Assembly: GCF_021028975.2 (NCBI RefSeq)
Contig: NC_059430.1
Location: forward strand, 109,120,001-109,184,000
Length of the DNA: 64,000 nt
Source: Sphaerodactylus townsendi
Lineage: Eukaryota
Direction: 5' to 3'
Below, piece after piece: positions 1-64,000 of the stretch. The translations under genes were made by a program, and so were the position numbers. Each line of letters opens with the position of its first letter. The stretch's first letter is position 1. Under the pieces are notes generated by a model. It saw only the letters and a list, made by a program, of their open reading frames with translations, was not told the origin of the DNA and made no database searches.

Positions 1-62
1 CTCTGGAATATGGACTCGAAAATGCAGGCTGGTGAGATGGTGTTCAGGTCCTGTCCATGTAT
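1..62 (-). CDS. MTF1: MTF1 exon 8 (partial)
   Basis: ttctccag|IHGQDLNTISPACIFESIFQ..., runs off window. Confidence 0.9.
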   Translation of the reverse strand, partial: MHGQDLNTISPACIFESIFQ

Positions 63-334
63 CTGGAGAAAGGAGGGAGCACAGTTAGGCAACCAGCAGT
101 GTACCTGGACCCAATTTCAGTGGCAATGCCAGCCACTTGCTCGGACTCACAGAGCTGGCATCTACTCTCAAATATCCATTTCCTGATGCAATCAGCTCGC
201 AGAGATGTAAAGGGTTGCTTTCACCTGCATCAGAGAAGTCCATCTCTGAAAGTTTGAAGTCCGTATCCAACAAAACTGGCTGGGGACTCACTCTCCCACC
301 GTGCTGTCAACAACCGACCACAAGGAATACTTAC

Positions 335-412
335 TGGATTAGAATTATCCCGCAAATCTGAATCTGTGGACATGAGGCTCAAGTCGCTCAGGCAGAGCGA
401 TTGGTTCGTATC
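335..412 (-). CDS. MTF1: MTF1 exon 7 (acidic activation/NES region)
   Basis: 78 nt, DTNQSLCLSDLSLMSTDSDLRDNSNP, ag/GTAAGT. Confidence 0.95.
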
Positions 413-1054
413 CTGGGGAAAAGGAGAGGGGCCTTCTTTTAATCAGTGGAGCATTTAAAATTATAAGGGTGGTTTGTCTCACCCTTTCCTCGTGTCGCAA
501 GAAGGATGGAGTAAGGGGGACCCAAGACATTTGCTGGGCCCTTTAAAACAAAAGTACGAAGCACCATTGAATGGGAGGATTGCCAGCAACTGAAGGACAG
601 CAGTGGAGTACTCAAAGGGCACTTGAAGGCACCTCTAATTGCATTATCAGCTTAAATGGCACTAGAATGAGTGTCCAGGGAGTCAAATAGTATGAATAAT
701 ACCACTGTGAACACAGATAATGCAAGCCAAGTGAATACAATAAACCCTGAGAAATATTATTCCCACAAGGGAGAAAAGAAGACAGGCCACACCTTAGATG
801 TCTTTACTAAGAAGCAAGTCTCCTTTCTTTCATGCTGGAAAAAATGCTGTTTGCCTTTGGACTCCTGTTTGAGATTGCTGCCAAGGGTGCTCAAAACTAG
901 GCATCGGTTTTTAATGGTAGGAAATCTTCCTGACCACCATACTATGTGCAAAAATGCACATCTTTGTTCATATTCCCCACTGTGCAATTTCATCTGCAAA
1001 AAGCTCCTAAGAAGTTGGACTTCTACAAGAGTCTCAGCCTTGGATATCCTAGAT

Positions 1055-1192
1055 CAGGGGTCTCCAACCTGCTACCTTCCAAATGTTCATGGACTACAAC
1101 TCCCATCAGCTCTGCCGATTGGTCATGTTGGCAGGGGATGATGGTAATCATAGTCCATGGATATCTGGAGGGCTGCACGTTGAAGTCCCCTA
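1055..1192. mobile_element. hAT-type MITE
   Basis: CAGGGG terminal inverted repeats; 8-bp TSD TCCTAGAT. Confidence 0.85.
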
Positions 1193-1270
1193 TCCTAGAT
1201 ACTGACAGATAAAGAACAGTGTGTTGCCAAAAGAAACCTGCATTTCCACCTTAAGGATGAAGCCACCCAC

Positions 1271-1404
1271 CTCAGAGATGTTGCTGTTGGAGAGAACAGT
1301 GTAGGAGGGCCCTTTGTCGTGCCCCTTCATGTGACTCTTGAGACTGTATTGTGTGCTGAAGGTCTTCTCGCAACCATTGCTGGGGCAGAAGAAGGGTCTC
1401 TCAC
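1271..1404 (-). CDS. MTF1: MTF1 exon 6 (zinc finger 6)
   Basis: 134 nt, [29 protein letters not shown]. Confidence 0.95.
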
Positions 1405-1960
1405 CTGCAACAGCACAAATCAGTGAGAATTTGTGCATGGCCAGCTGCTTTTATGTTGCTGCTGGCCCAAGAATTCTTTACTGCTCGGCAGACCTGGGAT
1501 TTCCTAGGGAAGGGGCCTTGGCTCAGTGGTGGAATATTTACTTAGCCTACAGAAAATCCCAGGTTCAATCTTTGGCACCTCCAGTTGAAAGATCTGGCGG
1601 TAGATGGTAAGAAAGACCACTGACTGAGGCCCAGGAGCGCCAATGTTGGTCTGAGTTGACAATATTGACTTTGATGGAGTGAGAGTCTGATTCAGCATCA
1701 AGCATCTTCATGGGTTCATACGATTTCAAATGCTCGAACAGGATTCAGACGCTAATTGGGCAAGAGTGAGCACTGCTAACAGGTTTCAGTGGAAAACCAT
1801 TTTGGCATGACTGCTTGTTCCATTAGGCCAGGCTGCTTTTGAGTTGATTCTTAGTTTTCACTCATTAATACCGAGCCACTGGCCACCCCATGGCTACATC
1901 ATTACAAGTGACACAGCATTACAAAGGTGACTCCAGACCTGCCTGTCCCAACTGTCTTAC

Positions 1961-2034
1961 CTGTATGTGTCCTGACATGCGTTTTCAGGTGGTGACTTGC
2001 AGCAAACGCCTTTCCACAACCATCATGATCACAC
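1961..2034 (-). CDS. MTF1: MTF1 exon 5 (zinc finger 5)
   Basis: 74 nt, [24 protein letters not shown]. Confidence 0.96.
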
Positions 2035-2469
2035 CTACAGGGTAAAGGAAAGGGAAGAAGTATCAGCAAGAGGCTACCCGCAGAAACCATTTCTTGCCTC
2101 CTACCAGGTCAGAAACATGGAAAGCAGAAGTCCCCAGCTTGGTTTGCTTTTGGACACAGTGGCGATGTAGGAGAGGAAGGCACAAGAATGCCAGTCCACT
2201 GAGGTCACCGAGCAACTGACCAGGCAAGGCGTCCAGTCATGCCTCCAGGTGGATTGTGTTCCTATGCTGCAGTAAAGGGAGGTGCAATTTCTTCCAGGGC
2301 TGCACCTCCCTGAGTGTTAAAACTCCCCTTCCTTAAGCAAGTATTCAGGTCTTAAGAGCTCAGTCCTACACTGGCTATTCTATGTAAAAGCAATGCAAAT
2401 GCTAAGAGATAACAGGGTTTCAGGCAAAATTATTTATCTGTGAAACTCAAATGTTGCTTTGTTTCAAGT

Positions 2470-2700
2470 GGGTAGTTGTATTGGTCAGCAGTAGAAGAGC
2501 AAGATTCGAGTCTAGTAGCACCTTGTGGACCAGCAAGATTTCCAGGGAATAAGCTTTCAAGAGTCAAAGTTCCCTTCGTCAGATACCCTTCTTGCGTCTG
2601 TTTCAAGAGAGCTTTGACTTTCGAAAGCTTATACCCTGGAAATCTTGTTGGTCCCCAAAGACTTAAATCTTGCTCATATACTACTCTGCAACTGGCATTT
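2470..2700. repeat. Palindromic interspersed repeat (possibly Penelope-related, non-autonomous)
   Basis: Inverted arms accagcaagatttccaggg...agtcaaag / ctttgact...ccctggaaatcttgttggt; related fragments near 5000 and 12950. Confidence 0.6.
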
Positions 2701-3517
2701 CCAAAGTAGCATACAAATGACCAAAACCCAAACAGCAAGGCTAACTTTCCAACACTCAACCAAACAAAACCGTTTCATACTTGTACATGGACCTCCATTA
2801 AAGAGGGAGATTAACTGCTCCAGAACCAGGGGACAACAACATGGTGCCTGTGGGGGCCATGGCACCCACAACACCTTTTCTGGTGTTCGGGAAATGGGCA
2901 GGGCTTTCAGAAAATGGGTGGGGTCAGGTAGGGCTTTTGGTTGACTACTGGAGATTTGATTACCTGGGCAAATTTCTTTTAAATGTTGCTTGGGCAGTGG
3001 CTGCCACTACAGCACACTACACTGCTGCCACTACACTGTGCTACTGAAATTAAGCTGTGGCAATCATTTCGTAGCTAGCGCCGTCTCCTGCCGCAGTAAT
3101 TTCTTTGGCAGCCATTTTGTTGCAGTGCCCATCATGATGTGTCAGATGTGCCAACAGGCTCAAAAACGTTGGGGAGTCTTGTTTTAGACCATCAGGAATA
3201 CTACACAAAAGGACCCTGTTCCTTGCAGAAAACAATCCAAGTGGGGGGCTCACTGGCTAAGGTTTCGGGGAAGTTTATATGGGAGAAGGCACTCATGAAT
3301 GTTCTCCAGACCCTGATCTTCGAGGGCTTTACAAGCACCTTAAATTGATCTTGAAAATAAACTGATAACCAGCTCAGTCGTCAAAAGCAGCAGTGGGATT
3401 CTGTTCCAATCTCCACAGTACTCCTCCAACTTTTTAGGAAGCCCCATGGTACAGTAATCTAATCTGGAGCAGTTTAACAACTCTGCTCAATTCCTCTGCT
3501 GCAACTCAAGAGCTCAC

Positions 3518-3649
3518 CTGAAGGGCTTCTCGCCGGTGTGAGTCCGAATGTGTTTCCGTAGATCACTGAGTGTAGTGAAATACTTGCTGCAACCCTCTGA
3601 TTCACAGTTGAATGTTTTCCCTGTGTGAAGCCTCTGATGGGCTTTCAGC
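3518..3649 (-). CDS. MTF1: MTF1 exon 4 (zinc fingers 3-4)
   Basis: 132 nt, [33 protein letters not shown]. Confidence 0.96.
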
Positions 3650-3968
3650 CTATAGAGTGGGAAGAAGGAGACACTGTTACTTGTGGTATCTTCTGAACTG
3701 GATCCACCCAACAAAGTAGGCATGGGGAAATATCTGAACATGATGGCAGCCAGGGGAATCTCAAGCTGAAACATTCAACATTTGGGTAGCAAAGGAAGCC
3801 CTTCTTGCAGATCCTGCAGGTAGCCTGGATCAACAGACCTGCCCAACACAGACCCACGCTTGTAAGGAAAGTTGTGGGGAGACTATTCTTCAATTTGGGA
3901 CTTTCAGAGAGGCTGAAAGCATGAGCACAATCAAGATCTTCATGGAGAGAGAACCCTCCCACGCTTAC

Positions 3969-4207
3969 CTGTACAGTGTATTAAAGGCTTTTTCACAGCC
4001 TTGAACATCACACTCAAAAGGTTTCTCCTTGGTGTGGACGCGAACATGGATTTTGAGACTGTAGGAGGTCAGGAAAGCCTTTCCACAGCCCTCCTGGTTA
4101 CACACAAAGGTGTATTCCCCTCGGTGCGTCTTCTGGTGGGTGCGCAGGTTACCTGCAGTGCTGTAGGTACGAGGACAGCCCTCAAATGTGCACTGGTAGC
4201 GTTTCAC
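3969..4207 (-). CDS. MTF1: MTF1 exon 3 (zinc fingers 1-3)
   Basis: 239 nt, [24 protein letters not shown]...CEKAFNTLY. Confidence 0.97.
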
Positions 4208-5639
4208 CTGGGGGGGGGGGGAAGCACAAAGATGGCACATTGAAATCTACCTGCTGCTGACATTGTTACTCCTCTTGACCTGGGCAAGTTACTTTCTGTA
4301 AACCTAAGCCTCATCAAGAAGAACCAGACAGGATTCATTTCTTCCAGTAAAAGAGACCACAACATGATTAGCATGAAGCTGTTCATCCATCAGGCTCCAC
4401 AACTGAGTCTAGCTTTAGGCAAGGTTTGATATGAACACCGTCTAGCTCTGTGAGATGACAACGGAAAAGGTTACTTCAGGTGTTAACTCAGGTAACTCAG
4501 AGCATTTTGCAGTGGATGAAATCAAGCACTCTGCAAGGGGAAAGGGCCAATGGCTACTGGCCTAAGCTACTTCACTTGAGGGTAACAGTGGAGGAACTTC
4601 TCAAACTGCCGCAAAGGTAAAGAGGTGTTTGCTCTTTACAGTTAGAGGAAAAAGTAGACAACAGTAGAATGAGGTACCTTCAAGTCTCAGTAGGAAGGAA
4701 CAAACATCAGCAGTTTCAGAAAGACAAGTTGGGATGACATCATGTTGTCTTCCCATCCACCTCTATTCAACATCCAGCAGTTTCCTTAAAGGGGAAAGAC
4801 TGGTTGAGCAGCTACAGCCACAAGTCTCATCGCTCCATGCCCATCTCCAGCAGTGCATTTCAGCTGCCAGTCCTAAAAAAGTCCCAAACCAGCAGCCCCA
4901 AGGCGAGGAATGAGACAACTGGTCAATCTCACGGAGCAGCAAATCTGTCCCAGCCATCTGCTCTGTACTTAAAGAGTCACATACAAGATTATGGCTGACC
5001 ACGCAGGCTCTAGTCTGCTCCATGAAAGCTTATGTTAGAATTAAGACAGGTTATAGCCTTTAAGATGCCACAAAACTCTTGGATTACCTTTGCTGCAACA
5101 TACTAACATGGCTAAGCCTCTGGAATACCAACTTGATGCTTCCTACTGAGCATAATCTTGCCAAAGGTTTACAGAGTGAGTCATCCACTTAATGCTGCTG
5201 AGCGTGGTTAGGTGAAGGATCTGAACAGGTGAGCTCTGGGAAGGAAGACTTCAAAGATCCTTCCATTCCTTCTGCTTTCTTTCCTGAACGAGATCATTTA
5301 AAGGTCAGGGGACAAACCCCCCACTGCCTTGAAGGCTCAGGAAAGACTTCTAGGTATGCTAAGAGCAACAGGCAGTCAGAACAGAAGTCAAAGGCTGCCA
5401 GGAAAAGGAGGTTTAGGATGAAGCTGATTCTCCTGTGTGAAATAAAGGGGCATTTGTAAAGCTTCCTCACAAGGGTCATATTGGATCATCAAGGCAGTTA
5501 AACCAATGCTTTGAAATGCTGGGGTTGGCTTTTAAGTGAATGTTATTTCTGGTCAATCTGGAGTTTCGGTTTGCTCAACTGTCAGCTGCTTCAGAGACTT
5601 TTGGAAGGCGGCTCAATAAAGATCTACCAACAACTAAAG

Positions 5640-5815
5640 TGGGCCAGGCTGACCCGATCTCATCCATACTCAGTAGCTAAGCTCTGGTTAGTACTTGGAT
5701 GGGAGACCACAGAGAAAGACCTGGGTTGCTACTTAGAGGCAGGCCATTGCAAACCTCCCCTGTTCGTCTCTTGCCTTGAAAAACCTACAGGGTCGCTGTA
5801 AGTTGGCTGCAACTG
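5640..5815 (+). mobile_element. SINE with 5S rRNA-like head; further copies near 17870, 23290, 26100, 27610, 33260, 38160, 41880, 52880
   Basis: cccgatctc...ggttagtacttggatgggagacc followed by a shared tail ending tcttgccttgaaaa. Confidence 0.7.
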
Positions 5816-6066
5816 CACCACAATTCCCATGATCAAAGTTTCTACCTGCCCACTTTCACAAGAACTGAACCATGGATCAGGAAAACAGGAAGATAACTAC
5901 GAGACAATTGCAGAGAGATTGCACAATACCAACTTGAACACCGTGCCTTCCTTTCACAACAGAAAGAAGGAAGTAGGATGAAAGCGCAAGGCAGTTTTGT
6001 AATGACTGCTGGTGCTAACAAGAGGCCAATCTCTGTGAAAGTGAATTCTGACTAGTTAATCTAGAG

Positions 6067-6214
6067 CAGGGGTAGGGAACCTGCGGCTCTCCAGATGTTC
6101 AGGAACTACAATTCCCATCAGCCCCTAACAGCATGGCCAATTGGCCATGCTGACAGAGGCTGATGGGAATTGTAGTTCCTGAACATCTGGAGAGCCGCAG
6201 GTTCCCTACCCCTG
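6067..6214. mobile_element. hAT-type palindromic MITE (young copy)
   Basis: Near-perfect 148-bp palindrome centred on CATGGCCAATTGGCCATG; TSD ATCTAGAG. Confidence 0.92.
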
Positions 6215-7919
6215 ATCTAGAGACACATCCTTAACTTGGTTCCTCAGCAGAGGTAGGAAGAGGGGCTACCATTTCTCATGCAGCCACACCCTTTAGTACA
6301 GGACATGGACAAAGAGAATCTCAGGAAAGATTTTACCATTGTAATGCCTTTCAAAGTTGGCAGACAATTATACTGAGTGTAAACATACTTTAATGAAAAA
6401 GCCACCATGTGAGACTTATCCGTGCTTAGCCCCTGGTGTCCCTTGGGGCTGAAAAATGACTTTTCAAATTATGCATTGGAATAACTAGGATAAAAAAGGC
6501 TGGTTTTATGATTCTCTAAGATTTTGCAAAGGTAGAGAACAAAAATATTAAATTTTAAAAGCTGCAGGTACCCAACTGTACCTTCCATTAGTGACTAACC
6601 AAGTCTGGAAAAAAACAGCATAGGTAAAAATTAGCAGAAGCCCTAGCAAAGAATTTGAAGGACAAAGAGCAGAGGAGCCGGCAATGGCTCCAGCATCTGT
6701 TGCCAACAGCTCTGGAACTTGGCCAGTATCAATCCTGCTGGCAAGGGCTGCACAGGGACAGAACACAGCCCTGTCAGAAAGCCAAGACATGCCACTGGGA
6801 TTAGTCACAGGGAAAACAGGAAATGTTCGTGTCCCCCCCACTCCCCCACCCCCAAAAAATCTGAAATGAGATTCAAGTGCCTAGACACTTGCATCTTCCC
6901 AAGGCAAGTCAAAAACAAAGACACAGGAATTTACAGCACTGAAAGGGGACAATAAGTCTGCATCTTCCAACTGGATTGTGCCCAGGATCTAGGTGACGAG
7001 AAAATATTCTTGGTGGAACCAGCAAATGAGTGACTTAAGGATCAAAGAGTTACAGGCAAAGTTTTGCTATAAAAACTTCCACCTCTTTAATTGGGCCCAA
7101 GAATTGCACGGCATAGGGTTGGGAGGGGGTGCTTGAGCTTCTGGGCTAGCCAAGTTACAAAGAAGCATCTCCCACATAACTTTATATGGGCTCTCCTGCC
7201 CCTCCAGTGCTTTCAACCACCATTTCTTGAATGTCTGTGCTACTAGTTCACAGAAGACGCAAACAGCCAGCCCTACATTCTCCCATAGGAGAAAACCATC
7301 CAATGTATTTTATGAAGGAAATGGGCTAGCTGCATGAATCTTTGGATGAATCTCTTGCGTTGTCAAAGTGTGAAGTGTTCATATGTGCAAGTGGAACAAA
7401 CATTCTGCCCTGTATCCCGGAAGCTGCTACGGCAATGGTGACTTCTGGTATTTTTACACAAGTCCCCAAATGGTTTGGGCTTCAATTATAATTGATTGAG
7501 ATTCAAAGGTGATTTGAACCTTAGGTGCTCTTTGGAAGAGCGCTTGGACTCTTCTGTTCTTTACTCGTGCTAAACGATAGGCAATTACCAATCTAAGTCA
7601 ATAGGCAACTCCCAAAGCATCAAACCCTTCAAAAACAGAACTGTGTGAAACAGCACCATGGCATTTCTGATAACACCTCTTCCACTCACCCTGGTAATAG
7701 GGAGATAATATTGTTGGCCAATCCACATTGATCCTGAAGAACTTGGGGAAAAAAGGCCACAGGCTCAAGATAAGCAATAGCTGAGGCACAAATGACTCAA
7801 CAGCAGCATACAAGTCTTCCAGAATTACAAGAGAAAGCTGGATGAGTGTGTATCAGGAGAAATGGGGGTAGTGTTTAGAGTATTTAAACTCTTAAGCCAG
7901 CAGACAAGCTGTTGCCACC

Positions 7920-8035
7920 AAAAAAGTTGCTGGCTCAAAGTCATCTAAGAGAATAGTAACGTGAACAGTTCTATCATCTATGATGACTGTTCACATTACT
8001 ATTCTCTTAGATGACTTTGAGCCAGCAACTTTTTT
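7920..8035. repeat. 50-bp inverted repeat (hairpin) with 16-nt loop
   Basis: 7920-7969 is the reverse complement of 7986-8035 with a single mismatch. Confidence 0.95.
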
Positions 8036-10476
8036 CTACTCTGGGTCTGACCTTTGAATAGGTCAGATGCAACAGCTACAGCCAATCAGCTGTCAGATGG
8101 CTGGTATGGGAGAGGTTTGGACCCTAGGAGTCAACAAAACTGAGCTCTTCAAGTTTTGTTGCAAACCAAGGTGACACATCAATAAAACAAAGCAGATTCA
8201 ACACAGACATGAAGTAGAAAACTGACATTTTATCAGCTTTGAAAAAAAATGCCTTGCACACTGCTGAGGAAACACTCTGGGTCAATCACAACCAAAAGTT
8301 CACTGGCTTGGGCTTGCAAAAGTCCTTTTACCACAAACCTGTTGCTGCTGCTGAGTAAAGAGTCTGCTGTTCTTTGCTTGATTGCAAAGCTGCAGGGAGC
8401 AGAACAAAACACACCAGAGGCCTTTCACACACAGTGCCTTTCACAGCACAGTTCAGTACGCCCTGGCAAAGGAAACTTGCACTCAAGGGAGAAAAGTGGT
8501 AGCACAAATAACTATGCCCAGAACAGCCTGGTGAGCAATCTGAATGCAACAATCAAGACAATTCACAAAAGCAGGCTCTATTCTATGGAAACAAAAGTTT
8601 GTAGCTGAGAAATTCAGCTTAGCCTACCTGTGTAAGATGACCAAGCAACTTTGCTCTGAAGGAGGCCAATAGTCTAACCTTGCGCACAAAGATGATGATA
8701 GGCCATCCCGTTAAAAAAAGTCTTGAGGAATTTTATAATCTCATAAATTCATGGGAGAATAAAGTTTTCCTAAGCATGCACGAATCTGCAGTGCACCCTA
8801 CTCCAAGAAAGCTTCCAATACATTAAATCCATTAGTCTTTAAGGAACCTATTGTTTTTTAAGTCTTTTTGTCTTTACAATGAAAAATGAACTACATTTTA
8901 ATTTCAACTAGAGTTAACAAGTGCCAATAGTTTCTGCAAACTAAGGTCTCTGTCTCTTCCAAACTATCTTTTCCTGAACAGCTAATTAATAATATCAATT
9001 TAAGTCGCGATCAATTATCTGAATATACAGATATTGCAGTGGAAATTCCAGGAGAATTTTATCCCTGATAAATTCATTGAAATGAGAATTTCTCCTGATT
9101 ATTTTCTGGACAATAGAAAGATGTTTCAGAGGACCCATCAGTCTTTCTCCAGAGCTACCAAAGTAATCAAAATATATGTAATCAAAATATAGACTTCAAT
9201 AATCAAACTGAAACTAGAAAGGCTGCTTTAGAATTCTGCAGTTTTAAAATTGCAGACTAAGATTCTGAAGATCCAGACCAACTCTGATAACTTCAATTTT
9301 GTTATGACTCAAATGAACAGCACTTCTGCCCTGTTAGCCATTTAAGGAATTCTTCCTAAAAGGAACAAAATACCTGCTTAGGCAGCTGGAGAACTGACAA
9401 AAAATGGATTGGAGAATGTGCTCATTAATAACAGTATAAAAGCTAAAGAAGAACCCATTCATACCAAGGATTATGGGAACCAAACGAAAAGAGAAAGAAT
9501 TTGATCTCTATGTTCTGTTTGTTGGCCTTTCTAGGCAACTGGCTGGGCACTATGTGAAAAAGGCTACTGGACCGGAAGGATCACTGGTCTGATCTAGAAG
9601 GACCTTTAAAAAATGTTTTGCTTTTTTTTTTAGGGTCTTGCATTTTTACAAACAGCATGCGAAGGAATGACCAAATTAACAGGTTAAATCAGGAAACAGC
9701 AGGTGTTAGTATCTGGACTGCTGACACAAGCACACTTCAGAGCTCTCCCTGGTATGGTATACTCCTGAATTTAATGGGAATCTTAAATTCACTTTCCATT
9801 TTAATTTGAAGAGAGACATATGCATTCTGAATTACCCTATATGAAAAGGTATATGGATGCAGGGCCTGTAAAACCGATTTGTTCCACTCGGCCTTTGGGG
9901 AGGCCGGCCGCGGATTGCCTGCCCCCTCTGATGCCCCCGTGTTGTTTGTTATGCCATCTTTGGCACTGCCGATATAACATCTATTCTGCGCTGTCAGTCC
10001 CCTCCTGGCTTGAGATCGGGCGCCACCTCTATTATCAACTGGGTTTGTTAACGCTGCTGTGTTTTTTCAGAGTTTTAAATCACGGATTTTAATTTAATTT
10101 ATTATGTATTATTGTTCTACACGCTGTTTTGTTGTACACCACCCAGAGCCCTTCGGGGGTGGGCGGTTTATTAAATCAAACAAACAATAATAATGATAAT
10201 GATGATGTTTGATTTTTTGCTCTACAGAAATTTGTCTCAGAAAATGAGGAGAAGCAAATATTCAAAATCATCACAGAAGCTTAATCAAGTTCGGGTAAAG
10301 GCAAATAATCTCCACATTAGCTCTGCAATGTAAGAACAGGATCCAGAATTATATTTTGAACAGTGATCTTACAGCTTTAAAAGTAATACACAGCAACATT
10401 TTGAGATGGAGTTTCTCATTGCTAGACAAACGCCTGCAAAAAGGAGAAAGTAGTCGGATTACAGTCTGTTACTTAC

Positions 10477-10887
10477 TTCTTTAAACTTGGTCTCAGGGCA
10501 CTCTGATTGCAAAGTAAGGGTGGCTCCTTCTATGTTTCGTGGCATCGGAGTTGAACCAGGGTTGATAGTCAAATGAATCTGATCCGGAGAAATAATGTGC
10601 TGGACATAACCCTGGGATATTCCTTCATGGTCCGCTATCAAATGAAACCTGTCCTCATGACCTTCTGGTAGAAAAGTCAGAGGATCGCCACACTGCCCTT
10701 CATCATCTTCTTCCTCCAGTGACCCTTGGTCTTGTTCAATGAGGACTGTTGTTCTGTCGTACACTGTCCGTGACAAAGATGAGACAAGGCCATTCTTGTC
10801 CACAAACCTTAATGGTTTATCCTCCTGTGCCAAGTCATCTTCCTCCACTTCATAATAGATGACACTCTCAGGACTGTGTTCCCCCAT
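10477..10887 (-). CDS. MTF1: MTF1 exon 2 coding part (start codon)
   Basis: accATGG Kozak at 10887; 411 nt; donor GAA|GTAAGT; exon acceptor at 10938. Confidence 0.96.
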
Positions 10888-11644
10888 GGTTCAGAGGAAT
10901 TCAGGGAAGGGTCGCAGGATAAATAAGCAGCAGCTTACCTGAGGCAGAATAATACAAAAGACAGTGATGACAGTCCAATCAGTGCTTCACCAGAAACCAA
11001 GAAATCCAACCTTCTGCCAATATAGTGTCCTGCTTTAATTTTTTTCTCAGATGTTACTTCACATTGTTACTCTTTAGCTGATTTGGGAGGCGCTTTATTC
11101 ACATTTACTGCAATACCTGTTATGCAGAAAAGTGGCTTATAAATAATTATACATTTTAATAGACTAATCACAACTAAACTTTGCATCCAATAGCATTCAG
11201 TGTGTGAGTCCCTCTCTACAGCCAGAGTCCCTCTCATTTAGATTTTGCCTTTCTGGCCAAAGGCTCACACAGTGACTCTCGATGCAATTAAAATACGACA
11301 ACAGAACGCAACTCAAAATAACCTGTAAAGTTTATTTTAAACACGTCGGAGCTAGGACTGGCCTGTCAGAAGACAGTGGCGCACTGGGCGACCCAGTTTG
11401 GCCGTGCAGGAGAACAGAGTCCCCGCGCCGGGTTCTGGGCTAGCACAAGCTGAGGGTCGCCTCCACGGGCCTGCCTCTCGTTAAGGTTCCCAGGCCCGGC
11501 GACAGTCCATATGGGCTCGGAGGGGAAGGGGAGACCCCTTTCCTATCTGTCCCCCTCCCAATGTTACCACAGCCCCCCCCCTCAAGCCCCAGAGGGAGCG
11601 CAGAGACCCTCCGCCCGCAGCCCCACTTCCCAGCGCTGCCTCAC

Positions 11645-11900
11645 CGGCTCCTCGCAAGGCCAAGTCGAGCCCAGCCCCTGTTGGTGCCATGACACCCGCC
11701 GGCAGGCCCCGTATAGCCCTGGCCCCGACTCGGTCCGTCAGGAATTTCCTCAGACATCGACGCTTCCGCTTCCGTCTAGCGCGGGACATGCCAAGGCCCC
11801 ACTTCCGGACATTGAAAGCTGGCTGGCTAGAGCGGCACCCTGGCGTTAGGATCTTGGGCGCGCAGCGGTGGCGGCGGCTAGATGGTGCGTCCTCTACGTA
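11645..11900 (-). promoter_or_regulatory. MTF1: MTF1 CpG-island promoter and 5'UTR exon 1
   Basis: CpG-rich; donor CCG|GTGAG at 11645/11644; ETS/GABPA-like CGGAAG motifs near 11763-11774 and 11801-11808. Confidence 0.75.
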
Positions 11901-12707
11901 GGAAGGAATGGTCTTGGTGGCCGCTGTTTGAGTGTCGTCCCCTTTCACAGTTGCTGGACAGAGGGAGCTCAGAAGGGGAGCCTGGGTGGCCGCCTATCTC
12001 TCCCATGGGTCGGAGGGACTGTCTCTTCCAGGCTTGTATATTTATGGGCTGCAAGTCGTCAACCCTTCCCCACATCTCCCCTATTCCTGAATCAGGGGAC
12101 AGCAGCTGTTACTCTTCGGACTGTTCACACAAGCACATGTCATGATGTCAGAGTTCTCTTTGATATGGTATGCTCCTGAATTCAATGGGAATCTTAAACC
12201 CACTTTCCATTTTACTTTGAAGAGAGAGTTATATGTCTATATTTAAAAGTACATGGATGGATAATGAGGTTTTTGCTCTGCAGAAATCCGTCTCGAAAAA
12301 TTAAGAGGCAAGAGTTCAAAATCACCACAGAAGCTTGAGCATTAGCAAGTTTGGGTAAAGGCAGTTAATTTCCACATTGGCTCTGCAATAGTTTGTCACT
12401 CTCGAGAGTTGCAAAAACGAGATCTCTAAGGGGCAGGAAAAGAGAAATATCCCAAATGAAATGGATTGATTCAGAAAAGGAAGCCATGGCTGGCTTTCAC
12501 TTTGCAAAACCTAAACAAGGCTGTCAACAATAGGACGTTTTGGAGGTGATTCATTCAGAGGGTGGCAGTAAGGCTAAAGTGACTTAGGGGCACCTAAACA
12601 TTACAAGCCGGATTCTCCTTAAGAATTTCTGCCAAATTCTATACCATAATGTGTGGGAGATGCGGAAAGCAGGGATGGCATTTGGCATGCCATGTTCTGT
12701 CACACCT

Positions 12708-12804
12708 TCTGTTTTCAGGTTGTGCGGCATTTAGTTCCTGATCTGGAGTCTGAGCTCTGTTTTCAGGTTGTGCGGCATTTAGTTCCTGATCTGGAGTCTG
12801 AGCT
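12708..12804. repeat. Perfect 48-bp tandem duplication
   Basis: tctgttttcaggttgtgcggcatttagttcctgatctggagtctgagc x2. Confidence 0.95.
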
Positions 12805-13434
12805 TCACTGTGCCACCCTAGGGAAGCATGGAGCAGAAGAGCAGTAGGAAAACAAACAGCAAGAGAGTTGCTCTCCCCTTCAGTTCCCCAATGTCCTTGT
12901 AGCTCTAAAGCTTGGGGAGCCAGGAACCAAGTTCATCTGGTGAAGCCCAAAAATCTGTTTGGTCTCTAAGGTGCTAATGGACTCAAATCTAGCTCTTCTA
13001 CTGTAGAACAATACAGCTATTTTCCTGAAACTATCTTCCTCAATTCTGGCACCCCTCCACTATGCAAAGGGGACATAAGGGTGTGCCAAAACATAGGGAA
13101 AGTGCCCCATTGACTATGGGGCTGACAGAAAGGAAAGTCTGAAATTAACAACCTGATAAGTGTATAATTAAAAAATATGGATTTAATGTAATTACAATAT
13201 ATAATTATTTACGTTTACAAGCAGTTAAGCGAGGAAGCAGCGATAGGCTGACAAGACTGCTTTATCACAACACTTGAGGTAACTCAAGAAATACATTCTA
13301 CCATACTAGCCCTTTAGTCTGGAATCTGTGCTTGTATTTGCATTAAGAGGTATTAATGTTAAATAAAATCTAATACTTGGAATGCATAAAATGTTATATT
13401 TGCAGCAATGTATAACCAGGCATATCCATGACTT

Positions 13435-13559
13435 TCATAGTGTGGTTCCTTCATGGCAGAGGAACTGCTGGATGAATTGCTGAGCCTTCTGCTTCTCAGC
13501 TGTACTTGGTTTGGAGTGGCCAGGGGGCGGGCGCAGCAGCAAGCCTCCAAAGATACTGC
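13435..13559 (-). CDS. INPP5B: INPP5B last coding exon
   Basis: 125 nt, SIFGGLLLRPPPGH...FIQQFLCHEGTTL*, TGA at 13435-13437. Confidence 0.92.
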
Positions 13560-14567
13560 CTGCACAGGAAAGCCAAGAACACCTGTTGATACGTTAACCA
13601 AAAAAAAAAGCAATTTCCTGTTCCCCTTCCCCTATCCTCTGGATTCAAGCAAGCAGCCAGGGAAATTGGAGCATGATGTCCTGATTATTTCAGTGCTTCA
13701 GAATTAAGATTATGGTTTGCCTTTTTCTTGTTCAAGAGCGTGTCAAGGCTTTACAAGCAAATACCACTGTCTCGCTCTTGCCGCTGTGAGGCTTCTATTT
13801 TGCTGTACTAACTCACCTCCCCCTTCCCCTACATCCTGAATGGGTTTGAGCCAGCTCCAGAATGGGAAAGAGAGGCATCCTAGTCCTTGCTCTCTCTCTG
13901 GCCCTGTATGATCCACTGGTTTTTCTTCCCTAGACTGGCCTGGCAGCTTCCCTTATATAGTATCCTGGCCCCACCCACCAGGATCTTGTCAAATTTCAGT
14001 CCCACCTCTTCCTGGAAGTGACAAAAAGAAAGTTGGTACCCACTTTCAGGGCTGTCTGTCCTTTGCTGTCTCTCCCGAGCTTTAAAGGTGTCATGCCCAG
14101 CCTCCCTCCTCTATCTTTGTCCTATCTTGATCCTTCCCAGCTGCTGGCCTTCAACTTCACCCCTACGAGCTGTTGCTGGGCTGTCCAGGTCTCAATTCTC
14201 TAGCAGCAGTAGGGGCGACTACCTGGTTGGGACCTGTCATTGCCTGCGCTGCTGGAGTGGCCACTACTCTTGGGTTCCCTGCTGCCCATTTTCTGCATAG
14301 TGGTCCTCAGGGCACTGGGTTGTTCATAGCTTGCCTGGTGGGACAGAGGCGAAGTCAGAGATGGGAGACAGCAGCGTAACCTACTTCACAATGTGAATAA
14401 AATTGAGAGAACTGTGCATACCACTTTGAGCTTGGAGGAAGATCTACAATAAAATGTAAAGCACACAAATACTTATCGGAGTTCTTCCTGTTCCTCTCCT
14501 GTCTGCCCCAACAACACTGGTAAAGACCATGTATCTAGAGGTGGCTTCCCGCATTCAGTCTCCTTAC

Positions 14568-14679
14568 CTAGAATATTTACATCCAAATGATTCTTCCCAG
14601 TGTGTCTCAGCAGCTCCCGCAGAAACGCTACCAGGTAACGGAAAACATTTTGATGACACCTGGGCAGCATAGAAATAAC
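14568..14679 (-). CDS. INPP5B: INPP5B coding exon 21 (RhoGAP-like)
   Basis: 112 nt, [24 protein letters not shown]. Confidence 0.93.
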
Positions 14680-14769
14680 CTGTGGGAGATTAGGAGCAAC
14701 TTTATTGTTGCACGCCAGTTTCCAGATTCAGGCAAGAGGTGCGTGTCTTGCTGCTCAGTCCCGCCTTAC

Positions 14770-14903
14770 CTGACTGCTCATCTTGTAGCTGTTGGCACAT
14801 TCCAGACTGTTTCTGTACAGCTTGGAGCAAACGACTGGCTCTGGAAGACTTTCTAAGAAGAGCAGCAGCGCTTCAGCCACAGAGTGGTTGCTACTAATTG
14901 GCC
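14770..14903 (-). CDS. INPP5B: INPP5B coding exon 20
   Basis: 134 nt, SNHSVAEALLLFLESLPEPV; preceded by U12-type branch site TTCTTTAAC. Confidence 0.9.
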
Positions 14904-17298
14904 CTGGAGGGGTGGGTTAAAGAAGCAGCCACCAAGATAGGCCTCCCAGCCCTGACTGTAACCAATGCTAAGCACTCCTGTCGGGATCACCTATTTGTAG
15001 TGCATAGCAAAAGGATTCAAGACAAGCGCATCATGCCAAGTGAACACATGAAGCTGAATACACTATATCAGACCCTCCCTCCCTCCAAGTTAGTATTGTT
15101 TTCTCAGACTGGCAATAGCTCTCCAGGGTCTCAGGCAGAGGTCCTTCACATCACTTACTGGCTAGTCCTTTTCACTGGAGATGCCAGGAGCTGAACCTGG
15201 GACCTTCTGCGTGTTAAGTAGATGCTCTGCCATTGAGCCACAGCCTCTCCCTTCCCCAATGAAGCTGTGTCTTTCTCTCAAAAGTACTCTGGATCCTCTT
15301 TGTCCAAATCAGAGTGTTGAAAAACAATAAAGAATCATGACAGGCAATAAGAAATTTAATGGGAAAAGGATTGCCTGATATGTCATGAAGCACTCCCCCC
15401 CGCCCCGCCCCCCAGCAAATTAAATTTATGCAGTGGTCTGGACTCTAGAACTCTAGATCTCCCCTATAACAATTGAGTATTTATGCTGGAAGAGAGAATT
15501 ATGGGTATGGCAGACTACCTCCACAAACCCCACCCCCACAAGTAGGTTCTGGATTAAATCAAATCTGAATTTTCCATAGAAACTGAAATGGTTAAACTGA
15601 GGCCATCATACTTTGGACATTTCATGAAAAGACTCACTGAAAAACACAATAATGCTAGGAAAACTTTAAGACTGTAGGAAAAGAGGAGGAACCAGCATAA
15701 GAGGGATTGACCCAACAAAGGATGCCATATTCTCCAGTTTGTAGGACAGCTAATGATATGGTATTTTGAAGGCCATTGATTCATAAGGTCACTGTTATGT
15801 TGGAAGCAACTTGACATCACATAGCACACAAACAAATAAAGGGACTTTACACATTTATATGCACCTCTGTGCTGTAGTAGGACATTCAGGCAGCGCATCG
15901 TATGTTAAAATGTGTGTGTGTGTCAAGTGCTGATAAGTCGCAGCCAACCCCTTATGGTTTTCAAGCCTGGAAACTAACACAGGTGGTTTTCCATTGCCTT
16001 TCTCTGCATAACAACTCTGATATTCGTTGGTGGTTTTGTTACCAGACCGATCCATGGTGGGTTGGGAGAGCCCCATTTTCCAGCTCCACCCTTCCTACAA
16101 ACCCTTAGTGGGATGCCTAGGAGTGTCTTGCCAAAATGGGGAGTCCATTCTCTGCATTGGCTAGTGTATCCACAAAGACAGTAAAATCTTGTCTGGTCTT
16201 GCCCCTGCCTATATCTGCCTTGCAAATAGCCTGCCACTCCCTTCCTGAAAGGATTATAGCAAATACAATATCCCCGCCATGGAACCTAGCTTCCCATTTC
16301 CAGCCCTGGAGTATCTGCCTAACTAAGACAAAGCACGTGCTAACATATTTGACTCCAGTGTTCCTGACAGTACTACACTAATTCAAACACCTGACTAACT
16401 TCTCTCTAAAGACCGCCTTATTTGCATTTCGCATTGTTTTGCAGCTGTGATTGAGTCACTCCCTGGCCTGGCCCATTAATGTTAAGTGCCAAACGTTAAT
16501 TTTAATTACTTCATCCATCAACTTGAGTATCACCACTCAAGTTGATCATTTCACTCTTGTCTTTCCTCAGAAGGGCAAGGTTCCACTTTGTCTTAGGAGA
16601 TTAAGTCTCTTTGCATCACTGGTTAATCTCCTAAGACTGTTTCTCTCTATAAAATAGCCCCCCTCCCAACACTCAATGCCCAGTATTCCAAGCCTACCTT
16701 TGGGTTCAGTTGCACTGAATGCCACCTGCTTTCTACCCTGCTTCCTTGGAGCCCAGTGCAGGTTGCTGGACTCTGCTTCATGAACCCAAAGCCACTTCAA
16801 GATCTAGTACAGTATTACCCCTAAGAATTCCCCCAGTTCCTCCGCTATTCCCAACCTATCCTGTCAATGCTTTCTATATTCTAGGACTGTGTGTGTGTTC
16901 TGCCACTTCGATTATTGCGTGCTTGTATTTTTATTATTTTTCCTCTAATAAAATTGCTAAACTTATTTTAATCTCCTGTGGATTTCTTGCAAAAGCAACG
17001 TTTTGTATACATAGGCAATAAAGATTCCAAGCTTGCCCGACCCCTCGTTAAGCCAAGAATCTGCTCTCACTAATTCCCCAACTCTAAAAGGGACAAACTC
17101 CTACGATTTTGGATAACAGTCTCCCATCCAAATACTTATGAGGGCTGACCCCGGTTAGCCCTGATATCCAAAGAGATTGGCCTAGCATGGGTCATCTATA
17201 ACATTTTAACATATATGTTAAAATATACAAACAATAAAAGACATAGTCAAGACTAGAGAAGCAGAACAGGCGTTTGAAAGACACTTGTCAAAGGATAC
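14904..17298 (-). other. INPP5B: U12-type GT-AG intron of INPP5B
   Basis: 5'ss GTATCCTTT; branch TTCTTTAAC ending 12 nt before the exon. Confidence 0.88.
15560..15800 (+). mobile_element. Degraded RTE/BovB LINE 3' fragment; another near 61360-61510 (-)
   Basis: aaactgaggccatcatactttggacat...aatgctaggaaaa resembles BovB ORF end. Confidence 0.55.
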
Positions 17299-17383
17299 CC
17301 AGTTCATCCAGTGTCCCTGTGTCCAACCAGTCACGGATTTGTTCAAACTCTGCCCGCAGGCCTGGTTGTTGAAACAGGTCTTC
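17299..17383 (-). CDS. INPP5B: INPP5B coding exon 19
   Basis: 85 nt, EDLFQQPGLRAEFEQIRDWLDTG; donor GTATCCTTT (U12). Confidence 0.93.
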
Positions 17384-17542
17384 CTGCAAGAAAGGTATAT
17401 AAGCAGCTACATCATAGGGAGAGATGAGAAGAAAAACAGCTGTCTCACTTCTCCAACCCTGGGTCAAGGAATATCTTCTGTAGTCACATCCAGATATATT
17501 CCTTCTCTGCACACCCTCAACTGCATGACCTTTTAGATCAGC

Positions 17543-17684
17543 TAGTGGTGGCGAACCTATGGCACTCCAGATGTTCATGGTCTACATTTCCCATCAGCCC
17601 CTGCCAGCATTTGGCCATGCTGGCAGGGGCTGACGGGAATTATAGTCCATGAGCATCTGGAGTGCCATAGGTTTGCCACCACGG
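17543..17684. mobile_element. hAT-type MITE
   Basis: Same internal core (ccagatgttcatgg...ccatgagcatctgg). Confidence 0.8.
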
Positions 17685-18133
17685 ACAGCTGTCTTACTCA
17701 GGCAAGTGCAAGAAAAGTGCAAGAAAAGTGTTGAAAACATCAATAAAGGATAAGATCAAGATATTGGCATGCTATATCATCACATGACACTGTGCAAGTG
17801 TCCTCCAGTACTACCCCAATGAATCCTAATCCTAGCTACTGCAGCTAACTACTCATGGTGGAAAGTGATGTCAAGTCACAGTTGACTTACGGTAACCCCA
17901 TAGAGTTTTCAAGGGAAGAAAAGAACCAAGGTGGTATGCCATTGCCTGCCTCTGTGTGGCACTCCTGGACTTCCTTGGTGTTCTCCTATTCAAGCACTAA
18001 CTATCCTGCTTAGCTTCCCAGATCTGACTGAGTTCAGGCTAGCTTGGGCCGCCCAAGTCAGGGGAGCTAATTACCAGCTCTGAAAGGGGCCCTTTTACAG
18101 AACATGGATATACTAACCCAGAGATATTCTAAC

Positions 18134-18244
18134 CTGCTGGCAAGCATCACGGTAGAGGCGGTCCACCATCATCCACAACTCCTTGGGGATGTCCAAGGGT
18201 TTCTCATCCTGAAAAGCATCATCTGTCGACAGCGGCATCAAGGT
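18134..18244 (-). CDS. INPP5B: INPP5B coding exon 18
   Basis: 111 nt, KPLDIPKELWMMVDRLYR. Confidence 0.93.
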
Positions 18245-18405
18245 CTAAAAGGGAGCACTGGTTTAACAGGGGCATAACTCCACTCAATGCAGCATCTCAG
18301 ATAAATAGATGTTCCTAATCTTATGTAACTCTCCCCTCTCTCCCCGCCACCAAAGTGCTGTCACCACCAGAATGGCGCACAGTTAGCTGAACAGCAGGAA
18401 CCCAC

Positions 18406-18641
18406 CAGCTCCCTGATGGCCTCTGGTAACATCTCTCGGATGGGTTCCTTCATGAAGCAAAGGGCTTGGATGGGGCACCCAAAACAACTGGTCAAGTAGT
18501 TTCCTGACACAGACAAGAAATAATCCTTGCCCCTGTCCAGGTGGAACACCAAGATGTCATCCAGCTTGTCCTCTCCAGAGTTCAAGGCTGTCACTGTTGA
18601 TTTATTCACAAACAGTTCCAGCTCAATCACCAACTTGGAAT
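18406..18641 (-). CDS. INPP5B: INPP5B coding exon 17 (ASH)
   Basis: 236 nt, [30 protein letters not shown]. Confidence 0.94.
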
Positions 18642-19157
18642 CTTGAGGGAAAAGGAAGATGCAGGTTATTCTAATCAGAGTTCAGAGTGGAGAACAGATT
18701 CTCACTGGTGCTTCATATAAACTTGTTCCAAGGTCTATTTTTGCAAGCCACTTTGATTCCCGAATAGGGAGGAAAGCAGGATAAAAATATACTAAATAAA
18801 AATAGGGAGCATAGATTATTTTGTGGGGCCAAACAGTTTTCTGGGCTAAATACCTAACCTCAGAGGACAGTCAAACCTAAAACTCTTTCATTTGATGGAA
18901 TACAACAGGCCACGCCACAATAAATTACTGGTTTCAGGTGCAAATCACCTCGCTGGTCAGAGCAGAGATTCAGTCTGCACACCAAAGCAGAGGATGCATA
19001 AGGAGTGCAAAGGGCAAGGGGTGACCTTCCCATGCTCAGAGGCTGCTGGGTTACCCTCCTGTTGAAAGCCACAGTTCCACAGGTCACAAATTGAAACACT
19101 GCATGAAGACATGTAGGCACAAAGATGCAGAAAAAACATGTACGGCAACCGAGTCAC

Positions 19158-19320
19158 CTGGTAGCAGGAAACCCTTGTTTGGTTTTGCGATCAGCCAGGG
19201 CTTGCAATAGGTGTCTTCACTGGGCTTGTTAATAAACTCGAACTGGCAGGGAACAGGACCATTGCAAATGGTAAAAGACTTCACCTGAAGCTGCAGGAAC
19301 TTCACATCCTTGAAAAGGAA
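19158..19320 (-). CDS. INPP5B: INPP5B coding exon 16 (ASH)
   Basis: 163 nt, FLFKDVKFLQLQV...CKPWLIAKPNKGFLLP. Confidence 0.93.
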
Positions 19321-19930
19321 CTGAAGGGTGGAAAGGGACAATACGTAGAAAGAATGGTCAGTGCTCTCTTGTCTTTGCCCAGAGCTCTTGGTGGCTCCCA
19401 TTTTGTCCTTCTGCTTAGCTTTTTTGTCCTTCTGCTTAAAAGCAGGGAGGCCACAAACATCCCAAAAGACCAAATGCCTGGCTCAAAACCCATGGCCTAA
19501 TATTGCCAACCACCAGATGGGATCTGGAGATCTCCTGGAATTACAACTGATCCAGACTACTGAGATCAGTTCCGTGCAGAAAATGGCTACTTCGGAGGAT
19601 GGAATCTATGGCAATAAATCCCATGGAGGTCCCTCCCCTCTCTAAATTCCAACCTTTCCAGGCTCTACCCCCTGTTTTCCAGTAATTTCATAATCTGAAG
19701 TTTGTAAACTCTACCTCTGCCAATGTTCTCCTCCAATGTACAGTCTGAAGCATCAGTTAAAAGATCTTTTGGCTAGAGTCCTCCATGGAAGGAAATGGAC
19801 CTTCCCCAGATGTAGTCCTAGACAGACTAAGCACTGCCCTTCAGATTCTCTCTCTGAGTTTTTAATATTGTCAGAACCTTTAGAAAGAGAATGTGGGGTG
19901 TGTCATGCTAGCCAAGGCAGTACATTCTAC

Positions 19931-20041
19931 CTTGCTCTTGGACAGAGTAACTGACGGGATGCTGGCGTTCTCCTTCTTATCCAAAGAGCGAACAATGTCC
20001 TCAAAGGCTTTGCGATAGCACTTCTCATCCACCACCTTTAC
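19931..20041 (-). CDS. INPP5B: INPP5B coding exon 15
   Basis: 111 nt, VKVVDEKCYRKAFEDIVRSLDKKEN. Confidence 0.92.
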
Positions 20042-21156
20042 CTGGAAGAGACATGTGGCTTCATCAGTGGACCTTTCTGGGGAGACATCAGCACAACCTG
20101 CCAGGAAAAATAAGTACCCAACAGCAAGTCTCTAGAGAAGACCAAACAACACCCACACCCAAGGAGAGCCACACTAAACAAACTGGCATGCAAATCAATC
20201 CTCTTCCAGGTTATCCTGGTTACATTTAGAGGCTGCCCACAGAATCCTGGCTCTTCTTGACTGAGACAGTGGACATATGATGGGCAGCAAAAAATGTTAC
20301 CCAAAGGGAGAGCCCAGTCTTCTAGGAGCTGGCCTTAATGAATGCATGCAGAAAGGAGAACTCCCAAAATGGGAAGATGCTTCCTTGTGCATTCACATCT
20401 GGCCCACTTCAGAGTTAGAAGCAGGGTAGGAAGAATACAGGTGCCCCTCCAAGGGTCCCTTCCCCACATCCAAGTTCATTCTTGACACAGGACGGGTGTC
20501 TGCAGGACTGGCATCAGCACACCCTGAAGTGGGGCAGCTGCCAGGACTCATGGCTTCTGGTGGGGTCCAATGCTGCCGATCCCCTGTGCTGGAAAGTACT
20601 TTGTTACCTGTGCTCCCAGCTGCACATGTTACCTAGAGCTGCTAGAAAATGTGTTAGGATTTTACAAGCGCCTGCTTCATTCAGTCAAGCAAGAGTTAAC
20701 TGCTGAAGTTACATGCCTAGAATCACATGAGCTTCTGGGAAGATCTCTCCTTTCTTCTTCCAGCAAAAGAGGACAGGCAGACACACAGTCACGTATAGAC
20801 TGCACAGACACCCAGACAGAGCGTTTGCGTAGATAAAGTTTGCCGCTCCTATATTTAGTGTAAACGCACTTGTTATCTAGTAGAGTCCTACAAAACGACT
20901 CAACGGTCGCTGCCCTGTTATTTACTCTGCTAATTCATTGCAATATCAATGAAAGGGCATGTGGGTGGGGTGCAAAGCATCAGCATTCCTATTGGCTACG
21001 GCACGGGCATTTCTAGCCACACCCACCACCTCTGAGAAAAGGTTGTGCAGTTGCAGAGATGCCAGCCTCTAGGTGGGACTGGGGGATCTGCCAGAACTGC
21101 CACTCATCTCCAGACTGCAGAGATCAGTTACCTGGGAGAAAATTGATGCTTTGGAG

Positions 21157-21291
21157 CACAGGTGTCAAACTCGCGGCCCTCCAGATGGTATGGACTATAG
21201 TTCCCATCATCCCCTGCCAGCATCATGTTGGCAGGGGATGATGGGAATTGTAGTCCATAACATCTGGAGGGCTGCGAGTTTGACACCTATG
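21157..21291. mobile_element. hAT-type MITE nested in an older element
   Basis: Terminal inverted repeats; TSD CTTTGGAG; interrupts a ...ctggcaaccct-family repeat (about 21060-21377). Confidence 0.8.
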
Positions 21292-21588
21292 CTTTGGAGG
21301 GTAGCCTCTATGTCAGGTACTCCAGTGAGGATTCTGTCCTCCGCAAGCACCACCCCCAACCTGGACCTGGCAACCCTATCCCACCACTTGTGGCCAGGGG
21401 GAATAAGGGAACCCTCTGCAGACAGTGTGGGAAGCTATTACTGAAGGTGACAGGAGACATTACAAATGGGCAGGAGAGCAATGCACAAGCAAGCAACGGC
21501 ATATGGGTGGGTAGGTAAGAACAGCAGTCTGGCAAGGGGCATAGGTGGCCCCTGGGCACTCTTTACTCAACCTGGAACTGGTGCCTAC

Positions 21589-21724
21589 CCCAACATCAAA
21601 GACTGCACTGACAGGCTTGTGGTCACTGTTCTTCAGAGTCATGTGGCTTCGGTAGCTCAGCTGAGAGACGGACTTTCCTCTCCAGAGAATCCGGTCACAC
21701 CAGGCTGGGACACGACACTTCTCA
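21589..21724 (-). CDS. INPP5B: INPP5B coding exon 14 (catalytic motif II)
   Basis: 136 nt, [14 protein letters not shown]...[13 protein letters not shown]. Confidence 0.95.
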
Positions 21725-22195
21725 CTGCAAGGGAAATGGAGAGGGCGGGCCCGCCACTATCAGAAGCCATTTTGCAGCTCAATTAAAGGAAGCCTCCCTC
21801 TCCTTTGGCTGTATAGTCCACACCTCCCTATCATTGGTCTGCAGCATGAACACATGTAGGAAGTCTGAAAAGCAATCAGAGCCATAGGTGCCCCATGCCG
21901 GCTTCTCAGACTAGCCCTGGTGGAGATGGAAGCACATTCACACCTGTGTTTGAAACAGCACCGCTCAGATATGCTAAACCACTCGCTGAATCTTCTGTTA
22001 CTAGGGGAGGCAGATCATATGGCTCATTGGTCCCAATGGCCCACAGCTCGATACTAAAAGAGGAAAGATATATTCCTACTCGGGGGAGAACTGTGGCTCA
22101 GTAGGAGAGCCCCTGCTTGGTATCTAGAAATTCCCAGGGTCAATCCCCAGAACCGCTAGTTAAAAGGATCAGGTAGTGAGTGATGTGACAAACCT

Positions 22196-22343
22196 TAGGG
22201 GTCTGCAACCTGTGGCTCTCCAGATGTTCATGGATTACAAATCCCATCAGCCTCTGCCAGCATGGCCAATTGGCCATGGTGGCAGGGGCTGATGGGAATT
22301 GTAGTCCATGAACATCTGGAGAGCCACAGGTTGCAGACTCCTG
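22196..22343. mobile_element. hAT-type MITE
   Basis: Same family as 27851 and 37251 copies. Confidence 0.85.
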
Positions 22344-23481
22344 CCTTAGACAGACCCTGGAGATCTGCTTCTAGTCTGAGATGACAGACCTTGATAAACC
22401 AATGGTCTCTCCCAGTAGAAGACAGTTCCAGGTGAAATTCAAAGCAAAGTGGGCGATGCTGGGAAGATCAGAGGCAATCCCCCAGGTCACTGCCAATTAT
22501 CTCAGCCTTTCCAGATTGGACAAACATGTATAAAACTATATGCAGAGTCATTAATCTTGAATGTTATTTCTCTGGTGAGTTTTCAGTGGCCCTGAGAGGA
22601 TCTCTCTGACATAAAGAAGGTTGCTTTTGAGGCTGCTGTGAGGGAGTTCCTGCTTCTTACTGAGGAGATGCACAGCCCTTGCAGCTGCAGCCCTGACAAC
22701 AGCTGACTCACATGTGGCTACAGTCAGGGGAGACATTCTTAGCTCTTTCCTTAAAGTTTGTTTGTAAGTTGAATGGAAAGGCATTGGTAAGGCTTTGCTG
22801 TTTGTGGCTATTGCCAAATTCTGATTGACGCCTTCCCTGTATGAGAAATGGGGCTGTATTACCAGCCAGATCATCATGATGGATGCTAGCAGAAGGGGCA
22901 TGGTAGTGGCTATCACTGCTAATTTTTTTTGGTTGGAAAGCTATAGGCACTCTTGGACTGGCTAATCTGAATGCGCATGTGATGTGGATGCCACTGTGGA
23001 GGAAACTGCCTGTTTCATTTCTCTGGGCAAAATTAGGCAAAGTACACCACCTGGGTATAAATTTTTTACTGATAATCTGCATAGGACAGGCTAGCCCAAT
23101 CTTATCAGAACTGGCAAGCTAAGCAGACTCCGGTTTATGCTTGGACGGGAGATCACCAAGGAAGTCCAGGGTGGCAAATCTCTTGTGTGGGATGCCTTAG
23201 ATCAGCTGAGACTCAACAGTACTTTCCACCACCAGTAGTCAATTTGGTCTGCTGTCGTGTAACATTGTTTATTTCCAATCAGTGAGTCTAGTCACATCAG
23301 ATCTCAGAAGCTAAGAAGGGCTAGCCCTGCCTAGTACAAGGAAAGGAGACTACCAAGGAAGTCCAGGGTTCCTATGCAAAGCAGGCAATGGCAAATCACC
23401 TCTGGTCATCTCTTGCCTTGAAAACCCTATGGTGACTTGATAGCACTCTCCACTGGCAGAGGGCTCCTGTAAACACTAGCG

Positions 23482-23659
23482 CAGTGGTTCTCAACCTGGG
23501 GGCGGGACCCCTTTGAGGGTCGAACGACCCTTTCACAGAGGTCGCCTAAGACTCTCTGCATCAGTGTTCTCCATCTGTAAAATGGATAAATGTTAGGGTT
23601 GGGGGTCACCACAACATGAGGAACTGTATTAAAGGCATTAGGAAGGTTGAGAACCACTG
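23482..23659. mobile_element. hAT/Charlie-like MITE
   Basis: TIR CAGTGGTTCTCAACCT...AGGTTGAGAACCACTG. Confidence 0.85.
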
Positions 23660-24020
23660 CTCTAGTGGGAAAGGCCAGCCACCCAGCACCAGAGCTATGC
23701 CTTTCAAGACACAGCATTTGTGCTTTTGTCTTTCAAAATCCACCTTCCCTGCCCCCACCTCCACACGCATCTTTTCCAGGACAGCACATGCTTGCTTAGT
23801 GCTTCTTCTCCAGAGCATTCAAACTTCTAGATTCTGACTGGGTGCAGGGACTTGGCAGTCATGTTAGGACATCCCTTCTTCTACTTTTCCTGTACGAAAC
23901 ACTGCAGTGACTCAGAGTCTTGATGACCATCTTTTGGCCTTTCTCACGTTTTGCTTTTTGGCTGGAGGAGGAGAAGGCAAAACTGAAGGAACAAAACGAG
24001 CAAATCGCAGCACTGCCTAC

Positions 24021-24130
24021 CTGTCGTCCCAGTCATCAGAGCCTGGGTTGTATTTGTAGGTTGGCTGGAAAGAAATGTCCCCCTCCCTGAAGCCTTCAAA
24101 GACCACCTGGGCACCCAACTGAATCTTCAG
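24021..24130 (-). CDS. INPP5B: INPP5B coding exon 13
   Basis: 110 nt, FEGFREGDISFQPTYKY. Confidence 0.95.
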
Positions 24131-24918
24131 CTAGAAGCAAGAGAGGACAACATGATGAGGACCAGAAGCATCAAATGGAGCTCAGACTTGCATTCTTCTG
24201 TTGCTATGTAGGGGAAAAGTCAGCAGGCTGAAGTTCCTCCAGACAAAGGAAGATGCCCTTTCCCTTCCTTTTACTGGCCTCATTTGGTAGGCAAGAATGC
24301 AAATATATCTTCCCAAGAAATTTATTCCCTTCCAATACGAATTCTTTATCATTGTACCTGTTCTGCAATCTCTAGGATTTAATAGCCCCAACATGTAGTG
24401 CATTGAAGTTCACAAATTCATGGAGGATATGTTATCTGTGGTTTCTAGCCATGATGATTAAAGGGAACCTTCACATTCAGTGGCAATAAACCTCTGCATC
24501 TCAGTGCCAGGAGGCAACATCAAGAGAAGGCGTCGGCCTCCATGTCCTATTGTTGGCCCTACCAGAGAAACTGGTTGGCAACAGTGCGAGATGCAATGCT
24601 GGACTAGATGAACCACCGGTCTGATCCAGCAGGGGTCTTCTAACGAGCCGATGGACCCATGTGGGGGAGCTCAGTGCAATTTTTGACAGTAATAGATCTG
24701 AGAGTAACCCAGACCCCTCTGTTTCTGAGCCACTCAAGAGCCTTTAGAATTTAATCCCCAAGACTCAAGAAGCACATCAGTGGTCCTGAACTGCTCTAGC
24801 CATTATACAAGAGTATACTGTTTAGTCCAGGCTAAATAAAGCAAGACGTTTTGGAGTCTCCGAGAAGCGTTCTCTGTCCTGCATTCAGCTGCCTGCCCCA
24901 GAAGAGCTCTTCGGCCAC

Positions 24919-25030
24919 CTGGTCGTGCTGATGAAGGGCTTGAAAGTCCCGAGCCCGGATCAGCTTCTTTACATGCTCCATTTCTTGCCCCTCCAGTTGG
25001 TAGTTGAGGTCTCCCAACCAGAAGACAACA
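24919..25030 (-). CDS. INPP5B: INPP5B coding exon 12 (catalytic motif I)
   Basis: 112 nt, VVFWLGDLNYQLEG...HDQ. Confidence 0.94.
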
Positions 25031-26337
25031 CTGCAAAAAGAAAGATGCTGAAGATCAGGAAAGCCTCTTGCAGGCTAACAACAAGCACACCATCCCCCTA
25101 GAGCAGACTGGTGGGGAAGAGAGGAGGAAGAGCAAGAAGGGACCCCTACCCACCCTTGCAGCCCCCCTAAGGCCCTGCTGTTTTCACTTTTGTTCCTGCT
25201 GGTGGCTATAAACAGGAAATGCCACTGGGGGCCATACTAGGCTTCATATCACAGATAAATCCAATGGTCTCTTGCCAGCTTTTTTAAAAAGTGAAAAGCA
25301 GCTGCAGGAGTAGGGTTTCCAGCCTCAACCATAATGAAAGTGGGGTAGGTTGCTCAAGGTTAACAATCCAAGCAAGCACCTGTATGGCTAATGGTGTTAT
25401 CGTACCAGTGTCTCTAATATTCAACAAGCACTTCAACTATTATAACTAAGCTTTTATACTATGTCAAACTTAACAACATAAACAATATCTACGCAGGCTT
25501 ATTATTGTGTGATGATTTACACAAAGAAACTTAAATCAAATAGTCCTGCTGCAAAGGGCTCACAAAAACAATTTAACAGTGAACAATATGCATATTCCTT
25601 GGTTGTTGAATGACTTTGTGAAACCTTCACAGTGGACACTTATCTTGTAATTTTCCAAAAAATCATTTCCCCAAAAAGCTAGAAATCTTTACGGTTCTTT
25701 TTTGCTTTGCTATATAAGAATTGGCTGTCCAGGATAGACAATTCTGGCCAGTTACTCCGCTCTGGTCCATTCCTGCCACAGGAAAAAAAATGGCAGGCAC
25801 AACTTTACAAAAAGGCAAGTTTTGCTAATAGCTGCCAAGGCAATAGAAATGATATTTTTTACAAAGATCTATGTTAAACAGTGCAGGGCATATTGGTTTT
25901 GATGAAAGTGGTGCTGAAATAAGATTTGCTAAGACAAAAAGAGAATCAGAAAAAGGGGGAGACGCAGGCGCTAGTATTTGGTGGAGCATTCCACCTCAAA
26001 AAAAGGTCCAGGAATATGTGGCAAAGTACTTCCCATATCTCCTGAGATGTTTATGTTGAAGGGATTATAGACAAGTGAGAAGCATTTTGTCGTTGGTTTC
26101 CTCTGCAGACTACTCCTTGGTGGTCTCCCATCCAAATACGGACCCTGCTTAGCTTCCGAAAGCTGATGAGATTGGGCTACATCATGGACTTACGGCAACC
26201 TCAGCAAGGGGCTTTCAAGGCAGGTGAGAAGCAGAGGCGGTTTACTGTTGCTTTCCTCTGCAGAGTCATCCTTGGTGGTCTCCCATTCAAGTACCTACCC
26301 TGATTAACTTATGATATGTGATGAGATCAGGCTATAC

Positions 26338-26846
26338 CAGTGATGGCGGTTCTTTTCGAGACCGAGTGCCCAAATTGCAACCCAAAACCCACTTATTTAT
26401 CGCAAAGTGCCAACACGGCAATTTAACCTGAATACTGAGGTTTTTGTTCAGAAAAAATGGTTGGCTCCGAGGCGTGTGTTACTCAGGAGTAAACTTGGTG
26501 GTAGTCGGTGGCTTTGCTTTGAAGCAACTGTGCAACTCTTCCAATGGGTGAATCACGACCCTAGGAGGGTTTACTCAGAAGCAAGCCCCATTGCCACCAA
26601 CCCAACTTACTTCCAGGTAAAGGATCATGCTTTAGTTCTTCACATGAAAATCAGTGGGGTTTAACAGCGCTTAACATGATTACCTACACTGCTTCCCCAA
26701 AACTAGGTCTTAAGTTTAATGCTAATAATCGAGCCCAGCGGCCCAGGCCAGCCTAGATGTGGGGGGGGGGGGGCACTCTGCACGCGCCCACAGAGAGGGC
26801 TCTGAGTGCCACCTCTGGGACCCATGCCATAGGTTCGCCATCACTG
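26338..26846. mobile_element. Non-autonomous hAT element
   Basis: TIR CAGTGATGGCG...CGCCATCACTG; TSD GGCTATAC. Confidence 0.85.
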
Positions 26847-27057
26847 GGCTATACTATATAACCTTCCTCCCCAGAGTGCATCTAATAAGACTTTAGGTAA
26901 GTAAAAAGGGGCAGGGAAGTGTTACAGGAAGCCTAATTTAAGGAGGGGCAGATGTTTACTCCCACATACACAAGGCCCCCTTGCCAGTTGTCCCCTTGTA
27001 AGAAACAGCACAGCATCCCTAAGGAGGTCAATAAGACCCGCCCCTTTGCCAACCTAC

Positions 27058-27245
27058 TCATGTCCATTTATGGCAAGGAGTGGGCGGCTGGACTCCAGCT
27101 GGTGAAACTGCATGCGGGCACAGATGTCTCGGACTTCCTGGTTCCGCCGCTCGTATTCCTCTGGGTGGGCCGCCAGGTGGGTGTTGACTATGCAGACAGT
27201 GGTGTTGTGGAACTGGAACCTGATGGCTACCCCGCCTTTGTTGCC
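27058..27245 (-). CDS. INPP5B: INPP5B coding exon 11
   Basis: 188 nt, [27 protein letters not shown]. Confidence 0.94.
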
Positions 27246-27850
27246 CTTGGCAGCAGGATTGTGGGGGACAGAGAGAGAAAGAGAGAGAAAGGAAGGAAGT
27301 CAAATGTTTTCCCCCTACTAACGACACTGTGGGAAGGCAGCCTTGGGTGGCTTGTAAACAGATGTTCTTCTTCTGCCTTTGCTTCTACCCTGGAGTGCTT
27401 CTTTGGGGAGTATCTACACAACCTTATTCTTCAACTCTCCATTTACCAGGTTTAATTTCATCCTTGGTACACCCTGTCTCAAACCTGGTTAACTAACCAT
27501 CTTGCCTGAAAGAATGCAGTCTTAATGGGATGTTGTCTTAATGGGAAGGTGGCTCCAACCTCCCACCCACATCAGTATCATTTTTCACACCATGCCACCA
27601 GTGGGTGTGGAAAGTCTCATCTAATCACAGCTGGCTTATGGCAACCCCACAGAGTTTTCAAGGCAAGAAATGGTTAGAGGTGGTTTGCCATTGCTTGACT
27701 CTGGACAGACTTCCTTGGTGGTCTCCCATCCAAGAACCAACTGTGTCCAGCCCATCTTAGCTTCCATGGTCTGCTAGGATCAGGCCATTCTGTATCATGG
27801 CCTGCCACCAGAGGTCTTCTAAAACCACACATACAGTAATTGGGATAGAA

Positions 27851-27998
27851 CAGGGATCTGCAACCTGCAGCTCTCCATATATTCATGGACTACAAATCCC
27901 ATCAGCACCTGCCACTTTGGCCAATTGGCCATGCTGGCAGGGGCTGATGGGAATTGTAGTCCATGAACATCTGGAGAGCCACAGGTTGCAGTCCCCTG
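27851..27998. mobile_element. hAT-type MITE
   Basis: Palindromic; TSD (G/C)GATAGAA. Confidence 0.85.
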
Positions 27999-28279
27999 CG
28001 ATAGAACTATATCACTACAGCAATTACTGATTTTTTAAAAAGCCCTTAGAAAGCTCTCCAGTGGTGTAATGAGAAAAACTGCAGAGGAAATGGTGGCTGA
28101 CGGAGGAGAAAATATGCAGAAAGTTCCTTTGTGGTTACTCAATGGCCAATGTGAATCCCTTTGCATTTGAAGCAGTACTGAATGCAGATCAGATAATTCT
28201 TTCCATATGGGTGCTGCCTTAAGAGATTGGGATTCCCAGACATCTCTGAAGTAGTGAGCCCTGTGGGGATAGGGCAGGA

Positions 28280-28487
28280 NNNNNNNNNNNNNNNNNNNNN
28301 NNNNNNNNNNNNNNNNNNNNNNNNNNNNNNNNNNNNNNNNNNNNNNNNNNNNNNNNNNNNNNNNNNNNNNNNNNNNNNNNNNNNNNNNNNNNNNNNNNNN
28401 NNNNNNNNNNNNNNNNNNNNNNNNNNNNNNNNNNNNNNNNNNNNNNNNNNNNNNNNNNNNNNNNNNNNNNNNNNNNNNNNNNNNNNN
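28280..28487. other. Assembly gap (208 N) in an INPP5B intron
   Basis: Run of N; flanking exons join in frame, so no coding exon appears to be missing. Confidence 0.99.
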
Positions 28488-29520
28488 AGGCCAGAGAAGA
28501 CCCAGAGTGCCTTCTTCACAGCAGTTGGCACCTGTCCCCCTGCAAGAGTCAACTATACTCTTTTCCACTGAAAGATCTAAGTACAACTGTAAATTCATCC
28601 GCCACTTCTTCTTGGACCTTATTTCTAGTAGAATTCTCCATGAGGTCCTACTGCCTGCCTTGCTTTGTCTTCAGCCCCACCCACTGTTCGGACGAAAAAA
28701 TACAAAACTCACCCTTAGGTGATTGAGGATTAGCCCAGGGCAGTGGTGTAGCGCCCATGGGTGGGGGGTGCGACACCCCGAGCGGAGCAGCGGTGGAGGC
28801 GTGGTTGGGCTATTGAAGGGGTGTGGCAGGGGTGTTCCAGGGCGTGGTGGGGCAGGCGACGCTGCGGCAGGGGCACAGGGCGCACGCACGCCCCAGGCAC
28901 AGTTTCCCCTTGCTCTGCCTCTGGCCCAGGGAGAGGATCACAATTGTCTGCCCTCTGCAATTTGAAGAAATTTGAAATAACAGCGAGGAGAGTTCTCTGC
29001 TAAGTTTGAAAAACCCACTCCTGCTCTGTTGGCCATTTTTTACAATGGAAATGAACGTCTCCATTTGAAAAAGGCAAATCTTGCCGAAAGTTGTTCGAGG
29101 CAACATAAATGCTCTTTTATCAAAGTACCATGTTTAATGGTGCAAACAATGGTTTTGATGAAGGCTGCACTTAAAAACGATTCTTTAATGGTCCTAGACA
29201 TTTGGGACTATTTTCACCAGCAGAAGCGTGGTACTTTCACCTCTGCTGCACCACAACTGACCGCACTTAGACCTTTCAGTGGAAGAGGGTATAGATGCCC
29301 GCCTCTATAGGGAACCGTGGAATGCATCCAGGGACAAATGGCCCATAGAAAGGGCTTCTTCAGCCCCTCTGAGGAATGGAGCCATCCCTCCATAGGCGGG
29401 CATCTTGCATGCCCACTTCAAGGTAGAGGCTGTGAACAAGCATTGCAAGCCAAGCTGACCTAAGCAGTAAGAGCAGAGCCAACCCCAATCCCCGCAGAGG
29501 TGCTGCCCAGCGGCCCTCAC

Positions 29521-29637
29521 CATTCTGCCCATGATGCCTGTGCCAACCGTCTCGGCCTCCACTTCAGAGACGTTCATGGCGAGCTCTGTTCTCACATACA
29601 GCAGCAACAGGATCCCGACCAGTCGGACAAGCTTCAC
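29521..29637 (-). CDS. INPP5B: INPP5B coding exon 10
   Basis: 117 nt, VKLVRLVGILLLLYV...ETVGTGIMGRM. Confidence 0.95.
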
Positions 29638-30110
29638 CTGTGAACACAGCAGGGAGCAGGGAAGGTTTGTGCTTGCTGCATCCACCCAAGGAGAAGAGTG
29701 CAAAGCAGGATCCAGAGTTCCTCTAGGGCTTGTGGATCTCAACAAGATAACGCCCGCTGTCTTCAAAGCTGGTTCATAGACACTATTGCTGCAAACCCTT
29801 GGGCTTCTTTGTCAGGCAGGAAGGGACAAACAACCACATGTGCCCCACTCAGCATGCCTGGAAGGAGCAGGAAGGAAAGTGCTGGCATGCCAGTGTGCTG
29901 CTGCAGAAAGCCCCTATTCCCCCTTTCCTCACCCTCTTTTGTATATCTCAAATGGGAAGCTGACTGCTCACACTTAAGACCCACACAGAACCCACTTTAG
30001 TCAGAAATGCCATTTTTCTCTTGCCTTCTACATGTGACAAACTGATTAAGTCCATCTTGCCACAGAGCACCAAGGTAATTTTGCCCGCTCAGCAGCCAAC
30101 CCCAACCTAC

Positions 30111-30225
30111 CTTGGCATATTTGGCTCCTGGGTGAAGGCTCTCGGTGACAGCCTTAAACCATTCCTCTTCTTTGGGCGTGTCATTGAAGAAAAAGGCCTC
30201 TTTGCTCAGGTCAAGCTCTTGGAAG
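30111..30225 (-). CDS. INPP5B: INPP5B coding exon 9
   Basis: 115 nt, [22 protein letters not shown]. Confidence 0.95.
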
Positions 30226-30373
30226 CTGCGCCCAGGAGAGGAAGCTGTGGGTGAGAAATCGTAGCACATGCAAACACCACCCCCGCCCCCCGCCCCATCA
30301 CTTCCTCTGAGAAAAATAAATTGGACTGTTGTCTGAGTTGCAAGTGTTTAATGCAATTTTGGGGCCAGGAAAG

Positions 30374-30927
30374 CAGGGGCGTAATGCCCATTGGGCAAGG
30401 TGGGCAGCTGCCCAGGGCATCACCTTGTGAGGGGCACCAAAATTCAGGGTTCGTTTTTGGGTATTTTTAGTGGTTTTCCATTTTTGGCCTGCAGGGGGTG
30501 CAGTTTTTAGGCTAGCCAGCAGCACCAAATTTTCAGCGTTTTATCAGGAGACTGTCCTTATGCTACCCCCCAAGTTTGGTGAGGTTTGGTTCAGGGAGTC
30601 CAAAGTTATGGACCCTCAAAACTGTAGCCCCCATCTCCTATTAGCTCCCATTGGAAACAATGGGGGATGGGGCACCCCCTTTGGGAGTCCATAACTTTGG
30701 ACTCCTTGAACCAAACCTCACCAAACTTGGGGAGTAGCATAAGGACAGTCTCCTGATGATACGCTGAAATGTTGGTGCTGATATATCTAAAAATGCACCC
30801 CCTGCAGGCACCAATGTCCTGGTGCAAAAAAATTTGGTCGTGGTGGAGTGGCCGCCCATGGGGAGGGGGGGGGTGGGATCCAACTCAGGTTTTGCCCAAG
30901 GCTGCAGTTTGCCTCGTTATGCCCCTG
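30374..30927. mobile_element. Non-autonomous hAT-type element with long internal inverted repeat
   Basis: TIR CAGGGGCGTAA...TTATGCCCCTG; TSD CAGGAAAG. Confidence 0.85.
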
Positions 30928-32311
30928 CAGGAAAGTGACATAGTATAGTCATATCTTGTTACATCTCAAAAGTTAAATTGGGTCAGTACATAGGTGGGTG
31001 GCCACAAAGGAAGATTTTGCCGAGGAAGGCAAAGGCAAACCATTTCTACTTCTCATTTGCCTTGAAAGCCTCTTGCTTGGTTCACCATAAGTCAGAGACA
31101 ATAATAATGCAATTTGGTCGACTAGAATTGAAATCACTGAAATTATCCACACTTCTAAAACAGGAGCACGTTTACATGGGGCATTACAGAACTTGATTGG
31201 AATGAACTGGGGCCCCTACAATATTGTCTGGCTCAGGCATGACACAACAACATTTTGGAGTAGAGAAGTTTATGAAGGGGAGGGCTAGAAAGTTGCCTGT
31301 CTGACCTCCATCTTCCCAGAATGAGAAATTTTCCTATCACATCCCAGGGGCTTTGTGTTGGACTGAAAAGCAAGCCTCGAATGCAATGTGAAAAAAATCT
31401 TGCTGTGAAGGGTAACCAGAGAGGTGGAATTATGACGCCCCTGGGCCTGTGGCTGAATCCCCCAGCATGCAATGCATAAAAGGAGTGTGTCAAAACCTGA
31501 CTTCCCTGGGATGTGTTTCCCACACACTTATTTATTAATTTGTTCATTCATTCACTTCATTTCATTTACCGGACGCCCTTCTGCATATGGGCTCAGGATG
31601 TCATACATCAATATGATAAACTACAACAAAATCCAAATAAAATCTGAACATTCTTAACAGTGCAGGCGTCATAAAATCCAATGCAAGGGAGGGTAGTTAA
31701 AATAGACTATTCCTATACTTGCACTAGTCTAAAAGGAAGGAAAAGGACAGGGGAAATGAGATGGAAGAGGGCAAACAGGAGGAGGGAGGGAAGGCCAAAC
31801 ATATGGGTCACTATTGCTGTCCTCAAACATAAGCCTGGTGGAATAGCTCTGTCTTGCAGACCATGCGGAACTGTACTAAATCCTGCAGGGCCCTGGTCTC
31901 ATTCAACAGAGTGTTCCACCAGGCTGGGGCCAGGACTGGAAAGGCCCTGTCCCTAGTCAAGGACAGCTGGACTGCTTTCAGGCCAGGAATCACCAATAAG
32001 ATGTTGTTTGCCGAGTTTAACACTCTTTGGGGAGCACATTTGGGGAGGTGGTCCCACAGGCCCACAGATAAAGAAATCCCAGAAGATCTTTCTGGCCCCA
32101 GGGAAATGTTCACTTTATCCTTCTGGAGATGCAGCAGGAAGCTTGGCTGGAGGGGATTTTCAGCTTGGGCTACACATTGCATACCCCAGTTCACCCAATA
32201 CAAAACACAGCCCTGTCACAGACAGCACTCATTCCAGATTGGCGATGCCCCCATTTCCTTAAAGCATGCCTGAGGGCAAATGCTCAGAAAGGGAAGGGAA
32301 GGCCTACATAC

Positions 32312-32413
32312 CCCACACAGTAAACATCAGGAGGCTCCCCTTCTTGGCTTAGCCAGGGCTGGAGGCTCTCTCGGGGTGACTGGCCATTCACGTTGTATGT
32401 CCCGACAAAGAAC
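32312..32413 (-). CDS. INPP5B: INPP5B coding exon 8
   Basis: 102 nt, [13 protein letters not shown]...PDVYCVG. Confidence 0.95.
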
Positions 32414-32642
32414 CTGCCGAGAAGCAGAAGAGTTGTCCGGAGCCACAAGCTGCAGCAGAATTCTGCCAGCACCCAAAGCCACCAAAACAGACCCTGCAAA
32501 CAGACTTTGCTCTCTCCTCACTGGCCTCTATTATGCCTGAGCAACTGAATGGCCATTGAATAGAGGGTGGGGAGGAATAATTCTCACCCAAACAATCTTT
32601 AAGCCCAAAGCCACCCCTCTAGGCCCTTCAGGTTGACATTAC

Positions 32643-32798
32643 CGGAAGCTCTGGATGCGTGTGTATGAATTTTCCTTCTGCTTGAGCCAAGAGTGGATGT
32701 GGGTGTCTCTCAGTCCAGATGGCCGAGTGCACAGGCACTGTGTCCACTCAGAGGCTGACTCATTGGATGATTGGACCATCTCACTGGCAGTCTTTGGC
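32643..32798 (-). CDS. INPP5B: INPP5B coding exon 7
   Basis: 156 nt, ...GLRDTHIHSWLKQKENSYTRIQSF, phase 2-2. Confidence 0.88.
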
Positions 32799-33638
32799 CT
32801 GGAAAGGCTGGGGGCAGATGAAAGGATTCAGATATGGAAATGACAGGGAGCAGAGGCTGACAAATCAGGCCCACACGGAGTCCCAGAGCTTGGTTCAATC
32901 AAGTAGGTGGCAATCAGTGTTCTCTGTTTCTCACACACAGTTGTGTGTGTGGCTTCCTTGATTCTGTGTCAGGCTAGTGCTGCTGAAAACATAAATGAAG
33001 CACGCAAAAGGGCTTCCCTCCTGCTTTTGCTTTGACCTGACAATAGGAAAACTGCCTGGAATCTGCTGTTCCCAGGGAAAGTTCCAAAATTTGGCAACTC
33101 CTGGCCCAACAACCCCACTTGCAAGAAAATAAAGACCCCTTAACTATAAAAGAGTCTCCTCTGTGTTTGCCAAGATCTAACCTAGGCAAAGGGGTACCAA
33201 CCAATACTACAGTTGCTAGTACCTACTCTCACATATGCCTAACCTGGATGGCCTGAACTTGAAAGCTAAGTAGGATCAATGCTGGTTAGTATTTGAATGG
33301 GAAACTACCAAGGAAGTCCAGGGCCTCTACCCAGAGGCAGGCAATGGCAAACCACTTTGTCTCTTGCCTTGAAAACCCTACAGGGTTGCCATGAGTCAGC
33401 TGCGACTTGAGCATACACATTTACCATTGCACATGCATGCTCTGAAGTCACACACGTGCCATCACATGCCTCTCAGAGAGGGTGCAGAAGTTCCCACTGT
33501 TGTGAACAGAACACTCAGCCCCCATCTTGGTAACCAATGGGCTCTGAACTTCCCCTCCCCCCCATCATTTAACAACAAACAACAAGCAGTTCTTTAGAGG
33601 CATAAGCAAAGAGTATCCCATCATTTGCTTCATCTTAC

Positions 33639-33720
33639 TTCTGATGTCCGTAAGTGGGCGCAGCCTTGACTTCACCATCGGTGCTCAGTTCTGGGTCCAC
33701 CACCATTGCAGTTTTGTTCC
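33639..33720 (-). CDS. INPP5B: INPP5B coding exon 6 (linker, divergent)
   Basis: 82 nt open, tgcag acceptor and AA|GTAAG donor; phase 1-2 bridges the flanking exons; little recognisable similarity. Confidence 0.6.
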
Positions 33721-34372
33721 CTGCAATTTCAAAGACAATCCTCATTGGTTTTTTTCCACTGTGTGCAGCTGTTTTCGGGCAAGGGCCACCAAGGGCTTTC
33801 TCCCAGGGAAACTTTTTGGCCAGTTTTGCTTTCAGGCATGCAACCTAGCATGGTCCCAGCTCTCCAGGAAGGCCAAGGAAAAACACACATGCTGCTGGAC
33901 AAAGAATTCCCTCTAGACCAATCAGAACAAGCAGAAAGCTCCATTCAGCCTTTTTGCAGAACCCCTTTGAATGGAAAGGAAGTGTTGGGTGGCACCCTTC
34001 CCCTTCAAGAGCCACCTCTGCTAAGAGTTCCTTATGGGTGCTAGATACGCTGTTGGCCCCGGGCTTTTGTGACAGGACCAATTTCAGCTACAGCCTTGGA
34101 CTGGGCAAAGTGTGATGCTTTTCAGCATGGACTCCCTACCTTTTCTTTACTACTGAGCCAGTAACTTTCACGTGCTCTCAAACATCCAGGTTTCCACATT
34201 GGACAGCACTGTTTGCAGGCAAGCTTGAGCCCCACAACATCTCATTGAAAGGGGGGTGGGGTGAAAACATGGGCTGAACACCACTAGAAATAATGAGGCA
34301 TTATACCTGAACTTTAATTCCTAGGGTCGCTATAATGCGGAAGCGATTTGACGGCATTTAACACACACGCAC

Positions 34373-34486
34373 CTGGACTGCAGCGCTTCCTAATCTCCTG
34401 CAGGAACATCTGGGTCTGTGAGCCAAAGGGCAGCTGCACCAGCAAGCTGGCATCACACAAGGTAATCTGGACTGTAACATCAGAGC
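34373..34486 (-). CDS. INPP5B: INPP5B coding exon 5 (PH)
   Basis: 114 nt, SDVTVQITL...QLPFGSQTQMFLQEI. Confidence 0.92.
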
Positions 34487-35399
34487 CTGCACATTGAAGA
34501 CACAAAAGCAGTATGCTCATTATTATTGTCTGTGTCTGGCGAACGCTCATCAGGGTTGGTAGCACAGCCATAGATGTCCACAGTACCCTAAAGTGACCTT
34601 CAGTGATCTCAACTGCAAATCCAAAGCTAACAGTGGGACAAGTCTGAATGAAGGCCATTGAGCTTGTTACAAGCAGGGCCCATGTAAGCACCTTTAGCTA
34701 TGAACCTGCATCTTCCTTGAGAATAAACTAGCCTGAATTATTCTATGATGTGAGTTTCTTTTGTGCAAATTGTAATTGTATTTATTTAAATCTTCATTTA
34801 AACAGTGCCTGTCTCCCCAGAGGGGGCCCAAAGAGATTCACATCATTTTCCTCTTCTCCATTTTATCCTCACAATAACACTATGAGGTAGATTAACCTGA
34901 AAGTGTGTGACTGGCATAAGGTGACCCTGCAAAGTGGGAATGCAAACTGAGTCTCCCAAATTTCAGTTCAGAACTCTAGACCTGTGTCCTCAATCTTTCT
35001 AAGCCTGGATGCACTTTCCAAATTCTGGAACAGTATGGTGGGCAGCTTAACTTCAGTCACACAGTGACCCTAGTGAGGTTGTAGCAGCTACGTCAAAGCA
35101 ATTTTTTTTAATCTGCACAATCAACTCTACAATGGCCAGTCAGAAGCCTTGCTGGACAAAAGCCCATCTGGCCCCACCTACTTGGCGGTCACCAGGAAAG
35201 GTGGGGGCAGGCTCCAGGGCACCCAAGAGCACCCTGCTGGGGACTTCTGCTCTAATCACGTCACACTGGCTCTCAGTGCAGTGCACAGAGTCATATCATT
35301 CATGCAGCCTAACTGATTGCGGTGGGTTTTCACAGAGAGGAATGTGTTACACACTGTGTCTAACTGTGTCACAGTGTGTAACAGACATACTGTATGTAA

Positions 35400-35547
35400 C
35401 AGACTTCTCTCTGTGATACACCTCTGAAGATGCCCGCCACAGATGCAGGCGAAACATTAGGAACAAGATCCACCAGACCACGGCCACACAGCCCGGAAAA
35501 CCCACCACAACCAGTTGAATCCGGTCGTGAAAGCCTTCAACAATACA
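35400..35547 (+). mobile_element. Penelope-like element terminal fragment
   Basis: ctctgaagatgcc...cacagatgcaggcgaaac...gaaagccttcaacaatac resembles squamate Penelope ends as I recall them. Confidence 0.55.
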
Positions 35548-36184
35548 TGCAGCCTAACTTGACAGGAAGTAGGGTAAAAGATTCTGGGGGCAAGAGGGAC
35601 AGCATTACCCTTCTTATAAATCATCCTATTAGGAACCATGACATTAACTGAGCCACTGTCAAGCCGCACCCCCGCCCCACCCCTTGAGTCTTGCCATACT
35701 TAACCAGGAGAGACTGGGAGACTGGGGCACCACAGAATTCCTGGCTTGTGATTATGCTTGCTTGGTTAGAGTTTTGTAGTCACAGTTTTCCCTTCCCAGC
35801 CAGACAACACCTGCTGGCTTATCATGGCTCCAACCTTGGAGGAACAGCATGGCCTGTGAACGCTTTTGGTTTTGGGAAAGTCCATTAGGTAAAGGGGGTG
35901 CCCAGTGGTATACCACGAGAAAATGACACCCGGGGCAAGCCCTGAAGTTGCACCCCCCAAAATTGAACCCTCCCCTCCAAACTGCACCTCTGGGTGAGGC
36001 ATTGGGCTGTGTGTGGTGGCCAGGAGGTCAGCCGTGCAAGCTGGGACTTTGCAAGGTGCAAGCAAAGGTTGGAGGGTGGGAGTCGGTGGGGGTGGGAAGA
36101 GGCAGCTGAATGAGCCCCACACCGTGACCAAGGCAAGTGGCAATTGAGTCACGAGACCCCCCAGCCCAACATATGCCCCTAGGG

Positions 36185-36274
36185 CAGGGGTCTGCAACCT
36201 GCAGCTTTCCAGATGTTCATGGACTACAAATCCCATCAGTCCTTGCCAGGATGGCCGCAGGTTGCAGACCCCTG
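36185..36274. mobile_element. Internally deleted hAT MITE
   Basis: Terminal inverted repeats; TSD CCCTAGGG. Confidence 0.85.
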
Positions 36275-36439
36275 CCCTAGGGATTCCTAGTGGAGATATA
36301 GTTTGCTACATTGTCTGAGAACTTTAGATTCAGCAAAAACCTCTGTAGGGTACCTGTTTGTTACTCTGATGCAATAAACCTAATTTCAGCAAACTTGACT
36401 CTGGTAATTGGGAGGTCAATGGGCATGACAGTCACTTAC

Positions 36440-36469
36440 CTGGGATTTGCAGGTCATTCTCCGGGGTGA
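36440..36469 (-). CDS. INPP5B: INPP5B coding exon 4 (30-nt microexon)
   Basis: ttttgacag|TPENDLQIP|GTAAGT, phase 1-1. Confidence 0.85.
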
Positions 36470-36793
36470 CTGTCAAAAGATGAGAAAAGTGGTTACTGGT
36501 GGAGGGGCCACAAGAGGCTTGCCCTGTTCAGTCATTCTCTTGGGGTGAAGACCCCCCCTCCCAGAGTCAGAAGAGTGGGCCATAGTTTCTGCCAAAGCCG
36601 CTGGGCATCGAAAGCATCCACCCACTGCCCCTTATTTGTTATTTGGCATAGATCCCTCTCAGCTGGACTGAATTGTTTCAACATCTCCAAAAGCCAAAAG
36701 GAGAACAGAAGGAGCTCCCCCACAGATATCCTGTGTGATGTATGACAGCCACATGGAAGGAAGCAAACGATGTGCGGGAAGAGCAACCTCTAC

Positions 36794-36891
36794 CTTCTTC
36801 CACTGCGAATCCCTTCTGGATGAGGAGAACCCTGTCCAGGCAAATGTCCTCAGCAGTGATAGCCATCCTCCGGTGCTTGTAGAGGCATATC
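36794..36891 (-). CDS. INPP5B: INPP5B coding exon 3 (PH)
   Basis: 98 nt, ICLYKHRRMAITAEDICLD. Confidence 0.92.
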
Positions 36892-37250
36892 CTGCAGGCA
36901 CAAAGCAGGAAGGAGAACCCAGCCAACCCACAATATCAGCAACCATCTCCACTGTACATCAAAGACAACTTCAGTGCAGAGTGTGAAAAGGCCAAGTTCT
37001 ACCCTAGGGATTACCAACCAAATGGCTGATCACAATGCCCTTGTACACAGCTATATCCAGTATGTGTAGCATACTGGGTATAGCTCTGGTTGTGCCATCG
37101 TAAATATATATATATATATATATCAATGAGCGTGATGAAAGAAAGCACTTTCCCTGTGTGGAAAGGCAGAAGGTTTTGAAACTTTGCAGTTTGCAAAAAG
37201 GACACAACCTAAAAAGAGCTCTGCTTGGTCAGACAGTGGTCCATCTAGTC

Positions 37251-37398
37251 CAGGGGTCTGCAACCTGTGGCTCTCCAGATGTTCATGGACTACAATTCCC
37301 ATTAGCCCCTGCCAGCATGGCCAATTGGCCATGCTGGCAGCGGCTGATGGGAATTGCAATCCATGAACATCTGGAGAGCCACAGGTTTCAGACCCCTG
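37251..37398. mobile_element. hAT-type MITE
   Basis: Palindromic; TSD ATCTAGT(C/G). Confidence 0.88.
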
Positions 37399-39014
37399 AT
37401 CTAGTGGCCAACCAGTTGCTCTGGAGGGCCAACAATAGGGCATTGAGGCTGAGGCCTCCCTCTTATGTAGCCTCCTGGCTCTGAGATTTAGAGGTTTACT
37501 GCCTGCGTATGTGGAGGTTCTCTTTAGAGATAATGGAGGTGGGGTGGGGAGAATGATAGTTTACAAAAAAAATTATGTAAGGTGGATGAATAGAAGTTTC
37601 CTCCTCTCTTCGTGCTGCTAGAAATTGGCTCTTCTAGTTTAATCGATGGGCAGTTGCTTCAAATTTAAAGAACCAAGAAAGCACTACTGTACCCAATGCA
37701 AAGTGAAACGATGGGATTCTCTGTCTCAGGAGACTGTGGCGGCCTCTGGGGTACATCGTTCATAAAAGGGAACATGCAGTTTCACAAAGAAGAGACGGAT
37801 CAACTGCTGGAGAAAATCTCAACTTTCTGAGGCAGCCTACCCCTCAATACACATTACTACTGAACAATAACAATACTCTTTGATGCAGTGATTTCTCATG
37901 CTGCTGGAGGGTTTCTCAGAGTTAGCTGACTGGCTCTTCTAGAAAACGCTGGAATATGTGGGTCCATAGGTTTAGTTAGCAGGGGTTTTATGTTCTTAAG
38001 CTCCCTCCATATAATTAAGAGCTTTCTCCTAAGGCCTGACTTCAAACCACTTAAAATGGACTAAGCCCATCATGATTTCTACATATTTTTTAAAAAGATA
38101 CACACCAGAATTTTCACAGGTGTAATGGGACACTGGGAGGGAAGGAGACATGGTATAATATAGCCCAATCTTGTCAAGTCCCAGAGGCTAAGCAGGGTCG
38201 GATGCCCAGATGGGAGACCACCAAGGGGGACTCTGCAGAGGAAGGCAATTACAAACCACCTCTGCTTCTCGCTTGCTTTGAAAGCCTTTTGCTGTGGTGG
38301 TCATAGGTTGGTTACAGTTTGATAGCACTTGTATAAGGTGACACTGGGGGTACATCCAAGGAGTCTTAAGATGGCAACGAAGTCCTGCTGCAACCGTAAC
38401 TCACCACATTGATGCTGCCCATGTATGCAGGCACTGGAGTTACATTAAGCAGGGCTTGGCACCAAGCGTGGGAACACACGCTGTCCCTCCTCAATACACA
38501 CCCCTCTCTCCCCAATCCCAGGTCTAAACACAGCTTAGGATACAAAGTATGTCTATAGCTCTTCAAAGTACTGTCTGAAAGCAAGCCGAGATGCCCATTG
38601 CTCAGATAACGTCAGGGTGCGTGGGGAGACACAGCTGCATCAGCATGTGCTGATTGGTAGTTACTGCTTGTCTGTCACAGGGGCGCTGCCAGCATGCTGC
38701 TGCACGACAAGTGGGTTGTAGTGAGGCTGTGAGACTCTGGTGCAATTGCTATGATCTCTGAACCTGGGATTAGGGCATCATCTAACCATACTGTCTTCAC
38801 TGCAGAGTGGGTGTAGCATACTGGTTAGCAGCACTGATGCTGAGCCAGCTTGAAGACTTTACAGTGGGACTCGCCCGCCTCAGGTGCAACACGACACAGA
38901 TACGAGGAGGAGGATCTTGGCATAGGAAGTAGCCTCCCCCTGCACTCCCCCATGTGATTCTTGTTTTCATACTAAAGCAGCTCAGGACACTTTGGCAACA
39001 GCTTGGCAACGCAC

Positions 39015-39094
39015 ATGGACTTCCCGTGGCTCTCAACCAGGCTCAGCAGTCGGCTCTCCATGCCTTCCTCGGCCGCCAGGATTCCCTGCACTGT
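39015..39094 (-). CDS. INPP5B: INPP5B coding exon 2 (after AT-AC intron)
   Basis: 80 nt, TVQGILAAEEGMESRLLSLV; AC acceptor with TTCCTTGAC branch site. Confidence 0.88.
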
Positions 39095-39634
39095 GTGCAA
39101 ACTGATAGTCAAGGAACAGCCCGAAAAAATGCTGACACCCCCCCCCCCCGGGCTGCAATTGGCAGCCTCCAAAAGGGTCCCAGGGACATGTATTTGAAAA
39201 AGAAGAGTTTGGATTTATACCCCACCTTTATCTCCTGTAAGGAGACTTAAGGTGGTGATAAGCTCCTTTCCCTTCCTCTCCCCACAACAGACACCTTGTA
39301 AGGTAGGTAGGGCGGAGAATGTTCCCAAGAACTGTGACTGGCCCAAGGTCACCCAGCAGGAACGTAGGAGTGTGGAAACATATCTGGTTCACCAGATAAG
39401 CCTCTGCCGCTCAGGTGGAGGAGTGGAGAATCAAACTCAGTTCTCTAGATTAGAATCCACCTGCTCTTAACCACTACACCATGCTGGCTCTCACGCATAC
39501 ATGTTAGATCAGCCCTTTTGCATTCTCCTCATGATAAGCAGTCAGCTCTTCTCCACCCCACTCCATGCCCGCAGGAGAGGAGTCCAGCAGAGTCCCCTTT
39601 GGGGATTCACACACTCTCTTTTCCAGAAGGATAT
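39095..39634 (-). other. INPP5B: U12-type AT-AC intron of INPP5B
   Basis: 5'ss ATATCCTT, branch TTCCTTGAC at 39108-39116, 3'ss AC; keeps the reading frame. Confidence 0.92.
39197..39490 (-). mobile_element. tRNA-derived SINE
   Basis: Reverse complement of tggtgtagtggttaagagc...ataaatccaaactctt; same family as 45349 and 62336 copies; lies inside the AT-AC intron. Confidence 0.8.
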
Positions 39635-39691
39635 GGCCAGGCAAGTCTCCCCAGGAGAAAGCGTCTCCTGGATGGCGAAAGACTGATCCAT
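39635..39691 (-). CDS. INPP5B: INPP5B coding exon 1 (start codon)
   Basis: 57 nt, MDQSFAIQETLSPGETCLA; donor ATATCCTT. Confidence 0.92.
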
Positions 39692-40179
39692 CCTGTGGGT
39701 TGGGAAGAAAACAGATGGGGTTCAGAAGACAGAAACCAAACAAGAGCCTTATTTTCAGCTGGGTGTGATGGGCGCTAAAGTCACTATCAACCTGATAGTG
39801 AAGTCCCATCTGCTAGCAGGGAGCTATTACACAGGATGGTCTAGACAAGAGCAATTCAGGTTGCAACCTGGAGGATGCCCACTGTCAATGCCAGCACGTT
39901 TTGATGATTAATTTATGGGGGCCCATAAGTAAGAAGCGAGTTGAAGCAGGTAACCCACACACATGGAGGCACCAATAAAAAGTGAGCATTTTAGTAAGGG
40001 ACTTCTTTTGCGATTCAAGGCCCTGCTATCCTGGCTGAAGGGGGAGGGGCACGATCCTTAAAAAAATGAACTAATTCATCATCAGCAACACTCGATATCT
40101 TCAACCCCTGCTTGCTTTCTTAACTCAGATTCCGTTGGAGAGGGTATCATCATCCCTCTTGGTTCTTCTTACTCAGGGT

Positions 40180-40640
40180 GCTAAAAACGCTGCCTCGGAC
40201 TCTGGCAGCCAAAGATGCTTATGAAGAGTAGGGAGGGGGGGGGGGAGGGAAACTGTCTCGCCTCGTTTCTCCAGCCGCCTCCCCAGCTGGCAAGGGAAGC
40301 ACCCGAGAGGCCCCTAAGCCCGACCCCCAGCTGCTGAACCCACCCCCGCCATTGGCCAAGCACGGAGCCTTCCGGGCTGCAGACAAGAGACCCCCTCCTC
40401 GCAAGTAGAGGCTGCCCCGGCCAAACGGGCTGCACTTACCTTCCGCCCCCTCGCAGGCAGCGGGGCGCTCCACATCAGCGGCCCAAAAGTGGCCCCTCCT
40501 GCCCGGAGGCGGTGGCCTCTTCGCGTAACCCTTGCGCAGCTGGGCCCAAATGGCGCGAGCCCTCCACCCCGAACTCTGGGATGGCAGGACTGTTTGCGAT
40601 GCCCCAGGGCTCAGGGACCCCCGAGTCGACCCCCGGATGC
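40180..40640 (-). promoter_or_regulatory. INPP5B: INPP5B CpG-island promoter and 5'UTR exon 1
   Basis: CpG-rich; strong donor AAG|GTAAGT at 40440/40439. Confidence 0.7.
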
Positions 40641-41537
40641 AAGAGCATGGGTGGGAGGGCTAGCTAGGATGTGGAAACCATTTCCCTTCCTTTGTGCCTG
40701 TCCCATTATTATGATACATTTTAACGCTTTTTCTGGGCTGTAGGGATGATTTCGTTTCCTCTTTGCCCGTCCCACTGTTTGGTCTTAATTTTCACAACTT
40801 TTTATCTTTCACTCATGTTGTTGCGTTGCTGTAAATTAATCTTTAAAAACCCCTCCCAAAAAATCGATGCAGTTATATGCAGGAGTTTTTTCTCCTTCCC
40901 CGGTGTTAGTTGGTTCTGTTCAAACTTTTGTTTTGACCTCCTCTCCTCTTTGCAATCGGAGCTGTTGAATGATGGAAATGTATACATGGCGGGATATTGC
41001 GAAAGGGCAGTGTGTAAGGTTGCCAGACCTGGGTTAGGAAACTCTTGGAGATGTAGGAGGTGAAACCTGGGGAGACTGGGGTTTGTGGACAGAGGGATTT
41101 AGGATGGGTATAAAACTATGGAGTCCACCCTGTGAAGCAGACATCTTCTCCAGGGGAACTGATAACCGCAGTCTGGAGATCAGTTGTAATTCTAGGGGAT
41201 TTCCTGACGCTTTCTGGAAAATGGCAACCCTAGCAGTATGGCCAGGAAACAGCACTATCACCCAGCCCTTTCTGCTAGCTGTATTGCTGCTTTTCTAGTC
41301 TGTGCTGGACAAGGTAGTGATGCAGTCAGAAATATTGCCCCAACCCAGTCTGGGAAAAACAGACAAGAGGACAACACAGAACATTGGATAAGTTTGGCAG
41401 CAATAGCTAGATTCCTCCCCTAAACCAATGTTTTGTGTAGGAGGCAGTTCTCGGATAAGATGATTGGAGTTCATTGTCCTGCTCTTCGTTTGTGCTTTCC
41501 CTTTGAACCATGATGTTTAGTTGCCTCTAGGAAGAGT

Positions 41538-41715
41538 AGAATCATAGAGCCATAGAGTTGGAAGAGACCCCAAAGGCCATCAAGTCCAACCCCCTGCAAT
41601 GCAGGAACACATAAGTAAAGCACTCCTGACAGATGGCCACCAAGCCTCTGTTTAAAAACCTCCGAAGAAGGAGACTCCACCACACTCTGAGGTAGTGCAT
41701 TCCACTGTCGAACAG
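41538..41715 (-). mobile_element. CR1 LINE 3' fragment; other CR1-like pieces near 24400, 52450, 63515
   Basis: agaatcatagag tail; translated WNALPQSVVESPSSEVFKQRL resembles CR1 ORF2 C-terminus. Confidence 0.75.
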
Positions 41716-43658
41716 TATGAGGCTCTTTCGGAGAGTTTTTATACAAGCAGGCAGCAGTGATGCACAAAAGCTGAGCAAACTGCCACACTGATTTGGCAAT
41801 GGGATTCCTACAGGCACAAACCATTTCTTGCCCAGCCCTCTTGGGTCCACTTGTTGAGGCCTCTAGCCTTAAAAATACAAATGTGGGTGTAAAGTGCCAA
41901 ATCCAGCTTACAGCAAACCCAACAAGGGGCTTTCAAGGCAAGTGGGAAGCAGAGGTTGTTTGCCCTGGCCTTCCTCTGCAGATACTTCCTTGGAGGTCTC
42001 CCTTCCAAGTACCCACCCCGCTTAGCTTCTGAGATCTGAGGAGATTGGGTTATCCCATGCTGCCCTCCCTCCTGAAAATACAAATAACAATCCATGAAAA
42101 GAAAGCAAAACACCAAGCGAGATTGTTTGATTTTTTTTATTTAAGCTGAGGAACGCAGCAATCCTAAGCAGGTCTACTCAGAAGTAAGTCCACTGTTCAG
42201 TGGGGTTTACTCCAGGAAAGTGCCTTCAGGATTGTAGCCATAGTGTGTCACAGTTTGGTCCAGCAGGGATGCACATTACATGTTATGAAACTTATCAAGT
42301 GCCCAATAGTTTAAATTAAAGCCCCTCCCTTGAGCTTGAGGCCCAAACCTGCCCCCCCCCTTCTGCTTCCCCCTATATTTTACTCCCATACCAAAGACTG
42401 CAATTCCAAATTAAACAGCATGCAAAGAGCCACTTGGGCATTATGGCCAGCCTGGAAAGGTTCTGATCGTACAAGTTCCTCTTTTGTTTAAAAATGCAGC
42501 TAAGTTGAAAGAATAGCTGTACCCTAGAGGAAAGCTAGAGTTTCATCCTTCTTTTTTTAAAAAAAGAAGCAGTTCTTTCACTCCTACAGACCATTACTAG
42601 GACTATATAATGAACATTTTATTTTATAGAATTGGGGCCAAGGAGAAACATCATGCGATCAAAGCTGAAGAATTGTACAAGTTCTCCCGTGGTAGCATGA
42701 ATTTAAGTCACATTTTGAATCCCTCTGCCCTTTGCTGAAGCAGCCGCATCTAGCTTACCAGTACCAGAAAAGCCATTCAAAGTCAACACTCTCCTTTTCA
42801 CAGTAGTCAACCAGATAGTTCTAAGAATCCCACGACAGGCATGAAATCAGTGGCTCACCCCTACGTTTTCTCTCCCTTTCCTTCTAGCATAGCTGTGGCT
42901 ATGCTAAACTCCGCGGCTTCTGGTTGATGTGTTTGGGGCTGTGTAGGGATGGGTGGAGGAAGGGGAAAGTGAGGATGATGTATGAGTCTGAAATTGTGTG
43001 CATCGAGGAATGCTGCTGTAAATTTCGTTGTGCGTGCACAATGACAATAAAATGCTTATGCTTATGCTAAACTAACCCATGATCTCTGAGAAATGTGCAC
43101 TTTGTTGTATTTGATTTCAAATGCTGGACCTTTTGATTAAATTTCTGCTTACATGTTTGCTACGTTTAATAGCAGTGGCTCCCTTATTCTCAGTTATCCA
43201 GTAACACCCTATATCAGGTCCTGGGTACTTGTGACAATTGTGGTCCAGGGTCCTTTCCTCCCAACATTTGTGCCAGACCAGTGGAGCAACAGCAACAGCC
43301 ATGATGCCAAAGACTCCTAAATCCTAGAAAGCAGCAAAGTTTGGGCAAAGGGAGGGCAGTAACACAGCCCCCTTACGCTTCTTGGGTCTTCCCTTCACCA
43401 CTAACCATTATCCAGCTAGATCTTCAGTATCACTTATTGCATCCTGTGGGCAACTGGAGAAGAAAGGATGATTGAAAATTCTCTTAAGTATCATTGTAGG
43501 GATGCTGGCTGCCACAGTGGGGAAGGCAACATCCCCAGCAGCGGAGGGTGAAAGACTGCCCTTCACACATGGAGGAGGAGCAGCAACATCTGGAAGGGGT
43601 TCAGCTACACCAGGACCAACTCAAGGCCTTCTCTTCCTCCCCTCTGTGACTTAAAAGA

Positions 43659-43664
43659 TTTATT
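43659..43664 (-). terminator. Candidate poly(A) signal of the unnamed LU-like gene
   Basis: Minus-strand AATAAA about 730 nt after the stop codon. Confidence 0.4.
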
Positions 43665-44392
43665 TCCCACCCTCTGCCAAATCAGTCCTCCCTGCTGCTG
43701 AGCTCTGGCAAATCACTGGATTGGTACAGAGCCTGGACAGATCACCCGTGCCAGAAAGGGCCACTTCTTCACACAAGCCTGCCTAGGCCTGTTGTATACA
43801 AGAAGCAACCCCTCCCCACTTCCCAGATCTCCTCAATAAACAGCAGGTGAGGCCTGACAGCTATTTCCAGGGTGGAGTTGCCAACTCTGGGATGGGAGAT
43901 ACCTGGAGATTTGGGGGCCAGAGTCTGGGAGGGGTTTGGGGAGGGATGGTACCTCAGCAGGATATAACACCATAGAGGCTAACCTCCAAAGCAGCCATTT
44001 TCTGAGGGGACATATCTTTGCAATTTGGAGATCAGTTGTAATAGCAGGAGATGTCCAGGTACCCCCTGGAAGTTGGCAACCCTATTTTAGGGGTATTGCT
44101 GTTTTGATTCAGAGTGGCTGCTCCAGCCCAGCTCCTGGTCCAACTAGAGCAAAGCGAGAGGCAGGTAGAGAGATGAACTCCATTGGCAAAATACACAAGC
44201 CAAAGGTTTGGGACAGAAAGCATAGTGCATAAGCTCTGCCCAGTACAAGGTAAATGGAGAGAGTATTTTTTTCCTGAATGCCTGCTCCTTCTCTTCCAGA
44301 AAGAGGTCCTAACCCAAAAGAGGGAGTCATGCTAGCCCACAGGCCTGGTGTCAGACCCTAAGGCCCACTCCTCAACCTCAGAGGCCCAGTTG

Positions 44393-44656
44393 TCAGTGGG
44401 ACCCCAAGGAAAACAACAGGACGTAGTTCAGACCCAGAAGCGCTGCCCCAGTCAGAAGCTGAAGCAGAAAGGCTGGAGCCAGGGACCTGGCCCGGTTGAA
44501 GTGCACTTTGCCATCCAGCTTGAGGCAGCTGGCTTTGGGCATTGCTTGGCAGCATTCCTGAAAGCAGGGCTTAGTGGATCCAGTGGTGCAGGGCTTGCCA
44601 GATGTTTTGCAGAGCTTGCTGCAGCCTGCCACGTAATGGGGTCCTGTTTTCTTCAT
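44393..44656 (-). CDS. Unnamed LU-like gene coding exon 7 (domain 2 C-half and GPI signal)
   Basis: 264 nt, MKKTGPHYVAGC...CFQECCQAMPKASCLKLDGKVHFN-RARSLAPAFLLQLLTGAALLGLNYVLLFSLGSH*. Confidence 0.9.
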   Translation of the reverse strand: MKKTGPHYVAGCSKLCKTSGKPCTTGSTKPCFQECCQAMPKASCLKLDGKVHFNRARSLAPAFLLQLLTGAALLGLNYVLLFSLGSH

Positions 44657-44996
44657 CTAAAGGGAGAAGAAAAAGCAGAGGTCAGGATGTGGCTGCAATC
44701 AACAGCCCTGTTGAATGAAGAACTACAACCTCTCCATGAAAGGCCGAGGATTGCCAAGGTCTAGAATAGGGTTGCTAACCTCCTGGTGGGACCTTGAAAT
44801 CTCCCAGAATTATCACTGCTGTCCAGACTACAGAGGTCAATTCACATGGATAAAATGGCGGCTCTCTGCCAGCTCAGGCAGAGAGTTGCTGGGCAGCAGA
44901 GTGAGTGGTACACCAGAAACCATCCCAGCTTATCTCTCTGGCCAAACACCAAATACAAACTCTCAACTCCGGACACAGGACGAGAGGGGTGCCTGG

Positions 44997-46454
44997 CAGG
45001 GACGTATGTATAGACTTTTTATGGGGGGGGGGTTGGGGGGGCCACACCCCCACCCGCCCCAGGGCATGGCCACGCCTCCCCAAACCCCGCCCCTGGCCTA
45101 GCACTTATAAAAGCAGCTCTCCGAGGTCGGGGATGGCAGACTCCCCTGCCCTGCCCTCCCCTGCAGCTCTCCTCTGGGCAGAGGCATAGAGTGAAAATGG
45201 AGCCTGGTGCAAAATCTGAGTTTTGCCCCCCCCCACCCCCGGGGCAGCTGCTGTGATGCAGGAATCCACCCCCAAACAGCATCACTTTCAATGGTGTTTA
45301 AACTAGATCCACCTTAAAGGGAGAATCTGAAACAGCATCACTTTCAATGTGGCGTAGTGGTTAAGAGCTGGTGCATTCTAATCTGGAGGAACCAGGTTTG
45401 ATTCCCTGCTCTGCCACTTGAGCTGTGGAGGCTTATCTGGGGAATTCAGATTAGCCTGTGCACTCCCACACACACCAGCTGGGTGACCTTGGGCTAGTCA
45501 CAGCTTTTTGGAGCTCTCTCAGCCCCACCCACCTCACAGGGTGTTTGTTGTGAGGGAACAAGGGCAAGGAGATTGTAAGCCCCTTTGAGTCTCCTACAGG
45601 AGAGAAAGGGGGGATATAAATCCAAACTCTTCTTCTTCTTCTAAACTGAGGACCTCAGATTCTCCCTTTAAATCCATGCCGAAGGGGGTGGATTTAAAAG
45701 GAGAATCTGGGGAAATTTGGGGGGTGCCTGCTGTCAGGGGTGCAATGGTTAAGCTAGAAGCACCAAACTTTCAGGATATCTTTAGGAGTCTCTCCTAATG
45801 ATACCACCCAGGTTTGGTGAAGTTTGGTTCAGGGGGTCCAAAGTTATGGACCCTCAAAGGTGTAGCCCAGGGGTAGGGAACCTGCGGCTCTCCAGATGTT
45901 CAGGAACTACAATTCCCATCAGCCTCTGTCAGCATGGCCAATCCCTACCCCTGGTGTAGCCCCATCTCCTAAGCTCCCATTGGAAACAATGGGGGATGGG
46001 GGCACCCCCTTTGGGAGTCTATAGCTTTGGACTCCCAGGACCAAACTTCACAAAACCTAGGTGGTATCAATAAGAGACTCTCCCGATGATCCCTCCCAGG
46101 TTTGGTGAAGTTTGGTTCAGGATGTCCAAAGTTATGAACCCTCAAAGGTGTAGTCCCCATCTTCTATTAGTTCCCATTGGAAACAATGGAGGATGGGGGC
46201 ACCCCCTTTGGGAGTCCATAACTTTGGACCCCCTGAACCAAACCTCACCAAACCCGGGTAGTATCATCAGGAGAGTCCCCCAAACAATCCCTGAAATTTT
46301 GGTGCTGCTAGCCCAAACAATGCGCCCCCTGCAGGCCAAAAACCGAAAAAGCACTAAAACGTTTTAAAAACCCACAAACGGGTGGGCGGAGCTTCGGACA
46401 TGAATGGGGGGGTTCAAACCCGAGGAAAACCCCGCCCCCTTACCTACGTGCATG
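44997..46454. mobile_element. Composite non-autonomous hAT-type element carrying a nested SINE (about 45349-45641) and MITE (45868-45953)
   Basis: TSD GTGCCTGG; imperfect TIRs; internal repeats shared with the 30374-30927 element. Confidence 0.8.
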
Positions 46455-46656
46455 GTGCCTGGTAATGTGTATGACTCCTTGTGGACTATGGTTATCCCAC
46501 CACCCTGCCCCCTTAGTCTGGGCTGGGCTGGAAGGGGGGTCATGAGGAGAATTAAGCTGGAAAACAGTCTTGTAAGTCAGGCCCTGACAGAAGCAACGCA
46601 GTATGGCAAGGATCTGAATTTAGGTCTACGTCAGGAAGTCAGACAAGTCATAGTAC

Positions 46657-46752
46657 CTCACAGTAGTCAAAGCCCACAATACAGCCAGCTGAGGCCTTCT
46701 GGCCCTTGTAGCAGCCGTCTCCGTGGCAGGTGAAGGATGAGCACACTTTTCC
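46657..46752 (-). CDS. Unnamed LU-like gene coding exon 6 (domain 2, N-half)
   Basis: 96 nt, GKVCSSFTCHGDGCYKGQKASAGCIVGFDYCE; parallels exon 3. Confidence 0.9.
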
Positions 46753-46914
46753 CTGGAAGGACAAAAGACAAGCAAGGTCACGGTCCAGAGTAGAATTCCC
46801 ACTGCAGGGCAAAAGGGCGCATGGAACAGTGGGAGGAAAACATTATTTCCACAGCTAGCTGGGCAAGGAGTTCAGGAAATGCCCCAGCTTGTGCAAACAT
46901 GAAACAACACGTAC

Positions 46915-46979
46915 ATTTTTGGGAGGCGCTTTTGTGGTGGTTGTCGTGGGAGCTGGTGTGGTGGTGGGTGGCAGGTCTC
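46915..46979 (-). CDS. Unnamed LU-like gene coding exon 5 (Thr/Pro linker)
   Basis: 65 nt, GDLPPTTTPAPTTTTTKAPPKN|GTACGT. Confidence 0.88.
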
Positions 46980-47301
46980 CTGGAAAAGACATGAAAGGAG
47001 AAAAGGGTGAGGGCAGGGCTGATGACCTCCAGTGGAAGCTGTAAACCACATACTGCTGTGGTGGCATCTTTCTAAAACAGCTCTTGGCTCCCGAGATCTA
47101 GTGAGAAGGGGCAGTTCTGCCCCCAGAAAACCAGGAAAGGCCTGCCTGATAATAAAACTAGGCCCAGAAGTCCCACTAGACTTGCTTATTCTCCACTGAG
47201 CGGAAGCCTGAAACATACAGAGGCCACATTTTAGTATTATGGGTAGCTAAAGAAAAAACACACCGTTTGCTGAGGAAATACCTCCTGCTGGATTCACTTA
47301 C

Positions 47302-47467
47302 CGTAGGCTGTGGCATTGAGGCTGAGGCAGTTGGGTGAAGCACAGCACTCCATTGTACACACGCTCATGCTCACACTGCCATTGGTCATGCACATCTCAG
47401 TGGTGTTGCTGCTCCCACACTCACTGCTGCACCGGGCTGTGTAGCTGGTGCTGTTGAACCGGTAAAG
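47302..47467 (-). CDS. Unnamed LU-like gene coding exon 4 (domain 1, C-half)
   Basis: 166 nt, LYRFNSTSYTARC...CTMECCASPNCLSLNATAY G|GTAAGT. Confidence 0.9.
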
Positions 47468-47591
47468 CTGCAAGAGCCACAGAAGCATAAGCCGCATAAG
47501 CTGTGGTTTCTCCAGGTTGATTTACAACCCACCCTCTCTCTGGTAAAAGCCATGGCTCTTCTGAGCGGGAGGGTGCCTTGGGGTTCCCCAC

Positions 47592-47690
47592 CTCACAGTG
47601 TGTTGCGTTGTGGCAGGGCTCCGTGTTGTTGCCGTGAGCTTCATTCTGGTAACATTGCTCCCCAGAGCACTGGAAGCTTTGGCAGGTGAG
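47592..47690 (-). CDS. Unnamed LU-like gene coding exon 3 (domain 1, N-half)
   Basis: 99 nt, LTCQSFQCSGEQCYQNEAHGNNTEPCHNATHCE. Confidence 0.9.
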
Positions 47691-48215
47691 CTGTAAGGAG
47701 AAGAGGCAGTGACTGCAAAGTCTGAAGGGGCTCCTTGGCCACGTCACCTCCCCAGTGCTTTGCCAGGAGACATTTTCCTCAGTCCTGATCCCTCCTCGTG
47801 GTTGACCACCTTGCTTTCCAGTAGCTCTCACATCTGCCCAGCAAGGACTTCTCTACCATCTACAGACTTCCTGTCCCATGAAAGATCTTCTCCAGAAAAC
47901 CCTCCCGCCCTGCAGTTCCCATCCTGATCCCCAACATGCTGTGGGTTCAGCTAGTTGATGAGCTTTCTTACGGGCATCATGCCTGTTTGGTTCATTCCTC
48001 TGTCTGAGACCAGGGGAGCTCCTGAAATGGGCCCAGGATCTGGAAGAGAAGAGTGAACAGAGGCAGTCTCAGCCATGGAGGAGGTGAAGGTCTCTGGGAT
48101 GGGAAATCCAGATGATTCACCCTCCCTGCCAAGAGACCAGCCAGACCACACAGGCATGTCCTGGGTTACAGCCACTCTTCTTCGCTCCCAGAATGCACTT
48201 CTTGCTCTCACCTAC

Positions 48216-48271
48216 TGGTGTGCAAAGATCCCAGGTGCTGAAATGCAGAGCAGCCCAGAACAGAAGGAAGC
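48216..48271 (-). CDS. Unnamed LU-like gene coding exon 2 (signal peptide core)
   Basis: 56 nt, (G)FLLFWAALHFSTWDLCTP|GTAGGT, phase 1-0. Confidence 0.75.
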
Positions 48272-48456
48272 CTACAGAAAGAGACAGGTAGATCAGTGCT
48301 GGCAGAAATTTTAGGGAAGCACATCTCTTCAGGAGCTTCCAAGCTTGTTCTGAAAATGTTTAGAACCTTTTTTCAGTCTGGACCAGGAGCATGCTCCATG
48401 CAAAGAGCCCACAACCCATAAAAGTTCCTATTCTGTACAAGAATGAAGGCTCTTAC

Positions 48457-48493
48457 CTTGGGTTGGCGTGATCCGGTAGCTCGGATGTACCAT
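48457..48493 (-). CDS. Unnamed LU-like gene coding exon 1
   Basis: ataATGG Kozak; MVHPSYRITPTQ G|GTAAGA; exon acceptor at 48531. Confidence 0.75.
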
Positions 48494-49249
48494 TATTAAC
48501 CACAGGGACTTGCTGCTACTGAGACCTCGGGCTGAGGAGAGTAACACATGCACTTTGAGGGGGAAGGAGGAATCTGAGAGTCGGGAAAGCAAATGCCACC
48601 AAGATATGAGGCCTAACAGTCAAATGCACACCCCCCACCCAAACACCTATGGCCACCTGTCTACCAGGCAGCCCAAACTCAATTTCACAATTCATGCCAC
48701 TCTCTTGGCCTTTTATGCCAGGACTGAAAAGAATAAAAAGGTACTCTCATATGGCTGCCGAACTGTTTCTCCATCTAATCAGTTTACCTTGGGCAAAATC
48801 TCGTTCCTGAGCTTGCGATGCTCTGACCATAATCACCGCTTCTGGGGGAGGAGAGGCCCAGAAAGGGGCCGCCAGCCTGCTAGAACACTCATTAGCCTTG
48901 CTTTCTCAGAGGAAATTGTTGACTCTTTTTGCTCTTTACACCAAGGTGACCATACGTGACCATCTGTTTCACAAGACACCTTGTGCCACTGGCGGCAGCT
49001 CACTCCCTACAGGATGGTGCCAGGTCCCACACAAGCACCTAGTGTGTGTGACTCATTTGGACCTACAGAGCACTAAACCTCCACAGCATGCTCTCTCTTT
49101 GACTCTGTTATGTCTCACACTGTTAGGACTGATGCTAGCCAAGACCACCCATTCCCATCTGGTCATTCACAGCCTAGAGAGACCCAGCAAAGTTCACACC
49201 TGGATCTTCCTGGGAAGCACTCTCAATGGCAGCCGAGAACAACTTTTTA

Positions 49250-50420
49250 AAGATACTTTTTTTTTTATTTTACAGACAAAAATTACAGAAAAGGAGAAAA
49301 ACAATTAACAAATGAAAAATAAGTAAACACAGATGATAATAACACAACATGGATCTGCATTTATAATAAAGATGAGCTGTTATTGACTTGTATACTGATT
49401 AAAAAACAACCTTTATCATTCATCATTTCGAATTAGTTTTAATATAACATTCTCAATTACTATATATTTCTAAAAGCTAATAGATATGTATAATTTCATA
49501 CACATAGACAAAGATTACACGATTTTAAAAGGTCCATACTCTAATCAAGATGTTAAAATAGTACATACACGTAACTTAGAATTTTATATGTATATAAAAG
49601 GTACGCAATGTTTTTAGATACATAAACCATAACATCATAAATAACTATGTATATGTCTAAGTAAGTCTCTCTGCTATATAATACTTAAAAAATGGCTTAC
49701 ATGTCTTTTTAAATTCATGTTCTGGTCTTTGACAAAATTAGTCAGTTTAGCCATGCTAAAATACTCTCTCATTTTGACTTCCCAGTTTTCTTGCACAGGA
49801 AATCTTTCCATTTTCCAACTGGATGCAACAGTGACCCTTGCTGCAGTTAATAAGTACAGAAATAATTCTTGTTTTTTTGGTAGACTGTTTTTTTAAAGTA
49901 CCTAACAGCATAATTTTTGGGTCCATTTGAAATTGAATAATTTTTTTGCATTTCTGCGTGTATCATTATCCAACATTTTTTACTAGCAGAGAACAACTTG
50001 ACAACTTCCACTGATTTTTATCTAACCAGTAGGAGAGCGCTTCCACCGTTTTCAGTGCTTTGATTTTGGTGATGATGTAAATTTTCTTGGATATTTTTAA
50101 TGGAGAAATGGTCAACCAACTAGAAGGCCATTCACTACAATGGCTTCTGCTCTTTATAGAGTTTTCTTCCTGCTCAGGGGTTGCCCAAGCGCTAGCCAAG
50201 TTTCTTCCAGAAGTCCTATCTCTGTGGGAAACCTTTCCTTTCAGGGGCTGGGATATAATATCTCCTTTCAATCACTAGCTTGGAGCTGTATTTGATTGAT
50301 GAGCTCCACTCTAGCAAGAACATTTTTACAGTAACAACTGTTATCGACAGCTTCTGGGCTTATCAGAGATGTCTGAGAAATGCCCTCATGAAAATATGTG
50401 ACTATTTTGTGCCTTGTAAA
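49250..50420 (-). mobile_element. Degraded L1/Tx1-like LINE 3' fragment
   Basis: T-run boundary, AT-rich 3'UTR-like stretch and a decayed ORF2-like segment. Confidence 0.45.
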
Positions 50421-50436
50421 CTGGATAGACCTAGAA

Positions 50437-50527
50437 CAGGGGTAGGGAACCAATTGGCCATGCTGACAGAGGCTGATGGGAATTGTAGTTCCTGAACATC
50501 TGGAGAGCCGCAGGTTCCCTACCCCTG
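50437..50527. mobile_element. Internally deleted hAT MITE
   Basis: Terminal inverted repeats; TSD ACCTAGAA. Confidence 0.85.
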
Positions 50528-53432
50528 ACCTAGAAGGAGTGTGCCAATTCGGCTTGGGGTGCTTTGGGCTGTTCGATGCAATTGGGAGAGGGAAGAAAGA
50601 ACATCAGAAGGCGACCTCACTGTGGAGACAGATCCTACAAGCCTGACAAGACAAGGGACGCTTCCAAAGCTCCGAAGGGGCTGATGGCTGCCATGGAGAC
50701 TGGAAAACGACAAGCCCCAAGGCCCAAAGCTGCTCGCTAATGACACACATGGTTGGCCCAGCAACAGCCTCTTTAGGTTTCCCTCAGAGGGGAAAGTGGA
50801 GCCACAGACAAACGTCAAGAACAGAAACATACAGCCTACCAACAAGGGCTAGCCAACGCCCAGTAAACAACTCTGCATGAAGCTTAGCTTGAGAGGATTA
50901 GATAATTCACAAAGCCATCCCCACACCTTTCAGTGGCTTCTTCTGAATTATTTGCTTGGGGATGGGAGAGATGTAAAGACATAAAAAGAGCACTAGGCCC
51001 CTCCAGCCTCAACCCCTAAAGATACTGCTCAACATCTGCTAGCATACTGTACAAGTCCAAGTGGTGCTGTTGGCTGTACCAAAACAGATGGCCCCAGTGG
51101 AAATGCAGCCCAAACAAAAGACCAAGGCTGTATCTGGTTGCATTGCATGTTTTTCACCCTCTTGTGATAAAAAAACATTCATTGTATTCTGAGCATCCCA
51201 AGTTCTCCACATTCTACAACCAAATGAGCTGTTGAAAGGCCTCCAATTCCCTTGTCTTGCAGAACTGGACAAGGAGAACAGGGCAGCTCCCCACATAGTG
51301 ACAGAGTGGAGAGAAGTCATTCAGTCATCTGTCCACACCTCCACCCCCTGTTATGGTTCGTCCTGAACTGAGAATACTGGGCAAGCCACCTTAACTTTCG
51401 TTAGGAATGGAATTTCAGGCAGTCCTGCTGTTAGAACATTCACCCTACCACCCTTTCAGTCTCAGACAAATCACATCATTCCTCCAAATAAACCCACCTG
51501 GTTCTGCTCACTCACCTGGCTCACTTGACACCTACGGGGAAGCCCTGCTTGCCTGTCTGAGCAACTTCTCATTACCTTCAACACTAGCAGAATAGGTGTC
51601 CCGTGGGGAGCCCTCTTCTCCGCCCAGGCAGAGACGGCACCAACCGAGTTGAGTGGTAGGGATGGAGGGATTTGGTTCCCTGATTTTGCAGGCAGTAAAT
51701 ATTCCCTCCCTACTTGGGGCTCAGCCCATTGCTAAGAAAGGGATGTGCGTGCTGTGCGCTTGCAGTCATTGTGTCTGCATGCTGCAGAGTCATTGTGTGG
51801 GATGTGTGTGCGTGCTTGCAAAGTCACAAAAGCTTCATGAAGAATTTCAGCCTTCCTGATTGTACTGGTTAAGAGTGGTGGACTCTAGTCTGGTGAACTG
51901 GGTTTGTTTCCCTTCTCCTGCACATGATGGGTGACGTTGAGCTAGTCACAGTTCTTCTAAATTCATCTACCTCACAAGGTGTCTGCTATGGGGAGGGGAA
52001 GGGAGGGAGTTTGTAAGCTACTTCGAGGCTCCTGAAAGGTTGAGAAAGGTAGTGTATGAAAACCAACTCTTCCTCCTTCTCTAAAAGACCTACACAAAGC
52101 AAAATAACAACACCAACCTCAGAAGAATCCTCAGTTGTATCATATTATGTTGAAAAGGTAGGCAGGCTGGTGACCCAAAGTTTTCTGAGTTCTGGACCAA
52201 GACCTTGAGAAAGTGCTCCTGTGGTGCCAAGCTTAGGTTGTACAGGATTTTCCTGTCAGCTTACCAAATGTTTTGCAATCACATAAATGGACGGACGGCC
52301 CAACCATTTTTAAACACACGTCTGAGGTGCTTGCTTCCATTCAGACATAGCACGCAGTCAGATGGGTTTCCAAAAGGGGAAGATAGAAGCTTCCAGCTAG
52401 GCCAGTGATATTACATAGCAAAACTCCAGGATATAAATGGTAGCTTCAAGGATGATGGTCACAAGCATAAGCAGCTTTAAAAGGGTATTAGACAGATTAA
52501 TAGAGGACACGTCTATCAGTGGCTACTGGCCATGGTGACTAAAGGGAATCCCACATTCAGGAACAGTAAACATCTGAATACCAGTGCCAGGAAGGGAAGC
52601 AATATCAGGTGAAGGTCTCAGCCTTCAAGCCCTGTTGTTGGCACTCCATAGTAATTGATTGGTCACTTGGAATTCCAGTCCCCAGGTGGGAAATGGGGAT
52701 CCTCTGGAATTACAGCTCACCAACTTCTGTCAGGCTGGGGGAGGTGAAAATGTAGATCATTTTTGGACAAAGAAAGAAAAATACATTCTTCAGGAAAGGT
52801 GGCAATTTCAAGGGAGTTGGTGGGTGTGTAGAGATTATATTGCTCTCAATTCAGCCTTTTTAGAACTTGAAGTTTAAGCAGGGCTGGTCATGGTTAGTAT
52901 GGGAGATCATGGATGGGAGATCACCAATGAAGACCAGGATTGCTATGCAGTAGAAGGCAATGGAAAAGCACCTCTGTTCATTGGTTGCCTTGAAAACCCC
53001 ATACACCTGGGGTCACCATGAGTCAGTTGCAGCTACGCAGCAAACAATTATAAAGGCAAGATGTCCCATTTGACTCTGTACTGAGCACAGGCTGGTTTAC
53101 AGCACCCCTTCCCAATCCACTTCCTTCAAAAGGGCCACTGCACAACTCTGCTCATGTTGTTTCAGTAAGACTTTGCCAAAACAACCTCCATTCTACCTGC
53201 TACCCAGTTTCATCACTGGGGCCATTCGCTTCCTGGGCCTGAAGCAGGGCTGGTATAATTGCAGTAACAGGCCCGCCCCAATTAATTATTCACTCCCTCC
53301 TTCCCTGGGGAACTGTAGTCACTGGGGACCCTGAAGAGCATAGAAACCACAACAGATCACGGCAGCAGCTGGGAAACCTGTAGCGAGGCAGGAAATACAG
53401 CCGGCAGATAGCAAATGCAATCTTTTGGTCTT

Positions 53433-53438
53433 TTTATT
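53433..53438 (-). terminator. SF3A3: Candidate distal poly(A) signal of SF3A3 (proximal candidate at 54485-54490)
   Basis: AATAAA on the minus strand downstream of the stop codon. Confidence 0.45.
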
Positions 53439-54642
53439 CTGCAAACCAGAGCATCAACAACCTTATAAATTTACCTTCATTTTTAGCTAGATTGTAAACT
53501 TCATCTGACCCTTCACCAGCTAACTCTGGTTGCGCAGTTGCAGAAATCAGACTTCCCAAAAAAACGCAGCCCTGCCTGCTCTCCAAGAGGGGACCTCTCT
53601 GACCACACATTCAACTTTCAATAGAGCATGAAATTGAGGCCCAAGTGAGAGGAGCCACATGATCATCATCAGCTGCCGAACACGGCAGGCTGTAGAAACA
53701 GAACCTTCTCAAGTGACTCCAGTTGCAGCCAGGCTTAATAAAAGTTGCCATAGGACATGATTAACTACAGTCGAAGTACAGAAATGGGCCTTCTGAGGGC
53801 CCCCACCCACTGCCTTCTCAAGGTTTTCTTCATCACAGAGGCAAGTTACTTAAGGCACTATCTGTTGCAATTGTGCATGTTCTTCTGAGCAGAAAAATAA
53901 TGCCTGGAGCTTACTGTGTAAAACATTGGCACCCCGTTGTTTGGGAGAGCAACACTGCTGTAGCACTTCTGCCAATGACACAGGAATAATTCAGTTGCCT
54001 TCTGGGGTGTGGCAAAGGAACAGCAAGGGGTGGAGGGCACAAACCCTGCCAGATTCCAGGAACTCCATGACCCTAGTATGCTATGCTATGGAAAGGGAAG
54101 CCAAGATGGCAACTCTCTAAAGTTCAAATAAAACTGTTCTTAATGGTAAACAGTTCTATGTTGGGCAGAGGGAATTTGGATTGGAATCTAATAAAGAGGA
54201 GAGAGATCCTCTTTAAATGCCACATGGATGACAGGCTTTGGAGCATATCCAGAACAAAGCTCCCAAGGAACCACAACCAGGCCACAATTTGACCAGTTTT
54301 CCTCAGAACAGTTGAAGAGAGATAAGGGGGAGGGGGAGGGGGGCAGGGAGAGCCATTGTAGATTTTAGTTTACCAGAAGGAAGTGATGCACACGCAAGTC
54401 TGGTAAAGAGTCTGGATGAAGTGCTCCATGAAATCAAGTTACAAACCAAACAAGATGCCCATTCTTTTTGTCTTGACACTAACATTTATTTCCATTTTAA
54501 AAAAACGCCTTATTTCACAATCCACCTTGCTAACATCCAGGAAGCTCCTGTTCACAAAAAGAAGGAAATATATCATTCAGAGGGAGGGAGTTGTATGGGA
54601 GAAGAATGACGAAAAGGTGCATGGAGCCAATGTCCACTTCCA

Positions 54643-54720
54643 TCACAGTAGGCCCTGGCGTTTCAAATCTTCATAGGTCTTTTTGTTGACCACATTTCCG
54701 CTGGAATCCTCGTATTCCTC
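54643..54720 (-). CDS. SF3A3: SF3A3 exon 17 (stop)
   Basis: 78 nt, EEYEDSSGNVVNKKTYEDLKRQGLL*. Confidence 0.96.
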   Translation of the reverse strand, partial: EEYEDSSGNVVNKKTYEDLKRQGLL

Positions 54721-55140
54721 CTGAGAAGAAGAAAGAAGAAGCTTGTTAGGTTCAAGGTGAAGGGCTGTGTAAGAAGAACAGAACTGAGCCATTAGGAGGT
54801 TTGGTCTGAATCTGTGCTCTTGCCAAAGAAGATAGGAAAAGACAAGGGACATTAGTTCTCCTTGCTCATGTCCATCTTTTGGTTGTCCTTGCTAAAATAA
54901 TGTGTCATAGACATGTGTAGGACATCAACAGTGACATCCTCCTTCCCTAAGGCATCAATATGGTCTGATCACGTGTTCTCTCTAAAAGAGGATGGGAGAA
55001 GAGGGCACTGGTTTTCCTTGCTCTTAACCACTATCCGACTGCTACTCTCACTGCTGCTTTTTGCTAGAGAATAGAGAGGCATCAACCCTGGCATTCCCCT
55101 TTCCTAAGGCATCAATAAAGCATCTCTGGTTTTTGCTTAC

Positions 55141-55196
55141 CTCTGTGTCTGGTTGCCATCTCTCTGATGCCTTCTGTTGCTTTAGCTTCGCCCACA
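55141..55196 (-). CDS. SF3A3: SF3A3 exon 16
   Basis: 56 nt, WAKLKQQKASERWQPDTE. Confidence 0.95.
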
Positions 55197-55908
55197 CTGG
55201 AACACACAGAAACAAAGTCAGATGATCCCACTGGCCCTGCCATTTGCCCCAAACCTCACTTCCTACCCCCTCCCCACTAAGCAAGTGGGGTCTCAGTGAG
55301 GGTTTCTGTCACTTTAATTACAAAAAAATAATCATTTCTAGCTCAGCTAGTACATAAAACTGTATCAATTCATATATTTACAGAATTTACAAGTATAAGT
55401 TAGCTTTCTACAAACAAAACTGCAAATACACCCAATAATAAATTGAAATAGCGCTGAAAGCTGTGGCATCTTACTGTTGCATTAGTACATCTCACTCATT
55501 TCAAAAGGAATAAAAAGCATTTCACTATCATTACCAAAAGGGAAAAATTGATAGGAATTTTCTTCTGCATTTGTCCAAATTTCCCAGTTTTTCAACATGA
55601 AAAACTGAAAGATCTCTTCGGCTTTTTTAAAGTTAATGATTTTTTTCTGTTCTTTTTTCCAGGCCTTTGTACATTTAGTGTTAGTTCCTCAGGTGGAAAG
55701 CTTTGCTCTGGGCCTGAAAGTTGCATCTGCTGCCGAGGCCAAAGCTGACCTTCTCACGTGACCCAACACACATCATCAAAGAAAAATGGAAACACCATTA
55801 ACTCTCTTGACAGGACAGAGGTTAGAATGCATCTCTCAGTGCCAGACACCGTATCTAACAACCCAGGTACAGCCAAATGCCTCAAAGGGCATGTGCACAG
55901 CCACTTAC

Positions 55909-55999
55909 AAGAAACGGCATCTTCAATCTGTGTGACATTTGCAAAATGAGCTGTGTTGGGGATGCCCAGGCATCGCATCCCGTGAGCGTGGCGCCACTC
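55909..55999 (-). CDS. SF3A3: SF3A3 exon 15
   Basis: 91 nt, [30 protein letters not shown]. Confidence 0.96.
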
Positions 56000-56290
56000 C
56001 TGTACAGCAGCAAAGGGTATAGAGAAGAGGATTTAGCACACTATATTTATTTCCCATCAAACCAGTCTAGAGTAGTGGCAACCAGAAAACCAGGCCCAAG
56101 ACATGGCTAGGAGCTGCTGTTGACCAGTTTAGCAGCTGAATATTGACTAGTTTAGCAGCAAGACTTTCTTTAGCTGTCACAATCTGGAACTCCTGCTGTG
56201 CAGAAGCCCCAAACCTTAACTGATGAGGCCTCCCACAGTGACTCTTAACTTTGCAGTGGACCCAACAAAACCATCCAACAGCACCCCTAC

Positions 56291-56401
56291 CGCAAAGTGT
56301 CGCTGGAATGCTTTGGGCCCCCGATACGTGTAATTCCCACAGATCTCACAGTTGTAATTTATGTTCAGGCCATGGAGCTTGTAGAGCCAGTAGGGGATGG
56401 G
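56291..56401 (-). CDS. SF3A3: SF3A3 exon 14 (matrin-type zinc finger)
   Basis: 111 nt, [37 protein letters not shown]. Confidence 0.97.
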
Positions 56402-56877
56402 CTGAAAGACAAGACAGAATGTAAAAAGGAGGTTAGAAGAGGATAAAAACATAAGAGACTTGTGGATCAGGCCACTGGACCACTGCGTCCAGCATCTCAT
56501 TTCACACAGTAGCCAGGAAGTTAACACATAGAGCCAACAACAGGGTACAAAGGCTGAGACCTTCTCCTGATGTTGGCTTCTGGCAGTGGTATTCAGAGGT
56601 TGCCTGCTCTGAATGTGGAGGCTCCCTTTATTTGCCATGGGCAGTAACCAATATTCTCTACAATTTGTGTGGCCACATATTGATGCCGCGCAGTTCAGGC
56701 AGGCACGAGCAGGGAAATCTCCTGCAGGCAACTCAGTTCCACACAGAGGTAGGAAACTTCCACGTGGTTCCCTGCTGTGGTTAGAGAGACTACTGCTAGT
56801 AACCACTGATGAACCTGTTCTCCAGGATGCTAGGTATGTTCCGGAAAGGCCACTGGTTCCTCTCAGCCACCCCTTAC

Positions 56878-57042
56878 CTTGCCATCCCAGCCCAGGGGCA
56901 AGTTCTTGGGATTGTATATGATCTCGTTCTCTTCGTCCTCGCTCTCACTCTCACTGATCTGCTCCTCCTCTTCTTCTTCGCGCTCCTCGCCCGTCCGTGC
57001 CTGCTTGCGCTGCACATTTTCATGTGTCAGCTGACGCTGCTC
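56878..57042 (-). CDS. SF3A3: SF3A3 exon 13
   Basis: 165 nt, [20 protein letters not shown]...[13 protein letters not shown]. Confidence 0.96.
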
Positions 57043-57139
57043 CTGCCGGGGGAAAAAAGAGCCTGGAAATGCAATTCACTTGTGGCAACAACCGCAGGGC
57101 CACACTGCTACGACTAGGGAAAGTGACGTAGGTACTTAC

Positions 57140-57209
57140 TCCAAGAATTTCCACATATTCATAGATCTGAGCCTCCAGGAAGGCCAAGTCTTTGTTCCTC
57201 TCAGTGTCC
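57140..57209 (-). CDS. SF3A3: SF3A3 exon 12
   Basis: 70 nt, DTERNKDLAFLEAQIYEYVEILG. Confidence 0.95.
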
Positions 57210-57391
57210 CTGTCAAGACAACAGGACTGATTTGAGCCAGCTGCAGCTAGCGAGCGCCCCCTCCCTTTAACAGCTGCCCAAGGGAAAGGGATCAAGGCAA
57301 AACACGGAAGCAAAGGCAGTAAGTGGTAGCCAAAAGTAGGCACGTAAAACTCACTCTGCCTAGCAGTAAAAGTGCAAATGATTCAACTCAC

Positions 57392-57499
57392 CGCTTGCTG
57401 CCTTTTGTCTTTGGGTTCTTAGCAAATAGGGAAGTGTCAAGAGCTTCCAGGGACTTGCCCTTGGTGCTGAACAGCCTCTGAGCACGCTCTTCTAGTGTC
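57392..57499 (-). CDS. SF3A3: SF3A3 exon 11
   Basis: 108 nt, TLEERAQRLFSTKGKSLE. Confidence 0.95.
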
Positions 57500-57653
57500 C
57501 TGGGCAAAATTGGAGAGGATGGAAGAAGAGAAAGACATGGGAACAGTCAGTTTTGGAAGTGATCCTGGAATCCTGAGACCCTACAGAGCTTTCACACTAA
57601 CACCAGCATTCCAACAGTAAAAGAAGCAGTCAGCAGCCAAATCCCTTACTTAC

Positions 57654-57721
57654 CCACCACATTTGAGTCCCAAAGCCAGAAGTGCAGATTTAAGCCTGTC
57701 CAGCCCAAGGGAGGCCAACTC
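57654..57721 (-). CDS. SF3A3: SF3A3 exon 10
   Basis: 68 nt, ELASLGLDRLKSALLALGLKCG. Confidence 0.95.
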
Positions 57722-57857
57722 CTGTGGATGCACCCAAAGGTAAAAATGCCCAGAGTTAACACAGCCTTAATTGGAGACAATCCAGACCTAACAGGAAGCC
57801 CCCAGTGCTCCACTATCTCCTTTCCACAATGAAAGAAGTACAAAATGAGAGACAAAC

Positions 57858-57926
57858 CTCCCAAGAAGAGAAGGCTGAGAGGTCCAGGTGGGCACCGGCA
57901 TGAGTGAGGGCACTGCTGGTTTCTTT
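57858..57926 (-). CDS. SF3A3: SF3A3 exon 9
   Basis: 69 nt, KETSSALTHAGAHLDLSAFSSWE. Confidence 0.95.
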
Positions 57927-58092
57927 CTGCCAAAAGAGGAAGAAATACAGGCGTACATCAGCCAAGGCCAGACATTCAAGCAGCTGTAAGGTGCCTACAA
58001 GGAATAGGCCTTGGAAAGGCCTGATGGAAAATCTGCCCTCTGGGGGCACTCATCCAGCTCCCGAACCACCAGGTTATCCCCAGGGTACTCAC

Positions 58093-58231
58093 TGGCCAGC
58101 CGGGGAATGTGCCGTTTTCCCACTTTTTTTCAAAATCAGCCTGGATCTTGCCGAAGAGCTCGTTCTGATCTAACAGTGGCTTGACCCGGTCTGTGTAATC
58201 CTGCAGATACTCTAGGAGCATCTCCAGATAC
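58093..58231 (-). CDS. SF3A3: SF3A3 exon 8
   Basis: 139 nt, YLEMLLEYLQDYTDRVKPLL...GTFPGWP. Confidence 0.96.
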
Positions 58232-58520
58232 CTGGAATGAATAAAGAATACAAAGAGGGGCTACTATCTCCACACTTGTGCAATGTTTCCCACAACCCCC
58301 AGTAGCAGAGATCTCTGCATGAAAACACTATGTGCCAAACACACAGTGTTACGTTTGCTTCTGATGGTTGCTAAGCACCACACAGAAGAAGCAGAAACTA
58401 TGTCCAGACATAGTTGCTGAAATAGCATAAACACATGACACAAATACGGAGCAGCTAAGGCCTGGACTATATACTGCAATTTCTCTTTTGCTCTTGCCTC
58501 TCCCCATAGGGTGCATTCAC

Positions 58521-58603
58521 CTCCTGTACTCTGCATTTTTCCTCTCCTTGGAAATGTCGAAGAGCTGGTCAAATGTTGAAAGGTATGTGATATAGTCCAA
58601 TTT
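58521..58603 (-). CDS. SF3A3: SF3A3 exon 7
   Basis: 83 nt, KLDYITYLSTFDQLFDISKERKNAEYR. Confidence 0.95.
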
Positions 58604-58776
58604 CTGCAACAGAGGATGAGAGAGAATCATCAGCCAACAGACTGAATAGGACAAAGATTTGTGGCTTTCATCTAATTAATCCTTTCTCCATACCATCTGA
58701 ACAAGCCCCTAGCAGACAAAGGAAGAAGTTACAAAATGTGTAGGGGAAGATGACAAGCGTGATCAGAACCTCTTAC

Positions 58777-58868
58777 CTCCGAGGACTTGAGATTAATGTA
58801 CTTGAGGTAACAATCATGTAGATCCAAGTAGCGGCCATATCCTTCCTCATCAGTGAACTCCACCAAAT
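58777..58868 (-). CDS. SF3A3: SF3A3 exon 6
   Basis: 92 nt, LVEFTDEEGYGRYLDLHDCY. Confidence 0.96.
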
Positions 58869-59042
58869 CTGCAGGAAGTAAACAAAGGCAGAGCATTAAA
58901 AACAGCTGCAATAAAAACTGGGGAAAGTCACTAGTGGAAAGAGGCCCGGCCAAAGTTGTTCTAGCTTGCTGTACACCAGAATCAAAGCTGGCTCTCTCCC
59001 AGATTAATTCAAAACAAAGATAGGTGGTCCAAGTTTACTTAC

Positions 59043-59115
59043 TCTGAGCCTCTTCGCTAGGGTTCTCTCGAGCTTTTAAGAGCTCCTCAAATTCTACCGA
59101 CATTGGAACACAGAT
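59043..59115 (-). CDS. SF3A3: SF3A3 exon 5
   Basis: 73 nt, ICVPMSVEFEELLKARENPSEEAQ. Confidence 0.95.
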
Positions 59116-59527
59116 CTATGAAAGAGAAATATGTTACTACTGCTGTTCGGAAAGATATGTCAGGCAATGAACACAAAAATAATGACCCTCAGCCTAAATG
59201 TTGCAATCTGTTTATTTGGCAAGGCGTAAAGCCAAGATGAAAAGTTTACGCTACAAAAGAAGAGGAAGGAGAATGAGACAACTGCAAATCTATGAAGTTC
59301 CCCAAGCAAACATAATATAGCAAGAAGGTCCAGGTGAAGTTTTGCAGAAGTGGCGGGTACCAGGGTAGAAGGTCAAGGGACAGCCTAACAGAGACAATGG
59401 GAGCAGCACAACTGAAATTTTGATGGTGGGGAGCAAAAGGGAAGCAACAAAAGCAGGAGACAAGAAAGAAGCACCAAGGCAGCACCCTTGAGACACAGGA
59501 GGCTCTAGGGTGGCAGCCCATCCTCAC

Positions 59528-59633
59528 CTCATTGGGGTGCTTCCGATGAAACTCTTTGATCTGCTTCAGGCGATTGTAAAACTCTGCAAATTCATTGGGC
59601 CCTGAAATGGCGCTGAGTTCCTCCTTCCGCAAC
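59528..59633 (-). CDS. SF3A3: SF3A3 exon 4
   Basis: 106 nt, LRKEELSAISGPNEFAEFYNRL. Confidence 0.96.
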
Positions 59634-59743
59634 CTGGAGACCCAAGAGATCACCTGAGCTATGCAAGTAGGACATGACAGCGAGCCCTGAGAATGGCAAG
59701 CCAAGGCAGCCTCCCAACCTAACTAACCCTCCATCTAACTTAC

Positions 59744-59796
59744 CCGTCCTTGTCATCGTACAGGTCTCTCAAGTTGCCGCTCACCTCCATGTAGCG
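59744..59796 (-). CDS. SF3A3: SF3A3 exon 3
   Basis: 53 nt, RYMEVSGNLRDLYDDKD. Confidence 0.95.
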
Positions 59797-59881
59797 CTGG
59801 AAAAAGAGAGCCATTAAGTGTGCTTATAGCCAGTCTAGCCTCTTCCCCGTCCCTGCCTCGGTTCCCTGAACTTCTACTTAC

Positions 59882-59929
59882 ATCCTGCATCGCTCTTGTG
59901 CGATGATCGGAGTTGATTTGGTCACGCAG
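59882..59929 (-). CDS. SF3A3: SF3A3 exon 2
   Basis: 48 nt, LRDQINSDHRTRAMQD. Confidence 0.95.
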
Positions 59930-60274
59930 CTGCAGGAGAAGGAATAAGAGAAAGAAAATATTTTAATATTATTTTTTTACATTTTAAAATGTTTATTTAT
60001 TAAGAATTCTCCATTAAATAGAAAACTAAGCTGGTGATTTTAATAATTTTTATTATTTACTAAAATACAGTTGAAAAGGATACAAACAAAATTCTAAGTC
60101 ACGAACTCCAAAACAATTATAACACATCATGTGTACAGGCTTAAAATTAAAACTTGCTAGATAGAAAAGTGTTTAGAAAGAGGGGTGATTTGGGGTGGGA
60201 GGGACCAGGGGGGAGCCTGCCTGCCTGCCTGCCCGCCCCCACCCCCGGCGCCCGAGGGGACCCCGGCCCAATAC

Positions 60275-60370
60275 CGTGGTCTTGCGCGTCAGCATCTCTT
60301 TGACCATGACGTCCATCAGCCGTTCGCGCTCCTCATGATACCGGCGCTGCTGCTCCAGAATGGTCTCCAT
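60275..60370 (-). CDS. SF3A3: SF3A3 exon 1
   Basis: 96 nt, METILEQQRRYHEERERLMD. Confidence 0.96.
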
Positions 60371-60600
60371 CGCGGCGGCAAAGAGACGGAAAACGGTGGC
60401 CGGAAGTACTCCGGATGGACGGAAGTTGCGCTATAAAATACCGCCCGGAGAGATAGTTCTGATTCCGGCAGCGCGGAGGGTAGGAAAGCAGCCGATGGGA
60501 CCAATCACGACAGCGCCCCTGGCGGTCCACGGCGGGAAAGCCTATCTCTGGAGCCGAGTCGTGGGAGGGCTGTTTGCTCTTGCAAGGGATACAGCCGCGT
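60371..60600 (-). promoter_or_regulatory. SF3A3: SF3A3 CpG-island promoter
   Basis: CpG-rich; CCGGAAGT ETS motif at 60400-60407; CCAAT at 60501-60505. Confidence 0.7.
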
Positions 60601-60921
60601 GGTGTCTTTTCACGAGGTTATTCCCTTAGGGTGGAAAGGGGAGTTTTGCCTGTTTCCCTGGTGCAGCATCGTGGTCTGTCTCCTGGGCTTTTCTCTTAAC
60701 CTGCATTTTGCAATGCTTGGAGAAAGATCATAGCAAAGCCTGGATGGTTGTGTTGTATGGGTGGGGAAGTTTGGATTTTCCTGGTCCTGCCTCTACAGAA
60801 GCTGTTTTACTTGCGGCTGATTATGTCTTTGCTTAGTCTGTGTGAGAGGAGCTGTTTGGGGGCAATTGAATATCATTCAGCAATTGCGTTCGGATCCATA
60901 ACGAGATAGCTGGAAGTTACC

Positions 60922-60991
<70 letters not shown>
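60922..60991. repeat. (GATA)n microsatellite
   Basis: About 17 perfect units, about 550 bp upstream of the SF3A3 ATG. Confidence 0.97.
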
Positions 60992-62335
60992 TTGTGTGTT
61001 TTTCTTTTCTTTTACTATTGCTGTGGGGAGGAGGGGAGATTAGATTTGGGTTTTTTCTTTTTTCTTCCCTTTTTCTTGTACATGTGCGTAAAATAAATAA
61101 AAATTTCTCCAATATCATTCAACAATGTTATGTGTATTGGGTTCTCTGGGATCCCAATTTTTAAAAAATACCAGCTCAAGGCATTTTGTCTCAAATGCCC
61201 AGCTTCTAAACACTGGCTCTAAATTTTTCTGGGATGTTTTTTATTCTGAAGCTTGCTCAATATATACGTGTGGCCGTAAAGTTGCTTCTGATTCATGGTG
61301 GCCTCATAAACTGATGACCTCTAAAATGTTCTGTGGTTAACAGCCTCGTTCAGGTCTTGCAAGTGGCTTCCTTGATTGAGTCAAGACATCTCATGTTGGC
61401 ATCTTCCTCTTTTACTGCTGCCTCCAAATTATCCTAGCATTAAGTCTGGTCTTCTCATAATGTGGCCAAAGTATGATGGCTTCAGTTCAGTCATTTCAGT
61501 TTCTTGGGAGAATCCTAAATTAGGATTTAACAGTAAACTTCACTGAATTAACCAGGACTTAAGTATAGTTAATGGCTGTTGAGAATGATCACTATTCTTA
61601 TGTTATACTCCTGAGTTTTACATACAACTCTTTCCCTCCCCCCGCCCCCCATTCACAGTTTTTATTATGGGCGTAACTGTATCTGCTCCATCTAATGAAA
61701 ACAGGCTTTAGCCAGGAAAGCTTCCACTGCAGTAAATCCTTTAATCTTTGAACTGTACAAGATTTCTTTTGGGTTTTACTAACATATGCTTACCTGCCTC
61801 TCAACTTAATGATTGCATAATTTGTGCAAAAATTTCACCAGGGCATAGCCCGGCAGGACATTGCTGCCAGTACTAAGGCTGAGTCCTGGAAGAAAAAAAC
61901 CCTTAAAAGATGGTTTTCCTTCCACACTCAATAACTTAATTTTCTCATATCTTGCATTGCCTTATAAATCTACCCCATTTTTACAACCATGGATCTGGGA
62001 GTGAGCCTCACTGAATCCTGAGGAACTTACTTCTAAGTAAATCAGCATAGGATTGTGCTGTGACTCAGCTGCCTCTCTGGGATGTCTCCCTCCCTCAGAG
62101 CCAGATCTCATGCTTGGTTATGCAGATGTCCGCTAAGTGCAGTGGGTTTACTCCAAAAGTATGCATCAGGTTACAGCCACAGAAAGGCACCTTTTGAAAG
62201 TTTGAGCTGGCTTCCTGCACACCCATTCCCATTCCAGGACATGGAATGGTATTTTTCGTCAGATCTTGGAAGCTAAGCATGGAAGCTAAGATTTTTCGTC
62301 AGATCTTGGAAGCTACTTGGATAGGAGATCATTGA

Positions 62336-62622
62336 GAGCCAGTGTGGTGTAGTGGATAAGAGCAGGTGCACTCTAATCTGGAGAACCAGGTTTGATTCCC
62401 CCCCTCTGCCACTTGAACTGTGGATGCTTATCTGGTGAACCAGATTAGCTTGTGTACTCCAACACATGCCAGCAGGGTGACCTTAGTCACAGTTCTTCAG
62501 AGCCCCACCCACCTCAGGGTGTTTGTTGTGACGGGGGGGGGGGGGGGGGAAAGGAGATTGTAAGCCCCTTTGAGTCTCCTTACAGGAGAGAAAGGGGATA
62601 TAAATCCAAACTCCTCTTCTTC
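62336..62622 (+). mobile_element. tRNA-derived SINE
   Basis: A-box-like tggtgtagtgg head, ...ataaatccaaactcctcttctt tail. Confidence 0.8.
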
Positions 62623-64000
62623 ATTAAAGAAGGCTCTTCAGAGGAAGGTAATGACCAGTTGCCATTGCTTCTTGCTTGCCTTGAAAGCTGTTTTCTGGGG
62701 TAGTCATAGGTCGGTAACAACAGCACTTACGTATGTAGAGTGGACCAGAATTATACTCCATTCTCTATACCAGTTTAGGGATGCAAAACATGTGGATTTT
62801 TGTTTTATCTGAGCATTGGTGTGACTCGTGAGGGTAGGGTATAAATTGAATACAATAAATAATCAATGTAGAATCAGTTAATACACAAAACTCCATTCAA
62901 TGAGGGTAGGAAACAGCTGGGATTTGTCAGGCTAAAAGTATACCAGCAAAAACCGAGGAGATAAAAGCTCTAGTTGCTTGCCTTGCCCCATGTACCAGAC
63001 TGGCCCTTACTCTTCTAAGTCATATTGTCATCGCCTGTCTGTGTCAGAAGTGCTACCCCACCAAACCCTTCTTGCTTCCCTTTGTTCGTTGCCACTGTTT
63101 ACAAAGCCTGCTGATGCACCTGGCCAGGAGGTGGCGCTGCCTAGTCCCCAAGCTTGGTATTGCGAAAAATCTGCACAAGGCAGCCCTGGTTGTAAAGCAG
63201 AATACACTGTGATTGTTCCACCTGAGCTCTCTTTTACCTCCAAGCCTGGTTCTGGAGACTGTGTCTGCCCAGTTAGGTCCAGGAAAAGCAGGATTGAATT
63301 CTATTTCTTTCTTGATAGGCACAAGTGCATCAAATTCCTTGCCTTTAAAGATATTTGCCAGGGTGAAAAACTTCCTTGTTGTTGATTTCCACGTAATATT
63401 GGGGCTAAGGTTGCCCCTGTGCCATTCCTGCCCTAAAAAGTGCCCCAGAGGAGCACAGGGCAAGGCCTGGAACTTTTCCTCTCCCCTCCTCTTCTAAGCC
63501 CGTAGGCACTGGGATTAAGAACATAAGAAAGAGCCTGCTGGATCAGACCAGAGTCCATCTAGTCCAGCACTCTGCTACTTGCAGTGGCCCGCCAGATGCC
63601 TTTGGGAGCTCACATGCAGGTGTGAAAGTAATGGTCTGCTGCTGCTGCTTCCGAGCACCTGGTCTGCTAAGGCATTTGCAATCTCAGGTCAAGGAGGATC
63701 AAGATTGGTAGCCATAGATGGACTTCTCCATAAATCTGTCCAAGCTCCAGGACTCAAAGCCTTCGGTTAGGTATAGTTTTGAGTGGGAAGGATAGGGCAG
63801 CTTTAAGCTACAAGGCTCCCTCCGTCCCCCTTCTGGGTGACAGAGAGGAGAGTGTGGGGTAGGCTCTGGCGCTTGAAGGGCTTGCTTGCCTGGGGACGCT
63901 TTCATCCTGCCGCCCCCCCCCCCCCGGCTTTCTCACTCAGCAGCACTGGGCCCCTTTCCAACTTGGCTGCCTCACCCAACGGCGCTTCTGGTTCCGCCCC

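Follow-up and report, generated by a model that had tools for sequence, protein, structure and literature searches.

Proteins built on the three-finger/LU fold regulate fertilisation, complement, lipolysis, and Wnt and cholinergic signalling. Two tandem three-finger domains are found in the snake gamma-type PLA2 inhibitors and the amphibian SPF pheromones, which are secreted and carry the Pfam PLA2_inh/UPAR_LY6 signature. In the canonical LU domain, as set out in passages of PMC6600238, an Asn invariably follows the tenth Cys, and the domain is encoded by two exons with phase-1 introns on their flanks and an internal intron at the tip of loop 2. The same passages describe the multi-LU proteins of human 19q13, whose N-terminal LU domain is without the 7-8 disulfide and whose generic exon structure is kept; fish and amphibian uPAR-like proteins, some of which keep the 7-8 disulfide; GPIHBP1 and SP-10 (ACRV1), in which an extra exon encodes a disordered segment ahead of the LU domain; and type II TGF-beta family receptors, which have an extra disulfide in loop III. 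LYPD6, LYPD6B, and Lynx2/LYPD1 have six disulfides, with the extra one in loop III (passages of PMC7582953). Inventories of LU proteins have been built on Pfam profiles (as stated in part of PMC13719153) or on known clusters (PMC10421932).

Here we analyse a gene of the gecko Sphaerodactylus townsendi that encodes two tandem 12-Cys domains and lies within a 64,000-nucleotide stretch of contig NC_059430.1 (the window).

Gene structure and locus

The gene is a minus-strand, multi-exon open reading frame with GT-AG introns at 44393-48493 of the window. In the corrected model, eight coding exons (855 nt) encode a 284-residue product that is identical (100%) to the RefSeq protein 'uncharacterized LOC125434253' of this gecko. 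Specifically, exon 1 (48457-48493, 37 nt; this and all features below lie on the minus strand) holds the ATG at 48493 and the start of the signal peptide and is followed by a phase-1 intron; exon 2 (48212-48271, 60 nt) encodes the hydrophobic core of the signal peptide, residues 13-32, as indicated by the RefSeq match, hydropathy, and a model helix at residues 11-23; and exon 3 (47972-48039, 68 nt, phase 1 to 0), placed by the RefSeq match, encodes an N-terminal low-complexity spacer. The predicted LU domain 1 (D1) is divided between exon 4 (47592-47690, 99 nt, phase 0 on both sides), with C58, C63, C68, C81, and C87, and exon 5 (47302-47467, 166 nt, phase 0 to 1), with C101-C135 and the C-L-x-L-N end. 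Exon 6 (46915-46979, 65 nt, phase 1 to 0) encodes a Thr/Pro-rich inter-domain linker. The predicted LU domain 2 (D2) is divided between exon 7 (46657-46752, 96 nt, phase 0 on both sides), with C169, C174, C179, C189, and C196, and exon 8 (44393-44656, 264 nt including the stop), with C209-C241, the C-L-K-L-D-G end, a candidate omega site, and a hydrophobic tail. The first AATAAA past the stop codon, ~730 nt downstream at 43659-43664, is a candidate poly(A) signal.

The original prediction, a seven-exon gene of 37+56+99+166+65+96+264 = 783 nt, was right in its open 260-residue frame, its 12 + 12 Cys, and its Cys pattern, and missed the 68-nt exon at 48039-47972. Its second exon of 56 nt with a donor at 48216 gives way to the RefSeq-identical 60 nt with a donor at 48212, and its gene boundary at 48531 lies 38 nt upstream of the ATG. 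The seven-exon form is rejected as the main form, the eight-exon product being the RefSeq protein letter for letter; the 24 residues gained in exons 2 and 3 align with orthologues, and a 25th Cys (C29) is present in the signal-peptide region. The reading frame is neither an artefact nor a chance ORF, because its product matches an annotated protein in full and every one of its 24 domain Cys residues is found in 76-87 of 87 aligned homologues.

Pfam domains of SF3A3 at 54.6-59.7 kb and 5-phosphatase/ASH/RhoGAP domains at 14.5-32.5 kb, on the same strand, flank the gene and place it between INPP5B and SF3A3, as had been proposed. A search of the window in 2157 six-frame segments revealed no further copy of D1 or D2.

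Predicted fold of the two domains

An AlphaFold2 model built with 87 sequences has pLDDT 82-96 over the domain blocks; a model built with 17 sequences (pLDDT 44) was unusable. Structure comparison (VIA) with the former returned three-finger proteins as 39/41 chains at Z>=2 and 23/23 at Z>=5, the two other rows having Z 2.8 and 2.0. In particular, D1 best matches Lynx1 (Z 7.4, rmsd 3.2, 69 residues aligned) and D2 best matches GPIHBP1 (Z 7.2, rmsd 3.2, 72 aligned), with a further D2 match to Lypd6b (Z 6.2, rmsd 3.4, 74 aligned). Lynx2 (Z 5.7) and the ectodomains of the TGF-beta family receptors ACVR2, BMPR2, and TGFBR2 (Z 3.6-5.4) are also among the matches. No match reached Z 8, and scores at this level may, according to the tool, reflect no more than a common arrangement. 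All 39 Foldseek matches listed are LU/three-finger chains, judged by title and length, with a best E of 1.5e-3 and none at E<=0.001. Each domain is about 80 residues long, within the 60-90 residues of the LU superfamily. These model-based results agree with the three-finger/LU fold originally predicted for both domains, which we consider very probable.

The divergence from known LU families that had been proposed, together with a Pfam check of it, is borne out. UPAR_LY6, UPAR_LY6_2, Toxin_TOLIP, PLA2_inh, QVR, and Activin_recp match 0/17 members at E<=1 and 0/87 at E<=0.5, in scans whose HMMER filters drop weak matches, and a Pfam scan of single exons likewise returned no LU family. Profile searches of PDB sequences gave one spurious zinc-finger match (E 0.08) and, in a second search, none for either domain. 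In the Atlas, the only cluster reaching 0.9 is the protein's own (0.92, 177 chordate members); the nearest named clusters, LYPD6/6B, LYPD1, sleepless, and DUF753, are leads only, all below 0.9 (0.84-0.86 for LYPD6/LYPD6B/LYPD1), and D2 alone finds nothing above 0.88.

Cysteine pattern

The 12 Cys of each domain map, in order, onto the ten ancestral LU Cys plus an extra pair between Cys7 and Cys8, in loop III. The Cys spacing is 4,4,12,5,13,3,8,10,3,0,4 in D1 and 4,4,9,6,12,3,6,7,3,0,7 in D2, so that the first spacing is C-x4-C, not C-x2-C, and exactly 12 Cys are present in D1 of 65/87 homologues. No Asn directly follows the last Cys in D1 (0/82) or D2 (0/86); Leu takes its place in 75 and 78, respectively, and D2 ends C-L-x-L-[D/N]-G. 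From homology to LU domains, we infer disulfides 1-5, 2-3, 4-6, 7-8, and 9-10, with loop III bonds C114-C125 and C220-C228. The sixth disulfide had been put forward as a new feature, a claim that falls with LYPD6, LYPD6B, and LYPD1, which already have six (passages of PMC7582953). The predicted sixth bond, which the LYPD6 group also has, may be convergent.

Duplication and asymmetry of the domains

In the gecko gene, each domain is encoded by two exons, with one phase-0 intron upstream of the pair and another between them. The latter falls one residue past Cys5, inside a predicted strand, and intron position and phase are identical in D1 and D2. Because of this common intron arrangement, a D1-D2 profile match (P 99.2%, E 1e-19), and a tree of 63 domains, rays included, in which D1 and D2 separate with support 100/100, the domains can be traced to a tandem duplication, before the ray/bony fish split, of a three-exon module that has phase-1 introns at its ends and comprises a spacer exon and two LU exons.

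The two copies differ in surface character. D1 carries a mean of 5.6 N-sequons and a net charge of -2.4 (76 domains), and is predicted from its sequons to be heavily N-glycosylated; D2 carries 0.8 and +3.4 (86 domains), and in 35 amniotes 0.09 and +6.6. Identity outside the Cys residues is 0.36 for D2 vs 0.31 for D1, a modest edge over 3386 pairs that are not independent.

Phylogenetic spread

The gene is real, and its conservation takes in rays and bony fish as well as lizards, birds, and platypus. Named orthologues occur in rays, bichir, coelacanth, teleosts, turtles, gharial, birds, squamates (63-75% identity to each other), and platypus, and the tree broadly follows vertebrate groups. The suggestion that the gene was possibly lost in mammals fails for mammals as a whole, because the platypus orthologue, LOC103167129, is named and intact.

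The gene is already a RefSeq prediction in many species, where labels such as uncharacterized or mucin-like say little about it, and no named, characterised gene is among the homologue matches. Searches by LOC ids, chicken product name, and flanking gene names, at the title and abstract level of a corpus with most subscription papers outside its coverage, found no publication on the gene; INPP5B is mentioned in none of the LU-protein papers among the matches listed, and the supplementary files of PMC10421932, the one paper whose supplements were searched, did not yield the gene. The family thus appears, as proposed, to be probably uncharacterised. Since it extends from rays to platypus with 0/87 LU profile matches, LU inventories are incomplete.

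C-terminal tail

A predicted GPI-attachment signal spans 44396-44497, with candidate omega N251 at 44497-44495, a hydrophobic tail that overlaps the model helix at residues 258-281, and no Lys or Arg beyond the tail. A rule-based scan found a hydrophobic tail in 83/86 homologues and an omega-like triplet in 82/86; all three GPI criteria of the scan, which are permissive and without a control, hold in 68/86, the gecko tail lying one residue outside one cut-off (11 vs 10). By these simple rules the GPI-type C-terminus originally predicted fits, and a GPI anchor is likely.

Proposed role and alternatives

The analysis establishes the gene, the layout of its product, its conservation, and its duplication. 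We propose that the gene is present as a single copy throughout jawed vertebrates and that its product would be a GPI-anchored surface glycoprotein, in which a signal peptide and a Ser/Thr-rich spacer precede LU domain 1, and a Thr/Pro linker leads on to LU domain 2 and the GPI attachment. The protein would have no enzymatic activity and would act as a tethered adaptor, as LYPD6 and LYNX proteins do. D2, membrane-proximal, basic, and nearly glycan-free, would bind in cis to a conserved receptor or channel of the membrane and modulate it, and the N-glycan coat of D1 and the O-glycosylation-prone spacers would provide a flexible shield or stand-off. According to passages of PMC6600238, Lypd6 binds Lrp6 in rafts and in this way boosts Wnt signalling, and LU domains bind other proteins through their loops and concave face. 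Fold likeness by itself shows no function, and we give the whole mechanism a probability of roughly 0.4.

Heavy glycosylation fits equally well a barrier role, in which the protein would belong to an epithelial or mucosal glycocalyx, GPI-anchored, apically shed, and microbe-binding or forming a protective coat. LYPD8 in the colon is a GPI-anchored barrier protein of this kind. Pointing the same way are Ser/Thr-rich spacers whose length varies widely, from 13 to 272 residues (the N-terminal one reaches about 270 in birds and fish), the roughly six N-sequons of D1, the lack of a CpG island at the gene's 5' end in the window sequence, which hints at tissue-restricted expression, and the work of fish three-finger proteins in gut innate immunity (part of PMC13719153). 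The single copy in the window, the group-wise tree, and the squamate identities are, however, unlike fast-turnover immune clusters, and D2 stays conserved and glycan-free; we regard a barrier role as unlikely.

Two packed LU domains could instead form a cradle of the uPAR/C4.4A/CD177 type, capturing at the cell surface a protein from solution, be it a protease, a growth factor, or a lipase. The top Foldseek rows are the multi-LU receptors CD177, uPAR, C4.4A, and TEX101, and GPIHBP1, the best match of D2, likewise encodes a disordered N-terminal segment on an additional exon (passages of PMC6600238). This arrangement is quite improbable, given poor two-domain superpositions (rmsd 11-17 Å in Foldseek, 6.8-7.7 Å in structure comparison), a linker of 22-54 residues that is 41% Ser/Thr across homologues and has pLDDT 55-58 in a model of pTM 0.45, and a glycan-coated D1 that keeps the 7-8 bond Cys absent from those receptors.

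A gamete or egg-coat recognition protein of the Bouncer/SPACA4/TEX101 kind, kept in egg-layers and decaying in live-bearing mammals, would accord with platypus as the sole named mammalian match in a word-indexed search and with the existence of LU proteins with a gamete role; conservation seems high for gamete recognition, however, and therian absence is not established, with four further matches that may be mammalian, making this reading more improbable still. Instead of carrying a GPI anchor, the protein might be secreted, or might span the membrane as a type I protein whose cytoplasmic part is all but absent. The confident 24-residue C-terminal model helix and a candidate omega site 33 residues before the end, on the long side of the usual range, point that way. 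This reading is very improbable, given that from rays to birds a small-residue triplet recurs 10-12 residues past the final Cys, and that the tails have polar or basic residues within their hydrophobic part and share no cytoplasmic motif.

Beyond the tethered-adaptor mechanism, the gene might tentatively be seen as an ancient independent three-finger branch with its own three-exon module, one that has stayed at a single locus from the early jawed vertebrates onward and is invisible to profiles, and whose receptor-modulating or egg/epithelium function later came under weaker constraint or disappeared in live-bearing mammals, humans among them. If so, every non-mammalian vertebrate model has an unrecognised LU gene, and the human lineage has a datable gene loss. 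Orthologues in model-type fish and birds make the proposals testable.

Comparison with known three-finger systems

In contrast to the canonical LU signature, the gecko gene is without the terminal Asn, has phase-0 upstream and internal introns, and has its internal intron after Cys5; two textbook rules, the terminal Asn and the phase-1 exon pair, are thus broken together with the predicted fold kept. Like LYPD6, LYPD6B, and LYPD1, the protein combines a predicted three-finger fold, 12 Cys with a loop III pair, and a GPI-type tail. It differs from them in having two domains, not a single LU, mucin-like spacers, no Asn past the last Cys, and no match to UPAR_LY6_2 or another LU Pfam family among 87 members; the LYPD6 spacing of 2,8,8,6,18,5,4,10,2,0,4 is unlike that of both domains here.

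Several LU domains on one GPI-anchored chain are also a property of the human 19q13 proteins uPAR, C4.4A/LYPD3, Haldisin/LYPD5, TEX101, and CD177. The present protein differs in a D1 that keeps all 12 Cys, in phase-0 introns, in its Thr/Pro linker, and in its INPP5B-SF3A3 locus, and membership is rejected on the 7-8 Cys retained in D1 (C105 and C129, each in 82/85 aligned residues). As in GPIHBP1, the best structural match of D2, and SP-10, a disordered segment on its own exon precedes the LU domain; those proteins are single-LU and the GPIHBP1 extension is acidic, not Ser/Thr-rich, whereas here the spacer-plus-LU module is duplicated. The gamma-type PLA2 inhibitors and SPF pheromones are alike in their two tandem three-finger domains, but membership is rejected on the GPI-like hydrophobic tail and the lack of any PLA2_inh/UPAR_LY6 Pfam match. 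The ectodomains of ACVR2, BMPR2, and TGFBR2 have the three-finger fold and the extra loop III Cys pair; the present protein has a second domain, retains the 2-3 Cys pair, and is without a kinase or cytoplasmic part, and this membership too is rejected. The protein is not a new kind of system; what is unusual is that two 12-Cys domains without a terminal Asn occur in combination with phase-0 introns and Ser/Thr spacers.

Gene structure and genomic neighbourhood

LOC125434253 represents a real, RefSeq-predicted, uncharacterised vertebrate gene family. A protein search with the last exon retrieves, at 100% identity over the query, P0001, the RefSeq "uncharacterized protein LOC125434253 isoform X2" of Sphaerodactylus townsendi (284 aa). 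P0001 is encoded letter for letter in the window by eight coding exons on the minus strand, at positions 48493–48457, 48271–48212, 48039–47972, 47690–47592, 47467–47302, 46979–46915, 46752–46657, and 44656–44393 (855 nt in total). The seven exons of the original prediction all exist on that strand, with GT-AG boundaries, an open 260-aa frame, and two 12-Cys repeats (D1 and D2), but the RefSeq protein requires eight. Specifically, a 68-nt exon had been overlooked, the donor of the predicted exon 2 is 4 nt too early, and the predicted start is 38 nt upstream of that in the RefSeq-matching model. The residues added by the eight-exon model are alignable with orthologues.

The gene is flanked upstream by exons with SF3a60/SF3A3/Prp9 domains and downstream by exons with 5-phosphatase, ASH, and RhoGAP domains, with C2H2 fingers beyond. 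By sequence and order, we take the 5-phosphatase/ASH/RhoGAP gene to be INPP5B rather than OCRL, and the C2H2 gene, with zinc-finger exons at window positions 1–11000 on the minus strand, to be MTF1. On these assignments, the gene order is SF3A3–LOC125434253–INPP5B–MTF1, with all four genes on the minus strand. The 5′ end of LOC125434253 has no CpG island; CpG-rich stretches at 40001–41000 and 60001–60500 mark the presumed INPP5B and SF3A3 starts. INPP5B contains a 208-N assembly gap (28280–28487).

Intron 7 of LOC125434253 (44657–46656; 2 kb) is full of repeats: an element of ~300 nt that resembles a squamate SINE (45345–45638; copies at 39196–39481 and 62340–62622), an internally inverted element (~45720–46360; copy at 30465–30812), and a short inverted element of ~75 nt (45868–45942) with many copies in the window.

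Distribution of the family

A profile built from 17 reptile and bird proteins identified 84 proteins among the 8000 best candidates on which it was scored. Named members comprise squamates, turtles, gharial, birds, platypus (LOC103167129), coelacanth, bichir, trout, char, killifish, and two rays; tarpon was added by another search. The names that these members carry are all uninformative (uncharacterized, mucin-like, serine-rich adhesin-like). Searched exhaustively with HMMER, 1.84 billion representatives yielded 97 matches at E ≤ 0.001, and the 52 new matches of at least 200 aa that were examined (48 used, four set aside) all have the family Cys pattern, whole or partial.

The suggested loss of the family in mammals is incorrect in that form, since the platypus protein is intact. 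Word-indexed searches returned no marsupial or placental names among 24, 84, and 35 matches. Four unnamed homologues (P0086, P0088, P0116, and P0147; HMMER E 1e-62 to 6e-10) are possibly mammalian; two of the four are degraded, P0086 is 50% identical to the platypus protein across 97% of the domains, and all four were excluded from all subsequent analyses.

Three fish gene models (P0080, P0104, and P0134) are fusions with the INPP5B PH domain, which indicates that teleosts share this neighbourhood. In P0104 the INPP5B piece precedes the family part, hinting at a gene nested in or rearranged beside inpp5b in that lineage, or at a mis-prediction. The chicken RefSeq models P0058 and P0061 end after the D1–D2 linker, lacking D2 and tail, as do several songbird models, which suggests truncated isoforms or annotation errors.

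Domain duplication and asymmetry

We aligned 87 mostly full-length sequences (43 named, 44 unnamed) from 162, after dropping fragments, near-duplicates, and the four excluded proteins. Each of the 24 Cys of D1 and D2 is present in 76–87 of the 87 rows, and exactly 12 Cys are found in D2 in 77 rows and in D1 in 65. As judged by profile comparison, D1 and D2 are homologous (P 99.2%, E 1e-19). In a tree built on 63 domains taken from 33 proteins, rays included, D1 and D2 separate at 100/100 (88 columns; many inner forks are unresolved and platypus is misplaced), which places the duplication before the split of cartilaginous and bony fishes. The gecko gene runs twice through a set of three exons, namely a spacer exon (phase 1 to 0), LU exon a (phase 0 on both sides), and LU exon b (0 to 1), and we infer that the architecture arose by tandem duplication of a symmetrical phase-1 module.

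The N-terminal spacer (13–272 aa) is Ser/Thr-rich in fish and birds, and the linker (22–54 aa) is 41% Ser/Thr. D1 has on average 5.6 N-sequons and a net charge of −2.4, whereas D2 has 0.8 and +3.4 (0.09 and +6.6 in amniotes alone). D2 is somewhat better conserved (non-Cys identity 0.36 versus 0.31; D2 exceeds D1 in 2565 of the 3386 pairs, which are not independent).

Several members depart from this plan. Eight tetrapod-like proteins (P0085, P0087, P0089, P0091, P0093, P0094, P0095, and P0118) have a 13th Cys right before the last D2 Cys, apparently unpaired in the mature chain, that could form a disulfide-linked dimer; the five of the eight in the tree lie near one another. The fish-like P0137, P0156, and P0157 carry D2 only, after a long Ser/Thr stalk, cluster in the tree, and are possibly a single-domain paralogue. 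P0150 has two copies of D1. Among two-domain members P0107 diverges most (long branches; 11 Cys in D1) and may push the family's range further back within vertebrates.

Predicted fold

No LU Pfam family matches any of the 87 members, and a sequence search found no PDB relatives. A structure model from 17 sequences was unusable; that from 87 (pLDDT 82–96 in the domains, 55–58 in the linker; pTM 0.45) agrees with a pair of independent beta domains. With Foldseek, nothing matched at E ≤ 0.001; the 39 matches listed are all LU or three-finger chains, judged on title and length, with CD177, uPAR, and C4.4A at the top of those listed. An independent structure search of 48,161 chains gave 41 matches at Z ≥ 2 and none at Z ≥ 8. 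Of the 41, 39 are three-finger proteins, including Lynx1, the best for D1 (Z 7.4, rmsd 3.2, 69 residues), and GPIHBP1 for D2 (Z 7.2, rmsd 3.2, 72 residues); two unrelated chains score Z 2.8 and 2.0. Atlas neighbours (LYPD6/6B, LYPD1, CD59, sleepless, DUF753) all score below 0.9. On this predicted model, an LU fold of both domains is very probable, in agreement with the original prediction. By Cys order, the extra Cys pair between Cys7 and Cys8 is assigned to loop III.

Proposed role

The C-terminus resembles a GPI signal, and the GPI anchor originally proposed is probably correct. In a scan with permissive rules of our own and no control set, 83 of 86 proteins have a hydrophobic tail, 82 a small-residue triplet 17–35 residues from the C-terminal end, 73 at most 10 residues beyond the hydrophobic stretch, and 68 all three; the gecko tail has 11 residues beyond that stretch, against the cut-off of 10.

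The protein has neither a catalytic domain nor a cytoplasmic part and must therefore act by binding. D1 and the spacers are predicted to form a glycan-coated portion, and the division of labour between the domains points to D2, bare, basic, better conserved, and adjoining the anchor, as the putative binding module. Kept at the membrane by the anchor, D2 would bind in cis to a receptor or channel, for which Lypd6 engaging Lrp6 is a precedent (PMC6600238); we give this reading a probability of roughly 0.4. A role in the mucosal barrier is a less probable alternative, a ligand cradle formed by the two domains is improbable, and gamete or egg-coat recognition slightly more so. A non-GPI topology is very unlikely.

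Comparison with known LU proteins

No paper on LOC125434253 or its orthologues was found in a search that covered non-subscription papers and a small share of supplements. In the accessible portion of PMC13719153, LU proteins are detected via Pfam profiles, an approach that would likely miss this family; profile searches for LU proteins overlook it. The survey in PMC10421932 is, from its available text, restricted to the TOP1MT cluster.

The predicted sixth disulfide, originally put forward as a novelty, has precedents in LYPD6, LYPD6B, and Lynx2/LYPD1, with the extras in loops I and III (PMC7582953). Twelve Cys are therefore not new; the Cys spacings differ. As set out in the accessible sections of PMC6600238, an LU domain is defined by ten Cys and an invariant Asn following the tenth, and is encoded by two exons between phase-1 introns, the intron that separates them falling at the loop 2 tip; human multi-LU proteins are located at 19q13 and lack the 7–8 bond in their first domain. 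In contrast, Asn follows the last Cys in 0 of 82 D1 and 0 of 86 D2, the gecko gene has phase-0 introns, one residue past Cys5, and D1 retains Cys7 and Cys8. The predicted fold is thus LU-like, but the canonical signature is lacking and no named subfamily fits: the family is a variant of the LU/three-finger group set apart by its terminal motif, its exon plan, and a tandem architecture with mucin-like spacing, all of them unusual.
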